Shown: positions 1 through 64,000 of the stretch, piece by piece | Position numbering within the stretch: the first letter of the stretch is position 1 | Layout: each line of letters opens with the position of its first letter | Source of the DNA: Pseudomonadota bacterium | Lineage (GTDB): Bacteria > Desulfobacterota > Binatia > UBA9968 | Length of the DNA: 64,000 bases | Direction: 5' to 3' | NCBI GenBank assembly: GCA_021324155.1 | Contig: JAJPJQ010000051.1 | Span: 199,293-263,292, forward strand | Program-made: the position numbers and the translations under genes | Notes under the pieces: model-generated | The model's input: only the letters and a program-made list of their open reading frames with translations | Told to the model about the DNA's origin: nothing | The model's database searches: none

Positions 1-760
1 GCTTCCCGACTGGGAGCTTTTTGATCGCGATGTCGGCCGCCTCCTCGGGCTTCTCGCGGATGAAAACCAGGGACCGCATCATCGCGCGCAGCCAGCGCTT
101 GATCTCGCCAGGCCGCTCGGCGATCTTTTTATCCGTCGTGAGAAATCCCTGAAATGGATAGGGAAATAAATCGCCGATGAAGGCCAGCGTCCGCAGCCCC
201 TCGCTCTCGCCGAGGATCGCCTCGTCGCCGTTGACGACCGCTGCGTGGACCGCGCCCGATTTGAGCGAGAGAAAGGTCGTGAACGTGTTGCGCGACGGCA
301 TCGCGACGCGCGTCATCTCGCGCGCGCCGACGCCGTGCTTTGCCGCCACCAGCGTGATCAGCGTGTCTTGCGTGTCGCCGATCGTGCCGACGGCGATGCG
401 CCGCCCCTTCAAATCGGAAATCTTATGCACCTCGGGTGCGCCGAGCAGATACCATGTGACTTTTTCGGTCTGAAACATGACCGCCTTGATCGGCGCGCCG
501 CGGAGCGCCGCGCGCATGCCGCTGCCGCCGGCGCCGCTGTAGTCGACCTCGCCGGACACGAGCGCGGCGATCGCCGTCGAACCGGGAATAACGATCGTCT
601 CGTTCTCGAGCCCCTCGTCGCGGAAAAATCCTTTCACCTCTGCGACGGGCACGGATAAATAATTCAGCGTCGCGCGCGGCGTGATCGTCCGGACCTTCTC
701 GGCCGAGGCGGTCGCGGCGATGAGGCTCAGTAAAAGAATAACGAGCAGCGGTAGCGCCAT
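1..760 (-). CDS. ABC-type substrate-binding protein, NMT1/THI5 (SsuA/TauA-like) family; C-terminus cut by window edge
   Basis: Not in ORF track because it runs off the window. Minus-strand translation from ATG at 758-760 gives MALPLLVILLLSLIAATASAEKV... with a signal peptide and clear similarity to the paralogs at 761..1717 and 2180..3160. Its start abuts the stop of the upstream paralog. Confidence 0.55.
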   Translation of the reverse strand, partial: MALPLLVILLLSLIAATASAEKVRTITPRATLNYLSVPVAEVKGFFRDEGLENETIVIPGSTAIAALVSGEVDYSGAGGSGMRAALRGAPIKAVMFQTEKVTWYLLGAPEVHKISDLKGRRIAVGTIGDTQDTLITLVAAKHGVGAREMTRVAMPSRNTFTTFLSLKSGAVHAAVVNGDEAILGESEGLRTLAFIGDLFPYPFQGFLTTDKKIAERPGEIKRWLRAMMRSLVFIREKPEEAADIAIKKLPVGK

Positions 761-1717
761 CTATTTCGTCCTCTCCCGGCGAATCTCCTCGAGCAAGCGG
801 AAATCGACCATTTTCGTGAGCGGTATCTCACCCATGCCTTTTTCCGTCCGCCGGATGATATCTGCGTGCACCTTCATTGCCGCCTCGCTCGCCGCACCGT
901 CTTTGCTGATCGAGCGCAGCACCGACGCGTAGGATTCTTTCGCCACCGTGGGATCGAGCTTCCATTCACGCTCGACGATTGCGACCGTTTCGGCCGCTTG
1001 CTCGCGCGCGAAGATAAGGGCGCGATAGAGTGCGCGCAGTAGGCGCTTTACCTGAGCGCGTTCACTAGATAATTTTTTCTCGGTCGTAGCGAAACCGTTG
1101 CTCGGGAACTCGATCGCGTCGCCCAGGAACAAAAGCTCGTTGAACCCCTTTTGCTTCAATAGCACGTTGTCCGGCGGATTAGCGATAGTCGCGACGACCG
1201 ATCCGGACATGAGCGCCGCAATGCGCGTCGACGGGAGCCCGATCATGATCAGCACCACGTCGCGATGCGGGTCGAGGCCGTTCTTGCTCAGCGCGACGCG
1301 CGCGGCGAGATCGGTCGTGCCGCCGAACCGGCTGATGCCGACGTATTTGCCTTTGAGCTCGGCGACCGAGCGGATCGACTGCGCCGACATGAGAAAATAA
1401 TTCGGCAGCGCCGCGCCGAAAAAGATCGTCTTGATCGGCGCGCCTTTGGCGGCGAGTCTCAGCGCCGAGTCCGCCGCGCCGTGATAGTCGATTTCGCCCT
1501 GGAAGAGCGCGTTGTGGGCGATGTCGGGAAGCATGAGGACGACTTCGAGATCGATGTTCTCATCTTTGAAAAAGCCGCGGTTGAGCGCGACATAAAGCGG
1601 CAGGTAGCCCAGCGACTTCGACGGCAGCGCGAGTTTTACGCGCTCGGCGAAGGCGATTTCAGGGAGTGAGATTAAAAGAAGTATCAGGAATGCCCGCAAC
1701 GGGGTGGCTTTGAACAT
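761..1717 (-). CDS. ABC-type substrate-binding protein, NMT1/THI5 (SsuA/TauA-like) family
   Basis: 318-aa ORF with an N-terminal signal peptide (MFKATPLRAFLILLLISLPEIAFA). Carries the SsuA/NMT1-type motifs (GYLPLYVA..GFFKDEG, ELKGKxVG) shared with at least 8 paralogs in the window. Confidence 0.7.
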   Translation of the reverse strand: MFKATPLRAFLILLLISLPEIAFAERVKLALPSKSLGYLPLYVALNRGFFKDENIDLEVVLMLPDIAHNALFQGEIDYHGAADSALRLAAKGAPIKTIFFGAALPNYFLMSAQSIRSVAELKGKYVGISRFGGTTDLAARVALSKNGLDPHRDVVLIMIGLPSTRIAALMSGSVVATIANPPDNVLLKQKGFNELLFLGDAIEFPSNGFATTEKKLSSERAQVKRLLRALYRALIFAREQAAETVAIVEREWKLDPTVAKESYASVLRSISKDGAASEAAMKVHADIIRRTEKGMGEIPLTKMVDFRLLEEIRRERTK

Positions 1718-1763
1718 CGGAGCGAATGTTGGCAGGTAGGCCGCTTTACGTCAATACAAAGCG

Positions 1764-2177
1764 CTACTCTCTTAAGTAGCGTTTTTTCCCGGAGAGAACT
1801 CCGACTATAGCGGTTTTGAGAGCCTCAAGTCGGGGATGTACCCAAGTTTCCAAAGCAACCAAGCCGCCACCCATTCCGCCTCCGATTACCTCACCGACAT
1901 GATGTCTTTCGAAGCAAACGCGGGACATATCCCAATCATTGTTGGGCCACTCCATTTCATCGATATCCCTCAGAAGTCTCCGCAGTGTTTCCTCGGAACA
2001 TGCAACGTCCGAAGCCCTGGCGACGACATAAATTTCTCCACCTTCATCACCTTCCAAAATAACTACACCGTCCGCATCTCGTTGTGCCTCGGATAATGAG
2101 GCGAACGTGTGATGTTCGACGCCGTCAGCTTCGGCAATTAAGCTGAGCAGAGGACTGTCGATTTCTTTTTTCGACAT
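1764..2177 (-). CDS. hypothetical acidic protein (low-GC singleton)
   Basis: 137-aa ORF with no recognisable family. Local GC (~50%) is clearly below the flanking genes. Wedged between two substrate-binding protein genes. Confidence 0.4.
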   Translation of the reverse strand: MSKKEIDSPLLSLIAEADGVEHHTFASLSEAQRDADGVVILEGDEGGEIYVVARASDVACSEETLRRLLRDIDEMEWPNNDWDMSRVCFERHHVGEVIGGGMGGGLVALETWVHPRLEALKTAIVGVLSGKKRYLRE

Positions 2178-2179
2178 TA

Positions 2180-3160
2180 CTATCTCCCCACTCCCAGCTC
2201 CTTCTGCACTTCCCGCAGCACGGAGAAGTCCACGACCTTATTGATCGGCGGCGGGTCTTTGAGCTGCATCGGCGCGGTGATCGTAAGCTCGATGTTTTGC
2301 TTGAGCGATTCCTCGCTCGCGCCGCCGGGATCGCGCGGATCGATCGCGCGCACGGACACCGCCGACGCGCTCTCGGCGACGTCGCGCGGGTGCTTGAACT
2401 CGCGCATCGCGATCTTGATCGTCTCCTCGCGGTTCTTCAGCATGAGCTGGAGCGAGCGCACCATCGCTCGCGTCCAACGCTTGATCTTGCCGCGCTCGTG
2501 TGTGAGCTTGGCTTCGCTCGTCGCGTAGCCCGCCCACGGCCACGCGCCGATATCGGCGAGCGACGCCAATTCGGTAAAGCCTTTTTTCTTTAAAATAAAC
2601 GCGGCGTCTGGATTGAACGCGCGCGCCTGGATGATTCCCTGCTGCATCGCCTGGACGGCGGTCTCGGCGCCGCCGGCGGAAAAATAGGTCACGTCCTTTT
2701 TGGGATTCAGACCGTAGTGCTCGAGCACCATCGCCGAGGCGATCTCGGTGCTGCCGCCGGGCGCGGTGATGCCGATCACTTTGCCCTTTAAGTCCTGTAC
2801 GCGCTTGATCTCGGGCGCGCCCACCAGAACGAACGTGCAGCGCTGGTGCGTGAAGAAGATCGCCTTCAACGGCGCGCCGCGGGTCGCCGCGCGCATCGCC
2901 GAGCCGGCGGCGCCGGCGACGTCGATCTCGCCGGCCATGAGCGCCGTCACCACGACGTTGGTGTTGACGACGAGCCACTGCACGTCGAGCCCTTCGTCCT
3001 TGAAGAAGCCCGCGCGCATGCCGACGAAGAGCGGCAGGTAGCCGTAGTCTTTGGTCGAGAGCGCGACGCGGATGCGCTCGAGCGCCGAGGCGGCGCGGGC
3101 CGGAGCGGAGGCGAGCGCGACAAGCGCGAGCGCGGCGGCGAACGCTGCGAGAAATTTCAT
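2180..3160 (-). CDS. ABC-type substrate-binding protein, NMT1/THI5 (SsuA/TauA-like) family
   Basis: ORF 2180..3271 trimmed to the internal Met at 3158-3160 (MKFLAAFAAALALVALASAPARA signal peptide). The upstream 37 codons lack protein-like character. Paralog of 761..1717. Confidence 0.7.
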   Translation of the reverse strand: MKFLAAFAAALALVALASAPARAASALERIRVALSTKDYGYLPLFVGMRAGFFKDEGLDVQWLVVNTNVVVTALMAGEIDVAGAAGSAMRAATRGAPLKAIFFTHQRCTFVLVGAPEIKRVQDLKGKVIGITAPGGSTEIASAMVLEHYGLNPKKDVTYFSAGGAETAVQAMQQGIIQARAFNPDAAFILKKKGFTELASLADIGAWPWAGYATSEAKLTHERGKIKRWTRAMVRSLQLMLKNREETIKIAMREFKHPRDVAESASAVSVRAIDPRDPGGASEESLKQNIELTITAPMQLKDPPPINKVVDFSVLREVQKELGVGR

Positions 3161-3167
3161 GCAGCCT

Positions 3168-3584
3168 TTAGTGCCGCGCGGGAAAGTGGAGCTCGAGATA
3201 GTTGCCCTCGGTATCGAACATATAGATCGTCTTGCCGCTCTTGCGCTCGACGATGCGGTGGAATGTGCCAAGCTCCTTCGCTTTCCTGAGCGCCTCCTCG
3301 TAATCGCGCATGTCCATGTCGAACGCCTGGTGCGCGATGCCGTCTTGGTCGAGCGCGTCGCGTTCGAGCGGCCGCGGCCGCTCGAACAGCACGACGTCGC
3401 TATCGCCGCAGCGCAGCCGGTCGAGGCGCTGGTACTTGCCGTGAATCTCCAGCGCGTCGGGATTGTTGGGATTGCCGCCGACGCGGTCCATGAACTGCAG
3501 GCCGAGCACGTTGACGTAAAAATCGCGCGCGCGGTCGATATCGTCGACCGGAATTCCGACGTGATACAGGCTGGTTACTTTCAT
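3168..3584 (-). CDS. VOC-family protein (glyoxalase/bleomycin-resistance/dioxygenase fold)
   Basis: 138-aa ORF. The N-terminal motif (LYHVGIPVDDIDRARDFYVNVLGL) is typical of the glyoxalase I/VOC fold. Confidence 0.65.
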   Translation of the reverse strand: MKVTSLYHVGIPVDDIDRARDFYVNVLGLQFMDRVGGNPNNPDALEIHGKYQRLDRLRCGDSDVVLFERPRPLERDALDQDGIAHQAFDMDMRDYEEALRKAKELGTFHRIVERKSGKTIYMFDTEGNYLELHFPARH

Positions 3585-3593
3585 GAGCGCCTC

Positions 3594-4601
3594 CTATTGT
3601 TTCAAGAACAGCTTGGCGTATTCCTTGCGCTTCTCGGCGAAGCCGGCGGTGTCGAGCTCGTCCATCTCGATCTCCTGAATGTTATCGGCGCCGTCGAGCG
3701 GCGGGTAGATTCCCTTGCGCGTAACGAACTCGCCGAGCCGCGCCATGCCCTTCATGCTCTCCTCGCCGAGAAAAAAATCGATGAACGCTCTCGCCGCATT
3801 CGGCCGCGCCGCCTTGCTGTCGACACCGATGTAGTGGCCGTGCCCCAGCATCTTGGTCTCCCGCACGTAGTCGAGCGGCGCGCCCTTCTGCGCGAACGCG
3901 ACGACGTACTTCAAATAGCTGATGCCGAGCGGCGTCTCGCCCGTCGTGACGCGCTCGGCGGCGTTGAGCACGCCTTCGACGATCGCCGGGCGCGTCGCCG
4001 CGAAATCGCGAATGAATTTCTCCGCCTTGTCCTTGCCCATCAGCTTGTAGAGGCTCGCCGGCCAGCTCGCGGCGATGACGCCACGCGTCGGGTCGGGCAT
4101 GGCGACCTTGCCGCGAAACTCGGGCTTGAGCAAATCTTCTAGCGACCGCGGCGCCGCCTCGGGCTTGATGATGCTCTTGTTGTAGATCACGCCGACGACG
4201 CCGGTGCGGTAGCGCGGCCCGAGCACCGGATGAACGATGTCCGGCGCGAAATCCTTGCTCGCGGGCGAAATGTATTTCTGGAAGACGTTTTCCTTCAGCA
4301 TGATCAGCATCGGCGTCGAGTTGGTCACGATGACGTCGGACTGAACTTTATTCGAGCGGTGCTCGCCGATCGCGCGGTCGGTCAGCGAAGCGGCCGACGC
4401 GCGCCAGTAATCGACGGCGATGCCGGTTTTTTTCTCGAAGGCTTTCTTGATGTCGTCGAAGATATCGGTCTCGAGCGAGCCATAGATGACGACACGCCCT
4501 TCCTTCTTGGCGTCGGCGAGGAGCCTCGCGTCCTGCGCGAAGACGATTCGCGGGAGACAAAGAAGGAAAGCGGCGATCGCCGCCAAAACGCGCAAGCTCA
4601 T
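3594..4601 (-). CDS. extracellular solute-binding protein, family 1 (Fe3+/polyamine-type PBP2)
   Basis: 335-aa ORF with a signal peptide (MSLRVLAAIAAFLLCLPRIVFAQ). VVIYGS..DIF..KKAFEKKTGI and later motifs match the AfuA/PotD-like family-1 binding-protein architecture. Confidence 0.55.
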   Translation of the reverse strand: MSLRVLAAIAAFLLCLPRIVFAQDARLLADAKKEGRVVIYGSLETDIFDDIKKAFEKKTGIAVDYWRASAASLTDRAIGEHRSNKVQSDVIVTNSTPMLIMLKENVFQKYISPASKDFAPDIVHPVLGPRYRTGVVGVIYNKSIIKPEAAPRSLEDLLKPEFRGKVAMPDPTRGVIAASWPASLYKLMGKDKAEKFIRDFAATRPAIVEGVLNAAERVTTGETPLGISYLKYVVAFAQKGAPLDYVRETKMLGHGHYIGVDSKAARPNAARAFIDFFLGEESMKGMARLGEFVTRKGIYPPLDGADNIQEIEMDELDTAGFAEKRKEYAKLFLKQ

Positions 4602-4602
4602 G

Positions 4603-6444
4603 TCATTCCCCGCCCTGCGCCCATTCGTCGAACTCTTCCAGACCGAGGCGCTGCAGCGTGTCCCTGAACGGCCGGCCGCTGCGCTCGTGGCGGCCGGTCA
4701 GGCGGTAGTATTCGAAAATCAAATCGGGCAGCCACTTCGCGATCGTGAAGCCCTGATATTTTCCATCCGGGATCGGCTCCAGAAATCGCGGCCCGACGTT
4801 CTTCCAGTCGTCGTCGGCGATCCAGCCGCGCTGCGTCGCGAAGATGCTCTGGAGCATCACGCTGCGATGGCCGGCGGCCATCGCGTCGTCCATTGTAAAA
4901 TTCCAGCCGGTGACCGCGTTCAGCGCGTCGATGACGCAGGTAAGGCCATCGGGCTTGTGGTGCGTCAGCGCGAACCAGCAGCCGCCGAAAATACCGGTGA
5001 ACTGCCGGTATTGCTCCGACAGCATATGCGAGCGCGCCCAGCCGTCGGGCGCGTTGTCGTCGAGCGGTCCCCATTTTTCCTTGTCGCGCAGGTCCGGCGG
5101 CGGCTTGGCCGAGCCGCCGCCCTGTGGCTTCATGCCGCCGGAAGCGACCAGCTCGCGCAGCATCTCGCCGAGCTTCGGACGCCACTCGTGCATCGCCGGC
5201 GTGCCGCCTTTGGTGTGCACCGCCCAATTCGGCGCGTCGCCGCCGATCGCCTCGGCGGTCTGCTTCGGCCCTTCGGCGAGGAGATTGCCGAGCCAGCCCT
5301 CGCGGCGCGCCGCCATGTCGAGCAATTTCTCCACCGCTTCGGCGTTGCCCCATTCGAGACGCAAGCCGTTCGTCTGCTCCGGGCCGAGCAGCCCCTTTTC
5401 CCATGCCTCAAAGGCGACGCCGGCGCCGCACGAAAAGTGGCTGCACTCGATGCCGAGGTCGTTGATCTTCTCGGCGAGATAGAGCGCCGCGTTTCCGCGC
5501 ACGCCGAGATTGAAAAACGTGTCGAGCCATTCGCCGCCCGCGTTGAAACGGACCGTGGTGCCTTTGTAAGGGCCCTCGCCCAGCTTCGCATCCCACGGGC
5601 AGAGCCGCTGGCATTGAAAGCACGGGCGCAGCACGACGTCGTTCTTGTCGAAACCCGCGATATGGCTCGGGTCGAGCTCGGTGCTGCGCCAGTTGTAGTT
5701 ATTGAGCGCGCCCCAAGCGTCGCCGTGGCCGTACTTCGTCTTCTTTTTCTTGACATCGTGCGGTTGCAGGACCGAGCGCCAGCGCTGCCCGGCGTCGATG
5801 AGCTTTGCCTTATCGGCGAGCCGCGGGCGCGCCGTGCCGCTGACGACGATCGCCTTCAATTTTTTCGAGCCGAACACCGCGCCGCCGCTGTGCGCCGCGA
5901 AATGATTGTAGTCGTTCGCCAGCATCGCCGCGCGGTTGAGATTTTCGCCGGCCGGCCCGATGCAGAGGACGCGCGCGTCCTTGATGCCCACTTCCTCGCG
6001 GAGCGCGTCCTCCGTCGCGCGCGTGCCGAGTCCCCAGACTCTGGAGGCGTCGCGCAGCTCAGCGACGCCGTCGTGGATGTAAAGATAGCTGGGGCGCGAA
6101 GCGGCGCCGCTCAGAATGATGCCGTCGTAGCCCGCGGCCTTGAGATAGGTGCCCCAAAAACCGCTCGTCGCGCCGCGCCCGAGCGAATAGTTCGTCAGCG
6201 GGCTCAGATAGACGGCCGTCATCTTGGTGCCGCCGGGCGTGAAGCCGTTGCCCGTGATGGGCCCGGTCATCAAAACGACCCGGCTCTCCGGGTCGAAGGG
6301 CTTCGCGTCGACCGGCGTTTCTTTGAGCAGGATATAGGTCGCGAGCGCCTGGCCGCCAATAAATTTTTTTAAGACATCGTTTTCCGGCAGGTTCTCGTCG
6401 CTGAGCTCGCCGGACGTGAGGTCCGCGCGGAGGATTTTCCCCAT
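4603..6444 (-). CDS. aldehyde:ferredoxin oxidoreductase family (tungsten/molybdopterin) enzyme
   Basis: ORF 4603..6495 trimmed to the internal Met giving MGKILRADLTSGE..., a typical AOR N-terminus. Contains a CxxCxxxC cluster (RPCFQCQRLCPWD) and ~610 aa length. Antisense ORF 4486..6372 rejected. Confidence 0.8.
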   Translation of the reverse strand: MGKILRADLTSGELSDENLPENDVLKKFIGGQALATYILLKETPVDAKPFDPESRVVLMTGPITGNGFTPGGTKMTAVYLSPLTNYSLGRGATSGFWGTYLKAAGYDGIILSGAASRPSYLYIHDGVAELRDASRVWGLGTRATEDALREEVGIKDARVLCIGPAGENLNRAAMLANDYNHFAAHSGGAVFGSKKLKAIVVSGTARPRLADKAKLIDAGQRWRSVLQPHDVKKKKTKYGHGDAWGALNNYNWRSTELDPSHIAGFDKNDVVLRPCFQCQRLCPWDAKLGEGPYKGTTVRFNAGGEWLDTFFNLGVRGNAALYLAEKINDLGIECSHFSCGAGVAFEAWEKGLLGPEQTNGLRLEWGNAEAVEKLLDMAARREGWLGNLLAEGPKQTAEAIGGDAPNWAVHTKGGTPAMHEWRPKLGEMLRELVASGGMKPQGGGSAKPPPDLRDKEKWGPLDDNAPDGWARSHMLSEQYRQFTGIFGGCWFALTHHKPDGLTCVIDALNAVTGWNFTMDDAMAAGHRSVMLQSIFATQRGWIADDDWKNVGPRFLEPIPDGKYQGFTIAKWLPDLIFEYYRLTGRHERSGRPFRDTLQRLGLEEFDEWAQGGE

Positions 6445-6635
6445 ATAGCCGCCGGGCAGCGGCGTGCTCCGCGTCCGCGGAAAGAGATCGCTCATCGCAA
6501 CTGAAAATAGGAAAACAGAGGGGTGGCGTCAAGGGCGCGCAAGCCACGAAGCGAGGGGGCATGGGGCGTGAGTAAGATACGGAGAAAATCCCCCCGAAGC
6601 TAATCTTTTATGTCGGCTCGCGCCTCGCGGCTTGT

Positions 6636-7109
6636 TTAGGCCAGGGACGCTCTCGCGGCATCCAGGCGCAGCGCCTCGACGCGCGCGCGCTGATCGGACG
6701 CGCGCGCCGCGAGATCGTCGTAGTCGACACCGCGGAGGGCCGGCGCCGCTACGGCGGCGGCGCTGAGCGCCTGCCAGAGCGCGAGCTTCCCGTGGATGCC
6801 GAGCGCGACGGCTTCGAGACTCTCCAGACGCCGCAGCGGCCCGCTGCTTTTATCGTCCGCGCGCATTTTGAGCCGCGCGCCTTTCTCCGCGATCCACGCG
6901 CTCGCCTTCCGCGTAGCGCTCTCGGCGACGCCGAGCTCGCGCATCAGCTCTCGCAGCTTGTTTCGATCTTCCTCGATTTCAGCGCGCAATTCGGCCAGCG
7001 CCGGCGCGATGTCCTCGGCCGTCGCTTCGAGGTCTTCGAGATGCTGGATTGCGATGGCGGCGCCCGCCAGGTGATCGTTCAGATAAGTCGCTAAATGTTC
7101 TTGCGCCAT
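6636..7109 (-). CDS. hypothetical helical protein
   Basis: 157-aa ORF in the local gene orientation with high GC3. No family recognised from sequence alone. Confidence 0.45.
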   Translation of the reverse strand: MAQEHLATYLNDHLAGAAIAIQHLEDLEATAEDIAPALAELRAEIEEDRNKLRELMRELGVAESATRKASAWIAEKGARLKMRADDKSSGPLRRLESLEAVALGIHGKLALWQALSAAAVAAPALRGVDYDDLAARASDQRARVEALRLDAARASLA

Positions 7110-7177
7110 AGCCCCTCCCGCGGAGGTTCTATGGAAAGTGTAGCACCGGCAGGCGAAACGAGAAGGCGTGTTATTTA

Positions 7178-7456
7178 TTATCCATCCAGGAGAATGCGAT
7201 ACGAGCCGTGGATCGCCTGTAGCCTGTCGCTTTTCGCGTCCCAGACCGACAATTCAAGCTCGCGCAGCCGCGCGGCGCGTTCTTTCACTTTGTCGGTTCT
7301 GCGAAGCTCCGGGTCCGTGACTAATGCGTAGGCGCGATCCAGAGCGATTTTACGATATCCGAGGGCTCGCCTGCATAAACCGGCGCAGCCATCAAATATA
7401 GCCCGAGGAGGATGCGGGACAAGCGAATAAGCTTCATTGCCGAAGCCTATTAACAC
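7178..7456 (-). CDS. hypothetical small protein (doubtful)
   Basis: 92-aa ORF in a lower-GC 400-bp gap. Same orientation as the neighbours but with weak coding character. Confidence 0.2.
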   Translation of the reverse strand: MLIGFGNEAYSLVPHPPRAIFDGCAGLCRRALGYRKIALDRAYALVTDPELRRTDKVKERAARLRELELSVWDAKSDRLQAIHGSYRILLDG

Positions 7457-7507
7457 AGGGAGGAGTAAATCGGCAACCGCTTAAAAGACGGTGAAATTTA
7501 TTTTTTA

Positions 7508-8500
7508 TTACGCTTTGATCTCGATCAGCACCGCCTCCGGATCGGCGCCGTAGCGCCATGGGAGGCCGACGCTGCCGAGGCCCCGCGAGACAAGCAGGAG
7601 CGACGAGCCAAAGGCGTAAAGCCCTTCGTCGAGGCAGAAGTGGCTCTGGCGGACCATCGGCGGGCCGTATTTGAAGCGGATCTGCCCGCCGTGCGTGTGG
7701 CCGGAGAGAATCAACGGCACTTTGCGTGCGGCGGCCTGGTAGAACAGATCAGGATGATGCGCGAGCAGCAGATGCGGCGTTCCATGCGCAGTCGTCATTA
7801 TATCCCAGTCCGGCTTTCCCATGACGTAATCGTCGATGCCGCCGAGGACGAACTTGCCGTGGCCGTGGCGCACCTCGACCGCGGCATTTTTGAGCGTGCG
7901 GATACCGATATTCGCTAGCCGCACGCGGATCTTGTCCGCGTCGCCGCCGAAATAATCGTGGTTGCCGTGGCAGTACCACGCTCCGAGCGGAGCTTGCGAA
8001 AGCGGCGCGAGCGCGGGGATGAAGCCGTCCAAATCGCTCGCCTGCGCCGTTACGATGTCGCCGGCGATCGCGACGAGATCAGGCTCGAAGTCCATCAGGC
8101 CGTCGACGATATCTGCGACGATCTCCGGCTTCAAAAACGTTCCGGTGTGAATGTCGGAAAGGAGCAGCACGCGTAGTCGCGGCATCTCTTTCGGCCAGCC
8201 GAGCGGCTTGAGCGACGCCTCCGCGAGGCCGAAGCGGCGCGGCAACAGCCAGGTGTACGGGTGCCAAAGGCCCAACAGATGCGGAAAGACATAGCGCGAC
8301 ACGTAGCGGTCGATCGCGCGCTCGAAAATCTTGAAGAGGCCTTTGTTCGGATCGAGCCAGCGGCGCTCTCTTCCGGTCATCAGCTTCGGCGGCTTGAGCG
8401 TGCGGCGGCGGGTAATGCGAACTGTACGGTGGTCTTCCTTCTCGGGGAATTTTACTGCGAGCTGGTCGTCGACTCTCATCTCAGCACGATTTTGCCGCAA
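7508..8500 (-). CDS. metallophosphoesterase (calcineurin-like phosphoesterase, YkuE-like)
   Basis: 330-aa ORF with the canonical phosphoesterase motifs (LSDIHTG, AIAGDIV, GNHDYF, SGHTHGGQ). Confidence 0.7.
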   Translation of the reverse strand: MRQNRAEMRVDDQLAVKFPEKEDHRTVRITRRRTLKPPKLMTGRERRWLDPNKGLFKIFERAIDRYVSRYVFPHLLGLWHPYTWLLPRRFGLAEASLKPLGWPKEMPRLRVLLLSDIHTGTFLKPEIVADIVDGLMDFEPDLVAIAGDIVTAQASDLDGFIPALAPLSQAPLGAWYCHGNHDYFGGDADKIRVRLANIGIRTLKNAAVEVRHGHGKFVLGGIDDYVMGKPDWDIMTTAHGTPHLLLAHHPDLFYQAAARKVPLILSGHTHGGQIRFKYGPPMVRQSHFCLDEGLYAFGSSLLLVSRGLGSVGLPWRYGADPEAVLIEIKA

Positions 8501-8606
8501 ATCGGCCGGTGAGACAACGGGGTAAAAGGGAAAAAGTGGTAGCGTGGACGATTTTTTTCGGCGCGCAGCGTGCGCCTCGGGAAAAGTCGCTCCCTGAAGT
8601 GCTCAA

Positions 8607-9557
8607 TTAGTGCTTTTTGTGCCCAAAAGTCTTCTCGTAATCTCTTTGTAACGATTCTGGAATAAATTCGCTTTCCAGCTTTCTTATCTTGCCGATGCCG
8701 ATGAGCGGCTCCTGCGCCCGCGGCACCACGCCCCATTTATTTTTCTGCGCGCGCGCGTTCCATTCCTCCACCGCGGCGGGGCCTTTTTCTTTGAAGTCGT
8801 GCATCAGCTCCCAGGTCGCCTGGAGACCGTTCGCGGTCGTGAGGCTCGGAAACAGCACCGCGGCGGCGCCCAACTCGCAGAATTCCTCCAGCGTCGGCGA
8901 CGGCGGCGGCCCGTAGTACGGCGCGATCACGGGCGCGGGAATGCGCCTGCACGCTTCTTTGATTTCTTCGCGCGTCCGCAGCGTGTTCACCCACACGGCG
9001 TCCACTCCGGCCTTTTCCACGTAGGCGATCGAGCGCGCCATGGCGTCTTCGAAATCGCCCTGCTCCGAGCCGATGGAGTCGCAGCGCGCGACGACGACGA
9101 AGTCGGGATCGAGCTCGTTGCGCGCCGCAACCGCGGCGCGGTACTTCCCGATCGCCTCGTCGACCGAGATGAGCCGCCGGCCGGCGAGCGTGCCGGATTT
9201 CTTCGGCGCCTCCTGGTCCTCGATGTGTAGCGCGGCGGCGCCGGCGCGGATGTATTCCTGCACGGCGTGGTACGCGCTCACCGCGTTGCCGTAGCCGGTG
9301 TCGGCGTCGGCGAAGATCGCGATGTTGGTTCCGGCAGCGAGCCGGCGCGCAGCTTCGACCATCTCGGCGAGGCCGATGAGGCCGACGTCAGGATAGCCGT
9401 AGAGATAGGCCGCGATCTGCGAGCCAGCCATGAAAAACGCTTCGTAGCCCAACGCTTCCGCCATGCGCGCGTGCAGCGGGCTGAAGCCGCCGGGCATCAC
9501 GAGCAGCTCGGGAGATTTCAACAATGCGCGAAAACGCGCGGAGGGTTTGATTGTCAT
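8607..9557 (-). CDS. isocitrate lyase/PEP mutase superfamily enzyme (methylisocitrate lyase / oxaloacetate decarboxylase-like)
   Basis: 316-aa ORF. LVMPGGFSPLHARMAEALGYEAFFMAGS, DADTGYGN and AAALHIEDQ are the ICL/PEPM superfamily signatures. Confidence 0.75.
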   Translation of the reverse strand: MTIKPSARFRALLKSPELLVMPGGFSPLHARMAEALGYEAFFMAGSQIAAYLYGYPDVGLIGLAEMVEAARRLAAGTNIAIFADADTGYGNAVSAYHAVQEYIRAGAAALHIEDQEAPKKSGTLAGRRLISVDEAIGKYRAAVAARNELDPDFVVVARCDSIGSEQGDFEDAMARSIAYVEKAGVDAVWVNTLRTREEIKEACRRIPAPVIAPYYGPPPSPTLEEFCELGAAAVLFPSLTTANGLQATWELMHDFKEKGPAAVEEWNARAQKNKWGVVPRAQEPLIGIGKIRKLESEFIPESLQRDYEKTFGHKKH

Positions 9558-9684
9558 AGGGGCGAAATATCAAGGCAAGAGCCGAGAGGCAACAGGCGTG
9601 AGCCGGAAACGAACCCCTAAGAATATTCAGCGTAGTTTAGATATTCTGGCAAGATACAGCTGATTTCTTCATCGCGATCGCGCT

Positions 9685-10689
9685 TCAGCCTTCGCCGATG
9701 CGCCGGATCGCGATACCGAGCGCGCGCGACGCATTGCCTTCGAGGATGGCGCGGCGCTCGTCGGCGGTGATGGCGAGCTGCGCGATACGCGCGACCGGAT
9801 CGAAATCGCCCATCGCCATCGGGTAGTCCGTGCCGATTACGACGCGGTCGGCGCCGACTGTGCGGACCAAATACGCGAGCGCAGCGGCGGAATGAACGAT
9901 CGTGTCGTAATAGAATCGCGCGAGATATTCCGAAGGCTTCTTGTCGATGTGTTTTCTCAATTCGGCGCGCACGCCGTAGGCGTGATCGAGCCGCCAGATG
10001 TTGAACGCCAGCAGGCCGCCGCCATGCGAGAGACAGAGCCGTAAATTTTGATACTTCTCGAAAAGTCCTTTTAATATCAGACGCTCGATCATGAGCGTCG
10101 TCCGATACGGGAACTGAACGACGTTTCCCAGCATCGCGTTGACCGGATCGTCCATGTCGATGCCATCTTCCGTCGGGTGGACGAACAGCAAGAGGTCGAG
10201 TGCTTGCGCCGCCTCGAAGAACGGCTCGAAAACAGGATCGTCGAGCTGCTTGTCGCCGACCGCCGTCCCAATCTCAAGACCCTTAAGACCGATGCGCTTC
10301 GCGTGATCGGCGACGGCGATCGCTTCGCCCACGTCCTGCAGCGGCACGCTGCCGAAGCCGACGAACCGCTCGGGATATTTTCCGGCGACGGCGCGGATCG
10401 CCTCGTTCTGAAGCCGCGAGAAATATCCCGCAGCGGCTGGGTCGTCCCAGTAAAACAGCATGATCGGCGAAGGCGAAAGCGCCTGGAGATCGATCTGCAT
10501 GCGGTCGAGCTCGCCGAGGCGCACGGCCCCGTCGTACATGGCGGCGGTGAGATTCGCGCGAACTCCGCCGCCGGACTTGATGGTCAAGCGGCCGCCGGCG
10601 AGGTCGGCGGTGGGCGCCTTGTCGCGGAATTTACTCGCGCTTTGAAACGCTTCGATGGGGAAAAAATGCGAGTGCAGATCGATGTTCAT
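9685..10689 (-). CDS. amidohydrolase-2 family protein (ACMSD-like metal-dependent hydrolase/decarboxylase)
   Basis: 334-aa ORF. MNIDLHSHFFP N-terminus (HxH) plus later FVHP, LSHGGG and GTDYP motifs match the PF04909 architecture. Confidence 0.75.
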   Translation of the reverse strand: MNIDLHSHFFPIEAFQSASKFRDKAPTADLAGGRLTIKSGGGVRANLTAAMYDGAVRLGELDRMQIDLQALSPSPIMLFYWDDPAAAGYFSRLQNEAIRAVAGKYPERFVGFGSVPLQDVGEAIAVADHAKRIGLKGLEIGTAVGDKQLDDPVFEPFFEAAQALDLLLFVHPTEDGIDMDDPVNAMLGNVVQFPYRTTLMIERLILKGLFEKYQNLRLCLSHGGGLLAFNIWRLDHAYGVRAELRKHIDKKPSEYLARFYYDTIVHSAAALAYLVRTVGADRVVIGTDYPMAMGDFDPVARIAQLAITADERRAILEGNASRALGIAIRRIGEG

Positions 10690-10698
10690 GCGAGTGGT

Positions 10699-11565
10699 TT
10701 ACGCGCGCTGCAAATTCGCCTGGAAGAAATCGAGCGTCCGCGCCCACGCCTCCCTCGCCGCCTCGGGATGATAGCGCTCGACGTTATTGTCGCTGTGAAA
10801 ACCGTGCTGCGCGCCGGGATAGATCTTGTACGTGTACGATTTGCCGTACTTCTTCATAGCCTCGACCGTGCCGGGAATATCCTGGTTGACGCCGGGATCT
10901 TTCTCGCCGTAGTGCGCCAGCACCGGCGCCTCGACCGTTTTCACGCGGTCGAGCGGCTGCGGGCTGCGGCCGTAGAAGACAACCACCGCGGAGAGGCCGC
11001 GCACTTCCGCCGCTGACGAGAAGGTCATCTCGCCGCCCCAGCAAAAGCCCACCGTCCCGAGACGGTCGCCGCGCACATACGAGAGCGAGCGGAGATAGTC
11101 GCAGGCCGCCGCCGAGTCTTCGGCGACTTTTTGCCATGGCGCGAGCTCGCGAATATTCCCCAGGCCTTCGCCCTTAGGATTCACCTTGGCGGTGCCGCCC
11201 TGGCGCGACAAGAAATCGACCGCGAGCGCGGCGTAACCGGCGCGCGCGAGCCGACGCGCGACGTCGCGCGTGTACTCATTGATGCCCTGATTCGCATGCG
11301 TGATGACGACGCCGGGAGTTTGTCGGCTCCCCGGACGCGCGAGATAACCGGAGATCGGTCCGACCTTGCCTTTGAACTCTACGTTCCCCGCCAAGACTTG
11401 GACTTTGCTCCGCTCACGGACGCCGTCTGCGCCCGCCGCGCAGCCAAAGAGCGCGCCAGCCGCCGCGACGCCGCCCGCGATGCGGAAGGTTTTCAGCACG
11501 AATTCGCGTCGGCTGATTTTGCCGTCGCGATAATCCTGAATCAGCGCTTTCAGCTCCTCACTCAT
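10699..11565 (-). CDS. dienelactone hydrolase family protein (Tat-exported)
   Basis: 288-aa ORF. ISRREFVLKTFRIAGGVAAAGA is a twin-arginine signal. GFCWGG nucleophile elbow and a C-terminal HGF motif match the DLH fold. Confidence 0.75.
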   Translation of the reverse strand: MSEELKALIQDYRDGKISRREFVLKTFRIAGGVAAAGALFGCAAGADGVRERSKVQVLAGNVEFKGKVGPISGYLARPGSRQTPGVVITHANQGINEYTRDVARRLARAGYAALAVDFLSRQGGTAKVNPKGEGLGNIRELAPWQKVAEDSAAACDYLRSLSYVRGDRLGTVGFCWGGEMTFSSAAEVRGLSAVVVFYGRSPQPLDRVKTVEAPVLAHYGEKDPGVNQDIPGTVEAMKKYGKSYTYKIYPGAQHGFHSDNNVERYHPEAAREAWARTLDFFQANLQRA

Positions 11566-11751
11566 TTCTCCTCCCTGTGAATCAGCGCTTCTGCCCCTGG
11601 AAAGCGTCTTTCCCGTTTAGAACCGGCTTAAAATAGGCATATCGCCCGGCGCGGTCAATACGTATTTCTATGAAGATTTGCCGTGCCCGAGCGTGGGCGC
11701 CGAGGAGGATTCCGGCGATTGATCTTTGAGGCATGATGGCCTAGAATTAAA

Positions 11752-11827
11752 CGCGATAGAATTCTTCCTTGTTGGACAGCAAAGACGAAGCCCCGCGGGA
11801 CTTCCTATCGCGTTCGGGGCTTTTTTT
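11752..11827 (+). promoter_or_regulatory. putative leader with mutually exclusive hairpins ending in an intrinsic terminator
   Basis: CGCGATAG (11752-59) can pair with CTATCGCG (11805-12). Alternatively GCCCCG (11790-95) pairs with CGGGGC (11815-20) and is followed by T7 (11821-27). This lies 33 nt upstream of the GGAGG RBS of ORF 11861..12232. Confidence 0.3.
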
Positions 11828-11860
11828 ATTTCGCTAAACAAATCTCAGGAGGGAAACGCC

Positions 11861-12232
11861 ATGACGGGACGCGAGGTGATCAAGGAAAACGACGCGATTT
11901 TACGCGGCATCGTGCGCAGCATCGACAAGAACCTCGACTACTCGACCGTCGAGGCGCCGCAAGCCGAGACGCCGAGATTCACCGTGCAGCTTTCGCTTCG
12001 CGGGCGGCGCGCGACGGTGTCCCTCGCGCTCGACGATCTCATCGCCGCGGCGCAGGATGTGGTCCGTCGGAACGCTATCCGCCAGAAGATTAAGAGCGTC
12101 CACGACCACATGATGGATACTCATGTCGTGGACGTCATGGGCAACAAAACGGCGCGCATGCTGAAGGAATCGGCGGCGAGCCAGGAGGCGTTCCAGAAGC
12201 CCAGCTTTAACCGCCGGTCGCCGCGGCGCTGA
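11861..12232 (+). CDS. hypothetical protein
   Basis: ORF 11726..12232 trimmed to the Met preceded by GGAGGGAAACGCC. 123 aa, no recognisable family. Confidence 0.4.
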   Translation: MTGREVIKENDAILRGIVRSIDKNLDYSTVEAPQAETPRFTVQLSLRGRRATVSLALDDLIAAAQDVVRRNAIRQKIKSVHDHMMDTHVVDVMGNKTARMLKESAASQEAFQKPSFNRRSPRR

Positions 12233-12251
12233 ACCCGCACATCGCGCAATA

Positions 12252-12286
12252 AAAAAGGCCCGGATCTCTCGATCCGGGCCTTTTTG
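12252..12286. terminator. bidirectional rho-independent terminator between convergent genes
   Basis: GGCCCGGATC-TCTC-GATCCGGGCC perfect 10-bp stem with A-run upstream and T-run downstream (aaaaaaGGCCCGGATCtctcGATCCGGGCCtttttgttt). Confidence 0.75.
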
Positions 12287-12303
12287 TTTGGTCTGTGACT
12301 GTT

Positions 12304-12783
12304 CTAACGACCGCCGGGGCCGCCGCGATCACCCCATTCACGCAGCGACCATCCCGGACGCTGACGCGCGCAGAATTGCCGGTCGGCGTCGATGGTCCGG
12401 CGTGACCCTTCGATGTCGGCAGTTACGGAAAAGCAATGATCACGGTTGCGCAGCCGGTAGCCTTCCGCCGGCTGCATCTGGATCTCATTTACGCCAGGCC
12501 GCAGCATATAGCGCGCGCGCCCGACGAGCTCGTTGCTGTCGCGGATTTCGATTTCAGTCTCGCACGAGCGATCGCCGTCGAGACGAACCTTCACGATCCA
12601 ACTGCGCACCCGCTGCCCCTGGACGACGGGATCGGGCGACATATCCAGGTCCTGGATGCGCAGCCGATCACCCCGGCGACAGCCCCCGCCACGGCCGTAG
12701 GGCTGCGCACTGGCGTCCGACGCGAAGCCGATCAGCATCAACGCAGCGAGCGCGCCGAATAACGTGGTCTTCCACCAACCCAT
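12304..12783 (-). CDS. secreted hypothetical protein (signal peptide, 4 Cys, RGD motif)
   Basis: 159-aa ORF with signal peptide MGWWKTTLFGALAALMLIGFASDASA. No family recognised. Confidence 0.5.
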   Translation of the reverse strand: MGWWKTTLFGALAALMLIGFASDASAQPYGRGGGCRRGDRLRIQDLDMSPDPVVQGQRVRSWIVKVRLDGDRSCETEIEIRDSNELVGRARYMLRPGVNEIQMQPAEGYRLRNRDHCFSVTADIEGSRRTIDADRQFCARQRPGWSLREWGDRGGPGGR

Positions 12784-12874
12784 ATATTACCTCCTTAGCT
12801 ACCGCCCTAGCGTTTCTTGGGCCGCCTGCGGCAGTTTGTCGAGTCGATTTTTGACGGCATATATCGACGCCCCC

Positions 12875-13020
12875 TAACGGCAATAGTTATACCGGCAATA
12901 ACCGCCATGGCCGTAATACCCTCTGTGATAGCCTCCGCGGTCTACCCAGATGCAGCCCGCGAGCGACCCTAAGAGAGCAAACGTCAGAAGCGCAGTCGCC
13001 AGCTTTTTGGCTTTTGCCAT
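12875..13020 (-). CDS. miniature Tyr/Gly/Arg/Cys-rich lipoprotein (48 aa)
   Basis: Below the ORF-track size cutoff. ATG 13018-13020 to TAG 12875-12877 gives MAKAKKLATALLTFALLGSLAGCIWVDRGGYHRGYYGHGGYCRYNYCR. It has a lipobox LAGC and is a paralog of 13153..13335. Confidence 0.4.
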
Positions 13021-13104
13021 TGTCTTCACCCCCCTTCAGCCGTTTAGACGAACGTAGCGGCTAAAAGTTTAATAGCTTGAAATTAGTAGTTTAGGTCCAA
13101 TAGA

Positions 13105-13133
13105 AAAAGGCCCGAGTGGCGAAACTCGGGCCT
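13105..13133 (-). terminator. rho-independent terminator (minus strand)
   Basis: GGCCCGAGT-ggcgaa-ACTCGGGCC 9-bp stem. On the minus strand it is followed by TTTTTCT, directly downstream of the small lipoprotein gene 13153..13335. Confidence 0.6.
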
Positions 13134-13152
13134 CGGCGTGATGTAAAATTAG

Positions 13153-13335
13153 CTAGCAATCGCGATAGTATCGGCAGTCACGATAGCGATATTCGCCGGG
13201 GCTATGGAACCTAACGGGGCTTTGAAACGTAACGAGCGGGTAGGGCCCGCGCACGGTATAATAGCAGCCGCCGACCGAGGTCCCCAGAAGCGCCAGAACA
13301 GAACCCGCGAAGAGGAGTCTTTTAAGCTTGTCCAT
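13153..13335 (-). CDS. miniature Tyr/Arg/Cys-rich lipoprotein (60 aa)
   Basis: ORF 13153..13356 trimmed to the internal Met: MDKLKRLLFAGSVLALLGTSVGGCYYTVRGPYPLVTFQSPVRFHSPGEYRYRDCRYYRDC. Has a lipobox VGGC and a Tyr/Arg-rich mature part with 3 Cys. Confidence 0.45.
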   Translation of the reverse strand: MDKLKRLLFAGSVLALLGTSVGGCYYTVRGPYPLVTFQSPVRFHSPGEYRYRDCRYYRDC

Positions 13336-13391
13336 CCACGCTCTCCTTTCTGGCACTGATTAGACGACGGACGCGCAAGATCGTTTACTCG

Positions 13392-14870
13392 TTATTGAGG
13401 AAAATTCGCTACCTTGCGCGCGTCGCCGGTCAGCTCGAGAATATGCATTCCGGTATTGGCACGATCGACGATGTAGATGTATCCGCGCTCGTCCACCTCG
13501 ACGTTGTTGGTTTGGATTGCGACTTTACATGCCTCGCCGCCCCCCGTCGCCGGCACGCACCGTTTGTCGGTGTGCTCGGTAATCGCCGGTATGTAGTAGC
13601 CAATCTCTTTTGGCCGATAAGGGTCGCGCACGTCGACGGCGCGCACGCCGGCGTTGAAATACGTGATAAAGAGAATCCGCTTGTAATAAATCGGCGTGAA
13701 CGACTCATTGCTCGAATGCGCGCCGAAGCGTCCGCCGCGCGCGCAGAAATCTCCGCTCGCGTCCAGCACCTGGAAATTCGAGACCGAAAACGGCCGCGAT
13801 TCTTTCGTTATGTCGACGAAAAAGACCATCTGCCGGAATTCGCGGCATTCGTTTTGCGTCGACTCGTTCACAATCGCGACGAAATCGGCGCGCTGGCCTT
13901 TGCCGCTGCGGGCGAACTCCGAAATATCCATGCCAAGGAGCGGAAATGCAGTGTGCGCGCCGGTCGGCGGATACAGATCGAGGCGCCCGATCTGCGCGTA
14001 GAGGATATTTTCTACCGTCGGCGCGAACGGGTCGCGGGCGTTGGGATCGCCTTTGATGAGCTTGTCGCGGTCGACGATCTGTAGCGTGCCGCTGCCGGCG
14101 GTGCCGTAGCCGAAATAAACGCGGTTGCCGAGCCGGATCGGCCCATGGAGCGGCTGCGGCGGCTCGCCCTTGGAGCCGGGCTCGGCGCCGACCAGGCCGT
14201 AATCGCGAATGAAGCGCGGTTTCGCCGGGTCGCTGAGATCGAAAATTTTGACGCCGCGGCTGCGCCAGCCCTCGTCTTTTTTGTACGCGACAAGATAAGC
14301 AATTCCGGTGTCGCACTCCCACCAGTTTTTGTGTGTGCTGGTGAGCTTCGAGAGCACCGTGGTGACGAGACTAGGCCGCGTGGGATCGGTCACATCCCAG
14401 AGCTCCTGGCCTTGATTGCCGAGCGTGCGGAGGAGAAAGAATTTCGAGCGATCGGCGCCCGGCAGGCCACCGCATACGCGAGACATCTGGGCTCCTCCGG
14501 CCTCTCCGGTTCCTTCCGCGGAGCCGGGGATGTGATGCAAATAGCGCGGCTTGGCCGGGTCCGTAACGTCGAGGATCGACGTGCCGTTCGGCTCATTCTT
14601 GCCGGTCAGTGGATTCAGCGCGCTGCCGCCGTGATGGCCGATATACGCGATCCAGCGACTCCCCTGCTGCTGGATGACCGGCTGATATGCGCTTCGCGCC
14701 TGAAGGTCGTCGGCGCCGACAAGACGCATATTCTGAGTCTCGGCGGGTCGGCTCTTTTCCGCTGCCGAGGCAGCGGGCCCCGCCAACGTGACCAAGCCGA
14801 CGACGACAGCCGGAGCATGCAGGCGCAGCGCCCGCGACGAGACACGATTCATCGCCTTACCCTCCCTCAC
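13392..14870 (-). CDS. secreted LVIVD-repeat beta-propeller protein
   Basis: 492-aa ORF with a signal peptide after MNRVSSRALRLHAPAVVVGLVTLAGPAASA. Recurrent D-hydrophobic-x-DP blocks (ILDVTDP, LWDVTDP, IFDLSDP, VDVRDP, YIVDRAN) are typical of LVIVD repeats. Confidence 0.6.
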   Translation of the reverse strand: MREGKAMNRVSSRALRLHAPAVVVGLVTLAGPAASAAEKSRPAETQNMRLVGADDLQARSAYQPVIQQQGSRWIAYIGHHGGSALNPLTGKNEPNGTSILDVTDPAKPRYLHHIPGSAEGTGEAGGAQMSRVCGGLPGADRSKFFLLRTLGNQGQELWDVTDPTRPSLVTTVLSKLTSTHKNWWECDTGIAYLVAYKKDEGWRSRGVKIFDLSDPAKPRFIRDYGLVGAEPGSKGEPPQPLHGPIRLGNRVYFGYGTAGSGTLQIVDRDKLIKGDPNARDPFAPTVENILYAQIGRLDLYPPTGAHTAFPLLGMDISEFARSGKGQRADFVAIVNESTQNECREFRQMVFFVDITKESRPFSVSNFQVLDASGDFCARGGRFGAHSSNESFTPIYYKRILFITYFNAGVRAVDVRDPYRPKEIGYYIPAITEHTDKRCVPATGGGEACKVAIQTNNVEVDERGYIYIVDRANTGMHILELTGDARKVANFPQ

Positions 14871-14999
14871 GGCTTTTATCGGCCGAGAAAATAGGGCAAC
14901 TCAGGCAACGCCGTCAAGGTATGTTTTTAGCCGCAAACGGAGCAAGCGGAGGAGCAGGATGAACAAAAAAGGACGATTCGGAACCAGCCAGCAGCCTAT

Positions 15000-15221
15000 T
15001 TACAAAGTGAATACCGTCGCACCTTGGCCGCGAACCTCGATCGGGTCGAAGTCGCGGAGCTCGCGAATCTCGATCGTATCCTCGACGAAATCACCGCCAG
15101 TGACGTTGCTCAATAGCTCGACGGCTTTTTCTTTGGTCGGCTGCGCCGAAGATTCGGCGAAGAGCGTCCGGGAGACTTTGGCTTGTCCCGCTTTAACGCG
15201 AAATTTAAGTACGTAAACCAC
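15000..15221 (-). CDS. hypothetical small protein
   Basis: 73-aa ORF in a lower-GC intergenic stretch. Weak support. Confidence 0.3.
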   Translation of the reverse strand: MVYVLKFRVKAGQAKVSRTLFAESSAQPTKEKAVELLSNVTGGDFVEDTIEIRELRDFDPIEVRGQGATVFTL

Positions 15222-15266
15222 GACATTCCTCCTTAAGAAAGAGCTATAGGTTTCTCGGGCCTCTTT

Positions 15267-15395
15267 CTAGCTTGGATTGCGTTTCGAGCCGGTCTGCCTA
15301 CCGTCCTGAGGCCGAACTTTCACCCGCCCCTCAATGGCTCTCAGCCATCCCAACACGACGAGCAGCGAACCCAAGACAATAATCATTTCGGTCAT
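15267..15395 (-). CDS. putative 42-aa single-TM peptide
   Basis: Below the ORF-track cutoff. GGAGG-N5-ATG, then MTEMIIVLGSLLVVLGWLRAIEGRVKVRPQDGRQTGSKRNPS. One hydrophobic helix followed by a basic tail. Confidence 0.25.
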   Translation of the reverse strand: MTEMIIVLGSLLVVLGWLRAIEGRVKVRPQDGRQTGSKRNPS

Positions 15396-15677
15396 CGCGA
15401 CCTCCGTCATCCTTCTGACCAATTTCGTTCAGCAATGAATATGCCAAGCGCATGATTGTATGGAACTTTAAAAGTTTTGCCCAGGTGAGCGCCTTCGATG
15501 ACATAAACCGGCATATTCCAATTGATTCGACGAACCAAATTTCGTTCCTATTCATACTACGAACGAGCCCGGGGCAATCGTCGGTGGGAAGTAAAAATGA
15601 CAGAGTTACCTAGAAGCTCCAGACTGCCTATGCGCTGTAGCTTGTCGCGCGGGAATGAGCCTCGACCGGTTGGCGTT

Positions 15678-16670
15678 CTACTTCTCGACCGTGACACCCG
15701 CCTGCTGCAGAACGGAGCGCATTAAAACAATCTGCTCGTCGAAGAACGGACCTAGAGCCGCGCTTTTGAGAAAGACGTCCTCGACCTGATTCTCTTCCAG
15801 GTATTCTTTCCAGCTGCGAGTAGCCGCTAGCCGGGCGAAAAAGTCCTCCCAATAAGCGACTACCTCGCGACCCACCCCCGGAGGGGCCAGTATGCCGCGG
15901 GCATTCGCGATGATCGGCATCTGGATTCCCTGCTCCTTGATCGTCGGGAGATCCGGCAAAATCGCCAGCCGTTTCTCCGTAAAGGCCGCGATCGGCCGCA
16001 TCTTTCCGTTGGCGATGTACTCGTTTACATCCTGCGGCTGGGGAATGATGATCTGCACGTTGTTCGAGAGCAGATTTGCAATCCGGTCCTTGATCGCGGG
16101 CGTCGATACAAAAGTCCACTTCGCGCCGGTCGCGCTCTGGACAAGCAATCCCGTCAGGCTTTCGATGGCAGTCGCCGAGCCGCCCGCCTGCTTGAGGGCC
16201 ATGGGATTTTTCTTCGCCGCGGCGACGAAATCGTTCATCGTCTTGTACGGCGAATCGCCTCTGACCACTGCGATCGTCGGCTCGAGCACAAGCCGCACGA
16301 CCGGTGTGAGATCTTTGACGCTGTACTTCGCTTGCTTGCTCGTGAGCGGCGTCGCGACCCAAGTATTAGTGAAGACGGCGATTGTATGATCGTCGCCTTT
16401 CTTGGTTACGAGGTATTCCATCGCCTCGATGCTCGCGCCGGCAGTCTTGTTCACGACGCGCAACGACTGATCGAGCAGCTTCTCTTTTCCGATCATCTCG
16501 ACCACCGCGCGAGCGAAAACGTCGGAGCCGCCGCCGAGCGCGCTGTGCACCACGATCTCGACCGGGCGCGTCGGGTGAAAACTCTGCGCTCCGGCTACGA
16601 AAACTTGACAGAGAGACGCGATGTAACATCCGGTCGCGCAGAGTGCGTGCCGCGTAAATCTCATCGGCAT
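15678..16670 (-). CDS. tctC: tripartite tricarboxylate transporter substrate-binding protein (TctC/Bug family)
   Basis: ORF 15678..17114 trimmed to the Met at 16668-16670, which is preceded by AGGAGG. The N-terminal extension overlaps the upstream methyltransferase gene. ~330 aa with signal peptide and the Bug/TctC fold. No tctA/tctB is adjacent. Confidence 0.7.
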   Translation of the reverse strand: MPMRFTRHALCATGCYIASLCQVFVAGAQSFHPTRPVEIVVHSALGGGSDVFARAVVEMIGKEKLLDQSLRVVNKTAGASIEAMEYLVTKKGDDHTIAVFTNTWVATPLTSKQAKYSVKDLTPVVRLVLEPTIAVVRGDSPYKTMNDFVAAAKKNPMALKQAGGSATAIESLTGLLVQSATGAKWTFVSTPAIKDRIANLLSNNVQIIIPQPQDVNEYIANGKMRPIAAFTEKRLAILPDLPTIKEQGIQMPIIANARGILAPPGVGREVVAYWEDFFARLAATRSWKEYLEENQVEDVFLKSAALGPFFDEQIVLMRSVLQQAGVTVEK

Positions 16671-17494
16671 TCCTCCTTCGGCGCTGCGGGCTTTTTCGCC
16701 GCGCCGAGAATCGCCGGCATCGGCAGCTCCACAGCGCCGTTTCTGAGGTACAGGCCGCTGGCGTTGCTCATCATGGTGCGGATGCTGCGCAGCGCCTCCG
16801 GTGTCTGATGCCGCAACAATCCGGCGGTACGCACCGTCGCCGTTTGCATCGTCTGAAACAGCGCATCGACAGACGGCAACCGCCACGTCTGGGCAATTTT
16901 TTTCACCGCCGCATCCGTAAATCCCGCGGCGGCGAGCGACCGCGTGCTCTCCGCCCAGTCGCTGAAGCGAAAGAACGGCGGGCCGTCCGGCAGCGCGACG
17001 CGCATATCCCCGTGCGTCAGGATCGCGCCGAGTGTAATGCCAAAGCCCGCCGCCTCCTGCGGCTTCGCCCAGACGGTGAACGCGAAGCGTCCGCCCGGCC
17101 GGAGCACCCGGCACGCTTCGGCCAGCGCCTTGTCGGGATCGCCCAGGTGCAGCAGGCCGAAGTTCATCGTAACCGCGTCGAAGCTGCCCTCCGCAAACGG
17201 CAGCGCCTCAGCGTCGCCCTGCTCGAAATTCACTTCCGAATATGTCTGCTGCGCCGCGGCGACCATCGGCGCGGAGAAATCGACGCCGGTCACGATCGCC
17301 CCGCGCTGTGCCGCCGCGCCCGCAACGTACCCGGGACCGCTCGCAACGTCGAGCAGGCGGATGCCGGATTCCGCGTTGACGGCGTCCAGCAAGGGCCCGA
17401 TCGACTGCTGTGTCAATTCGCCGAACGCGCCGGCGTACTCGTCGGCGACACTCTCCCAGCCCGCCCGCTCGAAGTCTTTGAAGCTCTGGGACAT
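16661..17494 (-). CDS. class I SAM-dependent methyltransferase (type 11)
   Basis: LLDVASGPGYVAG is a glycine-rich SAM motif I. Also has DAVTMNFGLLHL and LRPGGRF motifs. Start trimmed to MSQSFKDF. Confidence 0.7.
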   Translation of the reverse strand: MSQSFKDFERAGWESVADEYAGAFGELTQQSIGPLLDAVNAESGIRLLDVASGPGYVAGAAAQRGAIVTGVDFSAPMVAAAQQTYSEVNFEQGDAEALPFAEGSFDAVTMNFGLLHLGDPDKALAEACRVLRPGGRFAFTVWAKPQEAAGFGITLGAILTHGDMRVALPDGPPFFRFSDWAESTRSLAAAGFTDAAVKKIAQTWRLPSVDALFQTMQTATVRTAGLLRHQTPEALRSIRTMMSNASGLYLRNGAVELPMPAILGAAKKPAAPKEECR

Positions 17495-17713
17495 GAGGTG
17501 AAAAATAGGCAACGGCGAACACGACGTCAAGAACTGCTGTGATTACGCTCGATTATATGTCGCGTGAATTTTATAGGAGCCCGGCACGTCGAATGTGAAC
17601 GATGGTTGAACGCCGGATGAAGGCTGTCGACGGGAAATCCAAGGACAGCAAGTCCAAGGATTCCAAGTCGACCGACGCCCCGGGCAAGTAACCGCTATTC
17701 TCAGAGCGAAAGA

Positions 17714-17738
17714 GGCGGCTCCCTCCGCCGCCTTTCTC
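17714..17738. terminator. possible bidirectional terminator hairpin
   Basis: GGCGGC-tccctcc-GCCGCC followed by TTTCTC, located between the stop of 17770..18939 (-) and the upstream region. Confidence 0.3.
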
Positions 17739-17769
17739 GCTAGATTTCTTCAATCGATGGTCGGCGCGC

Positions 17770-18939
17770 TCAGCTCCACAATTGTTTGCTCGCGATGCGC
17801 GCGCCCTCGGCCATCGCTTTGAACTTGGCCCATACGACGGTTGGATGAATTTCTGGTTCAGCGGTCGCCTGCGAGGAGAAGCCGCAGTCGCTGCCGGCCA
17901 TGACATTCTCGCGCCCGACGATTTTGGCGTAACGCACGAGTCGCTCGGCAACGACCTCGGGATGCTCGACGATATTCGTCGTGTGGCTGATGACGCCGGG
18001 GATGATAATCTTTCCTTCCGGCAGCTTGATAGTTTCCCACACGCGCCATTCGTGCTCGTGGCGCGGATTGGCACCCTCGAACGAAAACGCGCCGGCTTTG
18101 ACGCGCAGCATGATATCGGCGATGTCTTTCAACCCGAGGTCGTGAATCCGCGGGCCGATGTTGATGCCGTAGCAAGTGTGGAAGCGGATTTTCTCCGGCG
18201 GAATGTCGCGCAGCGCGTGATTCAGCGCTTCGACGCGCAGGTCGGCCCATTGGCGGCTCTGCTCGACGGACTTGCTGGGATTCGCGTTGTAATACGACAC
18301 CAGGCGGGGGTCGTCGACTTGCAGCAACAAGCCGGCCGCGACGATCGCCTGATACTCCTCGCGCATCGCGTCCGCGATCGCGTAAATGTACGCCTCATCG
18401 TTAGGATAATATTCGTTCTTCCTTTGCGCCTCGATGTTTCCCGGCGAGGTCGAAGGCATAAACGCTTCCTCGACCTTCACGCCGTTCAAAGCAGCCTTGA
18501 AATTTTCGATGTCACGCTTGAGCGTCTCGTGGCCCTTGTAGGTCACGGGGCCGGTACAAAACAGCCCACTGGTGGATGAGACGGACTCGCCGCGCAACCG
18601 CGAATACCATGCGTAATACTCGGGAAAGTCCGCGATCTCGCGCGAGGCAACCCACGGCCCGGCGCGCGGCGGCGCCGGCCGCTGTTCGAATCCGGTGAGG
18701 CGCTCGCCGATGTAAGTGACGAAGCCGGGTTTCCCCTGCTCGCCGTCGCTCACGACATCGACGCCCGCCTCCGACTGGCGGCGCACGACGTCATTCACGG
18801 CACTGCGAACTTGCGCCTCGAATACCTGGCTGTCGTAGGGCCGGCCGCTCTCCTTGGCCGTCATCGTTGCGATCAGGTCCGCCGGCCGCGCCAGGCTGCC
18901 GACGAAGGTGGTCAGGATTCGACCGCTGCTCCGTTTCAT
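17770..18939 (-). CDS. cobalamin-independent methionine synthase (MetE) C-terminal-domain-like zinc methyltransferase
   Basis: ORF 17770..18999 trimmed to MKRSSGRIL. FHTCYG (His-x-Cys) and SDCGFS Cys motifs match the MetE/UroD-like zinc site. ~390 aa. Confidence 0.65.
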   Translation of the reverse strand: MKRSSGRILTTFVGSLARPADLIATMTAKESGRPYDSQVFEAQVRSAVNDVVRRQSEAGVDVVSDGEQGKPGFVTYIGERLTGFEQRPAPPRAGPWVASREIADFPEYYAWYSRLRGESVSSTSGLFCTGPVTYKGHETLKRDIENFKAALNGVKVEEAFMPSTSPGNIEAQRKNEYYPNDEAYIYAIADAMREEYQAIVAAGLLLQVDDPRLVSYYNANPSKSVEQSRQWADLRVEALNHALRDIPPEKIRFHTCYGINIGPRIHDLGLKDIADIMLRVKAGAFSFEGANPRHEHEWRVWETIKLPEGKIIIPGVISHTTNIVEHPEVVAERLVRYAKIVGRENVMAGSDCGFSSQATAEPEIHPTVVWAKFKAMAEGARIASKQLWS

Positions 18940-19117
18940 TTTGGATCCTTTCCAGTTAGTTTGCGCGCGGGCGCGCGCCGCCTTTGACGCATAGTCCATC
19001 GCGCGCTGCGGGTCAATGTTGACCGCCGCTTGACCCTTTCGGCTCGGGGATAGTAGACGACGACATGCCGGCCGTTCGGCTGATCACGTTGACGAGCGAT
19101 CTCCGGGGCCGCGGCGC
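18912..19117. repeat. direct repeat copy 1 (206 bp) of the divergent promoter/5' region
   Basis: ~96% identical to 20150..20355 with 7 differences. Contains the intact ATG of the MetE-like gene and a truncated start of the divergently oriented gene (MPAVRLITLTSDLRGRGAKK*). Confidence 0.85.
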
Positions 19118-19177
19118 AAAAAAGGCGGCGGGAGTCTTTTCTTGAACAACGGAACGGGCCGCGCGATAGAAGCCTTG

Positions 19178-19246
19178 CTCATACCGCGCCGTCCGCGCAT
19201 CGCTACTGGCGGACTAGCTTACCACGTGCTCAACCGGCGCGTCGGC
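19178..19246 (+). pseudogene. IS200/IS605-like (Y1 / REP-associated tyrosine transposase) N-terminal remnant
   Basis: The frame of ORF 19142..19417 reads IPRRPRIATGGLAYHVLNRRVGR. This matches the hallmark N-terminus of IS200-like TnpA/RAYT (M.R.PRI...G..YHV..R.N.R). The expected start is ATA, and similarity is lost after ~25 codons. Confidence 0.45.
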
Positions 19247-19384
19247 CGGCTGCGGTTGCGCGCGAATTCCGCGTTCGCCGCAACCATACCTACGAGTGAA
19301 AAGAGGAGCTCACCAGTACATTGCGGACGCTTTTCCGGGCATAGGGCGGCGCTCTGCGGCCAAAGACGAAGTGACGCGTCTGTG

Positions 19385-19460
19385 TGGAGCGGGTCAAGGA
19401 GGAGCGGGGCATCCTAAAAAAAGCGGCAGTGTACTTTGCCAAGGAGCTCAAGAGAAGTAC
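19385..19460 (+). pseudogene. IS3-family OrfA C-terminal remnant
   Basis: ORF 19384..19596 begins (GTG) ERVKEERGILKKAAVYFAKELK. The 'ILKKAA.YFAKE' block is the conserved end of IS3-family OrfA just before the frameshift window. An in-frame stop lies 4 codons upstream. Confidence 0.45.
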
Positions 19461-19519
19461 GCGTTTATTGGAGGCTCAGAGGGAAGCGGAGCCGCAAGGG
19501 AAGTCTTTACCTCTTCACT

Positions 19520-20023
19520 TCAACAGCGATCCGAAAGTCGGAGACCCGAGAGTCGGGCCGTCGAAAGCTTCAGGTGACTATGCAGACCTCCGATGACGGC
19601 CGCCCGCTCCATCAAAGCCGTCAATTGTCCTTCGTGCGCCACCTCGAAGAGCAGAATGGACGCGAGACGCAGCTGATTTTCTGCAACGTAGGCACGCAGC
19701 TGCTCGTCGCTCCCGATCTTCCAGATGCGTCCGAAAGCACGCATCACCGCAAGGACAGTAGGTGCTACGTCGGAAAGACCGGCTGTATCGAGGAGCTTCG
19801 GAAGCGACTCTGGCGATTCTTCATGAACCAAAGCGGTTAACCTTAACGCGATGATTTCCGCATAGTCCTTATCGGCGGCCGTCTCTACGCGCCGGTAAAC
19901 CTCGCCTATATGCTCGAAGAGTTTCACCGGAAATTTTCCAAGCCGACTCCCGGCGGCGGCGCTGGCGATACTCGAATACGAGCCGGGTCGCGAAATCAGT
20001 TGTCGAAGGTCCGAATCACTCAT
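19520..20023 (-). CDS. hypothetical protein carried on the insert
   Basis: 167-aa ORF, lower GC, no family recognised. The only intact ORF inside the repeat-bracketed insert. Confidence 0.35.
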   Translation of the reverse strand: MSDSDLRQLISRPGSYSSIASAAAGSRLGKFPVKLFEHIGEVYRRVETAADKDYAEIIALRLTALVHEESPESLPKLLDTAGLSDVAPTVLAVMRAFGRIWKIGSDEQLRAYVAENQLRLASILLFEVAHEGQLTALMERAAVIGGLHSHLKLSTARLSGLRLSDRC

Positions 20024-20149
20024 GCTGGTAGAAAGTTGGGATCGGTGAGCTGACCCGCATATCTAACTTAACAACTTCTTTTCTAAGATTGGCTTGCCTG
20101 TTCACTCACTGCCACCGCCGGAAAAGACTCCCGACCCCTTAAATTCCGT

Positions 20150-20355
20150 TCAGGATTCGACCGCTGCTCCGTTTCGTTTTGGATCCTTTTCAGTTAGTTT
20201 GCGCGCGGGCGCGCGCCACCTTTGACGCATAGTCCATCGCGCGCTGCGGGTCAATGTTGACCGCCGCTTGACCCATTCGGCTCCGGGATAGTAGACGACG
20301 ACATGCCGGCCGTTCGGCTGATCAAGTTGACGAGCGATCTCCGGGGCGCGGCGCG
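20150..20355. repeat. direct repeat copy 2 (206 bp)
   Basis: Copy of 18912..19117. Here the MetE-like start is degenerate (ATG->ACG on the minus strand), and the divergent gene 20303..21910 is intact. Confidence 0.85.
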
Positions 20356-21910
20356 GCTCGCGCGATCGCTGCCGGCGTTTTTGCGCGCGCGCGTCACGGC
20401 GCGAGACGCCGAAGCGGAGATCGAGCGAGGCGTCCGAGAACGCGAAAAACGTCTTCTCGAATCCGCGCGCGATTGGATCTACGGCAACTCCGACAGCCCC
20501 TATCTCAAACTCCTAAAGCACGCCGGCTGCGAGTTCGCGGATCTCGAGGCCGAGGTCGGGAGCCGCGGCCTGGAGGCGGCGCTTGAGAATTTGGCGCGCG
20601 CAGGCGTCTATCTCACCGACGACGAGCTTAAGGGGAAAAAGGAAATCGTGCGGGGAGAATGCTCCTTCCGCGTTCGCCCGGCCGACCTAGAGCTGCCGGA
20701 CGCGCCTGCCGGCTTTGCTGTCGAGAGCAGCGGCACCGGCAACCGTCCAGTGCGTTCCCAGATCCGTCTCGACTATCTCGCGGCCCGAGCGTACATAACG
20801 GCCGTCTTTTTCTCCGCGCACGATCTTTGGGCCGCCTCGCACGCGCTTTACGACGCGATTCTTCCGGGCGGCGGCGGAGTGAACAACCTGCTCGTCTATG
20901 CGAAATTGGGCATCAGCACCGATCGGTGGTTCGCGCGTAAGATTCCCGCCGACAATCGCCTGGCCGCCTGGTACCATTACCTGCTCACGCAGCTGATCGT
21001 GCTCAACGGTAATTGGTTCGGCCCGGGCTTTCCGGCACCTGAATTCACCGATATCGCCGACGCGCCGCGCATCGTCCGCTGGGCTGCCGGGAAGCGCCGC
21101 CAAGGGACGCGCTGCTGTATCACCACCGCCGCCAGCAACGCGGCACGCATCGCGCGCGCGGCATGGGACATGGGCGAGTCGCTTGCGGGCGCGCGATTCA
21201 TCGTGAGCGGCGAGCCGTTCACGGACGCGAAGCGCGCTCTGATCGAGCGCGCCGGCGCCTTCGCAACATCGCGCTACGCGTACGGCGGCGGCGTCATGGT
21301 CGGTTACGGCTGCGGCGCGCCGGTAGCCGGCGACGACGTCCATGTCGACGAGACCAGGCTCGCGCTCATCGAGCATCCCGCGCCACTCCCGGATATCGAC
21401 CCTGTAATCCGTCCGCTGCTTTTGACCACGCTGCACCCTTCGGCCGGCTCCCGCTTTCTGCTCAACGTCGCGAACGGCGACTACGCCGAGCTCGCGCGAA
21501 GGAGCTGCGGCTGCGCGCTCGAAAAGAGCGGCCTTACGCTCCACGTCCACGAAATCCGCAGCTACGAGAAATTCACGAGCGAGGGAATGAACTACTTCTA
21601 CGGCGATCTGTATGAATTCTTCGAGCGCACGCTGCCCGCCGAGTTCGGCGGCGCGGCCGGCGACTACCAGCTCGTGGAAGAAGAAGATGAGACGGGTCAA
21701 ACCCGCCTCACGCTGATGGTCCACCCCATGATCGGCACCTTCGACGAGAGCAAGCTGCTGCTCCGGCTTCAGCGCCGGCTGGCCGATGGCTCTCCCGCCA
21801 ACCGCTTTCAGGCCGAAATCTGGCGTCGCGCGGGGACCTGCAGGATTCGCAGGGAGGCGCCGCGCGCGAGTCCGCGCGGCAAAATTCTGCCGCTGCAATT
21901 CAGGCGCTGA
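20303..21910 (+). CDS. putative adenylate-forming enzyme (PaaK/CapK/F390-synthetase-like)
   Basis: 535-aa ORF with high GC3 in this frame. ESSGTGNRPV resembles the SSGTTG.P adenylation P-loop of the PaaK-like family. The 403-aa antisense ORF 20687..21898 is rejected. Confidence 0.45.
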   Translation: MPAVRLIKLTSDLRGAARLARSLPAFLRARVTARDAEAEIERGVREREKRLLESARDWIYGNSDSPYLKLLKHAGCEFADLEAEVGSRGLEAALENLARAGVYLTDDELKGKKEIVRGECSFRVRPADLELPDAPAGFAVESSGTGNRPVRSQIRLDYLAARAYITAVFFSAHDLWAASHALYDAILPGGGGVNNLLVYAKLGISTDRWFARKIPADNRLAAWYHYLLTQLIVLNGNWFGPGFPAPEFTDIADAPRIVRWAAGKRRQGTRCCITTAASNAARIARAAWDMGESLAGARFIVSGEPFTDAKRALIERAGAFATSRYAYGGGVMVGYGCGAPVAGDDVHVDETRLALIEHPAPLPDIDPVIRPLLLTTLHPSAGSRFLLNVANGDYAELARRSCGCALEKSGLTLHVHEIRSYEKFTSEGMNYFYGDLYEFFERTLPAEFGGAAGDYQLVEEEDETGQTRLTLMVHPMIGTFDESKLLLRLQRRLADGSPANRFQAEIWRRAGTCRIRREAPRASPRGKILPLQFRR

Positions 21911-21963
21911 GCCGCGCGTTAATTTGACACGGCGGCTTAATAAATTTATACATAGTTATCTTT

Positions 21964-22056
21964 AAGGGCGATGGGGTTCGCCAGCTAAACCATTCGCCGC
22001 GGTTCGCGAATTGATGACCCCTACTTCAAGGAATTGGAGTAGGGGTCTTTTTTTTG
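21964..22056 (+). promoter_or_regulatory. fluoride riboswitch (crcB motif) with intrinsic terminator
   Basis: GGGCGATGGGGTTCGCC...AAACC...CGCC...ATTGATGACCCCTAC matches the fluoride aptamer consensus (GGCGATGG.G.TCGCC / AAAC / CTGATGxCCTCTAC). The terminator stem CCCCTAC...GTAGGGG plus T8 overlaps the aptamer 3' end. RBS GGAGG and ATG follow. Confidence 0.8.
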
Positions 22057-22066
22057 GAGGTGGTAA

Positions 22067-22441
22067 ATGGCTCAGATCGCAGCGGTAGGCGTGGGGGGTT
22101 TTCTCGGTTCGATACTTCGGTATCTTCTCAGCGGATGGGTTCACCGGACGCTGGCGAGCGATTGGTTCCCCTATGGCACACTCGCAGTCAACGTCATCGG
22201 CTGTCTGCTCATCGGATTTTTAGCGGGAGTGGAAGAAAAACACGCCGTCTTCACGGCGGACGTTCGCCTATTTATTTTCATCGGAATCGTAGGAGGTTTT
22301 ACTACATTTTCAGCGTTCGCGTATGAAACCGTTCTGTTAGCGCGCAATGCTCAACTGCTGACTGCATTCGCGAACGTGCTTGTCGAGCTTACGGCGGGAT
22401 TATTCGCGGTCGGCATCGGTCACTGGCTGAGTCGCTTTTAG
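22067..22441 (+). CDS. crcB: fluoride ion channel CrcB/Fluc
   Basis: 124-aa four-TM protein with GGFLGSILRY and GGFTTFSAF signature motifs. It directly follows the riboswitch. Confidence 0.85.
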   Translation: MAQIAAVGVGGFLGSILRYLLSGWVHRTLASDWFPYGTLAVNVIGCLLIGFLAGVEEKHAVFTADVRLFIFIGIVGGFTTFSAFAYETVLLARNAQLLTAFANVLVELTAGLFAVGIGHWLSRF

Positions 22442-22519
22442 ACTGAATGCCTCAAACTTCGCGGCGCGCTGTAAGCGCTGCGCTTGACCGTGCCCCTTCG
22501 AGAATAGTAGACGAAAGCC

Positions 22520-23530
22520 ATGCCCAAACTAACTTTGAGTTTCGCCTCCGCCTACAACGACCGCGTCGAGCCGCTGATGGACGGCACCGTCGAGGTCGAA
22601 GGCATGGAATTCGTCCCGACGCATTCCGGCCCGAGCGAGACCTTCTATCGCCAGCTCAAGTTCTTCGAGTTCGACGTCTCCGAGATGTCGCTGTCATCGT
22701 ATATCATCGCCCGGGCGCGCGGCGTCGACATGGTCGCGATTCCCGTCTTCCCGAGCCGCCGGCTGTTTCATACGGAAGTCGCCTACAACGCCGATTCCGG
22801 CGTCAAGGCGCCGGGCGATCTCGTCGGCAAGCGCATCGGCGTAGCCGAATACCAGCAGACCGCCGCGCTCTGGACGCGCGGCGTTTTGGACCACGACTTC
22901 GGCGTCTCCCAGTACAAAGTGCACTGGTATATGGAGCGCACCGAGGAGCTGAGCCACGGCGGCGCGACCGGTTTTCAGCCCCCGGCGGGCATCTCGTTCC
23001 AGCGCATCCCAACCGACAAGAGCCTCGCGTCGATGCTGCTCGCGGGTGAGCTCGATGCGGCAGCCGTCGTCGGACCGTGGACGCGCGCCGAAAGCTTCGT
23101 CGACCGCTCGCGGCGCATTCCCGGCAGCGGCGATTGGAGCAGGATTAAGCTGCTGTTTCCCGATAAGATCGCCGAGACCAAGCGCTTCTTCCATACGCAC
23201 GGTTTCCTGCCCGCGAACCACACCTATATCGTCCGCGGTTCGATCTATCGCCAGAACCCGTGGATTGCGATCAATCTCTTCAACGGCTTCGTTAAGGCCA
23301 AGGCGCTCGCGGCGCAGAAAATGATCGACCGCATTCCGTCCGGGCTTTTCTTCGGCAAGGAATATGCCGCGATGACGCGCGAGGTCGTCGGCGACGACCC
23401 ATTCGCCTACGGCATCAAGGCGAACCGGAAGATGCTTACGACTCTGATCGACTATTCGCATGAGCAGGGGCTGATCAAGGACAAGCCGAGGATCGAGGAA
23501 CTATTCGCGGAATCGACCCGCGATTTATGA
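22520..23530 (+). CDS. 4,5-dihydroxyphthalate decarboxylase (Pht5)-like cytoplasmic PBP-fold protein
   Basis: 336-aa ORF with no signal peptide. N-terminus MPKLTLSFASAYNDRVEPLMDGTVEVEG... and FDVSEMSLSSY match the Pht5/NMT1-like decarboxylase family. Paralog at 54339..55286. Confidence 0.6.
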   Translation: MPKLTLSFASAYNDRVEPLMDGTVEVEGMEFVPTHSGPSETFYRQLKFFEFDVSEMSLSSYIIARARGVDMVAIPVFPSRRLFHTEVAYNADSGVKAPGDLVGKRIGVAEYQQTAALWTRGVLDHDFGVSQYKVHWYMERTEELSHGGATGFQPPAGISFQRIPTDKSLASMLLAGELDAAAVVGPWTRAESFVDRSRRIPGSGDWSRIKLLFPDKIAETKRFFHTHGFLPANHTYIVRGSIYRQNPWIAINLFNGFVKAKALAAQKMIDRIPSGLFFGKEYAAMTREVVGDDPFAYGIKANRKMLTTLIDYSHEQGLIKDKPRIEELFAESTRDL

Positions 23531-23717
23531 TCCGGATATTGGGGGCTTTAAACCCGCCCCTACATTAGGAATCGCTGGTCAAATCACAAACCAGCGCAAC
23601 ACTCGTCGAGCGATACTGCAATGACGGGCGTATCTGAGATAGGGGCGACCCGCGAACCGTCGACAACGGATCAAAAGATCTTCATTCGTAGGGCCGGGTT
23701 TCAAACCCGCGCGTTTT

Positions 23718-24398
23718 TCACAAAGTCCAGATATCATACAGCAATTCCATCCGTCTGAACGTATGCTTGCGCGTTAATTCCTGAAGCTCGGGCGACGTGA
23801 TGTATTTCACGGCGATCTCCTCGGCGAGGCTGCCGTGATCTTCGTCGGCCTCCGAATGCACGGTGAAAAACCGCACATCCTCGGGATCCATTTTATAATT
23901 CTTGATGAACCCATGGCCGAGCGCCGCGGCTGCCGGTCCAAATGTTCCTTCGGCGCCGATCTGGATCGCCATGACGACGAACCACGGCAGCGTGTGGATG
24001 ATGAGCTCGACGTAATAGAGATGCGCCGCCGTCGACGGCGTCAGCTCGGCGTTCTCCAGATCGCTGCGCTTTAGGCCGACAGACTCCGCGAAGCGGATCG
24101 CGAGCTGATTGTGGCCGGCGGTGCCGGTGTCCATTCCGCGCGTCTCCTCCTCGACCACGCCCCAGAGCTTCTGAGCGATCTCGGGATCGGTGCAGGCGAG
24201 ATAGCGCAGCATCGCGATGCGCGGCACGGTGGCGCGGAACTGATAGTCCTGAATCGCCCAGGCGCGGATTTGCTCCATCGTCGCCGTGCCATTGCACACC
24301 GCCTTCAGGAACGGATGCTTGATGCGGATTTTTGGAAAAGCCTGAATATCTTTTTTAAGCTGCTTGACGAATTCTGCCGATGAAAGCTCCTGGGCCAT
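23718..24398 (-). CDS. TenA/THI-4/PqqC family (heme-oxygenase-like fold) protein
   Basis: 226-aa ORF. The helical protein with an HPF...W..QDY N-terminal pattern is typical of TenA/PqqC-like proteins. The RBS GGAGGA precedes the ATG. Confidence 0.6.
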   Translation of the reverse strand: MAQELSSAEFVKQLKKDIQAFPKIRIKHPFLKAVCNGTATMEQIRAWAIQDYQFRATVPRIAMLRYLACTDPEIAQKLWGVVEEETRGMDTGTAGHNQLAIRFAESVGLKRSDLENAELTPSTAAHLYYVELIIHTLPWFVVMAIQIGAEGTFGPAAAALGHGFIKNYKMDPEDVRFFTVHSEADEDHGSLAEEIAVKYITSPELQELTRKHTFRRMELLYDIWTL

Positions 24399-24404
24399 AA
24401 TTCC

Positions 24405-24497
24405 TCCTAAAAACGTTTCACGTTTCGCGTCGCAAGTTTCACGTACCGGAGCGCTCTCTGATTTCGACCTGAACCTGAAACGTGAAACCTGTAACCA
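24405..24497. repeat. GTTTCACGTTTC / GAAACGTGAAAC hairpin element (family member 1)
   Basis: 12-bp perfect inverted arms GTTTCACGTTTC (24411-22) and GAAACGTGAAAC (24478-89) with additional partial pairing. On the transcribed (minus) strand it is followed by GTTTTT and then the RBS of the TenA-like gene. Confidence 0.6.
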
Positions 24498-24498
24498 C

Positions 24499-25218
24499 TT
24501 ATTTTTTTAACCGGCTGACATAGTATTCCCAGCCGCGCTGCGGGAAGCGCTCGTCCGCGCTGAAGGTCTCCAGCTCCTCGGCCGTGAGCCAGCGCGGCTC
24601 GCCGTGGAGCAGCGCCAGATGCGCGAGCTCGCCCAGCTTGGCGAGGCGGATCGTCCGCTGCACCGACTGCTCAATCGTCTCGCCCACCACAGCGTCGCCG
24701 TGCGCGCGCAGCAGCACCGCCGGGCCTTTGCCCAGCGCTTTGGCGAGCGCGTCGCCGCGCTCGATCGTACGCACCAGCCCGGCGGCCTCGTAGAGCGGCA
24801 GGCCGTCGGCCGAGAGAAATTTCCCATAGTGGTGCAGCAGCTTGAGCTTGATCGGCAGCACGCTGAACAGCGTGCTCCAGACCGAGTGCGTGTGGCAGAC
24901 GCTCATCACATCGGGACGCGTTTTGAAAATGCAGGCGTGAATCGGCCATTCGTTCGGCGGCGTCTTCTCGCCGCCTAGATGATTGCCGGCAAAATCGAGC
25001 ATGCAGAGCCGCTCGACGGTCGCAAGACCGGGGCTCACATTGGCGATCGTGAAAAATGCGTCGGCGCCGGGGACGCGCGCGCCGATGTGGCCGTAGCCGT
25101 CGGTGATGCCTTCGTGATCGAGAATCCGGCACGCGGTTACGAGGGTTTGTTTGACTTTGTCCAGCGCGGGGTCATTGAACGAGACGGCCATCGGTCCTCC
25201 ATTGTTGTACGCGTTCAT
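24499..25218 (-). CDS. class II aldolase/adducin family protein
   Basis: 239-aa ORF. HIGARVPG, the CHTHS (His-x-His) metal site and LLRAHG are typical of the class II aldolase fold. Confidence 0.7.
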   Translation of the reverse strand: MNAYNNGGPMAVSFNDPALDKVKQTLVTACRILDHEGITDGYGHIGARVPGADAFFTIANVSPGLATVERLCMLDFAGNHLGGEKTPPNEWPIHACIFKTRPDVMSVCHTHSVWSTLFSVLPIKLKLLHHYGKFLSADGLPLYEAAGLVRTIERGDALAKALGKGPAVLLRAHGDAVVGETIEQSVQRTIRLAKLGELAHLALLHGEPRWLTAEELETFSADERFPQRGWEYYVSRLKK

Positions 25219-25253
25219 ATCTATGCGTCCCGCCCGGATACTGTCAAGACGAG

Positions 25254-25296
25254 TTGATTGGGTTTGTAGGGTTGATTGAGTTGTTTGGGTTGAATT
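25254..25296. promoter_or_regulatory. direct TTGATTG repeats in the divergent promoter
   Basis: gagTTGATTGggtttgtagggTTGATTGagttgtttgggTTGAATTcg lies between divergent genes 24499..25218 (-) and 25415..26410 (+). Confidence 0.3.
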
Positions 25297-25414
25297 CGAT
25301 AAGGCGAAACCAGAACAAACCGATAGACCCCTCGCGCCGCGAAGGAAATTTCGGTCTTGCAGGGTATGAGATTTTCACTTTAGAATACGCCTGACCGTCG
25401 TCGAGGAGGGCAAT

Positions 25415-26410
25415 ATGAAAAAGCTCACTGTCGGCATCGATCTGGTCCCGCTCACGCGGCGGCAACTCCTGCGCGGCGCAGCTATCGGCGCCGGAGCGGC
25501 ACTGTTACCCTGGGATGTCGCCCGCGCGCAGGCAACCAAGCTCCAGGTCGGCACGATCAAGATCGGCGACCTCTCGCCGTTCTTCATTGCCCAGGAAAAA
25601 GGCTACTTCAAAGAAGCCGGCCTCGACATCAACCCGGTCGCGATGGTCGGTGGCGCGGCGATCCAGCCTGCGCTCGCCTCCGGCGCCCTCAACATCGGCT
25701 GGTCGAACGTCGTGTCGACGTTCCAGGGCCACCAGGAGGGCTTCGACTATCGGTTCATCACGAGCGGCGCGCTCGCTAAACGCGGGACCAACGAGGTCTT
25801 CGGCGTTCAAGTCGCGGCCGATTCGCCGATCAAGTCGGCGAAGGATCTCGCCGGCAAGACCATCGCAACCAACACGATCGGAAACATCACGCAGGCGATC
25901 GGCTCGCATTGGGTCGACAACAACGGCGGCGACTCCTCGAAGCTCAAATGGGTCGAGGTGCCGTTTCCGAACATGGAAGCGGCCGTCGTGCAAAAGCACA
26001 TCGATGCCTTCACCGCCGTCGAGCCGTTCGTGACCGTGCCGTCGCAGGTGAACAAAAAAACCCGCGTGCTCGCGCGGCCGGCTGGGGGCATCGCGCCGCG
26101 CTTCATGATCGCGTCGTTTTTCGCGAGCGACGCGTGGATTCAAAAAAACGAAGGCACCGTCAAGGCCTTCGTCGGCGCGCTCCACCGCGGCATCGATACG
26201 CATAATGCCGATCTCGATGGCGCGAAGGTCATCATCGGCAAACACACCGGCTTATCGCCCGATGTCCTGAAGGTCATGACGCTGACCGCTTTCGAAAAAA
26301 AGCTGCTCGAATCCGATCTCGAGCCGATCATGGATTTGGCGCTGCGGTACAAGCTGATCAACAGAAAATTCCCCGTGCGTGACGTGATAGCGAAGTTCGC
26401 GCTCGCGTAA
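25415..26410 (+). CDS. ABC-type substrate-binding protein, NMT1/THI5 (SsuA/TauA-like) family, Tat signal
   Basis: 331-aa ORF. TRRQLLRGAAIGAGAALLP is a twin-arginine signal. GYFKEAGLD and LAGKTIAT are family motifs. Confidence 0.7.
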   Translation: MKKLTVGIDLVPLTRRQLLRGAAIGAGAALLPWDVARAQATKLQVGTIKIGDLSPFFIAQEKGYFKEAGLDINPVAMVGGAAIQPALASGALNIGWSNVVSTFQGHQEGFDYRFITSGALAKRGTNEVFGVQVAADSPIKSAKDLAGKTIATNTIGNITQAIGSHWVDNNGGDSSKLKWVEVPFPNMEAAVVQKHIDAFTAVEPFVTVPSQVNKKTRVLARPAGGIAPRFMIASFFASDAWIQKNEGTVKAFVGALHRGIDTHNADLDGAKVIIGKHTGLSPDVLKVMTLTAFEKKLLESDLEPIMDLALRYKLINRKFPVRDVIAKFALA

Positions 26411-26426
26411 GCCAAGCCGAAGGAGC

Positions 26427-27473
26427 ATGCCTATGCGCAAAACGCTAATGGGACAACTTCGAACCGCGGCGTTCTTCTTGGCGGTTTTCTTCGCATCCGC
26501 TTCGACGCAGGCGCAGACCCCGCGCTCGGTCGGTATCGGATCGAATCCCGCCGGCACGATCTACTATGCGCTGGCGAGCGGCCTCGCCAACGTCGTCACC
26601 GGCGCCGCGCCGTTCCAGATGACGGTGCAGCCCTACACCGGCAGCAGCACTTATCTACCGCTCCTCGACAACGGTGAGCTCGAGTTTGGCATGGTCAACG
26701 CTGTCGACATGGCGCTCGCCTACAACGGTCCCGACCGCCTCAAGATCGGCGGCCGGAATCCTTATCCTTTTGCGCCGAACACGCGGCTCATCATGCGCGG
26801 CACGCCGCTTCAGAGCAGCCTCGTGGTCCGCAAAGACGCGCCGATCAAAAATATTTACGACGTGAAAGGCAAACGCGTGACGGGCGAATACCCGGCGCAG
26901 CTCGCCGTCTGGTACAACGTCTTCGGCTCGCTCTCGAACGCGGGGCTCACGTGGAGCGACGTCAAGGTCGTGCCGGTGCCCGCCGTGAACGAAGGAATGG
27001 ACGCGCTCATCGCCGGACGCGCTGACGCATCGACGCATGCGATCGGCTCGGCGAAAATCAAGGAGGCGGATGCCTCGGTCGGCATCCGGTACATCTCGCT
27101 CGATTGCTCGCCGCAGGCGGAAGATCGGATGAAGAAAGCGGTGCCGGGCTACTACCTCGCCCATCTCAAAGCCGGCTCGTCGACCGGCATTCTCGAGGAC
27201 ATCTGCGGCTTCGCCTACGACATTTACATGATCGGCCACAAGGGCGTGCCCGACGCCGTCGTGCAAGGGACGCTAAAAGCGATCTGGGACAACGTCGCGA
27301 AGCTCCCGCCGCTCCATCCGAACTTCAAGGACTGGACGCGCGAGCGCGCCGCCAGCGCCGATGTCACCATGCCGTACCATCCGGCCGCCGTGCAGTTCTA
27401 TAAAGAAAAAGGCGTGTGGAACGCCAAGATGGACGAGGCACAGAAAAGATTGCTGGCGGTCAATCAAAAATAA
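26427..27473 (+). CDS. TRAP transporter solute receptor, TAXI family
   Basis: 348-aa ORF with a signal peptide. IGSNPAGTIYYALASGLANVV matches the TAXI N-terminal block. Immediately upstream of the fused TRAP permease gene. Confidence 0.7.
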   Translation: MPMRKTLMGQLRTAAFFLAVFFASASTQAQTPRSVGIGSNPAGTIYYALASGLANVVTGAAPFQMTVQPYTGSSTYLPLLDNGELEFGMVNAVDMALAYNGPDRLKIGGRNPYPFAPNTRLIMRGTPLQSSLVVRKDAPIKNIYDVKGKRVTGEYPAQLAVWYNVFGSLSNAGLTWSDVKVVPVPAVNEGMDALIAGRADASTHAIGSAKIKEADASVGIRYISLDCSPQAEDRMKKAVPGYYLAHLKAGSSTGILEDICGFAYDIYMIGHKGVPDAVVQGTLKAIWDNVAKLPPLHPNFKDWTRERAASADVTMPYHPAAVQFYKEKGVWNAKMDEAQKRLLAVNQK

Positions 27474-27475
27474 CT

Positions 27476-27552
27476 TTCAAGTTTTTAGTTTCGAGTTTCA
27501 CGAAAGAGCATCGATGGTCAACTTGGAACCTGAAACCTGAAACGTTTTTTTT
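27476..27552 (+). terminator. GTTTCGAGTTTCA / GAAACCTGAAAC hairpin plus T9 (family member 2): intercistronic terminator/attenuator
   Basis: tagGTTTCGAGTTTCAcgaaag...ggaaccTGAAACCTGAAACgttttttttt lies between the TAXI receptor stop (27473) and the permease start (27562). Confidence 0.65.
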
Positions 27553-27561
27553 AGGCTTTAA

Positions 27562-29532
27562 TTGAGCGACGATTTCGCTATCGCCTCGAAATTTCGCAGC
27601 CCGACCGGTTTTCCCGGCGCGCTCGGCCGCTTCTTTCTCTGCAGCATCACGGTCCTGGGCTCCTTCTGGGGCATGGGGGTGCAGCATTATCTCCCATGGG
27701 CCTTTTTCAACCAGCAGTATCTCGGGCTTTTTTTCGCACTCGCGATGGCGAGCGTTTTTCTCCTCGTCAAGGCGCGCGCGAAAGACAGCGCGACGGATGT
27801 GCCGTGGCACGATTGGCTGCTCACGGCGGCAGCGCTCGGTACCGGCGGCTACGTCGCCGTCATGTATCCCACGCTCGCTTACCGCCTCGGGGTGCTCTCA
27901 CCGGATCGATGGATACTCGGAGGCATCGCCGTCCTACTCGTGCTCGAAGCCGCGCGGCGCGTTGCCGGCGGCACGCTGGCATGGGTAGCGCTCGGCTGCG
28001 TCCTCTACGCGAACCTCGCTTATCTGTTCCCTGGTCTGCTCTATGCGCGCGGCTCTTCGTGGGCGCGCATCGCGAGCTACTTGTATCTGGATTCCGGCGG
28101 CATTTTGGGCGTGCCGCTCGACGTCGCCGCGACCGTGCTCGTCGCCTACATTTTTTTCGGGCAGGCGCTGTACGCCGTCGGCGGCGATAAATTCTTGATC
28201 GATCTAGCGCTCGTCGCGATGGGCCGCTACCGCGGCGGCTCCGCCAAAGTATCCATCGTGTCGTCGGCTCTTTTCGGCATGGTCTCAGGCAGCGCGGTCG
28301 CGAACGTGGCGGTGAACGGCGCGATCAGCATCCCAATGATGAAGCGCTCCGGCTACGCCGCGCACATGGCGGCGGCGATCGAGGCGGTGGCTTCGACCGG
28401 CGGACAGATCATGCCGCCGGTCATGGGCGCGGCGGCGTTTTTGATGGCGGAATTCTTGAACATCAGCTACGGCCAGGTCGCACTCGCCGCTGCGATCCCC
28501 GCCTCCCTCTATTATCTCGCGCTCTTCGTTCAGGTCGATCTCGAAGCGGCGAAGAAAGGTCTCGCCGGTCTTCCCGCCGAGCAGGTTCCGCGCCTGAGAA
28601 ATGTCATGCGGCGCGGCTGGGTGTTTCTGATTCCGCTGGCCGCGCTCGTCTTCGGGCTCATGATCGCCGATTGGGACGCCGGCAAAGCGGGCATGGCCGC
28701 CGTCATCACCGTCTTCGCCGTCGGCGCGCTGCAAAAGGAGACCCGGCCGACGCCCGCAAAAATTCTCCGCGCGTTCGAGGAAACCGGCCGCACGATGCTC
28801 GACATCGCCGCGATCGTCGCGCTCGCCGGCGTCGTGATCGGTGCACTTCAGCTCTCGGCGATCGCCTTCAAGCTCTCGATGCTGCTCGTGAGCATCTCCG
28901 GCGGGCACGCGCTGCTGCTGCTCACGCTGACGGCCGTCGGCTGCCTGTTTCTCGGGCTGCCGCTGCCGACGACCGTGGTTTACATCATGCTGGCGGTCCT
29001 CGCCGCCCCCGCGCTAGTGCAGGTCGGCATTCCGCCGCTCGCGGCGCATCTGTTTCTATTTTATTTCGGCATGATCTCGCTAATCACGCCCCCGGACTGT
29101 CTGCCGGTCTACGTCGCCGCGGCGATCGCCAAGGCGGATTTCTGGAAAACCGGCTGGCTCGGCATGCGCCTCGCGATTGCCGCCTATATCGTGCCGTTCA
29201 TCTTCGCTTTCCATCCGGCGCTGATCCTGATGGGGACGGTGGCGGAGATCGTTGTTTCCGTCGTCGCCGCCTCGATCGGCGTCTTTTTTCTCGGCGCGGC
29301 GTGCGCGGGCTACCTGTTCCGGGCGCTTCCGTGGTGGAAATGCGGCCTGTTCGGCGCCGCGGCGCTGCTGCTGCTGCTGCCGAAGTGGAGCGGCGCAGCG
29401 CTCGCGCTCGACGCCGCCGGACTTGCGCTCGGCGTCATAATTATTCTATGGGAATGGAACCGATCGGCTGCCGCCGCGACCCGCCCGGAATCCGCCCAGC
29501 GGCTCGAGAATCTCGGATCCGGCAAAACATAG
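27562..29532 (+). CDS. TRAP transporter fused permease (TAXI-type 4TM/12TM DctQM fusion)
   Basis: 656-aa polytopic membrane protein with long hydrophobic segments throughout. Downstream of the TAXI receptor. Confidence 0.75.
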   Translation: MSDDFAIASKFRSPTGFPGALGRFFLCSITVLGSFWGMGVQHYLPWAFFNQQYLGLFFALAMASVFLLVKARAKDSATDVPWHDWLLTAAALGTGGYVAVMYPTLAYRLGVLSPDRWILGGIAVLLVLEAARRVAGGTLAWVALGCVLYANLAYLFPGLLYARGSSWARIASYLYLDSGGILGVPLDVAATVLVAYIFFGQALYAVGGDKFLIDLALVAMGRYRGGSAKVSIVSSALFGMVSGSAVANVAVNGAISIPMMKRSGYAAHMAAAIEAVASTGGQIMPPVMGAAAFLMAEFLNISYGQVALAAAIPASLYYLALFVQVDLEAAKKGLAGLPAEQVPRLRNVMRRGWVFLIPLAALVFGLMIADWDAGKAGMAAVITVFAVGALQKETRPTPAKILRAFEETGRTMLDIAAIVALAGVVIGALQLSAIAFKLSMLLVSISGGHALLLLTLTAVGCLFLGLPLPTTVVYIMLAVLAAPALVQVGIPPLAAHLFLFYFGMISLITPPDCLPVYVAAAIAKADFWKTGWLGMRLAIAAYIVPFIFAFHPALILMGTVAEIVVSVVAASIGVFFLGAACAGYLFRALPWWKCGLFGAAALLLLLPKWSGAALALDAAGLALGVIIILWEWNRSAAAATRPESAQRLENLGSGKT

Positions 29533-29570
29533 CGACGATTCTTAACGGTATCCGGATTACACATCAGGCG

Positions 29571-30011
29571 ATGATAGATCTTAAGTGTCAACCGCTGCGT
29601 AAAGCCGACTTTGAAATATGGCTTCAGATGGGCCGGAAACTTTGGCCCAAATACGGCAATCTCCGGCGTGATTTCGAGAGAATTTCGAAATTGTCGTACG
29701 AGAAGGTTTTCATCTGCTGGGCGGGCAAAATTCCGGCTGGTTTTGTCGAAGTCTCGCTGCGCAGGGATTACGTCGAGGGCGCGAATTCGTCGCCGACCGG
29801 ATACCTCGAGGGCATTTTTGTCGAGAAACGATTTCGCAAGAACGGCGTCGCGCGCATGCTCGTGCGCGAAGCCGAAGCGTGGGCGAAAAGTAAAGGAGCC
29901 ACGGAGTTGGGTTCCGACACGCGGCTGAGTAACCGAAGGAGCCAAAAGTTTCACAAGGCGCTCGGCTTCATACAAGTCGAAAAGAATGTGGCATTCATAA
30001 AGGAGCTGTAA
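29571..30011 (+). CDS. GNAT acetyltransferase, aminoglycoside 6'-N-acetyltransferase AAC(6')-I-like
   Basis: The real gene is the 3' part of the run-through ORF 28671..30011. It is 146 aa from ATG 29571 and GC drops to ~50%. Blocks LWP, RRDYVEGANSSPTGYLEGIFVEKRFRKNGVA, SDTRLSN..SQKFHKALGF align with the AAC(6')-Iy-type pattern (IRHDYVNGCDSSPVVFLEGIFV..FRQRGVA...SDTS.EN..SQKVHQALGF), recalled from memory. Confidence 0.6.
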   Translation: MIDLKCQPLRKADFEIWLQMGRKLWPKYGNLRRDFERISKLSYEKVFICWAGKIPAGFVEVSLRRDYVEGANSSPTGYLEGIFVEKRFRKNGVARMLVREAEAWAKSKGATELGSDTRLSNRRSQKFHKALGFIQVEKNVAFIKEL

Positions 30012-30055
30012 ACAACGTCCTCGCGCTCCGTAGAATGTCGGCATTAGGGGAATAA

Positions 30056-31045
30056 ATGAAATTCGGCATTTTTAACATCGGCGATTACCATCCGCAGTCG
30101 AGTAAGCCGATTCCCGATTATTACGACGACATGCTCGAGCAGGTCGAATGGGCCGAGCGCCTCGGCTACGATGCGTTCTGGTTCGGCGAGCATCACTTCG
30201 ATTTCTTCGGCGTCGTGCCGGCACCGCCGGTGATGATGGCCGCCGCGGCCAAGCGCACGACAACAATCCGTATCGGCGTCGCGGTGGCGCTGCTGCCCTA
30301 TCACAATCCGATCACGATCGCGGAAGAGTACGCGATGGTCGACATCTTAAGCCGCGGCCGGCTCGATTTCGGCGTCGGCCGCGGCACGCCGCCCGAGCTG
30401 AAAGGCTTCGGCGTGACCGAAGACAACCGCGACAAGGTCGTCGAGGCGCTCGAAGTCGTGAAGATGGGCTGGCGCGACAGCAGAATCGAATTTCACGGCA
30501 AGTACTACAATATTCCCGGAGTCAACCTGAACGTAACGCCGGTGCAAAAGCCGTGGCCGCCGCTGTACTTCGCCGCGCTCAGCCCGGGCTCATACGAGGT
30601 AGCCGGCGAGAAAGGCTACCCGATCCTCGGCATTCCCTACGCGAGCTGCACGGACATGGCGGACGTGAAGCAAAAACTCGCGTTCTACAAAGACCGGCTC
30701 GCCGCGCACGGCCACGATCCGAAGAAAATCGATATTGTCGAATGCTTTCACACCCACGTCGCGATGACCGAGAAGGAGGCCGACAGAAACGGCCGCGCCG
30801 GGCTCGTCCCCTATCTCACGGCGCGCAAGTCGATCCGGCCGCGCGACTACGACGAGCTCTACCGCCAGCGCATGATCATGGTCGGCGACCCTAAGCACTG
30901 CGCCGACCACATCGAGGAGGTGCGCGCGGCGGGAAGCAATTACGTCATGTTCCTGATGAACTTCGCGACGCTCGAGCAGGAAAAAATCCTCGCGTCGATG
31001 GAGATCATGGCAAAAGAAGTGCTGCCGAAGTTCGCGGGAAAATAA
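30056..31045 (+). CDS. LLM-class (luciferase-like) flavin/F420-dependent oxidoreductase
   Basis: 329-aa ORF. DAFWFGEHHF and the following TIM-barrel pattern are typical of the bacterial luciferase-like monooxygenase family. Confidence 0.75.
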   Translation: MKFGIFNIGDYHPQSSKPIPDYYDDMLEQVEWAERLGYDAFWFGEHHFDFFGVVPAPPVMMAAAAKRTTTIRIGVAVALLPYHNPITIAEEYAMVDILSRGRLDFGVGRGTPPELKGFGVTEDNRDKVVEALEVVKMGWRDSRIEFHGKYYNIPGVNLNVTPVQKPWPPLYFAALSPGSYEVAGEKGYPILGIPYASCTDMADVKQKLAFYKDRLAAHGHDPKKIDIVECFHTHVAMTEKEADRNGRAGLVPYLTARKSIRPRDYDELYRQRMIMVGDPKHCADHIEEVRAAGSNYVMFLMNFATLEQEKILASMEIMAKEVLPKFAGK

Positions 31046-31057
31046 AGATAAGCTGCC

Positions 31058-31741
31058 CTACCATACGAACGGCACCAGCCGGTAGCGCACTTTTTTCGTG
31101 TAATCCTCGTAGCCCGCGAGTTGGCGCGTGAGAAACCGCTCCTCGATGAGAATTCTCACGGCTAATATCGCGAAGGGCAAGGCGGCGAAAATCACCCCAG
31201 CATAGGATTCGAGCCACAGCGGCATGCCGATCATGAGGAGCACGGCGCCGGTATACATCGGATGCCGGACGATCGAGTAGACGCCGGTGTCGATCACCTT
31301 CTGTTGTCTTTCCTCCTGATACTTCACGACCGGAGCGGCGAAGGCGTTTTCTCTCATCGCCAGCGTCATAATCCACCAGCCGATGACGAAAAGAGCCAGA
31401 CCGAAGCCCGCGGCGATCGGTCTAGGCTGCGGCAACAGATGGAACCGAACGACGTCAAGACGGATGAAGATCATCAAGGCGAAGAAGGCGACGAGTAACA
31501 GCGATACGACGATCTTGTCCGCGAGCGGTTGCCCCTTTTGCACCGGGGGCTTAAAACGCTCTCGCATTAGGGCAGGACTCGCTCGATAGACGACGGCCGT
31601 GCTCCACGCGCAGCCGACGAACACGACCGCGACGAAAATCCACGCGCGCGGCCAGTCGAGCGTCCCGGCCGGAAGAAACAGCGGGAGAGCGAAACAGAGG
31701 ACGGCGATGACGACGCCGAAGATGAGCTTGGAGGTGGACAC
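31058..31741 (-). CDS. isoprenylcysteine carboxyl methyltransferase (ICMT)/phospholipid methyltransferase family membrane protein
   Basis: 227-aa ORF with multiple TM helices. The C-terminal VRHPMYTG...EE..L motif is characteristic of the ICMT/PEMT family. Confidence 0.65.
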   Translation of the reverse strand: MSTSKLIFGVVIAVLCFALPLFLPAGTLDWPRAWIFVAVVFVGCAWSTAVVYRASPALMRERFKPPVQKGQPLADKIVVSLLLVAFFALMIFIRLDVVRFHLLPQPRPIAAGFGLALFVIGWWIMTLAMRENAFAAPVVKYQEERQQKVIDTGVYSIVRHPMYTGAVLLMIGMPLWLESYAGVIFAALPFAILAVRILIEERFLTRQLAGYEDYTKKVRYRLVPFVW

Positions 31742-31806
31742 TGCGTTTCGTATTCGATTGCCGCTTAAAGCATGCGGGAATGAACGCGAGTAGTCCAGAC
31801 GCGGCG

Positions 31807-32874
31807 TTACGAGGGCTTCAGTTCGTTTCGTTCGGTTCCGTCACCGTCCGCTTCCATCTTTACATAAACCGTCCGGGTCGGGAACGGCATCGCGATGCCT
31901 TCGCGCGCGTAGCGCGCATGCAGGCGCTTGATGAACTCGTGCTTGAGCACAGCGGCGTCGGTAAACTCGCGCGCGCGGAGCGCGACGGTGAAGTCGACGC
32001 TCGATTGCCCGAACGCGTGAAAGCGAATCTCCGGCGCGAAGCTGGCGATGCCGCCGGGAACGGTCTTCATAACCTCTTTGGCGACCTCGGCGGTGACGCG
32101 CTCGACCTTTTCGAGGTCGCTGTCGTAGGCGACGCCGATCCCGACGGGAACGACGAGCTCGCGGTCCGGCAGATGATAATTCGTGATGTTGTCCTGCACG
32201 AGCTTGTTGTTCGGCACGACGACCATATTGTTCGGCAGCATGCGGATGCGCGTGCTGCGCCAGCCGATGCGCTCGACATAGCCCTCCTCTCCGCTTTGCA
32301 GCCTGATGTAATGGCCGATGTCGACCGGCCGGTCGACTTTAAGGTAGAGGCCGGCGAAAAAATTCCCGAGCGTATCCTGGAGCGCAATCGCGACCGCGAG
32401 GCTGCCGATGCCGAGTGTCGTAAGAATCGGCGTGAGCGAGACGCCGAGGTTATCGAGCAGCAGCATGACGCCGACGGCGACAAGAATGATTTTCAGCACC
32501 ACCTCGAGCGGTCCGCGGATGTTGCCGAGGCCGTAGCGTGTGCCCGTCGTGCGCAGCAGGAGCAGCGCGCCTTTGCTCGCGAGCACGATCGCGAGCAGCA
32601 GGCCGAGCGTGGACAGCAGCTGATGCAGCGCCGCTTGCGCTTTCGCCGGCACCGGCGCTGCGTCGGCGACGAATAACAGCGCCAGCACGATCAGCAGCGG
32701 ATAGAGATAGCGGTCGAGCAGCGGATACAGACGCTCGTCCACGGCCGTCCGGCGCAGCGCGCGTCTCACGAGCGATGAAATCAGGCGGCTTAGAATAAAG
32801 GCGAGAACCGCTGCGGCGGCGACGGCGACCGCAGCGAGGATCCACGGATTTTCCGGGAGGGCGATGTCCGCCAT
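31807..32874 (-). CDS. mechanosensitive ion channel, MscS family
   Basis: 355-aa ORF with N-terminal TM helices and the conserved MscS pore/beta-domain block (GIGSLAVAIALQDTLGNFFAG...VDIGHYI). Confidence 0.75.
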   Translation of the reverse strand: MADIALPENPWILAAVAVAAAAVLAFILSRLISSLVRRALRRTAVDERLYPLLDRYLYPLLIVLALLFVADAAPVPAKAQAALHQLLSTLGLLLAIVLASKGALLLLRTTGTRYGLGNIRGPLEVVLKIILVAVGVMLLLDNLGVSLTPILTTLGIGSLAVAIALQDTLGNFFAGLYLKVDRPVDIGHYIRLQSGEEGYVERIGWRSTRIRMLPNNMVVVPNNKLVQDNITNYHLPDRELVVPVGIGVAYDSDLEKVERVTAEVAKEVMKTVPGGIASFAPEIRFHAFGQSSVDFTVALRAREFTDAAVLKHEFIKRLHARYAREGIAMPFPTRTVYVKMEADGDGTERNELKPS

Positions 32875-32935
32875 GGCCCCGCTTATAGCAAAATCGGCGC
32901 GTCCGAAGCCAGCGCCGGCGTCGCGGCGCGAGGCC

Positions 32936-33202
32936 TCAGGGATGCTTCCGCTTCACGAAATTTTTCTCGGCGATCGCGACGACGATGAGCACGAAGGAAA
33001 GAAAGCGCACGAAATAGAAAAACGGCCTATCTTCGTTGGGATTCCCGGTCAGCGCGAGCGCCGCGCGGTTGACGCCTTCGATGCCGAAGGACATCGCGAA
33101 GTAAAGAAAGAACCGGTCGCGCGTGTGTTTCCAAAAGCGCAGAAAAAAAAGCGCCGCGGTGAGCGTGGCCATGACGATCGCGCCGAGCAGCATGAGATCC
33201 AT
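32936..33202 (-). CDS. small membrane protein (88 aa)
   Basis: ORF 32936..33508 trimmed to the Met preceded by AGGAGG: MDLMLLGAIVMATLTAALFFLRFW... Two predicted TM helices. Third gene of a 3-gene unit. Confidence 0.4.
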   Translation of the reverse strand: MDLMLLGAIVMATLTAALFFLRFWKHTRDRFFLYFAMSFGIEGVNRAALALTGNPNEDRPFFYFVRFLSFVLIVVAIAEKNFVKRKHP

Positions 33203-33210
33203 TGCTCCTC

Positions 33211-33471
33211 CTAATCGGCGTCCCAGATGAGGCCGTAGAGCAGAACGACGACCGACGCGAGCGCGACGACCAGTCGGTAGGTGAACAGATCGATATCCGC
33301 GCCGAGGATCAGCTTGTCGACTACGAGCAGGCCGTTGTTCAACGCAAGCCCAGCGAAGCAGACTCCGCCCCAGAGCAGCAGCCGATATCCGCTGCGATGG
33401 AAGGCACGCAGCTGCAGCAGCGCGCAGAGCGCGGCGGTGAGAGCACAGAGGGAGTAGAAGAATCCTGCCAT
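33211..33471 (-). CDS. small membrane protein (86 aa)
   Basis: ORF 33211..33585 trimmed to MAGFFYSLCALTAALCALL... Its start overlaps the upstream stop as TAATG, indicating translational coupling. Confidence 0.4.
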   Translation of the reverse strand: MAGFFYSLCALTAALCALLQLRAFHRSGYRLLLWGGVCFAGLALNNGLLVVDKLILGADIDLFTYRLVVALASVVVLLYGLIWDAD

Positions 33472-33863
33472 TAGTCGTCCTTCTTTCGCAGTTTGAACGC
33501 GTCGGCAAATTCCTGGACGCGAGTTTTCGACTTCGAATGGATCAGATTCGTCACCGGCACGATTTGCTTGGCATAGATATCGCATAGTCGGTCAATCATT
33601 TTGCCGACCTCCGACAAGCCGGGCTGGTATTTATATGCGTCGGGATCTCCCGTTTTACAAAGCGCCAATCCCTTCGCCGATAAGGCGGCGAGGATGTCGA
33701 CGGCATCTTTGACGTTTAGGTACAGCCGCATCGAGAGCTCGCGCGCCGTCCACTCCCGGTCGGGCGCGTTTCGCAACAGCAGCAGCGCCTCGAGCTCAGC
33801 GACGGAATCGATTTTATCGGTCACGAACTGAGCAACGTCGTCGGGGATGAATTTTTGATCCAT
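33471..33863 (-). CDS. hypothetical protein with possible winged-helix region
   Basis: ORF 33471..33914 trimmed to MDQKFIPDD. ~130 aa. The central WTARELSMRLYLNVKDAVDILAALSAKGL segment is wHTH-like. First gene of the 3-gene unit. Confidence 0.35.
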   Translation of the reverse strand: MDQKFIPDDVAQFVTDKIDSVAELEALLLLRNAPDREWTARELSMRLYLNVKDAVDILAALSAKGLALCKTGDPDAYKYQPGLSEVGKMIDRLCDIYAKQIVPVTNLIHSKSKTRVQEFADAFKLRKKDD

Positions 33864-33946
33864 GAAACACGACGCGATACGCCGCGGCGGCGCAAATGCC
33901 GCGGCATATCGCACGATATGTTTGTAGAGCCGGGCGGGCTGCGGTG

Positions 33947-34516
33947 TTACGCGCCGGCTCTCGAGGATTGGACGACGAAGCGGTCGCGGCGGTTCCGCTG
34001 CCAGCAGTCGTCGGTGTGATCGCGGCAGACGGGCGTTTCGCTGCCGAAGCTTGTCGTGGAAATTCTGTCGGCGGAAAGCCCTAGGGACATAAGATATTCT
34101 TTCGCGGCCTGCGCGCGCTTCTCTCCGAGCGCGAGATTGTATTCCGTCGTGCCGCGCTCGTCGCAGTGGCCTTCGACCGTCACGCGTACGCCGGGATTGC
34201 GCTTCAGCCAGTCCGCGTCGCCTTTCAGCGTCTCGCGCGCGTCCGAACGCAGCGTGTAGCTGTCGAAATCGAAGTAGATTTCTTTCAGCGGACTATTATT
34301 CGGCGTGATGGGCGACTGCCCGCGCTGCAAATCGCCGAGGCTCCCCTGCGTCTGCCCCCGGCTCGGGACCGCCGACGACGAATCCTTTCGGCCGGCCATG
34401 GAATTGCCAGCGAGCGTCGGATCGTCGCCTTTGGCGGTTTTCGAGCAGCCGGAGACGATCCATACGGCCGTCAAGAGGACAAGCGAAATGACAACGAGGC
34501 TACGCAGTGCTTTCAT
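33947..34516 (-). CDS. pal: peptidoglycan-associated lipoprotein Pal (OmpA-like C-terminal domain)
   Basis: Signal plus lipobox (VSGC). OmpA-like domain motifs are present: IYFDFDSYTL, VEGHCDERGTTEYNLALGEKRA, YL...G.....I.T.S.GSE.P. Confidence 0.8.
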   Translation of the reverse strand: MKALRSLVVISLVLLTAVWIVSGCSKTAKGDDPTLAGNSMAGRKDSSSAVPSRGQTQGSLGDLQRGQSPITPNNSPLKEIYFDFDSYTLRSDARETLKGDADWLKRNPGVRVTVEGHCDERGTTEYNLALGEKRAQAAKEYLMSLGLSADRISTTSFGSETPVCRDHTDDCWQRNRRDRFVVQSSRAGA

Positions 34517-34744
34517 CGTCAACCTCCTTGAGGCGTCTTTATACGACTAATTATGCATATTTGCAAGTTAAATTGAGCTAATTTCTGCAAATATGATTCT
34601 TAAGTCGTATTTCAGCGGGAAAAGTCCAGAGTCGCATGGTTTTCTCCGATGCCCCGAATACAGGAAAATAGCTGCTATAAATCTGAAGCCCGCAGAGTAT
34701 GCGGCTGGGAGACCGAGGGGGCGGCGAGGGCGTAAAAAGGAAAA

Positions 34745-34821
34745 TGGTGGTCGCAGTAGGAGTTGAACCTACGACCTCGCGCATGTGAGGCGCGCGCTCT
34801 AACCAACTGAGCTATGCGACC
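34745..34821 (-). tRNA. tRNA-Val (anticodon CAC)
   Basis: Reverse complement GGTCGCATAGCTCAGTTGGTTAGAGCGCGCGCCTCACATGCGCGAGGTCGTAGGTTCAACTCCTACTGCGACCACCA folds as a cloverleaf. 7-bp acceptor stem, anticodon loop CTCACAT (U33, CAC, A37), T-loop TTCAACT, encoded CCA. Confidence 0.85.
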
Positions 34822-34870
34822 ACGAGAGAGAAACTTCTAACATCTTCACCGGGGCCGTTCAAGGAAACGG

Positions 34871-35164
34871 TCACTTGCCGGGCGGGAAGCTCGCGCTCAG
34901 GTATTTCGTAATCTTCTCCGCCTCGTCGGGGAAGATCTGCGCGCCGCGCGCGAGCATGTCGTTGACGCTGCGCTCCCATTCCTGCGGCGTCTTGCGCGAC
35001 TGCACGACCTTCTGGAGGTTGTGGCAGCCGGTGCAAAGCTCTTTGGTCTCCTGCTGTCCGTCGCCGGCCGGCAGCATCGCCACCCATGCGTCGGCGGACC
35101 AGAGGAGCGCGATCGGGGTGAACAGTCCGGTGACAAAAATCAAAGCTGCGAAAATTCCGCGCAT
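34871..35164 (-). CDS. small periplasmic c-type cytochrome (class I)
   Basis: ~97 aa. N-terminal hydrophobic signal/anchor, single CTGCH heme-binding motif, and a distal Met-containing region. Confidence 0.6.
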   Translation of the reverse strand: MRGIFAALIFVTGLFTPIALLWSADAWVAMLPAGDGQQETKELCTGCHNLQKVVQSRKTPQEWERSVNDMLARGAQIFPDEAEKITKYLSASFPPGK

Positions 35165-35170
35165 CAAACC

Positions 35171-35258
35171 TCCGAATAGCTTTCAGCAATCAGCTATCAG
35201 CAGTCAGCTAGAAAAATCCGTCCCGGATTTCCCGAGCTGAAAGCTGATCGCTGATTGC
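35171..35258. repeat. 27-bp imperfect inverted repeat built from TCAGCNN heptads, 31-nt spacer
   Basis: Plus-strand arm TCAGCAATCAGCTATCAGCAGTCAGCT (35177-35203). Its reverse-complement partner (AGCTGAAAGCTGATCGCTGATTGCTGA) lies at 35228-35254 and reads TCAGCAATCAGCGATCAGCTTTCAGCT on the minus (transcribed) strand, with 3 mismatches. Each arm is four tandem TCAGCNN units. It sits between the TPP enzyme stop and the cytochrome c RBS. Confidence 0.6.
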
Positions 35259-35268
35259 TGACGGCTTC

Positions 35269-37167
35269 TTACGCCTTCTTCGACCTCATTTCGGCGATTG
35301 AGACCTTTGGATACCAGTTCATGTTCGCGCCCTGCCCGGCCTGGGCGACCAGCACGTCGAGCAGGTAGGGCTTGCCGTCGCGCGTGGCATTGACGGCGCG
35401 CTGCATCGCGGGCTTCAAGTCTTTCGGGTCGGCGACAACTTCGCCCTTGATGTCGTACGCCTCGGCGATCTTGGCGAAGTTCACGTCCGGGTTGCCGAGG
35501 TGGCTCAGCATGTCGAGCTTCTTCTCGCGCTGGTTCTTGCCGCGCGTCCACATGCGGTTGCGCGTCTCGTTGTAGCTTCGGTTGTTGAAGACGACCGTGA
35601 TGATCGGCGCCTCGTGGCGGCGCATCGGCCAGAGCGCCTCCGTTTGGTTGAAGAGCATGCCGCCGTCGCCCTGGAGCGCCCAGACCTGTTGATTGGGCTT
35701 CGCGAGCTTGACGCCGATCGCCGCGGGCAAGCCCCAGCCGAGGCATTCGCCGGTGGTGCGGCCGAGCTGGGTTTTGGCGCCGTAGCCGATATTGATGTGG
35801 TCCATGCACTTGTTGCGCTGTGAGCCGAACTCCTCGACGATGATGGCGTCCTTGTCGGCGATCGCCTCGATCTCCTTGCCGACGCGGTCCCACTCGATCG
35901 GCTTGTTGTCCCAGATTTTCTTCGCGTTCGCCTCGCGCCCGGCGCGGAGCCGTTCGGTGAACTTCTTCGTCTCGTCGAAGCGCGCCTGACGAATTTTTTC
36001 GATGCGGTCCTTCGTCGCGACCGCCTTAACGGCGTCGATCAAGTCGCGCAGCGATTCGCGGACGTTGCCGACCAGCGCGTCCTCGATGGCGATCCCGTCG
36101 CCGAGGTGGCGCACGTCGGTGCCGGCGACGACCGCCGGAACTTTTTTCTCCGCCACGAAGCTTTCGTTTGCTTCGTCCCACCGCGCCCCGATATTCATAA
36201 AGAAGTCCACGTTCTGCGGATACCGGATCTGACCGCGCATCTGGCCGAGATAAAGCGGGTGCTGGTTCGGGAAAACCTGACAGAGCTGGCCGCGCTCGAA
36301 GATCGGAACGCCGAGCAGCTCGACCAGCTCGACGATCTCTTTCTGCCCGCCGCTCTGATAAACCTCGGGGCCGATGTTGAACAGCGGGCTCTTCGCCTCG
36401 ACCAGCATCTTCGCCGTTTTCTCGACCGTTTTGGCATTGGGCCGCACGTTCATCGGCACGTCGAATGTGCCGGGCATAAAAATTTTCGTTTTGGCCTTCA
36501 TCTCGAACATGACGTCGCGCGGGAACATCATATAGGTCGGACCGGAAGGCAGCGTCGACGCCACCTTGAACGCCTTCGCCGTCCACTCCGGCACGCGCGC
36601 GACCTCTTTCGGAATCCAGCGCCACTTGGTGTACTGCTTCATCGGCTCGAGCATGTCCTCGAGGTCCTCGTGGCCGTCGCGTCCGTCTTCCGTCGTGTCC
36701 GCGCGGTCGACTGCGATGACGAGCGGAATGCGGTCTTTCATCGCGTTGTAGATGTTGCCCGTCGAATGGGCCGCGCCGACGCGGCTGTACATGCAGAACG
36801 CCGTCTTGCCGGTCGCGAGCGCGTAGCCGCTCGCCATCGCCACCACGTGCGCCTCGTGCGTGGCGAGCACAAGTTTGAGCTTGGGCCGGTCGATGACGGC
36901 ATCGCAGAGCGCGCCGAGGCCCGAGCCGTTGCCGACGAAGAGGTATTCGTTGCCGGTCTGGAGCAGCTGCTCGGCGAGCAGCTCGCCGCCGTTGCCTTCG
37001 AATTCTTTCCAGTATTCTTTGCCGGCGGTCTCGGCGTGCGCCACCGGCGCGAGATTTTTGAGAATCGATTCCGCCGCGGTCATCGTGAAGCCGGCCGCGG
37101 CCATCGCCTTCAGGAAACCGCGGCGGGAAAGACCGAGGTCGAGATAATCTTTAACGAGCGCGCGCAT
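35269..37167 (-). CDS. thiamine-diphosphate-dependent enzyme (ALS/PoxB/benzoylformate-decarboxylase-like) with twin-arginine signal
   Basis: 632-aa ORF with the three-domain ThDP-enzyme layout. The ThDP-binding GDG...NN block is GDGGMLFNQTEALWPM..ITVVFNNRSYN. The N-terminus LSRRGFLKAMAAAGFTMTAAES...AHA is a consensus Tat signal (S-R-R-x-F-L-K). Antisense ORF 36106..37200 rejected. Confidence 0.7.
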   Translation of the reverse strand: MRALVKDYLDLGLSRRGFLKAMAAAGFTMTAAESILKNLAPVAHAETAGKEYWKEFEGNGGELLAEQLLQTGNEYLFVGNGSGLGALCDAVIDRPKLKLVLATHEAHVVAMASGYALATGKTAFCMYSRVGAAHSTGNIYNAMKDRIPLVIAVDRADTTEDGRDGHEDLEDMLEPMKQYTKWRWIPKEVARVPEWTAKAFKVASTLPSGPTYMMFPRDVMFEMKAKTKIFMPGTFDVPMNVRPNAKTVEKTAKMLVEAKSPLFNIGPEVYQSGGQKEIVELVELLGVPIFERGQLCQVFPNQHPLYLGQMRGQIRYPQNVDFFMNIGARWDEANESFVAEKKVPAVVAGTDVRHLGDGIAIEDALVGNVRESLRDLIDAVKAVATKDRIEKIRQARFDETKKFTERLRAGREANAKKIWDNKPIEWDRVGKEIEAIADKDAIIVEEFGSQRNKCMDHINIGYGAKTQLGRTTGECLGWGLPAAIGVKLAKPNQQVWALQGDGGMLFNQTEALWPMRRHEAPIITVVFNNRSYNETRNRMWTRGKNQREKKLDMLSHLGNPDVNFAKIAEAYDIKGEVVADPKDLKPAMQRAVNATRDGKPYLLDVLVAQAGQGANMNWYPKVSIAEMRSKKA

Positions 37168-37200
37168 GGGGCACCTCCTGGGAAGATTGAGTTGGTTTAG

Positions 37201-37554
37201 TCAGTTTTTCTTCTTCGGGATCAGCTCGACGATCAATCCATCGGGGTCGCGGAACTTGATGCGCCCCCCGGCGGTCTTTTCTATAACAGGCGCGCCCAGT
37301 TCGGCAAGCAGCGGCACGAACGATTCGACGTCGTCGACCTCCATGCCGATATGATCGAACGGCCCCGGCGGCGCCGCTTCGGGCTTGTCGTACTGCGTGA
37401 ACGTGAGATCGATGGCATCGTCTTTCAAGTGCAGCGCCATATGGTCGCGCACGCGATGCGTGCCCGTATGCTCGAAGCCGAAAAGCCGCTGGTAAAATGC
37501 GCGGCTCTTTTCCAGATCGCCGCTCTTGATCGCCAAGTGCGTCACTTTGCTCAT
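37201..37554 (-). CDS. VOC-family protein (glyoxalase-like)
   Basis: 117-aa ORF. THLAIKSGDLEKSRAFYQRLFGF and HIGMEVDD are typical VOC motifs. Confidence 0.65.
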   Translation of the reverse strand: MSKVTHLAIKSGDLEKSRAFYQRLFGFEHTGTHRVRDHMALHLKDDAIDLTFTQYDKPEAAPPGPFDHIGMEVDDVESFVPLLAELGAPVIEKTAGGRIKFRDPDGLIVELIPKKKN

Positions 37555-37574
37555 GTCATCTCCTCTCGATCCTG

Positions 37575-38537
37575 TTAGTGCGCCGCCTCGAGCTGCTTGA
37601 TAAAACCGCTTTTTTCCAGCTCGGCCAGCGGCTGGAGCGAAAAAATTTCCTCGGCCTTGAGCTTGCCGACCAGCGGATCGCGCGCCGCCATGATGTCGAT
37701 CGTCGCCTTAGCCGCCGTCAAGTCGCCGACCGGTCGCAATCCCATCTGATGCTGCGGGTGCGTCTTGTAAATCACTTCCAGCGCCTCAGCGTCGGTTAGG
37801 CGTAAGAAGTCCTTGAGATAGGCGAGGCTCTTGGCCTTCTCACGGAGAAAGAAGCGCGCGCCTTCGATGTAGGCTCTCAAAAAGCGCTGCACCGTGTCCG
37901 GTTTTTTCGCGACCCACGTCGGCGACGCGACGATGGCGCTGCCGAAGAACGGCAGCGTGGGCATATCGAGCACGCGAAAACCCATGCGCCGTGCGTAATA
38001 CGATTCGCCGGACGACAGCACGGTCGCCTCCAGCGCGCCCTTCTCCAAAGATATGAGCCGCGCCTGGCCGACCTGGATAATCTGAATATCCTTGTCGGGG
38101 TCGAGGCCAAGCCGCTGGAATAGATAGCGCACCATCAGCTCGGAGATGCCGCCGAAACGGATGATGCCGACGCGCTTGCCCTTCAATTGCTTCACGTCCT
38201 TGATCTCCGGGCGCGTCACGACGTCGTAATCGAGCGTGTTCGACTGCGAGACGAGAAACGTGAGCTTGACGCCGTGCGCCATCGCCTGCAGCGCGGCGAC
38301 CGGCGCGCGCAGATCCAGGTCGACGTCGCCGTTGATGAGCGCGCTCACCGCCGCGGGACCGCCGGTGATGAGAATGATCTCGGTATCGAGGTTGTATTTC
38401 TTGAACAGCCCGGCGCGGTCGGTCACGTAAGTGACGATCGCCGTATTGCCACTGACCGAAGCATAAGAGATGCGGAGCTTTTCAGCCCCCGCCGGAGCGG
38501 CTAGGCATAGGATGAAAACGAGGCAGAGCGTGCGCAT
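37575..38537 (-). CDS. ABC-type substrate-binding protein, NMT1/THI5 (SsuA/TauA-like) family
   Basis: 320-aa ORF with a signal peptide. LKGKRVGI family motif. Paralog of the others. Confidence 0.7.
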   Translation of the reverse strand: MRTLCLVFILCLAAPAGAEKLRISYASVSGNTAIVTYVTDRAGLFKKYNLDTEIILITGGPAAVSALINGDVDLDLRAPVAALQAMAHGVKLTFLVSQSNTLDYDVVTRPEIKDVKQLKGKRVGIIRFGGISELMVRYLFQRLGLDPDKDIQIIQVGQARLISLEKGALEATVLSSGESYYARRMGFRVLDMPTLPFFGSAIVASPTWVAKKPDTVQRFLRAYIEGARFFLREKAKSLAYLKDFLRLTDAEALEVIYKTHPQHQMGLRPVGDLTAAKATIDIMAARDPLVGKLKAEEIFSLQPLAELEKSGFIKQLEAAH

Positions 38538-39686
38538 CTATTGCACTACGAACTGGAGCGTCTCGTTCCGTTCCTTCTGTTCTTCGTAGAGCGCGGTGAA
38601 GCGCATGCCGATTTTGAAATGAGACCGGTCGGGGACGCCTTCGATATCGGTCGCATTGGAGATCCTCAGCGCGAGCGGCTTGCCGTCTTCCGTCGAAACC
38701 GTGAGATAGCGCCCTTCTTCTTCGATCTTGTCGATCTTCCCTTTCACCGTTCTCTCGTTGACGGTCGTAATTTCGGGACCTTCGCCGCGGAGCTCGCGAT
38801 AGATCGTCGCAGCGATGACCGGGTAATGCGCCTCGCGGTCCCAGCCCTTGTACTCCTCCATGCGGAAATTTTTCCGGATCGCTTCGAGCGGCATGCCCTT
38901 TTCCATCATTGCGCGGACTTTCTGCCGCGCGATGACAAGGTAGTCGATCATCGCCTGCAGATCGGTCGTGCCCATAAGCGGCCCGTGCGCCGGCACGATG
39001 ACCTTGGGCTTGAGAGCGATCAGCGCTTCGAGCTGCTTCATCATGCCGACGGTCGTGCCGTGGCTATAGTCGGGGCGGATGTCGGGATGGCGCTCTTTGT
39101 AGCCGGCGAAACCGGCATGGAGAACGCCTTCCTCAGGCATCCAGACTGCGATGTCGCCGGGATTGTAAGCGTCGTCGACGTAGATCAGCTCCATCGTTTT
39201 GCCGCCCAGGCGAAGCGTCATGCGGTCCGTAAACGTGAGCGCGGCGTCGAGCGGATGAAAATTTTTCAGCGCCTCGCTTCGCTCGGGAAAGCGCTTGCGC
39301 CAGGTATTCACCTGGTATGGCTTCCAGCCGGCCCACTCCTTCGCGGTGCGCGCGTGCAGCACGACCGTCGCGGGCGGCGAGAAGAGTGGCGTGCCGCCGA
39401 TGTGATCGCCGTGATTCTGCGTGATGACGACGTAGCGCACCGGCTGCTGCGTCACGGCCTGAATGTGCTTCTGGATGTTCCGCGTCTCGGGCTGGTTATT
39501 GCCGGTGTCGATCACCACGACGCCTTGCGAAGTCACGACAATCATCGCGTTGGCGTCGTTGAGCTTGCCGACGTACGCGTAGACACCGTCGGCGAGCTTT
39601 TTGAATTCCGCCTTGTCGGGCGTGATGGCGTGGACGGGCGTCGCAAACGCGGCGAGCATCACCGCGGCGAAAAAAGCTTTTCTCAC
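38538..39686 (-). CDS. secreted MBL-fold metallo-hydrolase (Q-x-H-x-D-H variant) with C-terminal extension
   Basis: 382-aa ORF with a signal peptide. TQNHGDH metal motif (Gln at the first ligand position), then later His and Asp ligands. Carries ~70 extra C-terminal residues compared with the three downstream paralogs. Confidence 0.7.
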   Translation of the reverse strand: MRKAFFAAVMLAAFATPVHAITPDKAEFKKLADGVYAYVGKLNDANAMIVVTSQGVVVIDTGNNQPETRNIQKHIQAVTQQPVRYVVITQNHGDHIGGTPLFSPPATVVLHARTAKEWAGWKPYQVNTWRKRFPERSEALKNFHPLDAALTFTDRMTLRLGGKTMELIYVDDAYNPGDIAVWMPEEGVLHAGFAGYKERHPDIRPDYSHGTTVGMMKQLEALIALKPKVIVPAHGPLMGTTDLQAMIDYLVIARQKVRAMMEKGMPLEAIRKNFRMEEYKGWDREAHYPVIAATIYRELRGEGPEITTVNERTVKGKIDKIEEEGRYLTVSTEDGKPLALRISNATDIEGVPDRSHFKIGMRFTALYEEQKERNETLQFVVQ

Positions 39687-39687
39687 T

Positions 39688-40605
39688 CTAGTTTCCCTTG
39701 ACTGCGCGGTACGCCGCCTCGATGTTATTGGGGAAACGATCTTTGCCCTCCCAGTCTTCGGTCCCGGGAACTTTCAATTCCTTCTTGATCTCGTCGAGCG
39801 ATTTGCCCTGCTTGACCATGGCGGTCACGCCCTTCATCAGCGCATCGTAATAGTTTTCCATGTCGTCGAGGATCTTCGCCGTACCCGGAACGCCGTGGCC
39901 GGGAATCACGACCTCGGGCTTGAGCGCCTGCATCATCCTAATCGCGTCGAGCGTGTCCGGGATGCTGACGAACGGACGGTGATTGCCGAAGCGCTTCACG
40001 CCCACTGACGCCGCCGTGAACAGCACGCGCTCTTTCGGCAGCCAGATCGCCGTGTCCGCCTCGCTGTGGACGTTTTTCAAATAGTAAAGCTCGAATGTGC
40101 GCTCACCCACAGTAAGCGTCATGCGGTTGCGGTACTCGACGTGCGGCGGCACGAGGCGGAAGCCCTTGAATGCATCGCGCATCTCGGGGGATTTTGCCGT
40201 CTCCCGCTCGATGCGCGCCGGACTGAAGGATTCGGACTGTTTCATCGACGCGCTCGCGCCGCTCGCCGCAACCACGACGGCCGGCGGCGAGAACACGAAA
40301 TCGCCCATGACGTGGTCCGGATGTGGCTCGGTATGGATGACGAAGCGCACGGGATCGGAACCGAGCTTTTTGACCGCCGCAGCAACAACATAAGAGTCTT
40401 TCGGGCTCTGGCCGGCGTCGATAAGGACGACGCCGTCGCTCGTGCGTATGATCGTGCTGTTGGCCTCGTTGAGCACTGCCGCGTAGACGTAGATGCCATC
40501 CTTCACCTGCTTGAAGTGAGGCCCGAGATCCTGCGCCGACGCCGGCGCGGCGAGCCAGAGGCCCAGCGCCGCGAGATAAACAGCGAGAGAAAATTTGGTT
40601 TTCAT
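39688..40605 (-). CDS. secreted MBL-fold metallo-hydrolase (E-x-H-x-D-H variant)
   Basis: ORF 39688..40680 trimmed to MKTKFSLAVYLAALGLWLAAPASA. HTEPHPDH motif, then VHSEAD and PGHG downstream ligand blocks. Confidence 0.7.
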   Translation of the reverse strand: MKTKFSLAVYLAALGLWLAAPASAQDLGPHFKQVKDGIYVYAAVLNEANSTIIRTSDGVVLIDAGQSPKDSYVVAAAVKKLGSDPVRFVIHTEPHPDHVMGDFVFSPPAVVVAASGASASMKQSESFSPARIERETAKSPEMRDAFKGFRLVPPHVEYRNRMTLTVGERTFELYYLKNVHSEADTAIWLPKERVLFTAASVGVKRFGNHRPFVSIPDTLDAIRMMQALKPEVVIPGHGVPGTAKILDDMENYYDALMKGVTAMVKQGKSLDEIKKELKVPGTEDWEGKDRFPNNIEAAYRAVKGN

Positions 40606-40613
40606 CGAACGCC

Positions 40614-41528
40614 TCACTTCCCTTGCACCGCGCGGTAAGCCGCTTCGATGTTGCCGGGGTATCGTTCCTTCGTTGCCCACCCGTCGTACTCGGGCATTTT
40701 GACGGTCTTTTGAATTTCGTCGAGGGATTTTCCCTCGCGCGCCAGTTTGCCGACCCGCTCGAGCAGTAGAGCATAGTAGCGCTCGGAATCGTCAAATATC
40801 TTCGTCGTTCCGGGAATGCCGTGTCCGGGAATGACGGATTCCGGATTGAGCGCCTTCATCATTTTCGCCGCTGCGAGAATATCTGGAATGTTGACGTTGG
40901 GCCGGAAGACGTTGAACTGCTCGACCACGACCGCCGAGGCGGAAAAGAGCACGCGCTCCTTCGGCAGCCAGACCGCAGAGTCGGCTTCGCTGTGGACATT
41001 TTTCATGTAGTAAAGCTCAAAAGTCCGCTCGCCCACGTTGAGCGTCATTCTGTCGCGGTATTCCACGTGCGGCAGCACCATGCGATAGCCTTCGAACGCC
41101 GCGCGCATCTCGGGCGACGACTCCGCGAGCTTGCGGTTGCGGTCGGGATCGGCTTTGTCGCGCGCGAGCATCGATTCGCCCGCCCCTTTCGCCGCGATGA
41201 TCGTCGCCGGCGGCGAGAAGACGAAATGGCCCGTCGTGTGGTCGGGATGCGGCTCGGTATCGATGAGGAAGCGAATGGGCAGCGGCGTGATTTTTTTGAC
41301 CGCGTCGGCGATCGCCCTGGAATCCGTCGGATTATGCCCGCTGTCGATCAGCACGACGCCTTCCTGCGTCACGACAATGCCGCAATTGGAGTTGAGGTTT
41401 TTGCCGACATAGACGTAAATGCCGTCCTTGAATTTTTTGATCTGCGGTCCCAGATCCTGGGCCGGCAGCGGCGCGGCGATGAGCCACAAAGCCACGGCGA
41501 AGAGCGCGGAGAAAAATTTGAGCTTCAT
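40614..41528 (-). CDS. secreted MBL-fold metallo-hydrolase (E-x-H-x-D-H variant)
   Basis: Trimmed to MKLKFFSALFAVALWLIAAPLPA. DTEPHPDH, VHSEAD and PGHG blocks. ~60% identical to 39688..40605 by eye. Confidence 0.7.
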   Translation of the reverse strand: MKLKFFSALFAVALWLIAAPLPAQDLGPQIKKFKDGIYVYVGKNLNSNCGIVVTQEGVVLIDSGHNPTDSRAIADAVKKITPLPIRFLIDTEPHPDHTTGHFVFSPPATIIAAKGAGESMLARDKADPDRNRKLAESSPEMRAAFEGYRMVLPHVEYRDRMTLNVGERTFELYYMKNVHSEADSAVWLPKERVLFSASAVVVEQFNVFRPNVNIPDILAAAKMMKALNPESVIPGHGIPGTTKIFDDSERYYALLLERVGKLAREGKSLDEIQKTVKMPEYDGWATKERYPGNIEAAYRAVQGK

Positions 41529-41539
41529 GAGCTCCCCTC

Positions 41540-42481
41540 TCACTTACCCTTAAGTGTGGCGTAGGCGACATCGATGTTGACGCCCAGGCGGTCCTGGCCG
41601 GCCCACTCGGCGTACTCGGGCATTTTGAGCTCTTTTTTGATCTCGTCCAGCGATTTCCCCTTTTTCGACATTTCGTCCACGCGCTTCATGAGCAGCGTGT
41701 AGAAACCTTCGTACTCGTCGAAAATTTTCGCCGTCGTGGGCTGGCCGTGGCCCGGAACGACGACCTCGGGATTGAGCGCGCGCATCACCTTGTAGCCTGC
41801 GAAGACGTCGTTAAAGCGGACATGCGGGCGAAGGTTGATCATCGTCTTGACGTTCGCCGCCGAGCCGGCGAACAGCACGCGCTCCTTCGGCAGCCAGATG
41901 ATCGAATCGGCCTCGCTGTGGACGTTCTTCAGATAGATCACCTCGAAGGTGCGCTCGCCGAGCTGAATGGTCAGCCGATCTTTATATTCGATCTGCGGCG
42001 CGATGAACTTGTAGTTCTTCACGACCTCGGCGACGTCGGGCGACTGCTTCGCAAGCGTCTCGGCCCGTTTGGGATCGAGCCCTTTTTTCATGCCTTCGGC
42101 CGCGCCCTGCGCATTGAACACGACCGCCGGAGGCGAGAACACGAAATGATTCCAGGTGTGGTCGTTGTGCACTTCGGTGTCGACAAGAAAGCGGATCGGC
42201 TTGTCGGTGACTTTTTTTACCGCCGCCAGCATTTTTTTCGAATCCAGCGAGTTGTTGCAGCTGTCGATCATCAACACACCGTCATTGGTGACCACCATGC
42301 TGCAGGTCGTTGTTGTCTGATCGGGAGCGAACGTGTAGATGCCGTCTCTCACCTTGTGAAAGCCGGGGCCGAGGTCCTGAGCGTTAGCGGTACGAGGAGC
42401 CGACGTCGGCGGTCTTTCGGTCGAGCAGCCGACGGCGAATAGAAAGGACGCGGCGCAAGCCGCAAAGAGCTTGACTCTCAT
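41540..42481 (-). CDS. MBL-fold metallo-hydrolase lipoprotein (E-x-H-x-D-H variant)
   Basis: 313-aa ORF. Lipobox AVGC after the signal. DTEVHNDH, VHSEAD and PGHG blocks. Fourth tandem paralog. Confidence 0.7.
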   Translation of the reverse strand: MRVKLFAACAASFLFAVGCSTERPPTSAPRTANAQDLGPGFHKVRDGIYTFAPDQTTTTCSMVVTNDGVLMIDSCNNSLDSKKMLAAVKKVTDKPIRFLVDTEVHNDHTWNHFVFSPPAVVFNAQGAAEGMKKGLDPKRAETLAKQSPDVAEVVKNYKFIAPQIEYKDRLTIQLGERTFEVIYLKNVHSEADSIIWLPKERVLFAGSAANVKTMINLRPHVRFNDVFAGYKVMRALNPEVVVPGHGQPTTAKIFDEYEGFYTLLMKRVDEMSKKGKSLDEIKKELKMPEYAEWAGQDRLGVNIDVAYATLKGK

Positions 42482-42577
42482 AGGCGCCTCCTATAAGCGA
42501 ATGTCCGCGCTGCAAGCTACTAGGAAAGCCGGGGCGGGTCAATGCAGCCCGCGTTCCCTTAAAGGACCCGAAGTTTC

Positions 42578-44113
42578 TTACTTAAAATCGGGTTTCTCCT
42601 TCATGTAGAACTTTTCCAGCGCCGGCCGGTAGCGGTCCATAATTTCTTTATTCAAGTGGATCGGCGGCTTTTGATCGGGCGGCAGGAACGATTTGTATTG
42701 CACAGCGCCGATCTCCTTTTTGAACGTCTCTTTGGCTTGCGCCACCAGAGCAGGATCGGCGAAAAAATCCACAACGGAAGCCGCGAGCGCCTTGGCGCCG
42801 ACGACCGCGCCTTTATGCGCTAGCGACGTGGCGGGCGCGACGCCGGCAGCCCAATGGTGCGCCGGAATGCCGGGGATATTGGACGGGAAGGACACCCGCC
42901 CCGTCGGAACGATCCACGTCACCTCTCCGGAATCGTTCGACGACGCCGTCTGGCGCGACTCGCGAAGCGCCTCGACCTTGTGATGGAGGCCGATCACCGG
43001 CGCGCCCTGCTTTTTTTGTAGTTCCTTGGCGAGCGCTTCCTCCTCCTCGCTCCACTTCGGCATGCCGATGAGCTCCATGTTTTTCTGCGTTACTTCGGCG
43101 AGCGTCTTATTGCCGCGGGTCGGCCAGATCGCGCTGAAGACCTGAAAGCTCCACTGCGTGCCGGTCATGAGCGCCGCGCCCTCGGCGATCTTCTTCGCCT
43201 TATCGAAGTTCGCCTGCGCGCGCTCGATCGTCGTCTCGCGGAAGAACCACCAGATTTTGGCCAGCGGTGGGATGACGTTTGGCTGATCGCCGCCGAAGCT
43301 GATCACTCGATGGCTCCGCTGCGTGGGCTCCAGATGCTCGCGCAGCTTGTCGAAGCCGATGTCCATCAGCTCCGCCGCGTCGACGGCGTCTCTCCCATGC
43401 CATGGCGCCGATGCCGCGTGCGAAGTCTGCCCTTTGAACGTGAATTCCGCCGAGATGAGCGCGTATTGGCGGACACCGTACTCGGTCTTGAGCTCTTCGC
43501 CGACATGATCGTGAAACGCTATGTCGACGTCTTTAAAGTAGCCATCACGGACGAAGTACGGCCGCGGGATCAGAAGCTCCTCGGCCGGCGAGCCGAAGAT
43601 CTTGAGTGTCCCCTTGAGCTTGAATTGATCCATCGCTTTTTTTATGGCGAAAGCCGCGCCGATCATAACCGCCGCGTTCGTGTTGTGGCCTTCGGCGTGT
43701 CCCGGCGCGCCTTCGACCATCGGCTTGTGGTCGGTGACGCCGGGCGTCTGCGAGTTCCCCGGTGTTGTATCGTACTCGGTATGGATCGCGATCACCGGCG
43801 CGCCCGAACCGTATGTAGCCATGAACGCGGTCGGCATGCCGGATATCCCGCGCTCCACTTTGAAGCCGCCCTTCTCGAGAATCCCGGTCATGAGCTTCGA
43901 GGTTTCGAACTCCTGCATGCCCAGCTCGGCGAAATAGAAGATGTTGTCGCCGAGAAGCGCGATCGCCTTGGCGTTCTCGTCGACCGATTTGAAGACGACT
44001 TCTTTTTGCGCCGACAGATTCTGCGCCGCGGCCGGCACGGCGCCGAGAATCCACACGGCGAGCGACAACAGGGCGGCGAGTCGGAGCGCAGTTTTGCGGT
44101 TGGTGAAAAACAT
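42578..44113 (-). CDS. secreted M20-family amidohydrolase (AbgB/hippurate-hydrolase-like)
   Basis: 511-aa ORF with a signal peptide. Metal-ligand blocks (IAIHTEYD, GHNTNAAV, HDHVGEE) and a dimerisation-domain insert are typical of M20D peptidases. Confidence 0.7.
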   Translation of the reverse strand: MFFTNRKTALRLAALLSLAVWILGAVPAAAQNLSAQKEVVFKSVDENAKAIALLGDNIFYFAELGMQEFETSKLMTGILEKGGFKVERGISGMPTAFMATYGSGAPVIAIHTEYDTTPGNSQTPGVTDHKPMVEGAPGHAEGHNTNAAVMIGAAFAIKKAMDQFKLKGTLKIFGSPAEELLIPRPYFVRDGYFKDVDIAFHDHVGEELKTEYGVRQYALISAEFTFKGQTSHAASAPWHGRDAVDAAELMDIGFDKLREHLEPTQRSHRVISFGGDQPNVIPPLAKIWWFFRETTIERAQANFDKAKKIAEGAALMTGTQWSFQVFSAIWPTRGNKTLAEVTQKNMELIGMPKWSEEEEALAKELQKKQGAPVIGLHHKVEALRESRQTASSNDSGEVTWIVPTGRVSFPSNIPGIPAHHWAAGVAPATSLAHKGAVVGAKALAASVVDFFADPALVAQAKETFKKEIGAVQYKSFLPPDQKPPIHLNKEIMDRYRPALEKFYMKEKPDFK

Positions 44114-44188
44114 CCGTGACCTCCGTGAGAAAAATTACCGCGAAGGTAGTAAACGGACGCGGCCGATGTCAAGGGAGGAGAGTGTGTT

Positions 44189-45274
44189 TCAGCGCGCTCC
44201 GAGAAGCTTGCGGACGCGCTCGGCCGCCTCTTGCCTGCCGGTCGTGATCCACTGCCATTCGGCTTCGTCGAAGTAGCGCACGCCGGCGCGCGGAATAGCC
44301 GCGGGGTTCAGGAACGATTCGTCCACATCGCGCCGCAGAGTCGGCGCGCCGAAGCCTTTGGAATAAATTCCCAGACCCTCTTTGGAAACGATCCAGTTGG
44401 CGAACACGAGGGCGGCATTCGGATGCGGCGCGCGGCCGGCGACGGTCAGAAGCCATGGCGAGGCGTTGATCGTCGGTGCGATCGGCGGGAGTTCAAAGAT
44501 TTCTTCGATCTTGAATCCCTCCTGCTGAAGTGGCCGCACGTTGTCCTCGTCGCAGTTGAGACATATCGGATGCGTGCCGCGGGCGAGCCAGTCGGCCATC
44601 TGCCTGCGCTCGCGACTTAAGGCCGGCTTCTGATCGCGGAAGAGCCTGACTACGAAGTCTTCGCCCATCTGGAGCAGGAAGCGGCCCGCTTTGTTGGCGC
44701 CTGCGCCCACCGTCGCGGGGTCCTCGCTCGCAATCTTGCCGCGCCAGCGTGGCTGGAGCAGATCCGCCGCTGTGCGCAGGTCGTCGGGCCTGACGTAATC
44801 CCTGTTGATGTGGAACTGGCTTCTGACGCCGCTGAACGGACGAAGCACATAGCGCTCCTCGGGATCGGCGAACCAGAGCTTACCGTTTTTCCACCTCGAC
44901 GGATCGGTAACCTCCGGCAGCATCAGCAGCGGCCTCAGTGGATCGAGCATCCGCTCCTTGTAAAGCACCTGAGCGGTCGTATCCGGACCGGCGAGGAAAA
45001 CGTCCATGACATAAAGGCCGGCGTTGCGCTCGTTGCGGACGCGCGCGGCGATCTCGCTCGAGCGGCCGGCGACGAACTCGACCTGAATGCCGAAGCGCGC
45101 GGCAAAGCGCGGGATGATTTCCTTGCGCATCACGGGATCGGGAAAGCCCGCGACGACAACCGATCCTTCCTTTTTTCCCGCTGCAACGGCGGCGTTCCAG
45201 CTTTTCTCCCAGTGAGCGGTCTGAGCAAAAGCCGGCGGCGCCGCAAGGAGGCCGATCAACAGAAGGCGCAGCAT
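44189..45274 (-). CDS. extracellular solute-binding protein, family 1
   Basis: 361-aa ORF with signal peptide MLRLLLIGLLAAPPAFAQ. SVVVAGFPD... resembles the Fe3+/polyamine-type PBP2 N-terminus. Confidence 0.5.
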   Translation of the reverse strand: MLRLLLIGLLAAPPAFAQTAHWEKSWNAAVAAGKKEGSVVVAGFPDPVMRKEIIPRFAARFGIQVEFVAGRSSEIAARVRNERNAGLYVMDVFLAGPDTTAQVLYKERMLDPLRPLLMLPEVTDPSRWKNGKLWFADPEERYVLRPFSGVRSQFHINRDYVRPDDLRTAADLLQPRWRGKIASEDPATVGAGANKAGRFLLQMGEDFVVRLFRDQKPALSRERRQMADWLARGTHPICLNCDEDNVRPLQQEGFKIEEIFELPPIAPTINASPWLLTVAGRAPHPNAALVFANWIVSKEGLGIYSKGFGAPTLRRDVDESFLNPAAIPRAGVRYFDEAEWQWITTGRQEAAERVRKLLGAR

Positions 45275-45282
45275 CGCGAATC

Positions 45283-46284
45283 CTAACCCAGCGGGATCAC
45301 CCGACCCGACCGCAAGACGCTGAGCACGGTCGGATCGAAGACCTGCCGGCCGTTATGATCGGCGTCATCGAATCGAAAACGTCCGGTCGCGCCAGCGATT
45401 TCCGCTCCCGACTCGAGATCGTCGAGCGCGTGCGCTAATTTTCCTTCCGCGCCTGCGAGAGCGTCCGCGAGCAGCATCATCGCGTCCCAGCCGAAGCCGT
45501 GGTTTGCAGTCGGCAACGGGACGGCGCCAGCGCCGAGAGCGTCGACGAACTCCGCTTCTTCCGCGCTGCGCGGCGCGCCGCGCCGGAACATGTCGACGAA
45601 GTAGAAGCCTTCGGCCGAGCCGCCGACTCGCTCGATAAAACTCGGGCGCAGCAAAGAGCGTCCGAGCAGGAGCGGCATGCGCGGAGATATTTGCCGCAGT
45701 TTTTGCGCGAGCGGCAGCGCGCGCGTTTCGTCGGAAAGGACCAGATACGTGAGTTCCGGCCGCCACGAGCCGATCTCGTCGGGCCAGTCGGGCCGCGCGG
45801 CCGACACGGCGCACACCACCGCGCCTGCGGCGGCGAGAAACGAGGCGGTGTTGTCGGCGACGCGCTTTTGGAATTCCGTCTCGTCGTGAAGCAGGAAGAC
45901 ACGCCGGACACCGGCGACGCGCAGCAATTGGTCGGCGACGGACGCTGCGGTCATGCGCGTCGGCACGCCGATGTGAAAAACCGTCCGGCGGTTTTGCCGG
46001 ACCGCGGGATTGTTGTTGGCGACGAAACAGAGAAAATTAAATTCTTCGGAAAGCTCGCCGAGGCGAGTCGATTCGGGAACACCTGTCGCGCCGACGACAC
46101 CGTCGATCCTGCCGGCGTCCGGCGCGAGCGTCGAAGCGAGATCATCGAGATCACCGCGGCGAAACGTCTTCCTTTCGATCTCGACGCTTCGCCGCCGGGC
46201 CGCGAGCGTCGCGCCCAGCGACTGATCGACCGGCGACGGATCCTCGCCGGAGGGCCGGACGAGCAGAATGCGTAGCTGCGGCAT
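45283..46284 (-). CDS. periplasmic-binding-protein type I-like (LivK/ANF-receptor-like) protein, no clear signal peptide
   Basis: 333-aa ORF with high GC3. Alternating beta-alpha pattern. The family assignment is tentative. Confidence 0.35.
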   Translation of the reverse strand: MPQLRILLVRPSGEDPSPVDQSLGATLAARRRSVEIERKTFRRGDLDDLASTLAPDAGRIDGVVGATGVPESTRLGELSEEFNFLCFVANNNPAVRQNRRTVFHIGVPTRMTAASVADQLLRVAGVRRVFLLHDETEFQKRVADNTASFLAAAGAVVCAVSAARPDWPDEIGSWRPELTYLVLSDETRALPLAQKLRQISPRMPLLLGRSLLRPSFIERVGGSAEGFYFVDMFRRGAPRSAEEAEFVDALGAGAVPLPTANHGFGWDAMMLLADALAGAEGKLAHALDDLESGAEIAGATGRFRFDDADHNGRQVFDPTVLSVLRSGRVIPLG

Positions 46285-46293
46285 CGCGAATAC

Positions 46294-47298
46294 TTATTTA
46301 CTCGAACCGTACAACCGATCGAAGAATCCTTCTTGCTCCAATTCCCGAACCAGGCTGGCATCGATCAAATCTTCGGCCTTTTTGCCTTTGACACCAGGCT
46401 TCGCGCCGAATTCTTCGAGGCCAAGGCCGACCGCCTCAGCCTTGGGAAACGGCTTCTGCGGAATCGCGCCGAGCACGTACGTGCGGTACATGAAATCGAG
46501 CAGCGCCGGATCGCGCACGCCGATGTATTGGGTAAAAATGCGGTCCGCAGCCGCGCGGTCGCGGCGCGCAAGCGCGGTCGCGTCGCACATCGCCTTGAGG
46601 AAATTTTTCACGGTCGCGCGGTCGCGCCGAAGCACCGCGCTCGCTACCGCGAAATCGACGCCGGCGCCGATGTAGAGCTTCAGGCTCTCGTTGTCGGCGA
46701 GCACGCGGACTTTATCCATCTCGCCGCGCCGCTCCAGCTCGAAGAGATTATCCTCGTTGCTGGTCGTCGCGTCGATCTTGCCGGCAATGAGCGCCTTCAG
46801 ACGCTCGACGCTGCGCCCGCCGATCGGCACAAGCGTGACGTCGCGCTCGGGATCGAGACCGACGCGGAGAAGCGCCTGGTGCGTAATTCTGTCCTGGCTG
46901 CTGCCGAGCTCGCCGGTGCCGACGCGCTTGCCTTTGAGCTGCGACGGCGCGGTGATTTCCGGCCGCGTCAAGAGCTTGAGAACGCTGTAACCTGTGTTGG
47001 CGATGAAGCCGAGAGCGGCGCCATCGCCGATGGCAGAAACAATGTACGGCGCCGTTGCGGCGTACATGTCCGCGTCGCGGCGCGCGAGCGCCGCCAGCAG
47101 CTCGTCGCTCGACGCCGGCTCCTTCAATGCGACGTCGACGCCGTATTTCTTGAACAGCCCGGCGTCGCGCGCGAGCCAGAGCGGAAGCTTCGGCGGCCGC
47201 GGCGGGTAGGAAACGATAGTGAGGTTTTTCTCCTGCGCCCACGCCGGATGGATCAACGCGCAAAACAAGATCGATAGGAGGATCAAACCGCTTTTCAT
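46294..47298 (-). CDS. ABC-type substrate-binding protein, NMT1/THI5 (SsuA/TauA-like) family
   Basis: 334-aa ORF with a signal peptide. LKGKRVGTGELGSS family motif. Confidence 0.7.
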   Translation of the reverse strand: MKSGLILLSILFCALIHPAWAQEKNLTIVSYPPRPPKLPLWLARDAGLFKKYGVDVALKEPASSDELLAALARRDADMYAATAPYIVSAIGDGAALGFIANTGYSVLKLLTRPEITAPSQLKGKRVGTGELGSSQDRITHQALLRVGLDPERDVTLVPIGGRSVERLKALIAGKIDATTSNEDNLFELERRGEMDKVRVLADNESLKLYIGAGVDFAVASAVLRRDRATVKNFLKAMCDATALARRDRAAADRIFTQYIGVRDPALLDFMYRTYVLGAIPQKPFPKAEAVGLGLEEFGAKPGVKGKKAEDLIDASLVRELEQEGFFDRLYGSSK

Positions 47299-47332
47299 TG
47301 CTGTTTCGGACTTTTACGTTTCACCTTGCCTT

Positions 47333-48763
47333 TTATTTCCCCGCTTCCTGCTCGGGACGGTCGACGATCGGGCGCGGGATGGGATTCTTGTAATCCGGAT
47401 GAAACGCGAGGTCGACCGGCTTGCCGTCCATAAAGAATTTCTCGACGCGCATCGTCGCCCGGATGTCGTTGGCGACATCGCCGTTCACGATGACGATGTC
47501 GGCGACCTTGCCTTTCTCGACGCTGCCGTAATCTCTTTGACGGCCCCACGCCTCGGCGACGTTAAGACTGACGCCCTCGATCGCCTGGATGGGCGTGAGA
47601 CCCGCTTCGACGGCCATCTCGAGCTCGGCGTGCAAGCCGTAGCCGGCGAGAATCGCATCGGGATCGGAGCCCAGATGAATTTTGCCGCCTGCCGCGACGA
47701 AGCGGCGGGCGAACTCCTGCACGTTCTTATATCCCTGCTCGAGCCGAGCGCGTAGCTCCGGCGGAGCTTTGGCGAAGAGCGAGTAAAGCTTCTCGACGTC
47801 CTTCGGAATGTAGGACGGAAGATAGCGAAGGTTGGGATCGTTCAAGAGCGCGGCTTCCTCTTTGCGCATGTCGGCGCCGCGGCGGGCGATCGGCCGGTAC
47901 GTCGTGCCCCAGGTCGGACTCCAGTGGACGTTGCGCGCGACCATCGTCTTGATGAGCTTGTCGAACTGGTCGCGCTCCATGAACGAGAGCGCTTCGGCGG
48001 TGCTCATTTTTCCGGTGATGCGCGCGAAGTCGATCTCTTTTTTCTTTTTCGGGTCCGTGATCGTGGTAAACAGCACAGACCACGCGTGCTCGACGGACTG
48101 ATAGCCCGCATCGGCCGACACATAGATATCCAGCGTATGGCCGATCACCGGCTTGCCGGCGCGGTGCGCCTCCTCGGCGGCCGCCTTGGCATCCTGCGGC
48201 CGGAGCCGCTCGAAGAGCTTGAAGCCGTCGACTCCTTTCGCGATTGCGGCGCGCACCGCCGCGCGCGCCTCCTCTTCGTTGTTGACGAACGTGCTCATGC
48301 GCTGACGCCGCAGTCCGCCCATGCCCTCCGGCGGCGGCCCATCGATCACGTTACCGTTGGCCCAGACGCGCGGGCCGCGGATGGTGCCGTTCTTCACCCC
48401 CTCGCGCTGCGCAATCACCCAGTCGGTCGGATTGTTCGAGATCGTCGGGCATGTGGTGATCCCGAAATGTAGATAGATCTCGCCCATCCAGTCGCGTAGG
48501 TGGCAATGGCCGTCGATCAGTCCGGGCAGGATTGTCCTGCCTTTGGCATTGATCACCTCGGCTCCGTCGGGCGGCTTGACCTCGCCGCGACGGCCGACGT
48601 CGCGGATGCGGCCGTCCTGGAACACGACGACGGCATCGGCGATGGGAGCGCGGCCGGTGCCGTCGATCAGCGTGCCGCCGTCGATGACGACCGGGCGGTT
48701 TTGCGCTGTCGCGTTCGCGGCGGCGAGCGCGAGCATTGCGAGCGCGAAAAAATAGATTTTCAT
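47333..48763 (-). CDS. secreted amidohydrolase-family metal-dependent hydrolase
   Basis: 476-aa ORF with a signal peptide. ILPGLIDGHCHL (HxH) at the N-terminus, GKIHLGSD and a later Asp match the amidohydrolase-1 TIM-barrel fold. Confidence 0.7.
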   Translation of the reverse strand: MKIYFFALAMLALAAANATAQNRPVVIDGGTLIDGTGRAPIADAVVVFQDGRIRDVGRRGEVKPPDGAEVINAKGRTILPGLIDGHCHLRDWMGEIYLHFGITTCPTISNNPTDWVIAQREGVKNGTIRGPRVWANGNVIDGPPPEGMGGLRRQRMSTFVNNEEEARAAVRAAIAKGVDGFKLFERLRPQDAKAAAEEAHRAGKPVIGHTLDIYVSADAGYQSVEHAWSVLFTTITDPKKKKEIDFARITGKMSTAEALSFMERDQFDKLIKTMVARNVHWSPTWGTTYRPIARRGADMRKEEAALLNDPNLRYLPSYIPKDVEKLYSLFAKAPPELRARLEQGYKNVQEFARRFVAAGGKIHLGSDPDAILAGYGLHAELEMAVEAGLTPIQAIEGVSLNVAEAWGRQRDYGSVEKGKVADIVIVNGDVANDIRATMRVEKFFMDGKPVDLAFHPDYKNPIPRPIVDRPEQEAGK

Positions 48764-48837
48764 GCGTCCTCCGTTGGAAACGGTCTAAGCTAACGCAGGA
48801 CGAAGCTCGGCTGCAAGGCCGCAGCGCGTTTTTGGAC

Positions 48838-48878
48838 GCAAAAAGAAAGGCGGCGCCGCCCGTTGCCGGGCGACGCCG
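48838..48878 (-). terminator. rho-independent terminator (minus strand)
   Basis: Minus-strand GGCGTCGCCCGGCAACGGGCGGCGCC hairpin followed by TTTCTTTTTG, downstream of 48925..49212. Confidence 0.55.
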
Positions 48879-48924
48879 TTGTGGTGAGTTATGGAGCGGA
48901 AGTTATGGGAAGGAGACGAGCGGA

Positions 48925-49212
48925 TTAGCCGTAAATATCCATGCCGTTTGGAGCGTCGGAAAATTTGCGCCTACCCATCGTGGACGGCTCGATCGCAGCG
49001 CTCGCGTCGGAATACTCGACGTCCAAAAATTCGGCTTCGTCGAAGTAAAGCTTGTCGCCGTCGATGCCGCCGCCCGGATAACTGCGCTCGAATTGCACGA
49101 GCCAGCTATGGCGCGACTGCGGGCGATACTCGACGACCGTTCCGTCCTCGAGCGCTCGCAGCCAGTGCTGTGGTTTGATTTTGACCTTCGCTCCGATTCG
49201 TACTTTCTTCAT
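48925..49212 (-). CDS. hypothetical protein
   Basis: ORF 48925..49347 trimmed to MKKVRIGAKVKIKP... (95 aa). No family recognised. Confidence 0.35.
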   Translation of the reverse strand: MKKVRIGAKVKIKPQHWLRALEDGTVVEYRPQSRHSWLVQFERSYPGGGIDGDKLYFDEAEFLDVEYSDASAAIEPSTMGRRKFSDAPNGMDIYG

Positions 49213-49270
49213 TGTTGCCTCAACCTCCAGTGCGAGCCCGATGCCGTTTCGTGACTCCACCTCATAATTT

Positions 49271-49699
49271 TTATATTTCTTGTCCCCGCCTAACGGCGCG
49301 CGCGTCGCCATTGGCGAGTTCGACGTCACGGCCCTGGTTGTCGACAATAGAGAACGCGATCAATTCGGTCGGAGTGCAGCGAGTGCCGTCGCAGTTCGCG
49401 CTGAACAGCGCGACGGCATAAAACTGCTTCTCCGGGTTCTGGAACATCGCCAGCACGTGCGTCGCGTCGACCATGACCGCGCTGCCGGGGATCAACTGAA
49501 AATCCTTCAAAACCCCGCCCATCGTCTGTGCCTCCGGGACCTCGGGCGAAGACAAGCCGGGGGTTTGGCCCGGCTTGTCTTCGTCTTCATCGGTGCCCGG
49601 AGAAGCCAGCGCAACGAGAAAGATAAACACGGTCGTCACGCAGACGAGCGCGGAGACTAATATCTTCCAGCCATCCTGAAGTTTTGCGCCGGGTGTCAT
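49271..49699 (-). CDS. hypothetical membrane-anchored protein
   Basis: ORF 49271..49804 trimmed to MTPGAKLQDGWKILVSALVCVTTVFIFLVALASPG... It has an N-terminal TM anchor and an acidic linker. Confidence 0.35.
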   Translation of the reverse strand: MTPGAKLQDGWKILVSALVCVTTVFIFLVALASPGTDEDEDKPGQTPGLSSPEVPEAQTMGGVLKDFQLIPGSAVMVDATHVLAMFQNPEKQFYAVALFSANCDGTRCTPTELIAFSIVDNQGRDVELANGDARAVRRGQEI

Positions 49700-49904
49700 G
49701 TTCGCGCCTCCATCGGAGCTACCCTTGTGCCTTGAGCAACGCGCATGCCAGAAGAAAGAAGCCGGAAAGTAAATAGATTTCTCGCAGCCGGGCGGCCCGA
49801 TCACCCGTAAAAATGTGAATGCGGGGAAATTTTTACTAGCCGGTCAGAAGAGCACTGTTACAGGCGGATGACGGCTAGCGAGGCTTTACCGGAGGGATCG
49901 AGAG

Positions 49905-50762
49905 TTATTGGGGTTTTTCACCCGAGACGAGCGCATACGGGAAGCTTCCGCTCACGTGCAGCGCGTCGCCGTGCTTGTGCCAGGTGAAATAGGTCGCTTT
50001 CAGCCGCTCGGCCAACGCCGGCGCCTCGGCTTCCAGCTCGGCGGCGATCTCAAGCCAGTGCGCGCCGGTTGGAATACCGTCCATCCCCTCCTGGTCGAAG
50101 GTGTAGGTAACGACCCTGGCGCGGGCGCCGCGATAGCCCGCTTTCAGCAGCAGCCGCTGGATGCCGCTCGCCGTGTGAAAGCGGAAATCCTGGCCGTGGG
50201 TCCGGCGGAAGACCTCGTTGACTTTAGCGTCGAGAGCGGCGCCGAGCGCGTCGGTGGACTCTTTGAGGACGGGGTCGAGAATCACGAATTTGCCGCCGTT
50301 ACGCAGGACGCGCAGGACCTCGCGAACGACGCGCTCGGGATTGCCGAAGTGATGCAGGCTGAAGGAGACGAAGGCCCGGTCGAAAGCATTCGCCTTGAAC
50401 GGCAGCGCGTCGGCCTCGCCGGCGCACTGGCTGTATGCCGGAATGGGCTCTTCGTGCCGGTGTCCGACCTCGAGCATCGCAGGCGCCTGGTCGACGCCGA
50501 CGATGCGCCCGCCGTGAAGCCGCTTTGCGACCGGCCGGGCGGCGCGGCCGGTGCCGGTCGCAACTTCCAAGACTGATTCCTCACTTCCGAGCTCCAGCAT
50601 TTCAGCGAGCTTCTCCGCCAGGTCGGCGCGGATCTCCGATTTGCGCCGGTCGAATTCCGCCGCATGCTCGGGGTCGTGGAAACGGGTCTTATGTTCGTGA
50701 CGGCCGCCGCGATGCTCGTGGGAATGACTCGGGCCGTGATCGTGCTTGTCACCTTCGCTCAT
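49905..50762 (-). CDS. class I SAM-dependent methyltransferase with His-rich N-terminal tail
   Basis: LEVATGTGRAARPVA motif I and FDRAFVSFSLHHF motif. The N-terminus HDHGPSHSHEHRGGRHEHKTRFHDPEH has 9 His in 27 aa. Start trimmed to the Met that overlaps the EVE gene stop as ATGA. Confidence 0.65.
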   Translation of the reverse strand: MSEGDKHDHGPSHSHEHRGGRHEHKTRFHDPEHAAEFDRRKSEIRADLAEKLAEMLELGSEESVLEVATGTGRAARPVAKRLHGGRIVGVDQAPAMLEVGHRHEEPIPAYSQCAGEADALPFKANAFDRAFVSFSLHHFGNPERVVREVLRVLRNGGKFVILDPVLKESTDALGAALDAKVNEVFRRTHGQDFRFHTASGIQRLLLKAGYRGARARVVTYTFDQEGMDGIPTGAHWLEIAAELEAEAPALAERLKATYFTWHKHGDALHVSGSFPYALVSGEKPQ

Positions 50763-51166
50763 TTCGCCATCGTCTCGATCGCCTTCCATTGCGCATCGCT
50801 CACCGGCATCACGGAAAGCCGCGGCAGGCGCACGAGATCGAAGCTCTTCAGTTTCGGATCGGCCTTGACCTCGGCCAGCGTCACCGGCCGCGGCATCGCC
50901 TTATCCGCCTCGATGTCGAAGACGAGCAGCTTGGAGTCTTTCTTCGCGGGATCGGGATAGGCATCGCTCGCCGCGCGCGCCAGCCCGACGACCGCCTTCT
51001 CGTCCCCGGTGTGGTAAATCACGATCGCGTCGCCTTTTTTGATCGCCGCTATATGCTTCAGCGCGAGGTTGTTCTTGACGCCGTCCCACATCGTGCGCTT
51101 GTCTTTTTGCAATTGCGCGAACGAATAGGCGGACGGTTCGGTCTTCAATAACCAGCGGTTGGCCAT
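50759..51166 (-). CDS. EVE-domain (PUA-like) protein
   Basis: ORF 50759..51238 trimmed to MANRWLLKTEPSAYSF, a typical EVE N-terminus. ~135 aa. Confidence 0.65.
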   Translation of the reverse strand: MANRWLLKTEPSAYSFAQLQKDKRTMWDGVKNNLALKHIAAIKKGDAIVIYHTGDEKAVVGLARAASDAYPDPAKKDSKLLVFDIEADKAMPRPVTLAEVKADPKLKSFDLVRLPRLSVMPVSDAQWKAIETMAK

Positions 51167-51247
51167 GACCGGTTTTATAGACCGCGCAGCACGGCAATAC
51201 AACGCCTTGACTGTCCGCGCGCTTCCGAAGTATGCCACTTGTGGCTC

Positions 51248-52226
51248 TATGACATTTCCTTACCGCTGCCTGACCATTCTTTCCTGCGTTCTTGCGCTTT
51301 GTTCATCGGCGTTCGCGGCGGAGCGCCTCCGCGCGTCCTACGCCGCGCCCAACGCGAGCCAGTCGCCGCTCTGGGCGGCGCAGGCGCGCGGCTACTTCGC
51401 CAAATACGGTCTCGAAGTCGATCTCCTCTATATCAGCAGCGGCTCGCTCAACGTCCAGGCGCTCGTCGGCAACACCGTGCAGTTCGCCGCCGGCGGTCCC
51501 GCCGCGCTCGAGGCGCGGCTGCGCGGCCCGAAGCTCCTCACTATCGCCAATCCCTTGAACGTGCTCGCGAGCAACCTGGTCACGATTCCCGAGATCAAAT
51601 CGATCGCCGACCTGAAAGGCAAAATCGGCGGCATCTCGCGCTTCGGCTCGTCGACCCATCAGGGCCTGCGCTATTTATTCAGAACCAACGGCCTTAGCGT
51701 CGAGAACGATCTCAAGATGCTCCAGCTCGGCGGCGACGCGAGCCGCCTCGCCGCGCTGAAGGCGGGGAAAATCCAGTACACATTCCTCGGCGCCGCGGCG
51801 AGCGAGCAGGCGCGCGGCCAAGGCCTCAAGGTCCTCGCGACCGCGCGGCAGATGAACATCCCGTTTCCGTGGACCTCGGTCGTCGTCAACGAGCCGTGGC
51901 TGGAAGCGAACCGCGACACGGCTTACAGGTATGTAAAGGCAGTCACTGAAGCGATCCGCTTCATGAAGCATAATCGCGCCGAGAGCGAGAAGATGATCGC
52001 CAAGTATATGCGCATCGACGATCCGCGCCTCGCCAGCGTCGAGTACGAGTTCAACGTCGGACTTTTTCCCGACCTCCCCTATCCGACGCTCGACGGCATG
52101 AAGCTGATTCTGGAAAATCTCGCCGCCGAGACGCCGGAGTTCGCGCGCCATAAGCCGGACGAGTTCGCCGACTCTTCGCTGGTCGAGCGGCTCAAGCGCG
52201 AAAAGTTTGTAGAAAGCCTGAAATAG
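51248..52226 (+). CDS. ABC-type substrate-binding protein, NMT1/THI5 (SsuA/TauA-like) family
   Basis: ORF 51159..52226 trimmed to MTFPYRCLTILSCVLALCSSAFA (signal). LKGKIGGISRFGSS family motif. Confidence 0.7.
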
Positions 52227-52238
52227 CCAGGAGGAGCC

Positions 52239-53165
52239 ATGGCCAAGTTCAAAACCTTCAGCAAAGTTCTGCCGGCGGCGAATCTGCCGATGATGCCCGA
52301 TCAATCGATCGACGCGGAGGCATACCGCAAGCATCTCCGCTGGCTCACGACACACGACATCGGCGGCCTCGTGATCAGCGGCCACGCCGGCGAGCTCGAA
52401 TCGCTCACGCCGAAAGAGCGCATCCAGGTCGCCGAGATGGCGCGCAAGGAGATTCCGGATAATTTCCCGATGGTCGTCGGCTGCACCGGCCTCAGCACGC
52501 GCGAACTGGTCGAGTGCGCGAAAGACGCGAAGGCCGCCGGCGCGGACGGATTGCTCGTCATGCCGATCCCGCACTTCGCCTTCGGCGCCGTCGACCGGCC
52601 GGAGCTGATCGTCCCCTGCTTCGAGGAATTGGCCGATAAGGTCGACCTGCCGATGATCGTCTTCCGCTACGGCGTGAAGACCGGTTTAATGTATTCGGTC
52701 GAAGTCCTTCTGAAAATCGCCGAGAAAGTCCCGCAGGTGGTCGCGATCAAGGACTCGTCGTTCGACTACGAAGAGGCCTGGGTCGCGTTCCAGAATTTCC
52801 CGCGCAAGATCAATTTCCTCGTCGCGCACGGGAGCCTGTTTCTCATCCGCTTCGCCACCTCCGACGGCGCGGTCAGCTCGTTCTCCAACGTCGCGCCGGA
52901 GTTCATCACCAAGCTCTACGAGCTCGCGCACTCGGGCAAGATGGAAGAAGCGACGAAGCTCTTCAACAAAATCCGCCCGCTCTCCGACGCGATCTATCAC
53001 AAGACGCCGCTCATGCAGCACTGGGTAGTGGAAAAAGAGGCGCTCACGGCGCGCGGGCGCTTCCCGCGCTCGACCGTGCGGCCGCCGTTCCAGCCGCTGC
53101 CGCCGGAGCACATCGACGGCATCCGCAAGGCGGTCGCGGCGGCGGGCCTCGCGCCGCTGGCCTAG
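52239..53165 (+). CDS. dihydrodipicolinate synthase/N-acetylneuraminate lyase family (DapA-like) protein
   Basis: 308-aa ORF. GGLVISGHAGE, the TG motif and the active-site Lys region (VVAIKDSS) match the class I aldolase DapA family. Confidence 0.75.
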   Translation: MAKFKTFSKVLPAANLPMMPDQSIDAEAYRKHLRWLTTHDIGGLVISGHAGELESLTPKERIQVAEMARKEIPDNFPMVVGCTGLSTRELVECAKDAKAAGADGLLVMPIPHFAFGAVDRPELIVPCFEELADKVDLPMIVFRYGVKTGLMYSVEVLLKIAEKVPQVVAIKDSSFDYEEAWVAFQNFPRKINFLVAHGSLFLIRFATSDGAVSSFSNVAPEFITKLYELAHSGKMEEATKLFNKIRPLSDAIYHKTPLMQHWVVEKEALTARGRFPRSTVRPPFQPLPPEHIDGIRKAVAAAGLAPLA

Positions 53166-53171
53166 CGGCGC

Positions 53172-54143
53172 ATGAAGGAATTGAAAAACGTTATCCTCGG
53201 CGGGCTCTGCGCCGCCGCCGTTTTACTTCACGCGGTGGCCGACGCGAAGCCGGTGACGTTCGCCTACCAGACGCCGACGCTCGGCAGCACGCTGCCGCTC
53301 GTCGTCGGCATCGAATTCGGCTACTTCCCCGCCGAGGGACTCGACGTCAAGTCGGTCTTCATTATCGGCGGGCCGACCGCGACCGCCGCGCTGATCGGCG
53401 GCGACGTCGACTACGCGCTCATCGCCGGCGTACCCGCCGTGCGCGCGATCGCCGCGGGCGCGCCGCTCATGATCGTCGGCGGCATGCAGCCCTACATCGA
53501 TTACACATTGATGGGCGCGAAAGGCATTGCGTCGCTGAACGATCTCAGGGGCAAAGTCGTCGGCGTCACCGGCGCGGGCGGCATCGCCGAATTCGCCTCG
53601 GTCGAAGGGCTGGCGAAAAAAGGCTTCGTGCGCGACCGCGACTACAAAGTTCTCTACGGCGTCGGCAACAGCCCGGCGCGCGCGCAGGCGCTGGAAGCGG
53701 GCCGCATCCAGGCGTCGCCGTTTTCTTTCATGGAAAAGATCGAGCTCGAGCGCAAAGGATTCCCGACGCTTTTCGACATCGGCGAGGTGGTGAGCAACTT
53801 CCCATTCGTCGTGATCGTATCGACGCGCAAGAAAGCCGAGAGCGACCCCGACGGCGTCGTCGCGCTGCTCCGCGGCCTCAAGCGCGGCATCGACGCCTTG
53901 AAGACCGATCCGGAAAAGGTCATCGCGATGGTGCTCAAGAAAAATAAGTACGGCGACGCCGCGACCGTGCGCAAAGTCGTTGAGCACTTCGCCGGGGCCT
54001 ACTCCGTCGCGATCACGCGCGAGGAGATTGATGCCGTGATCAGCGCCGCGCACATCGAGGCCGAGGCGAAGAAGCTCGGCGGCGCGGATAAATTTTTCAT
54101 CGGATCGTTTTCGGCGAAGGCGCTGGGAGTGGGAAAAAAATAG
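53172..54143 (+). CDS. ABC-type substrate-binding protein, NMT1/THI5 (SsuA/TauA-like) family
   Basis: 323-aa ORF with a signal peptide. LRGKVVGVTGAGG family motif. Confidence 0.7.
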   Translation: MKELKNVILGGLCAAAVLLHAVADAKPVTFAYQTPTLGSTLPLVVGIEFGYFPAEGLDVKSVFIIGGPTATAALIGGDVDYALIAGVPAVRAIAAGAPLMIVGGMQPYIDYTLMGAKGIASLNDLRGKVVGVTGAGGIAEFASVEGLAKKGFVRDRDYKVLYGVGNSPARAQALEAGRIQASPFSFMEKIELERKGFPTLFDIGEVVSNFPFVVIVSTRKKAESDPDGVVALLRGLKRGIDALKTDPEKVIAMVLKKNKYGDAATVRKVVEHFAGAYSVAITREEIDAVISAAHIEAEAKKLGGADKFFIGSFSAKALGVGKK

Positions 54144-54338
54144 AGAATGGAAGGCGCCGACCGGGCTCAGAGCCTCTCAATGGGTTCGCGCTTATTCTTT
54201 CGCCTATAATCGAATGCGCGGCCTTTTCGCTCCGAACGGCGCCCGCGATCGGGAGGATGAGAGGCGCAGGATAAGGCGGTGGACGTCCAACACTGAAGTT
54301 TCTACGCTACTCGGCCGAACGGACCGTAAGGAGATATA

Positions 54339-55286
54339 ATGGCGCGTGAACTTGATTTGACCTTCTCCCTCGCCGACTACGACCGCACGCGGCCGATTCT
54401 CACCGGCGCGGTGAAAGCGGACGGCATCAATTTCCAATTCCGCCCCGCGGTTCCCGGCGAAGCGTGCCTCGTGCCGGTTTACGAGCAGTTCGACATCGCC
54501 GAGATGTCGCTCTCGTGGTACACGATGGCCCGGCTGCGCGGCGAGCCGGTGATTGCGCTGCCGATCTTTCCCATGCGCATGTTCGTCCAGCCGTATATTT
54601 TCTGCTCGGCGTCGGCGCCGATCCGCGCGGCGGAGGATTTGCGCGGGAAAAGAGTCGGCATGGACCAGTACCGCCTGACGGTCGGCCTCTGGGCGCGCGG
54701 CATCCTGCAGGAATTCTACGGCGTCCGCCCCGGCGAGATGGCATGGGTCGCCTCCGAGCCCGAAGGCGCTGGCTTCGAGCCGCCGCCGGACGTGCGCATC
54801 GAGGTCGGCGCGAGCAACGTCGAATCGCTCCTGCTCGACGGCGCGCTCGACGCGCTGATCGCGCCCAACGTGCCGCAAAGTTTCCAGCAGCGCGACCCGC
54901 GCATCCGCCGGCTTTTCGCCGACTGCCGCGCGGAGGTCGTGAGCTACTTTCGCAAGACGAATATTTTTCCCATCACGCACGTGGTCGTCATGCGCGAGGC
55001 GCTCGCGGCGGAGCATCCCTGGCTCGCCGCGCGCCTGGTCGATACCTTCGAAGCCGCCGAGAAAGCCTGCCGCAAGGCGTATGCCTATCCCAAGCGCCTG
55101 GCGCTGCCGGCGGCGGTGCTCGTCGTCGAGGAGGAGGAAGCGGCATTCGGCAAAGAGCCGTTCAAGCACGGCCTCACGGCTGACAATCTGCTTGTGCTCG
55201 AGAAGTTCATCCAGTACGCTCATGAGCAGGGGTACATTTCCCGCCGTCCGAAGCCGACCGAGATGTTCGCCGCCGTGGAAAATTAA
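54339..55286 (+). CDS. 4,5-dihydroxyphthalate decarboxylase (Pht5)-like protein, paralog 2
   Basis: MARELDLTFSLADYDRTRPILTGAV...FDIAEMSLSWY parallels 22520..23530. No signal peptide. Confidence 0.6.
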   Translation: MARELDLTFSLADYDRTRPILTGAVKADGINFQFRPAVPGEACLVPVYEQFDIAEMSLSWYTMARLRGEPVIALPIFPMRMFVQPYIFCSASAPIRAAEDLRGKRVGMDQYRLTVGLWARGILQEFYGVRPGEMAWVASEPEGAGFEPPPDVRIEVGASNVESLLLDGALDALIAPNVPQSFQQRDPRIRRLFADCRAEVVSYFRKTNIFPITHVVVMREALAAEHPWLAARLVDTFEAAEKACRKAYAYPKRLALPAAVLVVEEEEAAFGKEPFKHGLTADNLLVLEKFIQYAHEQGYISRRPKPTEMFAAVEN

Positions 55287-55290
55287 AAAC

Positions 55291-56901
55291 ATGTCCAGCT
55301 TCGCCGATTTCTGCGCGGACTTTTTCGCGCGCTACTTCGAGCTTCACCCGACCGAGGCGATCCACTACGGCGTTCCCGGCTACGATAACCGGCTGAAGGA
55401 CTACACCGACGAGGCGTATCGCGCGGAGAAGGTCTTCGCCGACGAGTCCCTCAAGCGCCTGCGGCAGGTCTCGGTCAAGGGCCTCAGCCCCGACGAGTTG
55501 CTCGACTACGCGCTGCTGGACGGCCGTCTCACGATCGACAACTACGAATTCAAAAAAGAGGACTATCGCCTCAAGTCGCCGGAGCAGTATCTCTCGACGT
55601 CGCATTTCTACATTCTGACGGTCAAGCCGACGAACGACGTCGCCGGCAACCTGCTCGCGCGTCTGGAGCGCTCGCCCGCCATTATCGATCAGGGCATCGC
55701 CAATCTGAGCCGTCCCGAGGCGAACCCGCCGCGTCTCTGGACCGAGATCGCGATCGAGTCCGCCAAGGGCGGGGTGACTTTTCTCGATAATCTCTGGAGC
55801 ATCCCGCGCGTCAAGGAGACGACCAAAGACCCCGGGCGCTTCAACCGCGCGGTCGAGAGCGCGAAGGCGGCGACGCAAAAATTTCTTGATTTCCTCGAGC
55901 GGAACCTGCGGCCGCGAAGCCGCGGGGTCTACGCCGTCGGCCCCGAGCACTATCACCTGCTGCTCAAGAAAAAACACTTCTTGAGCATCGACGCCGCGCA
56001 GCTGCTGGCGCAGGGCGAGGCGCTGTTCGCCGAGACGAAGAACCAGCTCGCCGCGCTCGCCGAGAAGATCGCGCCGGGGAAAGGCATCGAGGCGGCGGCG
56101 CGGCAAATCCAGGACCGTCATCCGCCGGCCTCCGAGCTGCTGCCCGTTTATCGCAAGGCGATGGAGGCCGCGCGCGCGTTCGTACGCGATCAGGGCCTCG
56201 TCACGTTTCCGCCGCGAGAGGAGCTGCGCGTCGTCTACACGCCGGAGTTCGAGCGGCACGAGATGCCGTTCGCCGCGTATCTCTCGCCGTCGCCGAAGGA
56301 CAGCGAGCAGATCGGCTATTATTATGTCACGCCGGTCGAGAGCGACGACCTGCTGCGCGAGCACAACTACACGGGCCTGGAGAATACCTCCGTTCACGAG
56401 AGTTATCCCGGCCATCACCTGCAATTCACGGTAGCGAACTCGATTCCCGCGGCCTGCACGCTGCCGCGCCTGATGAACGAATCGTCGGTCTTTTACGAGG
56501 GCTGGGCGCTGTATTGCGAGCAGCTCATGCAGGAGCAGGGTTTCTTGAAGACCGAAGAGCACCGCTTCGTCATGCTGAAGGACCGCCTGTGGCGCGCGCT
56601 CCGCATCATCATCGACGTGAAGACGCAGACCGGCCGGCTGACTTACGACGAGGCGGCCGATCTGATGGTGCGCGAATTACAATTCCCGCGTCAACAGGCC
56701 GAGGGCGATTTGAATTGGTACAGCCAGTCGCCGTCTGTCCCGATGGGCTACGCGCTCGGCTGGTCGATCATCAACCGCATGCGCGAGACGGAAAAAGCCA
56801 AGCACGGCCCGCGCTTCGATCTCCGCGCCTTCCACGACCGGCTCCTGAGCGCCGGCAGCATCTCACTCCCGCTCGTAGAGAAAAGACACTTTTCCGAGTA
56901 A
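55291..56901 (+). CDS. DUF885 family protein
   Basis: The real start MSSFADF lies inside ORF 55081..56901. ~536 aa. HESYPGHHLQ (HExxPGHH) is the DUF885 signature. Antisense ORF 55207..56562 rejected. Confidence 0.55.
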   Translation: MSSFADFCADFFARYFELHPTEAIHYGVPGYDNRLKDYTDEAYRAEKVFADESLKRLRQVSVKGLSPDELLDYALLDGRLTIDNYEFKKEDYRLKSPEQYLSTSHFYILTVKPTNDVAGNLLARLERSPAIIDQGIANLSRPEANPPRLWTEIAIESAKGGVTFLDNLWSIPRVKETTKDPGRFNRAVESAKAATQKFLDFLERNLRPRSRGVYAVGPEHYHLLLKKKHFLSIDAAQLLAQGEALFAETKNQLAALAEKIAPGKGIEAAARQIQDRHPPASELLPVYRKAMEAARAFVRDQGLVTFPPREELRVVYTPEFERHEMPFAAYLSPSPKDSEQIGYYYVTPVESDDLLREHNYTGLENTSVHESYPGHHLQFTVANSIPAACTLPRLMNESSVFYEGWALYCEQLMQEQGFLKTEEHRFVMLKDRLWRALRIIIDVKTQTGRLTYDEAADLMVRELQFPRQQAEGDLNWYSQSPSVPMGYALGWSIINRMRETEKAKHGPRFDLRAFHDRLLSAGSISLPLVEKRHFSE

Positions 56902-56968
56902 GTTTCGGTTTTCGCGTTTCGAGTTTCGTGTCGCCCGGAATCCGAACCCGGAACTCGAAACTGGTCGA
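56902..56968. repeat. GTTTCGAGTTTCG / GGAACTCGAAAC hairpin element (family member 3)
   Basis: gtttcggttttcgcGTTTCGAGTTTCGtgtcgcccggaatccgaacccgGAACTCGAAACtgg lies directly after the DUF885 stop. It shares the GTTTCGAGTTTC core with the elements at 24405 and 27476. Confidence 0.55.
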
Positions 56969-57000
56969 TAATTTCTCGGAGCTCAGGTATAGCAACGACA

Positions 57001-57945
57001 ATGGCGAAAACTAAAGAACGCCCGACTCAACCATTGTTGGGCGCGCACATGTCGATCGCCGGCGGCGTCCACAATTCTCTGCTCGAAGGCAAGAAGGTCG
57101 AGTGCCAGGCGATCCAGATCTTCACGCGCTCGTCGCGGCAGTGGGCCGTGCGGCCGTACGAGAAAGAAGAGATCGCGCTGTTCCATCGACACCGCAAGGA
57201 CACCGGCATCGGCACGGTCGTCGCGCACGATTCCTATCTCTTGAACCTGGGCTCGCCGGACGCGGCGCTGAGAAAAAAATCGATCGCGGCGTTCATCGAC
57301 GAGCTCATGCGCTGCGAAATGTTGGGCGTCGCCGCGCTGATCGCGCATCCCGGCGCGCACATGGGCGCGGGCGAGCTTCAGGGCATCAAGACGATCGCGC
57401 GCTCGCTCGACGAGGTCCATAAATCCTGCCGCGGCTTCAAGACGAAAGTCGCGCTCGAGATCACCGCCGGACAGGGAAGCTGCCTCGGCTATCGCTTCGA
57501 GCAGATCCGCGACATCATCGACGCGACGAAGGAGGGCGAGCGCCTGCGCGTCTGCTTCGACACCGAGCACGCGTTCGCCGCGGGCTACGATTTCCGCACC
57601 ACGAGCGGCTACGCGGCGGTGTTCGACGAATTCGACGAGCTCGTCGGCATCGAGCGCCTCGCGGCGTTTCACCTGAACGATTCGAAAAAGGAATTGGGCT
57701 CGCGCGTCGACCGCCACGATCACATCGGACAGGGACAGCTCGGCGTCGAGGCGTTCCGGCTGATCCTGAACGACCGGCGCTTCTTCGGACTGCCGATGTG
57801 CCTGGAGACGCCGAAAGGAAAAGATTTGAAAGAAGACCGCGAGAACCTGACGCTGCTCAGAAGCCTGATCGGGCGCGCCGCGCCGCCGGTCATCCCGCCG
57901 GGATCGAGATCCCGGGAAAAAAGTACTGCACGACCAGCCCGATAG
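57001..57945 (+). CDS. nfo: endonuclease IV (AP endonuclease family 2)
   Basis: LGAHMSIAGG, the three His/Asp/Glu metal-site blocks (HDSYLLNL, AHPGAH, CFDTEHAFAAGYD, HLNDS) and ~285 aa core. The atypical C-terminal ~25 aa overlaps the convergent VIT gene. Confidence 0.8.
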   Translation: MAKTKERPTQPLLGAHMSIAGGVHNSLLEGKKVECQAIQIFTRSSRQWAVRPYEKEEIALFHRHRKDTGIGTVVAHDSYLLNLGSPDAALRKKSIAAFIDELMRCEMLGVAALIAHPGAHMGAGELQGIKTIARSLDEVHKSCRGFKTKVALEITAGQGSCLGYRFEQIRDIIDATKEGERLRVCFDTEHAFAAGYDFRTTSGYAAVFDEFDELVGIERLAAFHLNDSKKELGSRVDRHDHIGQGQLGVEAFRLILNDRRFFGLPMCLETPKGKDLKEDRENLTLLRSLIGRAAPPVIPPGSRSREKSTARPAR

Positions 57946-58621
57946 CATAGCCGAATAGCGACGCGGCGACCGCAATAACAAAAAATTGCGCGCCCGAGGC
58001 GAAGAGCGGCTTCGCCGCGAGACGGCCCTTGAAGACGCCGACGGAAAAAAGCGTCAAGCCGGCGAGCGCGATCGAGACGTACAGTGCTTGCAAGCCCGAT
58101 AGCAGCAGATACGGCGCGAGCGGGATCGCTCCGCCCAGAACGAACGAGAGACCCATGACCAGCGCCGCCCGGACCGGCCGGTTGAGCTCGGCGGTTCCGA
58201 GGCCAAAAACTTTTTCCTGAAACGTCCGCAAAAACACTCCCTGCTGCTGTCCCAGCAGCTTGACGACGCGGTAGCCCTGCTCTTTCGTCATGCCTTCCTG
58301 GCTGAGCGCATTGAGCAGTCCTTCGGCGGCGATATAGGGCTCGGCTTCCGCCAGCTCGGCCGCGTCTTTAATCTCTTTATCGAAGATTTCCTTTTCGGCG
58401 TTGGAGGAGAGATACGATCCCGTCGCCATCGATACGGCGCCGGCGAACATCGCCGTCAGGCCCGTGATAATCACGACCAGATTATTTTCGGTCGCGCCCT
58501 GAATGCCGGCCAAAAGACCGACCGTGCTCATGAGCCCGTCCTGGATGCCGAAGACGAACTCGCGCACGCGCGCGCGGCTTTCGATGATCTCGCGCTTGCG
58601 TTGGATTTCGTCGAGGGCCAT
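57890..58621 (-). CDS. VIT1/CCC1-family iron/manganese transporter
   Basis: 243-aa ORF. FVFGIQDGLMSTVGLLAG N-terminal block and 5 TM helices are typical of the VIT family. Confidence 0.7.
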   Translation of the reverse strand: MALDEIQRKREIIESRARVREFVFGIQDGLMSTVGLLAGIQGATENNLVVIITGLTAMFAGAVSMATGSYLSSNAEKEIFDKEIKDAAELAEAEPYIAAEGLLNALSQEGMTKEQGYRVVKLLGQQQGVFLRTFQEKVFGLGTAELNRPVRAALVMGLSFVLGGAIPLAPYLLLSGLQALYVSIALAGLTLFSVGVFKGRLAAKPLFASGAQFFVIAVAASLFGYAIGLVVQYFFPGISIPAG

Positions 58622-58624
58622 AAA

Positions 58625-58660
58625 AAATAGTTTCGAGTTGTGTGTTTCGAGTCTGATCGT
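58625..58660. repeat. GTTTCGAG tandem element (family member 4)
   Basis: aaaaaataGTTTCGAGttgtgtGTTTCGAGtctg. On the minus strand it reads CTCGAAAC..CTCGAAACTATTTTTT after the stop of 58661..59215. Confidence 0.45.
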
Positions 58661-59215
58661 TTACCGCCCGATTTGTGACCTGTATTCTTTTACCGCCTTT
58701 ACGAAATTAGGTATCTTCTCGGGTGGGATGTCGTCGTATATGGGAATATTCTCATTTGCTGCTTCACGACCCCTTATTGGATTCGGTTCCAATTTAACGA
58801 CGCCGAGCAAAGGACGATTTCGCCGCTCAGCCATGTCCTTCTCGTCGGCGAACCATCCCTTAAAAAAACGGTATCGTGGCTTGAAAATTGTGAAAACTGG
58901 GAAGTCGGTATTCGAGGGAGCGCGCCGCTCGATCTCCGGCGCGTTCACAACGAAGTAGCCTTGGTCGTCGGTTAGTACTTCCACCGCATCGTAAAATTGA
59001 GTGTTGGTTTGTACGACGGCATATAGCTCGTAATACCAAGCCGCGACCACTGCGGCTCCGCGGATGGGCAAGTTGGTTCGCGCATCCACCACCTGACCTC
59101 GATACGGACCTCGTGTGCCCCAAAGAGAATAATCGCCAGTCCTTCTCGCGGCGCAACCGGACGATATTGGAAGCAAAATCAAAAAAAGTAAGAAGATCTT
59201 GATAGTCGATTGCAT
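58661..59215 (-). CDS. hypothetical lipoprotein (lower GC)
   Basis: 184-aa ORF with signal plus lipobox (ISSGC). GC clearly below the neighbours. No family recognised. Confidence 0.4.
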   Translation of the reverse strand: MQSTIKIFLLFLILLPISSGCAARRTGDYSLWGTRGPYRGQVVDARTNLPIRGAAVVAAWYYELYAVVQTNTQFYDAVEVLTDDQGYFVVNAPEIERRAPSNTDFPVFTIFKPRYRFFKGWFADEKDMAERRNRPLLGVVKLEPNPIRGREAANENIPIYDDIPPEKIPNFVKAVKEYRSQIGR

Positions 59216-59225
59216 GTACTTGAAG

Positions 59226-59753
59226 TCAGTATTTTAAATTCAATTCCCCGGTATTTTCGCCCGGCCGCCACTCCGCCGGGCAGAGACGGCCGGTGCGGAG
59301 CGCCTTGAGCACGCGCAGCGTCTCCTCGACGCTGCGCCCCACGTTCATGTGGCTCACCATGAGATAATTCACTTCGCGCGCGGGATTGAGAATAAACGTC
59401 GCGCGCGCGCTGACGCCCTCCTTCTCGATGAGCACGCCGTAATCGCGGCTCATTTTTTTCTCGACGTCGCTGAGCAGCGGAAAGTCGATGCCGCCAAGCT
59501 CGTCGATCCACGAGCGGTGCGTCTCGATCGGATCGACGCTCGCGCCGAGCACCTCGGCCTGCTCGACGCGAAAATCTTTCGCGAATTTGCTGAAGCCCGT
59601 CACCTCCGTCGGGCAGATGAAGGTGAAATCCGCCGGATAGAAAAACAGCACGAGCCATTTGCCCGGAAACGACTCCAGTGAGTAATTGGCGATCTTGCCG
59701 CCGAGAATGCCCTGGAGCTTAAACTCGGGCGCCTTCGAACCCATCGCGACCAT
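59226..59753 (-). CDS. peroxiredoxin (AhpC/TSA 2-Cys family)
   Basis: FYPADFTFICPTE peroxidatic-Cys motif and a resolving Cys near the C-terminus (RLCPAEW). ~170 aa. Confidence 0.8.
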   Translation of the reverse strand: MVAMGSKAPEFKLQGILGGKIANYSLESFPGKWLVLFFYPADFTFICPTEVTGFSKFAKDFRVEQAEVLGASVDPIETHRSWIDELGGIDFPLLSDVEKKMSRDYGVLIEKEGVSARATFILNPAREVNYLMVSHMNVGRSVEETLRVLKALRTGRLCPAEWRPGENTGELNLKY

Positions 59754-59787
59754 ATTCTCTCCTCGAAAACGGAAGTCGAGAAATTTC

Positions 59788-60471
59788 TTAATCCGGCAGG
59801 TTGCGCCAGAGGGAGAAGGTCACGTCGTCCCGCTCCGCCGCTTCGGCCGTGAACCACGGCTCGGCCGACTCGCCGCCCTTCAACAGTCCGAAAAAGTAAA
59901 TCCGCAGCATCTGCTCGATCAATTGCGGCAGCGGCAGGTCGCGCTTCGGATGATACCAGGTGTAGATCCAGTTCATCATCCCGAAGAGCGCGAAGGTCGC
60001 GGCGCGGATGTCGATCACCCGGCCGCTCTCGCGTCCCTGCACCTCGCCGATCAGGTCCATCAGGATCTTGACGTAGCGGCGCTTGAGCACGAGCATCTGC
60101 TCCTGGAATTTGCCCGTGAGCGACTCGTCCTCGTGCGCCATAACTTTCATTTCGTGCATGTTGTGGAGAAAAAAGCCGAGATGATTCTCGGCGAAGAGGC
60201 GGACGCGAACGCGCGCGTCCTCATCGGGGTTCACCGTCTCCCAGCGCTGTAGCAGCGTCAGGATGCAGCGCTCCTGAATCAGGAACAGCAGCTCTTCTTT
60301 CGTCCGGAAATAATAGTAGAGGCCGGCGAGGCTCATGCCGGTCGCGCGCGAGATATCGCGGATCGATGTGCTGTGGAAACCCTTCTCGGCGAATATCTTC
60401 GCCGCGCACTTGAGGATCGTTTCGAGCTTCTCGTCGTAGTGGCGCGTAGGAGTATCGCTGCGGGTCGCCAT
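59788..60471 (-). CDS. TetR/AcrR-family transcriptional regulator
   Basis: N-terminal HTH (ILKCAAKIFAEKGFHSTSIRDISRATGMSLAGLYYYFRTKEELL) is the classic TetR signature. Upstream of the peroxiredoxin on the same strand. Confidence 0.75.
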   Translation of the reverse strand: MATRSDTPTRHYDEKLETILKCAAKIFAEKGFHSTSIRDISRATGMSLAGLYYYFRTKEELLFLIQERCILTLLQRWETVNPDEDARVRVRLFAENHLGFFLHNMHEMKVMAHEDESLTGKFQEQMLVLKRRYVKILMDLIGEVQGRESGRVIDIRAATFALFGMMNWIYTWYHPKRDLPLPQLIEQMLRIYFFGLLKGGESAEPWFTAEAAERDDVTFSLWRNLPD

Positions 60472-60594
60472 GACGAATCATCTTCGCAAAGGGACAATGG
60501 GGTGTCAATCGAAGCTGAATATGGGGCGGTCGCATGCCTCGCAGCACAGGCGATTAATGCTTCTTCCACGGCGTTGTGCGAAGTATACTGAAGC

Positions 60595-61680
60595 ATGCGC
60601 CTTCCCGTGAACCCGCCGGTCTTGCCGATGCTCGCCAAGCGTCTCTCCGAATTGCCCGCGGGCGACGGCTGGATCTTCGAGCCGAAGTGGGACGGGTTTC
60701 GCGCATTGGTGTTTCGCGACGGCGACGAAGTTCTGATTCAGAGCCGCGACGAGAAATCGTTCAACCGCTACTTTCCCGAGCTGATCGACCCGCTGCGCGC
60801 GCAGCTGCCGGCGCGCTGCGTGCTCGACGGCGAGATCGTCGTCGTACAGGACGGCGCGCTCGAGTTCGACACGCTGCAGCAGCGGATTCATCCCGCCGCG
60901 TCGCGCGTCAAGCTGCTCTCGCAGCGAACTCCGGCGTCGATCGTCTTCTTCGATCTGCTCGCCGAAGGAGATGAGGATCTGCGCGAGACGCCGTTCGCGG
61001 ATCGCCGGCAAAGGCTCGAAGCGCTCCTTTCGTCCGCCGCGCCGCCGCTGCACTTGACGCCCGCGACCCGCGATTTGAAAACCGCGCGCGACTGGTTTCG
61101 CCGTTTCGAGGGCGCCGGCCTCGACGGCGTCGTCGCCAAGCCGGTTGCGGGCATTTACGAGCCCAATAAGCGCGCGATGCTCAAGATCAAGCACGAGCGC
61201 GAGTGCGATTGCGTCGTCGCGGGTTTTCGCTGGCACAAGAAAGGCGCGCGCACGATGGTCGGCTCGCTGCTGCTCGGTCTCTACAACGACGCCGGCGCGC
61301 TGCAACACGTCGGCGTATGCGCGAGCTTTACCGAAGCCAAGCGCCGCGAGCTGGTGGAATTTCTCGCGCCCTACCGCAAGAACGCGCTGGCGGATCATCC
61401 GTGGAAAGATTGGGCCGAGCAGGAATCGGGCGACGGCGACGGGCAGCGCATGCCCGGCGCGCAGAGCCGCTGGAGCGGCGGCAAGGACATGTCGTGGGAG
61501 CCGCTCCGTCCGGAGCTCGTCGTCGAAGTCGCTTACGACCACATGCAGAGCGACCGCTTCCGCCATACGGCGCAGTTTCGCCGCTGGCGCACGGACAAGA
61601 AGCCGCGCGACTGCACGTACGAGCAGCTCGAAGTCGTCGCGCCGGAAGAGCTGGCGGCGATTTTCGCGCGCGGCCGCTGA
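60595..61680 (+). CDS. ATP-dependent DNA ligase (LigD ligase-domain / LigC-type)
   Basis: EPKWDGFR (motif I lysine), later adenylation motifs and an OB domain. 361 aa. Confidence 0.8.
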   Translation: MRLPVNPPVLPMLAKRLSELPAGDGWIFEPKWDGFRALVFRDGDEVLIQSRDEKSFNRYFPELIDPLRAQLPARCVLDGEIVVVQDGALEFDTLQQRIHPAASRVKLLSQRTPASIVFFDLLAEGDEDLRETPFADRRQRLEALLSSAAPPLHLTPATRDLKTARDWFRRFEGAGLDGVVAKPVAGIYEPNKRAMLKIKHERECDCVVAGFRWHKKGARTMVGSLLLGLYNDAGALQHVGVCASFTEAKRRELVEFLAPYRKNALADHPWKDWAEQESGDGDGQRMPGAQSRWSGGKDMSWEPLRPELVVEVAYDHMQSDRFRHTAQFRRWRTDKKPRDCTYEQLEVVAPEELAAIFARGR

Positions 61681-61690
61681 AAGAATTTCG

Positions 61691-63007
61691 CTAGCGCCGA
61701 TGCCGCGCGCGCCCGTCGCGCCACGCGCGCGTGGGATCGTCGTCGGGGTCCGGCGTCTCCTGCGGCGGACGCAGGTCTTCGGGCACGTGGCGCAGATTCA
61801 CCCGGATGCGCGTCCAGGTCGACGACCGGCCGCGCATCGAGTCGACCAGCACGTCGTCGGCGGCGAGCAGCGCGGCGGCTTCGGGATGTTTGTTTTTCCA
61901 CCGCTCCAGGCCGGCGCGCGCCGCTTCCTTATCCGGCGAATTCGCAATCGTGACCAGCGGCGCTTTCGCGCGCGGCTTTTTCGCCGCGGTGTTCTTTGCC
62001 GCCGCGGCGCGGGCGCGCGACGGCGCGACGCGCGGCGCCTCGCCTTCCATCTTGCGGAAGTGGGGCGGCCAGGGCGCGTCGCCGAGGCCGTCGGCCTCGT
62101 CTTGTGCCGCGAGCTCCAGCAGCTTTTCGAGCGAGCCCGGCGCTTGATCCATATCCGCGTGCGGATCGCCCAATTCGGCCAGGCGCCGCGGCACCGTGAG
62201 CACGGTGAAATCGGCCGGATCGCAGTCGGCGACCTCATCCCAATGCAGCGGGGTCGACACGCGCGCGTCGGCAAGCGGGCGCACGGAGTAGGCCGAGCAG
62301 GTCGTGCGGTCCTTCGCGTTCTGGTTGTAGTCGAGGAACACGCCGTGGCGCTCTTCCTTCCACCATTTGGAGCTCGCCAGCGCCGGCGCGCGCCGCTCGA
62401 TCGCGCGCGACAGCGCGAGCGCGGCGCGCCGCACTTCGACGAAGCTCCAGCGCCGCTCGATTCGCGCGTTCACGTGCATGCCGCGCGAGCCGCTCGTCTT
62501 GGGCCAGCCGCAGAGACCCATCTCCTCGAGAAACGCTTTCACCTCGAGCGCGACGCGGCGCACGTCGTCCCAGGCGACGCCCGGATTGGGATCGAGGTCG
62601 ACGCGCAATTCGTCGGGATGGTCGAGATCGCCCGCGCGCACCGGATGCGGATGGAGCTCGATGCAGCCGAGGTTAACGATCCACGCGAGTCCGGCCGCGT
62701 CATCGACCACTATCTCCTCCGCCGTGCGGCCCGATGGGAACGACAGCGTCACGGTGCGCAGCCACGGAGGCCGCTGCGCCGGAGCGCGCTTTTGATAAAA
62801 CGGCGGCGCATCGGCGCCGTCGACGAAGCGCTTGAGCACGAGCGGGCGGTCGCGAATCCCGCCGAGCGCGCCCGACGCGACCGATAGATAGTAGCGCACG
62901 AGATCGAGCTTTGAGAGCTTGGTCTGCTTTGAAAAATAGGCCTTGTCGGGGTTCGTCACGCGAACCTCGCGCCCGTCGATCGACAGAATCTCGGAGGTGT
63001 CTTTCAT
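61691..63007 (-). CDS. NHEJ polymerase/primase (LigD Pol domain) with long basic/proline-rich C-terminal tail
   Basis: LRVDLDPNPG and SGSRGMHV match the PolDom (LigD_N) catalytic blocks. The ~140-aa C-terminal extension is low-complexity. Antisense ORF 61145..62887 rejected. Confidence 0.75.
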   Translation of the reverse strand: MKDTSEILSIDGREVRVTNPDKAYFSKQTKLSKLDLVRYYLSVASGALGGIRDRPLVLKRFVDGADAPPFYQKRAPAQRPPWLRTVTLSFPSGRTAEEIVVDDAAGLAWIVNLGCIELHPHPVRAGDLDHPDELRVDLDPNPGVAWDDVRRVALEVKAFLEEMGLCGWPKTSGSRGMHVNARIERRWSFVEVRRAALALSRAIERRAPALASSKWWKEERHGVFLDYNQNAKDRTTCSAYSVRPLADARVSTPLHWDEVADCDPADFTVLTVPRRLAELGDPHADMDQAPGSLEKLLELAAQDEADGLGDAPWPPHFRKMEGEAPRVAPSRARAAAAKNTAAKKPRAKAPLVTIANSPDKEAARAGLERWKNKHPEAAALLAADDVLVDSMRGRSSTWTRIRVNLRHVPEDLRPPQETPDPDDDPTRAWRDGRARHRR

Positions 63008-63352
63008 CCTAAGAATCCGGCCAGCGGTCCGCCAATTATGGCGCAGGCCCTTTACAGCTTAGCAATTTTGCTTCATGCACCGAAGGCCAACGTTTCAAGA
63101 CACAAGCACACCAGAACGACGCCGCACGACGGATCTGAAACTCACCCAAGAATTTGCTAAGATCGCAAAACGCCGAATGCCGAGTTACTTAGAAAGAGCG
63201 CGGCCCGGCCTGATTAATGTGACAAGCTCGTCCCTGTTCTGCAACGGAGCCGCGATGACTACTATTAACATCCCCCGCCGCACAGGTTGCCGGAATTGAT
63301 CACCGCCCGCACCGAAAGACGGGCCGCGCGGCGGATTTTTTTCGGCTGGTAC

Positions 63353-64000
63353 ATGGTCGCCGCGAGCGTCGTGGCGAACACGATCTTCTCGGCCGCCTAC
63401 TTCCAGGGCTTCGGCGTTCTCATTCTTCCGATCGAGCGCGCCTTCGGCTGGGACCGCTGGGTTATCTCGGCCGCCATGTCGCTGCGCCAGCTGGAGTCCG
63501 GCATCGTCAGTCCGGCCGTCGGCTTCCTGCTCGACCGCGTCAGCGGGCGTAAGTTGATTTTCTGGAGCGCCGTCATCTCCGGCGCCGGCTTCATCGGCCT
63601 CGGCTTTACTAGCGGCGTGGTCACGTTTTTTATTTTTTTCGTGATCATTTCGCTGGGCGCATCCGGCGTCAGTCATGCGGTCACCTGGCCGGTGATCATC
63701 TCGCGATGGTTTCGCCGCAATCGGGGCCTGGCCACCGGCCTTGCGGTGACCGGCCCGATCTTCGGCTCGCCGTTCGTCATACTCAACACGCAAATCGAGG
63801 AGGCCTACGGCTGGCGCGTTGTCCTCTTCGCCTACGGCGCGCTCGTCCTCGTCATTGTCACCCTAATCAGCATGCTGGTGCGCGATCGACCGGAGCCTTA
63901 CGGTCTCACGCCCGACGGTGATCCGCCCGAGGGGGGCGCCGCCGCGCAGCGCCTCGCCGGCGCGCCGTACAAGCGAGCGGATGCGGGACTGACGCTCCGC
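63353..64000 (+). CDS. MFS transporter (partial, continues beyond window; start uncertain)
   Basis: From ATG 63353: MVAASVVANTIFSAAYFQGFGVLILPIERAFGW... with successive TM helices. The basic stretch just upstream (RRAARRIFFGWY) is in frame, so a GTG/TTG start further 5' is possible. Confidence 0.55.
   Translation, partial: MVAASVVANTIFSAAYFQGFGVLILPIERAFGWDRWVISAAMSLRQLESGIVSPAVGFLLDRVSGRKLIFWSAVISGAGFIGLGFTSGVVTFFIFFVIISLGASGVSHAVTWPVIISRWFRRNRGLATGLAVTGPIFGSPFVILNTQIEEAYGWRVVLFAYGALVLVIVTLISMLVRDRPEPYGLTPDGDPPEGGAAAQRLAGAPYKRADAGLTLR

Follow-up and report, generated by a model that had tools for sequence, protein, structure and literature searches.

Given that ThDP-dependent enzymes are treated as cytoplasmic or organellar-matrix catalysts, a gene for such an enzyme that begins with a twin-arginine motif and is followed by a gene for a c-type cytochrome raises the question of whether the enzyme works in the periplasm and what the cytochrome does for it. 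We analyzed this gene pair in a window of 64,000 nucleotides, by which we mean the whole stretch of DNA at its full length, and all coordinates given here are positions in that window. An initial annotation had interpreted the pair as a candidate periplasmic module for the oxidation of 2-oxoacids or aldehydes, and our analysis supports that interpretation. On sequence evidence, the pair probably encodes a periplasmic, Tat-exported ThDP dehydrogenase that hands electrons to a dedicated cytochrome c.

The enzyme and its cofactors

The enzyme gene and its ribosome-binding site lie at the following positions.

35269..37167, minus strand: gene for a ThDP-dependent enzyme precursor of 632 amino acids with PYR, TH3, and PP domains (open reading frame and Pfam)
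37174..37179, minus strand: Shine-Dalgarno sequence AGGAGG, with a 6-nt spacer to the ATG (read from the sequence)

The description of the product as a ThDP enzyme of 632 residues is borne out by the open reading frame and by the Pfam domains TPP_enzyme_N (residues 59-167), TPP_enzyme_M (248-376), and TPP_enzyme_C (472-605), which match at 1e-15 to 1e-30, all above cut-off. The ThDP/Mg motif, which consists of G500-D501-G502 and, after 25 residues, N528-N529, and so fits the superfamily pattern GDG-X(24-27)-N(N), is invariant in alignments of 16 and 81 family members, and Glu105, which aligns with Glu47 of benzoylformate decarboxylase (BFDC), is invariant in 81 sequences. The AF2 model of the enzyme has a pLDDT of 88.8, and Foldseek aligns it with benzaldehyde lyase (BAL), AHAS, cyclohexane-1,2-dione hydrolase (Cdh), BFDC, and Gcl at TM-scores of 0.70-0.75. 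The enzyme is a three-domain member of the ThDP-dependent decarboxylase-like (POX/ALS/BFDC) superfamily.

Within that superfamily, no NCBIfam equivalog fits the enzyme, and PDB sequence and fold searches single out no subfamily; its identity to any solved structure is 19-24%. Models for PoxB are not among the best 25 NCBIfam matches listed for it. A match to Pfam POR_N is sub-threshold (17.8 bits vs. a cut-off of 27), and we attribute it to the shared ThDP-binding fold rather than to family membership.

Depending on the family, the middle domain of ThDP enzymes binds FAD, ADP, or no ligand at all (TEED numbering paper). For the window enzyme, FAD had been raised at the outset as a possible second cofactor, a suggestion that our alignments do not support. 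In the window enzyme, the middle domain has GPE in its first loop, resembling the GPD of FAD-free BFDC and unlike the GAG of AHAS; we take such loops to be putative FAD contacts. The LGMHG segment of AHAS is gapped in the alignment of the window enzyme. Judged from its sequence, the enzyme leans toward lacking FAD.

We consider it unlikely that the protein is an exported flavoenzyme of the PoxB/pyruvate oxidase type, whose middle-domain FAD would relay the two electrons singly from hydroxyalkyl-ThDP to cytochrome c, the system being otherwise that of our main reading. Consistent with such an enzyme, the TPP_enzyme_M domain is present, the FAD-binding enzymes AHAS, Cdh, and Gcl match its fold no less closely than the FAD-free ones do (TM-scores of 0.72-0.75), and the window enzyme has GARWDEA where AHAS has GARFDDR. 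A flavin would also solve the problem of passing from two-electron to one-electron chemistry and would supply a second reason for Tat export. However, the GARWDEA likeness is lost in the family consensus, GAxMPD, and both the first loop, which is like that of BFDC and unlike that of AHAS, and the gapped LGMHG segment argue against a bound flavin.

The cytochrome and its pairing with the enzyme

Downstream of the enzyme gene, the window contains the following features.

35183..35261, minus strand: nearly perfect intercistronic hairpin of 79 nt with 7-nt CAGCNNT repeats, between the enzyme and cytochrome genes
34871..35164, minus strand: gene for a 97-residue monoheme cytochrome c that has a Sec-type signal and is proposed as the enzyme's dedicated electron acceptor
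35021..35035, minus strand: heme-attachment motif C44-T-G-C47-H48 (from the sequence; family-invariant)
34745..34821, minus strand: tRNA-Val(CAC)
33947..34522, minus strand: gene for a Pal-like OmpA-domain lipoprotein (open reading frame and Pfam)

The cytochrome open reading frame spans 34871..35167 on the minus strand, with a likely ATG at 35164, and its product has a hydrophobic Sec-type N-terminus and a single CTGCH. Residues C44, C47, H48, and M70 are invariant in the family alignment; some homologues carry CxxxCH instead. The CxxCH motif, an axial ligand, and a predicted export signal, as befits a c-type cytochrome, are all present. The adjacent periplasmic monoheme cytochrome c of the initial annotation is thus found downstream of the enzyme as a predicted protein, as are, after it, the tRNA-Val and pal genes that the annotation had named.

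The closest sequence relative of the cytochrome is the N-terminal diheme domain (PF09098) of the alpha subunit of quinohemoprotein amine dehydrogenase (QHNDH): the family profile matches the QHNDH alpha heme domain (1jju_A) at E = 9e-9 and SorB at 0.14, and PF09098 is found in many of the homologues. The structure prediction for the cytochrome is poor (pLDDT of 63.5), and from the fold search based on it we give weight to little other than the match to SorB (2blf_B), which is the only credible one. Membership in the SorB family itself (NF052246) was rejected, since the score is 28.6 bits vs. a cut-off of 93 and the likeness is at the level of the fold only.

The intercistronic hairpin folds at -59.5 kcal/mol (z = -6.9), and its CAGCNNT repeat is confined to this site in the whole window. 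Related Binatia loci carry different palindromes at the same intercistronic position. A scan for promoters and terminators gave nothing above background.

We compared the loci of related enzymes, all of which come from MAGs of uncultured bacteria from soil and sediment. In 67 of the 69 informative loci (~97%), the strand of the enzyme gene also carries a gene for a homologous cytochrome c no more than 2.5 kb away; it is directly adjacent in 61 of these and within 2.5 kb in 6 more. The paired loci span Binatia, Acidobacteriota, Gammaproteobacteria, and Rhodospirillaceae MAGs, that is, four phyla-level groups, the lower-GC gammaproteobacterial loci being represented by phmmer matches only, as the GC3-based gene caller fails there. 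The co-occurrence check suggested with the initial annotation therefore came out in favor of a linked pair. The cytochrome gene is absent from two loci with full flanks (L037 and L055). Start and stop codons overlap as ATGA in L031, where the overlap was read directly, and a gap of -3 in L016, L019, L024, and L068 is consistent with the same arrangement. Gene order flips between clades and the pairing persists, while tandem arrays of two to three enzyme paralogues share a single cytochrome gene. In a second, independent clade of Tat-bearing ThDP enzymes (L083, and a second copy in L069), the enzyme gene is followed by one for a cytochrome c from another family. P0150 and P0157, the closest relatives that lack the N-terminal extension, have no cytochrome neighbor. 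An apparent fusion of cytochrome and enzyme in L047 proved to be a frameshift.

The surroundings of the pair on the other side are as follows.

37201..37554, minus strand: gene for a VOC/glyoxalase-fold protein without a signal peptide, 33 nt upstream of the enzyme gene and in the same orientation (Pfam Glyoxalase)
37575..38537, minus strand: gene for a periplasmic NMT1/SsuA-like solute-binding protein (context)
38538..42481, minus strand: four tandem, abutting or overlapping genes for signal-peptide-bearing metallo-beta-lactamase (MBL)-fold proteins

The VOC/glyoxalase-fold gene is probably in the same operon as the enzyme gene, and its arrangement is repeated in L001 and L004. NMT1/SsuA-like genes lie beside the pair in 10 loci, and MBL-fold genes do so in all Binatia loci and some Acidobacteriota loci. 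The recurrent neighbors include TonB-dependent receptors, solute-binding proteins, and signal-bearing MBL-fold and amidohydrolase proteins, which we counted in favor of a periplasmic setting. Against our main reading, genes for the cytoplasmic enzymes CoA-transferase III and UbiD/UbiX lie right beside the pair in some loci. The neighboring genes converge on no substrate. The cytochrome alone is universal, and any one of the other types of neighbor (TonB-dependent receptors, cupins, MBL-fold proteins, UbiD/UbiX, amidohydrolases, LigXa-like oxygenases, TctABC, and CoA-transferase III) is limited to a minority of the loci. No conserved candidate for a Tat chaperone of the TorD/DmsD/NapD kind is present among the annotated recurrent neighbors.

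This variability would fit an exported enzyme that is not an oxidoreductase, namely a periplasmic decarboxylase, lyase, or carboligase like BFDC, BAL, or Cdh, with the cytochrome serving another enzyme of the pathway or a structural role. The best sequence and fold matches (BFDC, BAL, and BbmA) are all non-oxidative, and no relay cofactor is evident. Yet the cytochrome is the sole neighbor kept across all clades and is often translationally coupled to the enzyme, no other redox enzyme is conserved beside the pair, and the independent Tat-ThDP clade comes with a cytochrome from an unrelated family. We therefore regard a non-oxidative enzyme as improbable.

The twin-arginine N-terminus

The proposed export of the enzyme depends on its N-terminus, which is encoded as follows.

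37033..37167, minus strand: predicted twin-arginine signal peptide (residues 1-45), with a long conserved n-region, SRRGFLK, a short h-region (A21-A32), and A43-H-A45
37108..37128, minus strand: codons of S14-R15-R16-G17-F18-L19-K20, the Tat consensus box

The enzyme begins with MRALVKDYLDLGLSRRGFLKAMAAAGFTMTAAESILKNLAPVAHA, followed by ET, and cleavage is predicted after A43-H-A45, before E46. The SRRGFLK box and the AHA are present as the initial annotation described them, but its label of a textbook signal holds only for the box. The uncharged segment after the box is 12 residues long (A21-A32; maximum KD12 of 1.30) and ends at Glu33, falling short of an h-region criterion of about 13 or more uncharged residues. 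The N-terminus of the window enzyme passes TIGR01409 marginally (18.3 bits vs. a cut-off of 16.7) and scores below the cut-off of Pfam TAT_signal PF10518 (18.6 vs. 22.7), while three distant family N-termini pass neither model. A short h-region is common in the family, with only 11-12 uncharged residues in 63 of 114 homologues, and the Tat signals of distant members such as P0135, P0131, and P0161 are fully canonical, with 16-25 uncharged residues. Other Tat-type N-termini are present in the same window; one of them, that of a DLH, has an n-region of the same kind, followed by an h-region that is clearly hydrophobic.

The arginines themselves are strongly conserved. R15, R16, and F18 are invariant in the alignments of 16 and 81 family members, which are 45-88% identical, and the RR motif is present in 115 of the 120 best homologues, the remaining 5 being truncated. 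Among 79 full-length enzyme copies from 78 genome loci, 77 have the motif, and the two exceptions are a copy cut by a contig end and the frameshifted read-through open reading frame in L047, in which the RR is visible. The extension, which orthologs might have been found to lack, is thus retained, and the RR-bearing form is kept down to ~28% identity. An alternative start does not remove the motif, since the first ATG has a strong Shine-Dalgarno sequence and the stretch preceding Met22 shows protein-level conservation down to that same identity. A tree of the mature domain alone places 38 of 39 extended representatives in one clade and 76 non-extended ones outside it; the extension marks one clade, whose nearest relatives are without it. 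The nearest NCBIfam model aligns from residue 57 onward only.

In the AF2 model, residues 1-43 form three confident helices (pLDDT of 80-88), and residues 45-48, exactly at the predicted cleavage site, are the sole segment with a pLDDT of <50. The AxA site is less clear in some other clades. Over its first 45 residues, the protein is conserved to about the same degree as over the mature enzyme. A plain signal peptide would not usually be so conserved and so confidently helical, which hints at an additional function.

These properties could also describe a cytoplasmic enzyme whose RR motif is vestigial or binds a chaperone, as in NarG, or whose N-terminus is a helical domain, with only an indirect linkage to the cytochrome. 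The short and charged h-region, the PF10518 score, the core-like conservation and helicity of the N-terminus, and the CoA-transferase and UbiD neighbors in some loci would all suit such an enzyme. Nevertheless, the homologous N-termini of distant members are canonical Tat signals, the AxA site coincides with a disordered linker, and the DLH in the window shows the same kind of n-region in front of a clearly hydrophobic segment. Moreover, the maturation of c-type cytochromes takes place exclusively outside the cytoplasm, and there is no conserved membrane electron carrier to link the two gene products. Taken together, we judge a cytoplasmic location very unlikely.

That the enzyme is an ordinary acetolactate synthase, BFDC, or sulfoacetaldehyde acetyltransferase (Xsc), as the names 'acetolactate synthase large subunit' and 'benzoylformate decarboxylase' given to homologues and the weak NCBIfam matches would have it, can be dismissed as extremely improbable, because its scores are far under the equivalog cut-offs (TIGR00118, 197.5 vs. 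538; NF005485, 203.8 vs. 493; TIGR03457, 149 vs. 676), its identity to solved structures is at most 24%, and an RR extension and a cytochrome partner are foreign to all three families. Residue comparisons led us to reject the first two candidates as well: relative to acetolactate synthase (AHAS), GAG is replaced by GPE, LGMHG is gapped, and no ilvN-like small-subunit gene is present in the operon or nearby; relative to BFDC, His70 is replaced by Tyr127 and the His281 region is unaligned, the family consensus having no conserved His there.

Proposed mechanism, related systems, and significance

The reading of the pair as a periplasmic ThDP dehydrogenase with its own cytochrome acceptor can be set out as a scheme. 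The sequences show the domain composition, intact catalytic motifs for ThDP, a conserved RR extension, and, in two independent clades, a near-obligate pairing with a cytochrome c gene; we infer that the enzyme is exported, that it carries out a redox reaction, which way the electrons flow, that the product is released by hydrolysis, what class of substrate is used, and whether a flavin acts as a relay. The 632-residue protein would fold, dimerize, and bind ThDP-Mg2+ in the cytoplasm, since ThDP sites lie at subunit interfaces and the cofactor would have to be loaded before export. The holoenzyme would then cross the membrane by the Tat system via its SRRGFLK signal, which would probably be cleaved after AHA45. 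In the periplasm, the ThDP ylide would attack an anionic carbonyl substrate, most likely a 2-oxoacid, which might resemble an aryl-glyoxylate or be some other product of the breakdown of aromatics or organic acids, or alternatively an aldehyde or 1,2-dicarbonyl. The enamine/carbanion formed after decarboxylation would be oxidized by the adjacent monoheme cytochrome c in two one-electron steps, the acyl-ThDP would be hydrolyzed to a carboxylic acid that is then taken up, and the cytochrome would pass the electrons to the respiratory chain. No flavin or Fe-S relay is evident in the enzyme sequence and the first middle-domain loop is BFDC-like, so direct transfer from ThDP to heme has to be postulated, for which we know of no natural precedent.

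Parts of this scheme are familiar from other systems. PoxB (pyruvate:quinone oxidoreductase, formerly 'pyruvate dehydrogenase (cytochrome)') and the Lactobacillus pyruvate oxidase share their ThDP superfamily and three-domain fold with the window enzyme, and they perform the chemistry proposed here, namely oxidative decarboxylation of a 2-oxoacid, conversion of hydroxyalkyl-ThDP to acyl-ThDP, hydrolytic or phosphorolytic release, and delivery of electrons to the respiratory chain. However, PoxB is cytoplasmic, attaches to the membrane on its inner face, and reduces quinone through an FAD relay, whereas the window enzyme has a predicted Tat signal, a predicted periplasmic cytochrome c of its own, and no clear FAD signature. 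Pyruvate:ferredoxin and oxalate oxidoreductases pass single electrons from a ThDP intermediate to a one-electron carrier without flavin, as a flavin-free mechanism needs, but they belong to another ThDP superfamily and are cytoplasmic, oxygen-sensitive [4Fe-4S] enzymes.

The genetic arrangement is like that of the sulfite:cytochrome c oxidoreductase SorAB of Starkeya novella, in which a Tat-exported, cofactor-loaded subunit is encoded next to a small Sec-exported monoheme cytochrome c, although SorA is a molybdenum enzyme unrelated to ThDP enzymes. SorB and the QHNDH diheme domain are both dedicated acceptors of periplasmic dehydrogenases; the latter is a domain within the 60-kDa subunit of a quinone-cofactor enzyme, whereas here the relative is a free-standing protein of one to three heme domains beside a ThDP enzyme. 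BFDC, BAL, and Cdh, the best sequence and fold matches of the window enzyme at 19-24% identity, are cytoplasmic and non-oxidative (Cdh uses NAD+) and have no signal peptide or cytochrome partner, though the window family, like these enzymes, has aromatic-catabolism genes around it in many loci. For the export step, a precedent is set by the glucose-fructose oxidoreductase of Zymomonas mobilis and other Tat substrates with a tightly bound organic cofactor, for which Tat is used because a non-metal cofactor of this kind is available only in the cytoplasm; the cofactor of that oxidoreductase is NADP(H), and the enzyme has an unrelated fold and no cytochrome partner.

A full-text literature search found no paper on a Tat-exported ThDP enzyme or on a ThDP-cytochrome c system, and the Desulfococcus acetone ThDP enzyme has no signal peptide. 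None of the described Tat substrates known to us carries ThDP, and the lists of Tat-exported cofactors that we know are without it. Our analysis points to the pair as an undescribed kind of periplasmic dehydrogenase. The names of hundreds of family genes now called 'acetolactate synthase' or 'benzoylformate decarboxylase' are very likely wrong.

A bolder reading is possible, though we hold it to be doubtful. These proteins might be the first extracytoplasmic ThDP enzymes, Tat-exported and flavin-free dehydrogenases whose enamine is oxidized directly by a cytochrome heme, with the conserved helical signal peptide also serving as a proofreading or chaperone-binding handle. They might then make up a new class among the periplasmic dehydrogenases of respiration, one that is widespread in uncultured Binatia, Acidobacteriota, and Woeseiaceae and carries electrons from oxoacids or other carbonyls, possibly lignin- or plant-derived, into the respiratory chain.

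If the pair is indeed an exported ThDP dehydrogenase and its acceptor, it would add a new cofactor chemistry to the periplasmic respiratory dehydrogenases, beside the PQQ, molybdenum, flavin, and heme enzymes, and it would raise the question of how a one-electron heme drains a two-electron ThDP intermediate, possibly without a flavin. The uncultured lineages concerned often hold several paralogues of the enzyme per genome, next to TonB-dependent receptors, and the family would offer a handle on carbon oxidation in these abundant lineages of soil and sediment.

The locus and its ThDP enzyme

The initial annotation placed a ThDP enzyme next to a cytochrome c, and the domain searches bear this out. 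The two genes close a minus-strand run (approximately 42481 to 34871 of the window) in which neighbouring genes abut or overlap.

Features of the locus, in window coordinates
38538..42481 (-): four tandem paralogous genes for periplasmic metallo-beta-lactamase (MBL)-fold proteins, signal peptides present
Between the MBL-fold array and the VOC gene (-): NMT1/SsuA-like solute-binding protein
Directly before the ThDP enzyme gene in the run (-): small VOC/glyoxalase-fold protein
35269..37167 (-): ThDP enzyme, 632 aa, all three Pfam ThDP-enzyme domains
Between the enzyme and cytochrome genes: spacer, 101 nt
34871..35164 (-): cytochrome c, 97 aa
34745..34821: tRNA-Val(CAC), after the cytochrome gene
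33947..34522: Pal-like OmpA-domain lipoprotein, after the tRNA-Val gene

The best matches of the four MBL-fold proteins are 'quinoprotein relay system zinc metallohydrolase' (SoxH-related) models, far under cut-off; in every close Binatia relative, an equivalent array lies upstream of the enzyme and cytochrome genes. The spacer between enzyme and cytochrome is filled by a nearly perfect 79-nt hairpin (35183..35261(-); folding energy -59.5 kcal/mol, z = -6.9) made of 7-nt CAGCNNT repeats that are confined, within the window, to this position. Related Binatia loci carry other palindromes in the corresponding spacer, such as the GGATTTT repeats of locus L009, suggesting a conserved intercistronic stem-loop. 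Elsewhere, the window holds an aldehyde:ferredoxin oxidoreductase gene (tungsten AOR family, AFOR_N + AFOR_C; 4603..6495(-)) and many genes for NMT1-like and other solute-binding proteins.

In the enzyme, the cofactor-activating residue Glu105 aligns with Glu47 of benzoylformate decarboxylase (BFDC), and the GDG-X25-NN motif is invariant in the family alignments. No NCBIfam equivalog is reached: the scores are 241 against a cut-off of 456 for PRK08327, 204 against 493 for BFDC, 197 against 538 for acetolactate synthase and 149 against 676 for sulfoacetaldehyde acetyltransferase. The database names acetolactate synthase and benzoylformate decarboxylase thus fail their membership tests. The best solved relatives (BbmA, BFDC, benzaldehyde lyase, acetolactate synthase [AHAS], cyclohexane-1,2-dione hydrolase and glyoxylate carboligase) share 19-24% identity with the enzyme and have near-equal fold scores. 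As judged from these comparisons, the enzyme is a separate, deep branch of the ThDP superfamily. The position of BFDC His70 is occupied by Tyr127, followed by an invariant Ser128-Arg129 pair. Because many Arg and Lys residues are invariant, Arg628 of the C-terminal tail among them, the alignments suggest an anionic substrate.

At the first middle-domain loop, the enzyme has IGPEV, BFDC has LGPDV and AHAS has AGAGI, and the LGMHG segment of AHAS falls in a gap of the enzyme alignment. Since we take these middle-domain loops to be the sites that hold FAD or ADP in the ThDP-enzyme fold, the alignment leans towards a flavin-free enzyme. A flavin-containing, PoxB-like variant of the enzyme-cytochrome system is a less likely alternative. 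Some ThDP families bind FAD or ADP in this domain, whereas others bind nothing there (PMC3534367).

The twin-arginine extension

The ATG of the enzyme gene is preceded, at a spacing of 6 nt, by AGGAGG, and the encoded N-terminus reads MRALVKDYLDLGLSRRGFLKAMAAAGFTMTAAESILKNLAPVAHA, followed at the predicted cleavage point by ET. The pattern MRxLVxxYLxxxxSRRxF...AAGFS..AA.S is present in 115 of the 120 best homologues (45-97% identity), and the five that lack it are all truncated sequences. Two alignments, one of 16 and one of 81 sequences, keep R15, R16 and F18 without exception, so the RR motif of the initial annotation stands, as does its presence across orthologues. In a search of 1.84 billion cluster representatives, the extended form is still present at approximately 28% identity, and several distant members bear unmistakably canonical Tat signals, for example the homologue P0135 (LSRRDFIAATAATGLALGVGQSAAIAASPQVSA). 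Alignments to relatives of approximately 550-565 aa begin only at query residue 59-60, as does that to the best NCBIfam model, PRK08327. A neighbour-joining tree of the mature domain only, with the extension left out, places 38 of the 39 RR-extended representatives in a single 41-member clade and all 76 non-extended representatives outside it; the lone extended sequence outside, P0259, belongs to a separate clade. Because the homologue pattern, the distant canonical signals and the mature-domain tree agree, we infer that the extension is an ancestral trait retained by one clade of ThDP enzymes, and its sequence makes it a homologue of bona fide Tat signals.

The initial annotation called this signal "textbook", which holds for the conserved RR box and fails for the hydrophobic region. 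The uncharged stretch after the box spans only 12 residues (A21-A32) before Glu33, with a maximum 12-residue Kyte-Doolittle mean of 1.30, and is only 11-12 residues long in 63 of 114 close homologues; as an illustrative comparison, a set of E. coli Tat signals gave 15-21 uncharged residues. TIGR01409 passes marginally (18.3 against a cut-off of 16.7), Pfam TAT_signal falls below its cut-off (18.6 against 22.7), and three distant family N-termini pass neither model. Residues 1-45 (37033..37167(-)) show roughly the same conservation as the mature enzyme (≥90% at 13 of the 45 positions), and AlphaFold2 predicts them as three helices with pLDDT of 80-88; residues 45-48, the sole very-low-confidence segment, split these helices from the core exactly at the AHA/ET junction. 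Signal peptides do not usually show such conservation or such a helical model. Among the annotated recurrent neighbours of the enzyme, there was no conserved candidate for a chaperone gene. Our reading of the alignments and the model is that the extension would be a cleavable Tat signal under an added constraint, for example that it also binds a chaperone or the enzyme itself.

On a dienelactone-hydrolase-family protein in the window (10699..11565(-)), a long n-region of the same kind (LKALIQDYRDGKISRREF) is followed by a clearly hydrophobic h-region; the N-terminus of this protein, LKALIQDYRDGKISRREFVLK, runs into a hydrophobic stretch ending LFGC. Weak matches also link the N-termini of the enzyme family to that of the YghX hydrolase model. 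The pattern looks like a recurring Tat-signal subtype with a conserved helical n-region. Since the dienelactone hydrolase bears the long form and the ORF at 25415..26410(+) a canonical Tat-type RR N-terminus (LTRRQLLRGAAIGAGAALLPWDVARA), the organism, on this predicted evidence, plainly uses both long-n-region and ordinary Tat signals.

Gene pairing with cytochrome c

Across 185,579 species-representative genomes, the scan found 78 loci, every one of them in a MAG (Binatia, several Acidobacteriota classes, Woeseiaceae and other Gammaproteobacteria, and Rhodospirillaceae). In 61 loci, a same-strand cytochrome homologue directly adjoins the enzyme gene or a tandem set of 2-3 enzyme paralogues, and in 6 more it lies within 2.5 kb. 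Only two loci with full flanks, L037 and L055, lack it; nine of the 78 end at contig edges, and L005 and L047 were settled by inspection. Of the 69 informative loci, 67 thus keep the cytochrome neighbour noted in the initial annotation. Gene order varies by clade. An ATGA stop/start overlap was read directly in L031, and a -3 gap in L016, L019, L024 and L068 is consistent with the same overlap. Seven loci (L006, L008, L009, L025, L026, L027, L058) carry two or three diverged RR-bearing paralogues in tandem, with one cytochrome gene common to the array, and several genomes hold at least three dispersed enzyme copies (e.g., contig CBDHGK010000041.1). An apparent dihaem cytochrome-ThDP enzyme fusion in L047 (5332..7893) was rejected, since comparison with L031 shows that the reading frame shifts close to where the cytochrome gene ends, probably through an error in long-read assembly.

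A second, more distant Tat-bearing ThDP clade is represented by P0259 of locus L083 (5001..7565) and the second copy in L069 (11059..13448), with a canonical KRREFLKG signal (KRREFLKGVGAAAASGLA); a further copy, L070 11184..13124, is known as an ORF alone. In L083 and L069, a TonB-dependent receptor gene is followed by the enzyme and immediately by a cytochrome c of another family (GCxxCHG...MP(P/A)Y), which constitutes independent evidence for the pairing. P0135, in the main clade, has the same order of receptor, enzyme and cytochrome. No cytochrome neighbour was found for two of the closest non-extended relatives, a small control (n = 2).

The window cytochrome has one CTGCH motif, a conserved Met70 and a hydrophobic Sec-type N-terminus. 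Across loci, the partners carry one, two or three haem domains; CxxxCH replaces CxxCH in L009, L015, L021, L022 and L046 (CGQSCH, CSRACH), and many Acidobacteriota partners end in a ComEA-like helix-hairpin-helix domain (VNVNTA..EL.KLPG). The partner is a relative of the haem domain found in the alpha subunit of quinohaemoprotein amine dehydrogenase (E = 9e-9) and, in a weak model, may resemble SorB of sulfite dehydrogenase at the level of fold; both are dedicated acceptors of periplasmic dehydrogenases.

Maturation of c-type cytochromes is confined to the outside of the cytoplasm, and the two genes have no conserved membrane electron carrier between them; most simply read, the enzyme and its cytochrome would come together in the periplasm. 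The cytochrome alone is universal among the neighbours, which speaks against an exported but non-oxidative lyase or decarboxylase. Likewise, the canonical Tat signals of distant members and the cytochrome linkage speak against a vestigial RR motif on a cytoplasmic enzyme. Comparative support from the genomes is strong for both pairing and export.

Proposed chemistry and distribution

ThDP is synthesised in the cytoplasm and bound where subunits meet; an exported holoenzyme must therefore pass through the membrane as a folded oligomer, the kind of cargo that Tat handles. In the periplasm, the ylide would add to a 2-oxoacid (alternatively an aldehyde or a 1,2-dicarbonyl) and CO2 would be released, after which the cytochrome would oxidise the enamine in two one-electron steps. 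Hydrolysis of the acyl-ThDP would yield an acid for uptake. The chemistry proposed here is of the PoxB type and the architecture of the type of SorAB, the sulfite:cytochrome c oxidoreductase; redox chemistry of the pair is moderately supported.

Searches of the open full-text literature yielded no account of a ThDP enzyme that is periplasmic or exported by Tat, or that has a cytochrome c as its partner; every member found is from an uncultured organism. We rate the pair as a putative union of two known kinds, a ThDP oxidative decarboxylase and a periplasmic dehydrogenase-cytochrome pair.

The neighbours of the pair are MBL-fold hydrolases and a solute-binding protein in Binatia; TonB-dependent receptors, cupins, UbiD/UbiX and GntR regulators in Acidobacteriota; CoA-transferase III and UbiD in Thermoanaerobaculia; and a LigXa-like oxygenase, TctA/TctC and EutA-like proteins in Terriglobia and Gammaproteobacteria. 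Because these neighbours differ by clade, they suggest that the pair may be a portable module for oxidising different substrates, many of which would come from aromatic compounds or organic acids.

Follow-up and report, generated by a model that had tools for sequence, protein, structure and literature searches.

The four-gene array and its surroundings

The window, i.e., the whole stretch of 64,000 nucleotides that was analyzed, stems from an uncultured soil bacterium and carries at positions 38538-42481 of the minus strand four contiguous open reading frames for exported proteins of the metallo-beta-lactamase (MBL) fold, referred to as paralogs A to D. Four consecutive minus-strand genes had already been described in an initial annotation made from the sequence alone, and the corresponding reading frames were found to encode products of 304-382 aa:

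38538-39686, minus strand: paralog A (Q-type), 382 aa, Sec signal
39688-40605, minus strand: paralog B (E-type), 305 aa counted from ATG, Sec signal
40614-41528, minus strand: paralog C (E-type), 304 aa, Sec signal
41540-42481, minus strand: paralog D (E-type), 313 aa, lipobox
38541-38774, minus strand: extra C-terminal domain of paralog A (aa ~305-382), five-stranded beta in the AlphaFold model

The intergenic gaps among the four genes are 1, 8 and 11 nt, and paralog B is called at 305 aa in locus L002 as well. Export of all four products, by three signal peptides and one lipobox, had been proposed earlier and agrees with the N-termini, which, read by eye, display putative Sec signals in paralogs A (ATPVHA/ITP), B (APASA/QDL) and C (APLPA/QDL) and a likely lipobox (FAVG/C19) in D. 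This lipobox arises from a 16-aa insertion that is missing in the orthologs. The extra C-terminal domain of paralog A, first estimated at ~70 aa, comprises ~75 aa with modeled strands at residues 310-322, 327-332, 337-349, 362-369 and 374-381 (pLDDT 91-97). A Pfam search with this domain gave no match, and it is kept in orthologs of 380-391 aa.

The genes around the array are as follows:

48851-48878: terminator-like hairpin, just upstream of the Amidohydro_1 gene
47333-48763, minus strand: exported Amidohydro_1 enzyme (Pfam; signal peptide seen in the translation), probable first gene of the unit
44189-47298, minus strand: three binding-protein genes (SBP_bac_11, Peripla_BP_6, NMT1)
42578-44113, minus strand: exported M20D-type amidohydrolase, directly upstream of D in the same orientation
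37575-38537, minus strand: NMT1-type binding protein, directly downstream of A with a 0-nt gap
37201-37554, minus strand: VOC/glyoxalase-fold protein, downstream of the NMT1 gene
35269-37167, minus strand: TAT-signal ThDP enzyme, near the end of the co-directional cluster
34871-35167, minus strand: small monohaem cytochrome c, end of the co-directional cluster
34748-34821: tRNA

In Binatia, paralogs A to D are probably co-transcribed within a 13-gene cluster, which contains exported amidohydrolases, orphan binding proteins, the TAT-exported ThDP enzyme and the cytochrome c, and across which the gaps measure 0-101 nt. The nearest solved relatives of the Amidohydro_1 enzyme are phenylurea hydrolase B, molinate hydrolase and Cc2672, and those of the M20D-type amidohydrolase (TIGR01891, 189 bits, above the cutoff of 153.75) are HmrA and Xaa-Arg dipeptidase. 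The adjoining exported hydrolases and binding proteins fit the periplasmic hydrolytic toolkit suggested in the initial annotation. However, nothing points specifically to the xenobiotic, lactone or beta-lactam-like substrate that had been proposed along with it. Conservation of the cluster is confined to Binatia MAGs, and the gene order is kept in Binatia and 'delta' MAG loci. Outside Binatia the MBL genes occur singly and in variable contexts, and the cluster may therefore not reflect the ancestral function.

Family placement and metal-site residues

All four proteins scored above the Pfam gathering score of Lactamase_B (PF00753; 68.3, 54.2, 43.4 and 39.6 bits versus 22.7, profile positions 4-196 of 196), in line with the MBL fold assigned before. 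The top NCBIfam model for each of them was TIGR04559 (SoxH_rel_PQQ_2), with 104, 111, 123 and 99 bits, none of which reaches the cutoff of 280 bits. Sequence searches of the PDB identified 8D2Z, an MBL-superfamily protein of Burkholderia cenocepacia, and chlorothalonil hydrolytic dehalogenase (Chd) as the nearest solved relatives, followed by B1 and B2 enzymes, and the profile search gave 93.9 bits for 8D2Z and 82.6 bits for Chd. AlphaFold models of two of the paralogs (pLDDT 91.9 and 90.2) were submitted to Foldseek, which ranked 8D2Z and Chd (PDB 6UXU) at the top for both; more than 500 PDB matches were obtained at E <=0.001, and the best 50 per model all had the MBL fold.

8D2Z is thus the top match by sequence, profile and fold and resembles the paralogs in length and architecture. 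It differs in having the motif HYHAVR and GRG in place of PGHG, but retains His196 and Asp221, so that its half-site is the opposite of the one left in paralog A. The curated families TIGR04558 and TIGR04559, which are periplasmic like the paralogs, are the top models for the paralogs and also for their canonical neighbors. The paralogs score 72-123 bits on the two models versus cutoffs of 280 and 300, whereas the canonical neighbors, which have HHH/DHH and Asp221, reach 145-210 bits. The type III alkylsulfatases SdsA1 and Pisa1, periplasmic hydrolases as well, followed right behind Chd in the fold search with their MBL catalytic domain; however, they are ~630 aa long, possess dimerization and SCP2-like domains, and yielded a target-normalized TM-score of 0.35, which is a fold-level comparison.

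The residues at the metal-site positions were assigned as follows:

paralog A: Q90-H92-Y174 / D94-H95-H234; position 221, F193
paralog B: E93-H95-H180 / D97-H98-H237; position 221, A199
paralog C: E92-H94-H179 / D96-H97-H236; position 221, S198
paralog D: E103-H105-H188 / D107-H108-H245; position 221, S207

The first motif reads QNHGDH in A, EPHPDH in B and C, and EVHNDH in D. Its first residue was assigned to the position of His116 because of the HMMER alignments to 8D2Z (HYHAVR) and Chd (SYHGDH), and the same profile column holds His in all 67 nearest canonical relatives. No paralog has a conventional His at this position, and the earlier observation of Gln in one copy and Glu in three was thus borne out. 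The canonical set HxHxDH/H196/D-or-C221/H263 is therefore altered in all four proteins, with E or Q at 116 and A, S or F at 221; the loss of the bridging Asp221, common to A, B, C and D, had gone unnoticed in the initial annotation. The VHSEAD block described for each copy occurs in B, C and D but not in A, where the block reads AYNPGD and position 196 is Tyr174. The ligand blocks are found around aa 90-105, 175-190 and 235-245 rather than at ~100, ~200 and ~260 as previously given.

The formal B3 ligands, (H/Q/E)116-H118-H196 plus D120-H121-H263, have their counterparts in paralogs B, C and D, whereas A deviates by Y174. Such a residue match is by itself no proof of homology to B3. The model NF033105 (B3, cutoff 240) gave 34.5 bits for A and was not among the best 25 models for B, C and D, and no B3 chain occurred among the best 60 PDB sequence and profile matches or the best 50 Foldseek matches. 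Scores were 56-64 bits versus a cutoff of 200 for the B1 model NF033088, with A, S or F instead of Cys at position 221, and 34-48 bits versus 240 for the B2 model NF033087, with E or Q instead of Asn at 116 and no Cys221. Identity with subclass B3 was rejected, as sequence, profile and fold place the proteins with the SoxH-related families, 8D2Z and Chd, and then with B1/B2; within the MBL superfamily, this SoxH-related part is closer to subclasses B1/B2 than to B3. The resemblance to subclass B3 E/Q variants noted at first is accordingly a formal likeness only. Clustering with a non-hydrolase MBL family, which had been considered at the outset, was not observed either.

Conservation and phylogeny of the paralogs

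Orthologs of C display E116, H118, D120, H121 and H196 in 120 of 120 sequences and H263 in 119 of 120, and orthologs of A have Q116, H118, D120, H121, Y196 and H263 in all 120; together, these 240 orthologs reach down to 62% identity. In paralog C, E181 and R209-P210 are also conserved. Given the invariant site residues in both ortholog sets, the paralogs are regarded as old and not as the result of a recent quadruplication. By these comparisons A to D are ancient paralogs, each with separately conserved orthologs, and the tandem quadruplication postulated earlier gives way to ancient separate lineages: identity is just 31-33% between A and the other three, while C shares 58% identity with B and 50% with D.

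Among the best 150 representatives, all members of the E and Q clades lack Asp221, and the next-nearest 67 have HHH/DHH with Asp221. In a neighbor-joining tree of 102 sequences, calculated with 100 bootstrap replicates and without B1, B2 and B3 reference sequences, the E clade and the Q clade each received a bootstrap value of 100 and the joint E+Q clade 98 of 100. The joint clade is nested within the canonical HHH/DHH+Asp221 radiation, and Chd is placed outside of it. P0254, a QHH/DHH protein with Gly221, fell within the E+Q clade in 61 replicates and had the Q clade as its specific partner in 42. Two changes define the branch, the loss of the metal-bridging Asp221 and the replacement of His116. 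As judged from sequence, the four genes represent a branch that had not been described before, with a conserved alteration of the metal site, in a family about which little is known.

Proposed activity and alternative readings

We favor, with a probability of roughly 60%, the view that A to D are exported metallohydrolases that form a single derived branch, not described so far, within the SoxH-related part of the MBL superfamily, to which Chd and 8D2Z belong as well. The E-type proteins B, C and D, with the formal ligands E116-H118-H196 and D120-H121-H263, would be binuclear EHH/DHH hydrolases in which a hydroxide bridging the two metals acts as nucleophile and Glu116 may take over the carboxylate role of the lost Asp221. 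In paralog A, His196 is replaced by Tyr and position 221 is Phe, and therefore only the D120-H121-H263 site is left. The Q-type may accordingly be viewed as a putative mononuclear DHH enzyme with an added C-terminal beta domain that would work as Chd does, H118 (H92) serving as general base. Most likely, the proteins serve catabolism by hydrolyzing small organic esters, amides or related compounds in the periplasm. Carboxylate-rich MBL sites may also bind Fe or Mn and support non-hydrolytic chemistry.

Chd resembles the paralogs in its MBL fold of ~300 aa and the same C-terminal helical extension, with an alignment extending to residue 294 of 300, and its first motif His is replaced as well (SYHGDH). 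Like A, it has no His196. The catalytic metal of Chd is held in an Asp-His-His site, and the residues of this site and the general-base His have the equivalents D94, H95, H234 and H92 in A. Its catalytic Zn ligands are Asp116, His117, Asn216 and His257, and His114 acts as base (PMC12784990). In contrast to the paralogs, it has Ser at 116 instead of Gln or Glu, shares only ~20-22% identity with them and lacks the C-terminal beta domain of A; the ligand Asn216 corresponds to Phe in A and to Ala or Ser in B to D. Within subclass B3, Q116 is found in GOB and EHH/DHH in SIE-1, a B3-E enzyme that retains two Zn with Glu116 (PMC10318434). These sites resemble Q116 of A and EHH/DHH of B, C and D, respectively, and SIE-1 and GOB are exported and have no ligand at 221, as the paralogs; however, they are not homologous at the family level, and A additionally lacks His196. 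The likeness is best read as convergence.

If the favored reading holds, the clade would provide a natural series of metal sites, from HHH/DHH with Asp221 over QHH/DHH without it (P0254) to EHH/DHH and Q-H-Y/DHH, showing a binuclear MBL site rebuilt or halved, and the E116/Q116 solutions known from subclass B3 would have occurred a second time, independently. The clade would also give a defined subfamily to thousands of soil and groundwater sequences labeled only 'MBL fold metallo-hydrolase' or 'cyclase', and resistance screening should then not count such proteins as B3-like beta-lactamases from the motif alone. The practical impact is limited pending a substrate. A bolder version, which we regard as a long shot, would see in the E-type an independent, convergent B3-E-like binuclear EHH/DHH site, built on a SoxH-like scaffold related to B1/B2 with a shift of the carboxylate from 221 to 116, and in the Q-type sister a natural mononuclear Chd-like enzyme. 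Both would then belong to a widespread periplasmic hydrolase family of uncultured soil bacteria with new substrate chemistry, possibly directed at amide or beta-lactam-like bonds, and represent a further route to class-B-type catalysis.

Several other explanations were weighed against the hydrolase branch proposed here. A reservoir of genuine class B beta-lactamases, i.e., B3-like carbapenemase-type enzymes with E116 or Q116, would be in line with the export of the proteins, the formal ligands shared by B, C and D with SIE-1, Q116 as known from GOB, and the weak similarity to the B1 (E 1e-15 to 1e-17) and B2 (1e-8 to 1e-12) models. However, the bit scores far below all three class B cutoffs, the lack of B3 chains among the best matches, the missing His196 in A and Cys221 of B1/B2, and a context with neither resistance genes nor mobile elements make this reading very unlikely; the four paralogs are most probably not antibiotic-resistance enzymes. 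It is unlikely, too, that the proteins are accessories of periplasmic dehydrogenase or electron-transfer modules, hydrolyzing a lactone or ester formed by an oxidoreductase or acting similarly to the SoxH-related 'quinoprotein relay system'. Two such quinoprotein-relay families are the top NCBIfam models, and the NMT1 and VOC genes downstream of A are followed by those of the ThDP enzyme and cytochrome c, an MBL-ThDP enzyme-cytochrome c arrangement that recurs in Binatia, in the Alphaproteobacteria loci L071, L083 and L087, and in the metagenome contig L134. In L006, moreover, a PQQ dehydrogenase, c-type cytochromes and a MauG-like peroxidase are encoded near an A ortholog. Among 80 ThDP-enzyme loci, however, most have a cytochrome c but no MBL gene, the adjacency being limited to ThDP-enzyme relatives of at least 75% identity plus L134. 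The TIGR04558/TIGR04559 scores are also well below the cutoffs, and most A-only loci have no adjoining oxidoreductase. The PQQ-dehydrogenase cluster setting of the relay families does not occur at the locus, with no PQQ domains among the annotated cluster genes (34-54 kb), and L006 is the only locus with a PQQ dehydrogenase near an A ortholog.

A hydrolytic dehalogenase or SNAr-type hydrolase function similar to that of Chd, for A and perhaps also for B to D, is suggested by the rank of Chd as second-best solved relative and by its own lack of His116 and His196, which leaves only an Asp-His-His site and a general-base His. We nevertheless consider this very unlikely, given the position of Chd outside the E+Q clade, the low identity and the exchange of its fourth ligand, Asn216, for Phe193 in A. 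There is similarly little chance that the proteins are non-catalytic binding proteins or pseudoenzymes which merely retain the fold. The canonical site is degraded, most clearly in A, where 116, 196 and 221 (three of seven canonical positions) are changed, and several orphan binding proteins are encoded nearby; however, the remaining ligands are invariant or nearly so throughout the 240 orthologs, and Chd provides an example of catalysis with the A-type residue set.

The four MBL-fold genes and their metal sites

The metallo-beta-lactamase (MBL)-fold paralogs A to D are arranged head-to-tail, with intergenic gaps of 1, 8 and 11 nt:

38538-39686, minus strand, paralog A, 382 aa, GTG start
39688-40605, minus strand, paralog B, 305 aa from an ATG that is also the start used by public gene calls
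40614-41528, minus strand, paralog C, 304 aa
41540-42481, minus strand, paralog D, 313 aa

By fold and by Pfam all four are members of the MBL superfamily, each surpassing the Lactamase_B gathering score, in agreement with the initial annotation of four consecutive minus-strand MBL-fold genes in the ORFs at 38538-42481; a search for a fifth copy within the window found none. The exact sequences are already public on one 730,929-bp contig, on which A appears in a 373-aa gene-call form. There they are labelled just 'MBL fold metallo-hydrolase' or 'cyclase', and no specific protein name was given to them in any source searched. Their nearest named relatives are Candidatus Binatia MAGs. ORFs of 231-386 aa antisense to the MBL genes, detected by an ORF finder (38541-39701, 40821-41564 and 41747-42442, plus strand, and others), are artefacts of a G+C content of about 60% and show homologs only because the sense MBL genes are conserved.

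Substitutions at the metal site were read from the following residues, which were verified together with their codons.

Residues at metal-ligand positions 116, 118, 196, 120, 121, 263 and 221 (standard MBL numbering)
Paralog A: Q90, H92, Y174, D94, H95, H234, F193
Paralog B: E93, H95, H180, D97, H98, H237, A199
Paralog C: E92, H94, H179, D96, H97, H236, S198
Paralog D: E103, H105, H188, D107, H108, H245, S207

The proposed replacement of the first His of the HxHxDH motif by Glu or Gln was confirmed by two types of alignment. With HMMER, this residue aligned to the first His of the HYHAVR motif in 8D2Z, a protein structure from Burkholderia cenocepacia, and to Ser112 of chlorothalonil dehalogenase, Chd (SYHGDH). 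When the 150 best cluster representatives were aligned by profile, the nearest canonical relatives (67/67) had His in the 116 column together with Asp221 and the remaining four ligands. A VHSEAD block had been described for all four proteins; it is present in B, C and D, where His196 is kept, but A has AYNPGD in its place and lacks His196. In addition, the bridging Asp221 is absent from all four paralogs, a point missed in the initial annotation. The clades with Glu (E) and Gln (Q) at position 116 share an invariant Arg-Pro pair (R209-P210 in C), which varies among the canonical relatives. According to an alignment with GIM-1, the pair in C adjoins B1 position 233 in a loop lining the active site, and it might have a functional role there.

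The predicted export of all four proteins was supported by reading the sequences by eye: A, B and C each begin with an apparent Sec signal peptide, and D has a putative lipobox (FAVG|C19). The lipobox arises from a 16-residue insertion, GCSTERPPTSAPRTAN (residues 19-34; window 42380-42427, minus strand), which separates the signal h-region from the conserved AQDLGP. Orthologs of D elsewhere, including the 94%-related one at locus L009 and 302-aa cluster members, possess a plain Sec signal ending in 'SLPAQDLGP' without the insertion. Paralog D seems to have become a lipoprotein recently, having been soluble in the periplasm before.

Family placement and age of the paralogs

Among the NCBIfam models, those of the SoxH-related 'quinoprotein relay system zinc metallohydrolase' ranked first for A to D (72-123 bits; cutoffs 280 and 300), followed by the B1 model (56-64 bits; cutoff 200) and the B2 model (34-48 bits; cutoff 240), while the B3 model was listed for A only (34.5 bits; cutoff 240). 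All four proteins remained below the curated thresholds of all the named subfamilies against which they were tested, namely B1, B2, B3, TIGR04558/9 and Vmh. The canonical nearest relatives also scored best on the SoxH-related models, higher than A to D (145-210 bits) and still under the cutoff. A sequence search of the PDB returned 8D2Z, whose function is unknown, and Chd as best matches, and then B1/B2 enzymes. A profile of 80 family members gave the same order (8D2Z, 93.9 bits; Chd, 82.6 bits), with no B3 enzyme among the best 60 matches. AlphaFold models were confident (pLDDT 91.9 for C and 90.2 for A). Foldseek ranked 8D2Z, Chd, alkylsulfatases and then B1/B2 enzymes for the C model, and 8D2Z, Chd and then alkylsulfatases interleaved with B1/B2 enzymes for the A model. 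These NCBIfam, PDB sequence and profile, and Foldseek rankings place A to D, as judged from sequences and models, in an unnamed SoxH-related radiation that includes Chd and 8D2Z, and not in B3. On the NCBIfam cutoffs and PDB rankings, membership of subclass B3 was rejected. The likeness of A to D to the B3-E and B3-Q enzymes is one of residues, not of descent; that of A to Chd is one of site logic together with distant homology. In bacteria, SoxH is an MBL-family protein of the periplasm with no known function. A literature search on it gave nothing usable, and the motif terms EXHXDH and QXHXDH occurred in no paper of the searchable literature. The variant is of moderate interest for specialists of the MBL superfamily and otherwise of little immediate consequence.

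Both motifs are fixed among close relatives, ExHxDH in 120/120 of those of C (72-100% identity) and QxHxDH in 120/120 of those of A (62-93% identity). The C group shows no variation at E116, H118, D120, H121, H196, the Glu of HSEAD or D200, and 119 of its 120 sequences have H263; the A group is equally constant at Q116, H118, D120, H121, Y196 and H263. A neighbour-joining tree built from 102 full-length sequences, no class B references among them (100 bootstrap replicates), gave 100% support to the E and to the Q clade. The two were joined in 98 of the 100 replicates, 61 including and 37 excluding P0254, a 300-aa representative with a QHH/DHH site and Gly221. This protein grouped with the Q clade in 42/100 replicates, falls on the Q side in the reference tree, and may represent an evolutionary step between the canonical and the Q-type site. 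Sequences outside the joint clade mostly have HHH/DHH and Asp221. In other parts of the tree, Glu or Gln at position 116 occurs sporadically together with Asp221 (P0338, P0364 and P0381), which argues that substitution at this position is recurrent, as has likewise been reported for Gln in B3 (PMC10318434).

The initial annotation had interpreted the array as a tandem quadruplication. A recent event of this kind is ruled out by identities of 31-58% (A to the others, 31-33%; C to B, 58%; C to D, 50%), by separate ortholog sets for C and A that reach down to 62-72% identity, and by an array composition that differs among genomes (D-C-B-A, D-B-A, D-A, C-C-A and C-B). The low mutual identities indicate that A to D are old paralogs.

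Proposed chemistry and the C-terminal domain of A

B, C and D retain the six ligand positions, His116 being replaced by Glu, and lack Asp221; they are predicted binuclear hydrolases with a bridging hydroxide, in which Glu116 would be the source of the negative charge lost with Asp221. We infer this by analogy because the EHH/DHH site of the B3-E enzyme SIE-1 takes two Zn and is active (PMC10318434). A retains H118 alone of site 1, plus the full D120-H121-H263. In Chd, His114 reportedly acts as the base. By analogy with Chd, A is predicted to be a mononuclear enzyme with H92 in the same role. The single catalytic Zn of Chd is held by Asp116, His117, His257 and Asn216 (PMC12784990); as A has Phe193 in place of the fourth ligand, its coordination sphere must differ.

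The extra C-terminal domain noted earlier on A was recovered in the AlphaFold model as a confidently modelled five-stranded domain. A Pfam search with this domain gave nothing significant, and whole-protein Foldseek matches of A were dominated by the MBL domain.

The gene cluster and its counterparts in other genomes

A to D are part of a co-directional series spaced 0-101 nt apart, which comprises, in order, genes for an Amidohydro_1 protein (47333-48763), an NMT1 binding protein, Peripla_BP_6, SBP_bac_11, an M20D amidohydrolase, D, C, B, A, an NMT1 binding protein, a VOC protein, a ThDP enzyme and a cytochrome c, and is followed by a tRNA. Features at its two ends are:

48851-48878, minus strand, strong hairpin resembling a terminator, 12 pairs (11 G-C) ahead of a T-rich tail
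35269-37167, minus strand, ThDP enzyme, 632 aa, twin-arginine (TAT) signal LSRRGFLK
34871-35167, minus strand, monohaem cytochrome c, about 100 aa, after the ThDP enzyme

The hairpin lies some 90 nt before the start of the Amidohydro_1 gene; it probably terminates the unit transcribed before it and forms the boundary at which the 13-gene cluster begins. A signal peptide is present on the Amidohydro_1 protein, whose best matches among solved structures are phenylurea hydrolase B, molinate hydrolase and carboxypeptidase Cc2672; the M20 protein scored above the TIGR01891 cutoff. At least four NMT1/SsuA-type genes (37575-38537, 46294-47298, 51159-52226 and 53172-54143) occur with SBP_bac_11 and Peripla_BP_6 within 17 kb. 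No ABC permease or ATPase was found among the annotated neighbours of the binding-protein genes, whose products look like orphans; such genes recur beside MBL genes in Binatia loci. Of the periplasmic hydrolytic toolkit proposed initially, the exported amidohydrolases and binding proteins stand, but the context identifies no substrate; it supports the MBL proteins as one of several exported catabolic enzymes. An Rfam scan detected no regulatory RNA within the cluster. A fluoride riboswitch (RF01734) lies at 21958-22030 on the plus strand (44.3 bits; gathering score 34).

Gene order is kept in Binatia and 'delta proteobacterium' MAGs: methyltransferase, Amidohydro_1, NMT1, optional M20, one to three E-type genes, an optional Q-type gene, optional NMT1-VOC, one to three ThDP enzymes and cytochrome c. 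Pairs of ThDP enzyme and cytochrome c also occur in loci L009, L011, L020, L071, L082 and L089-L168, and some Binatia loci carry three tandem ThDP paralogs. In 80 metagenome loci with ThDP homologs (36-92% identity), most of the homologs have retained both the TAT motif and a neighbouring cytochrome c, and enzyme and cytochrome form a widespread pair on its own. MBL genes stand beside it only in close relatives and one other locus, which rules out an obligate link from the ThDP side. The best solved relatives of the ThDP enzyme are benzoylformate decarboxylase, acetolactate synthase and cyclohexanedione hydrolase, at only about 120 bits. A literature search on periplasmic ThDP enzymes paired with a cytochrome c found nothing usable; such a coupled enzyme looks uncharacterised, and the pair may be more unusual than the MBL genes.

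MAGs of Alphaproteobacteria, Acidobacteriota and other groups carry E-type or Q-type genes singly, in contexts that vary. Clustering of the neighbours in 80 genome loci revealed no consistent operon partner outside Binatia, and a conserved one is ruled out by the scatter of families (TctC binding proteins, UbiD, Amidohydro_2, FAD monooxygenase, Vgb_lyase/SGL propeller, RidA and MoCo enzymes). Some non-Binatia Q-type genes adjoin a gene for a protein of about 570 aa with CarboxypepD_reg and a Vgb_lyase/SMP-30-like beta-propeller (L073, 11218-12927, and four other loci), and RidA-family genes follow MBL genes in L007 (9904-10892) and L082 (2791-3228).
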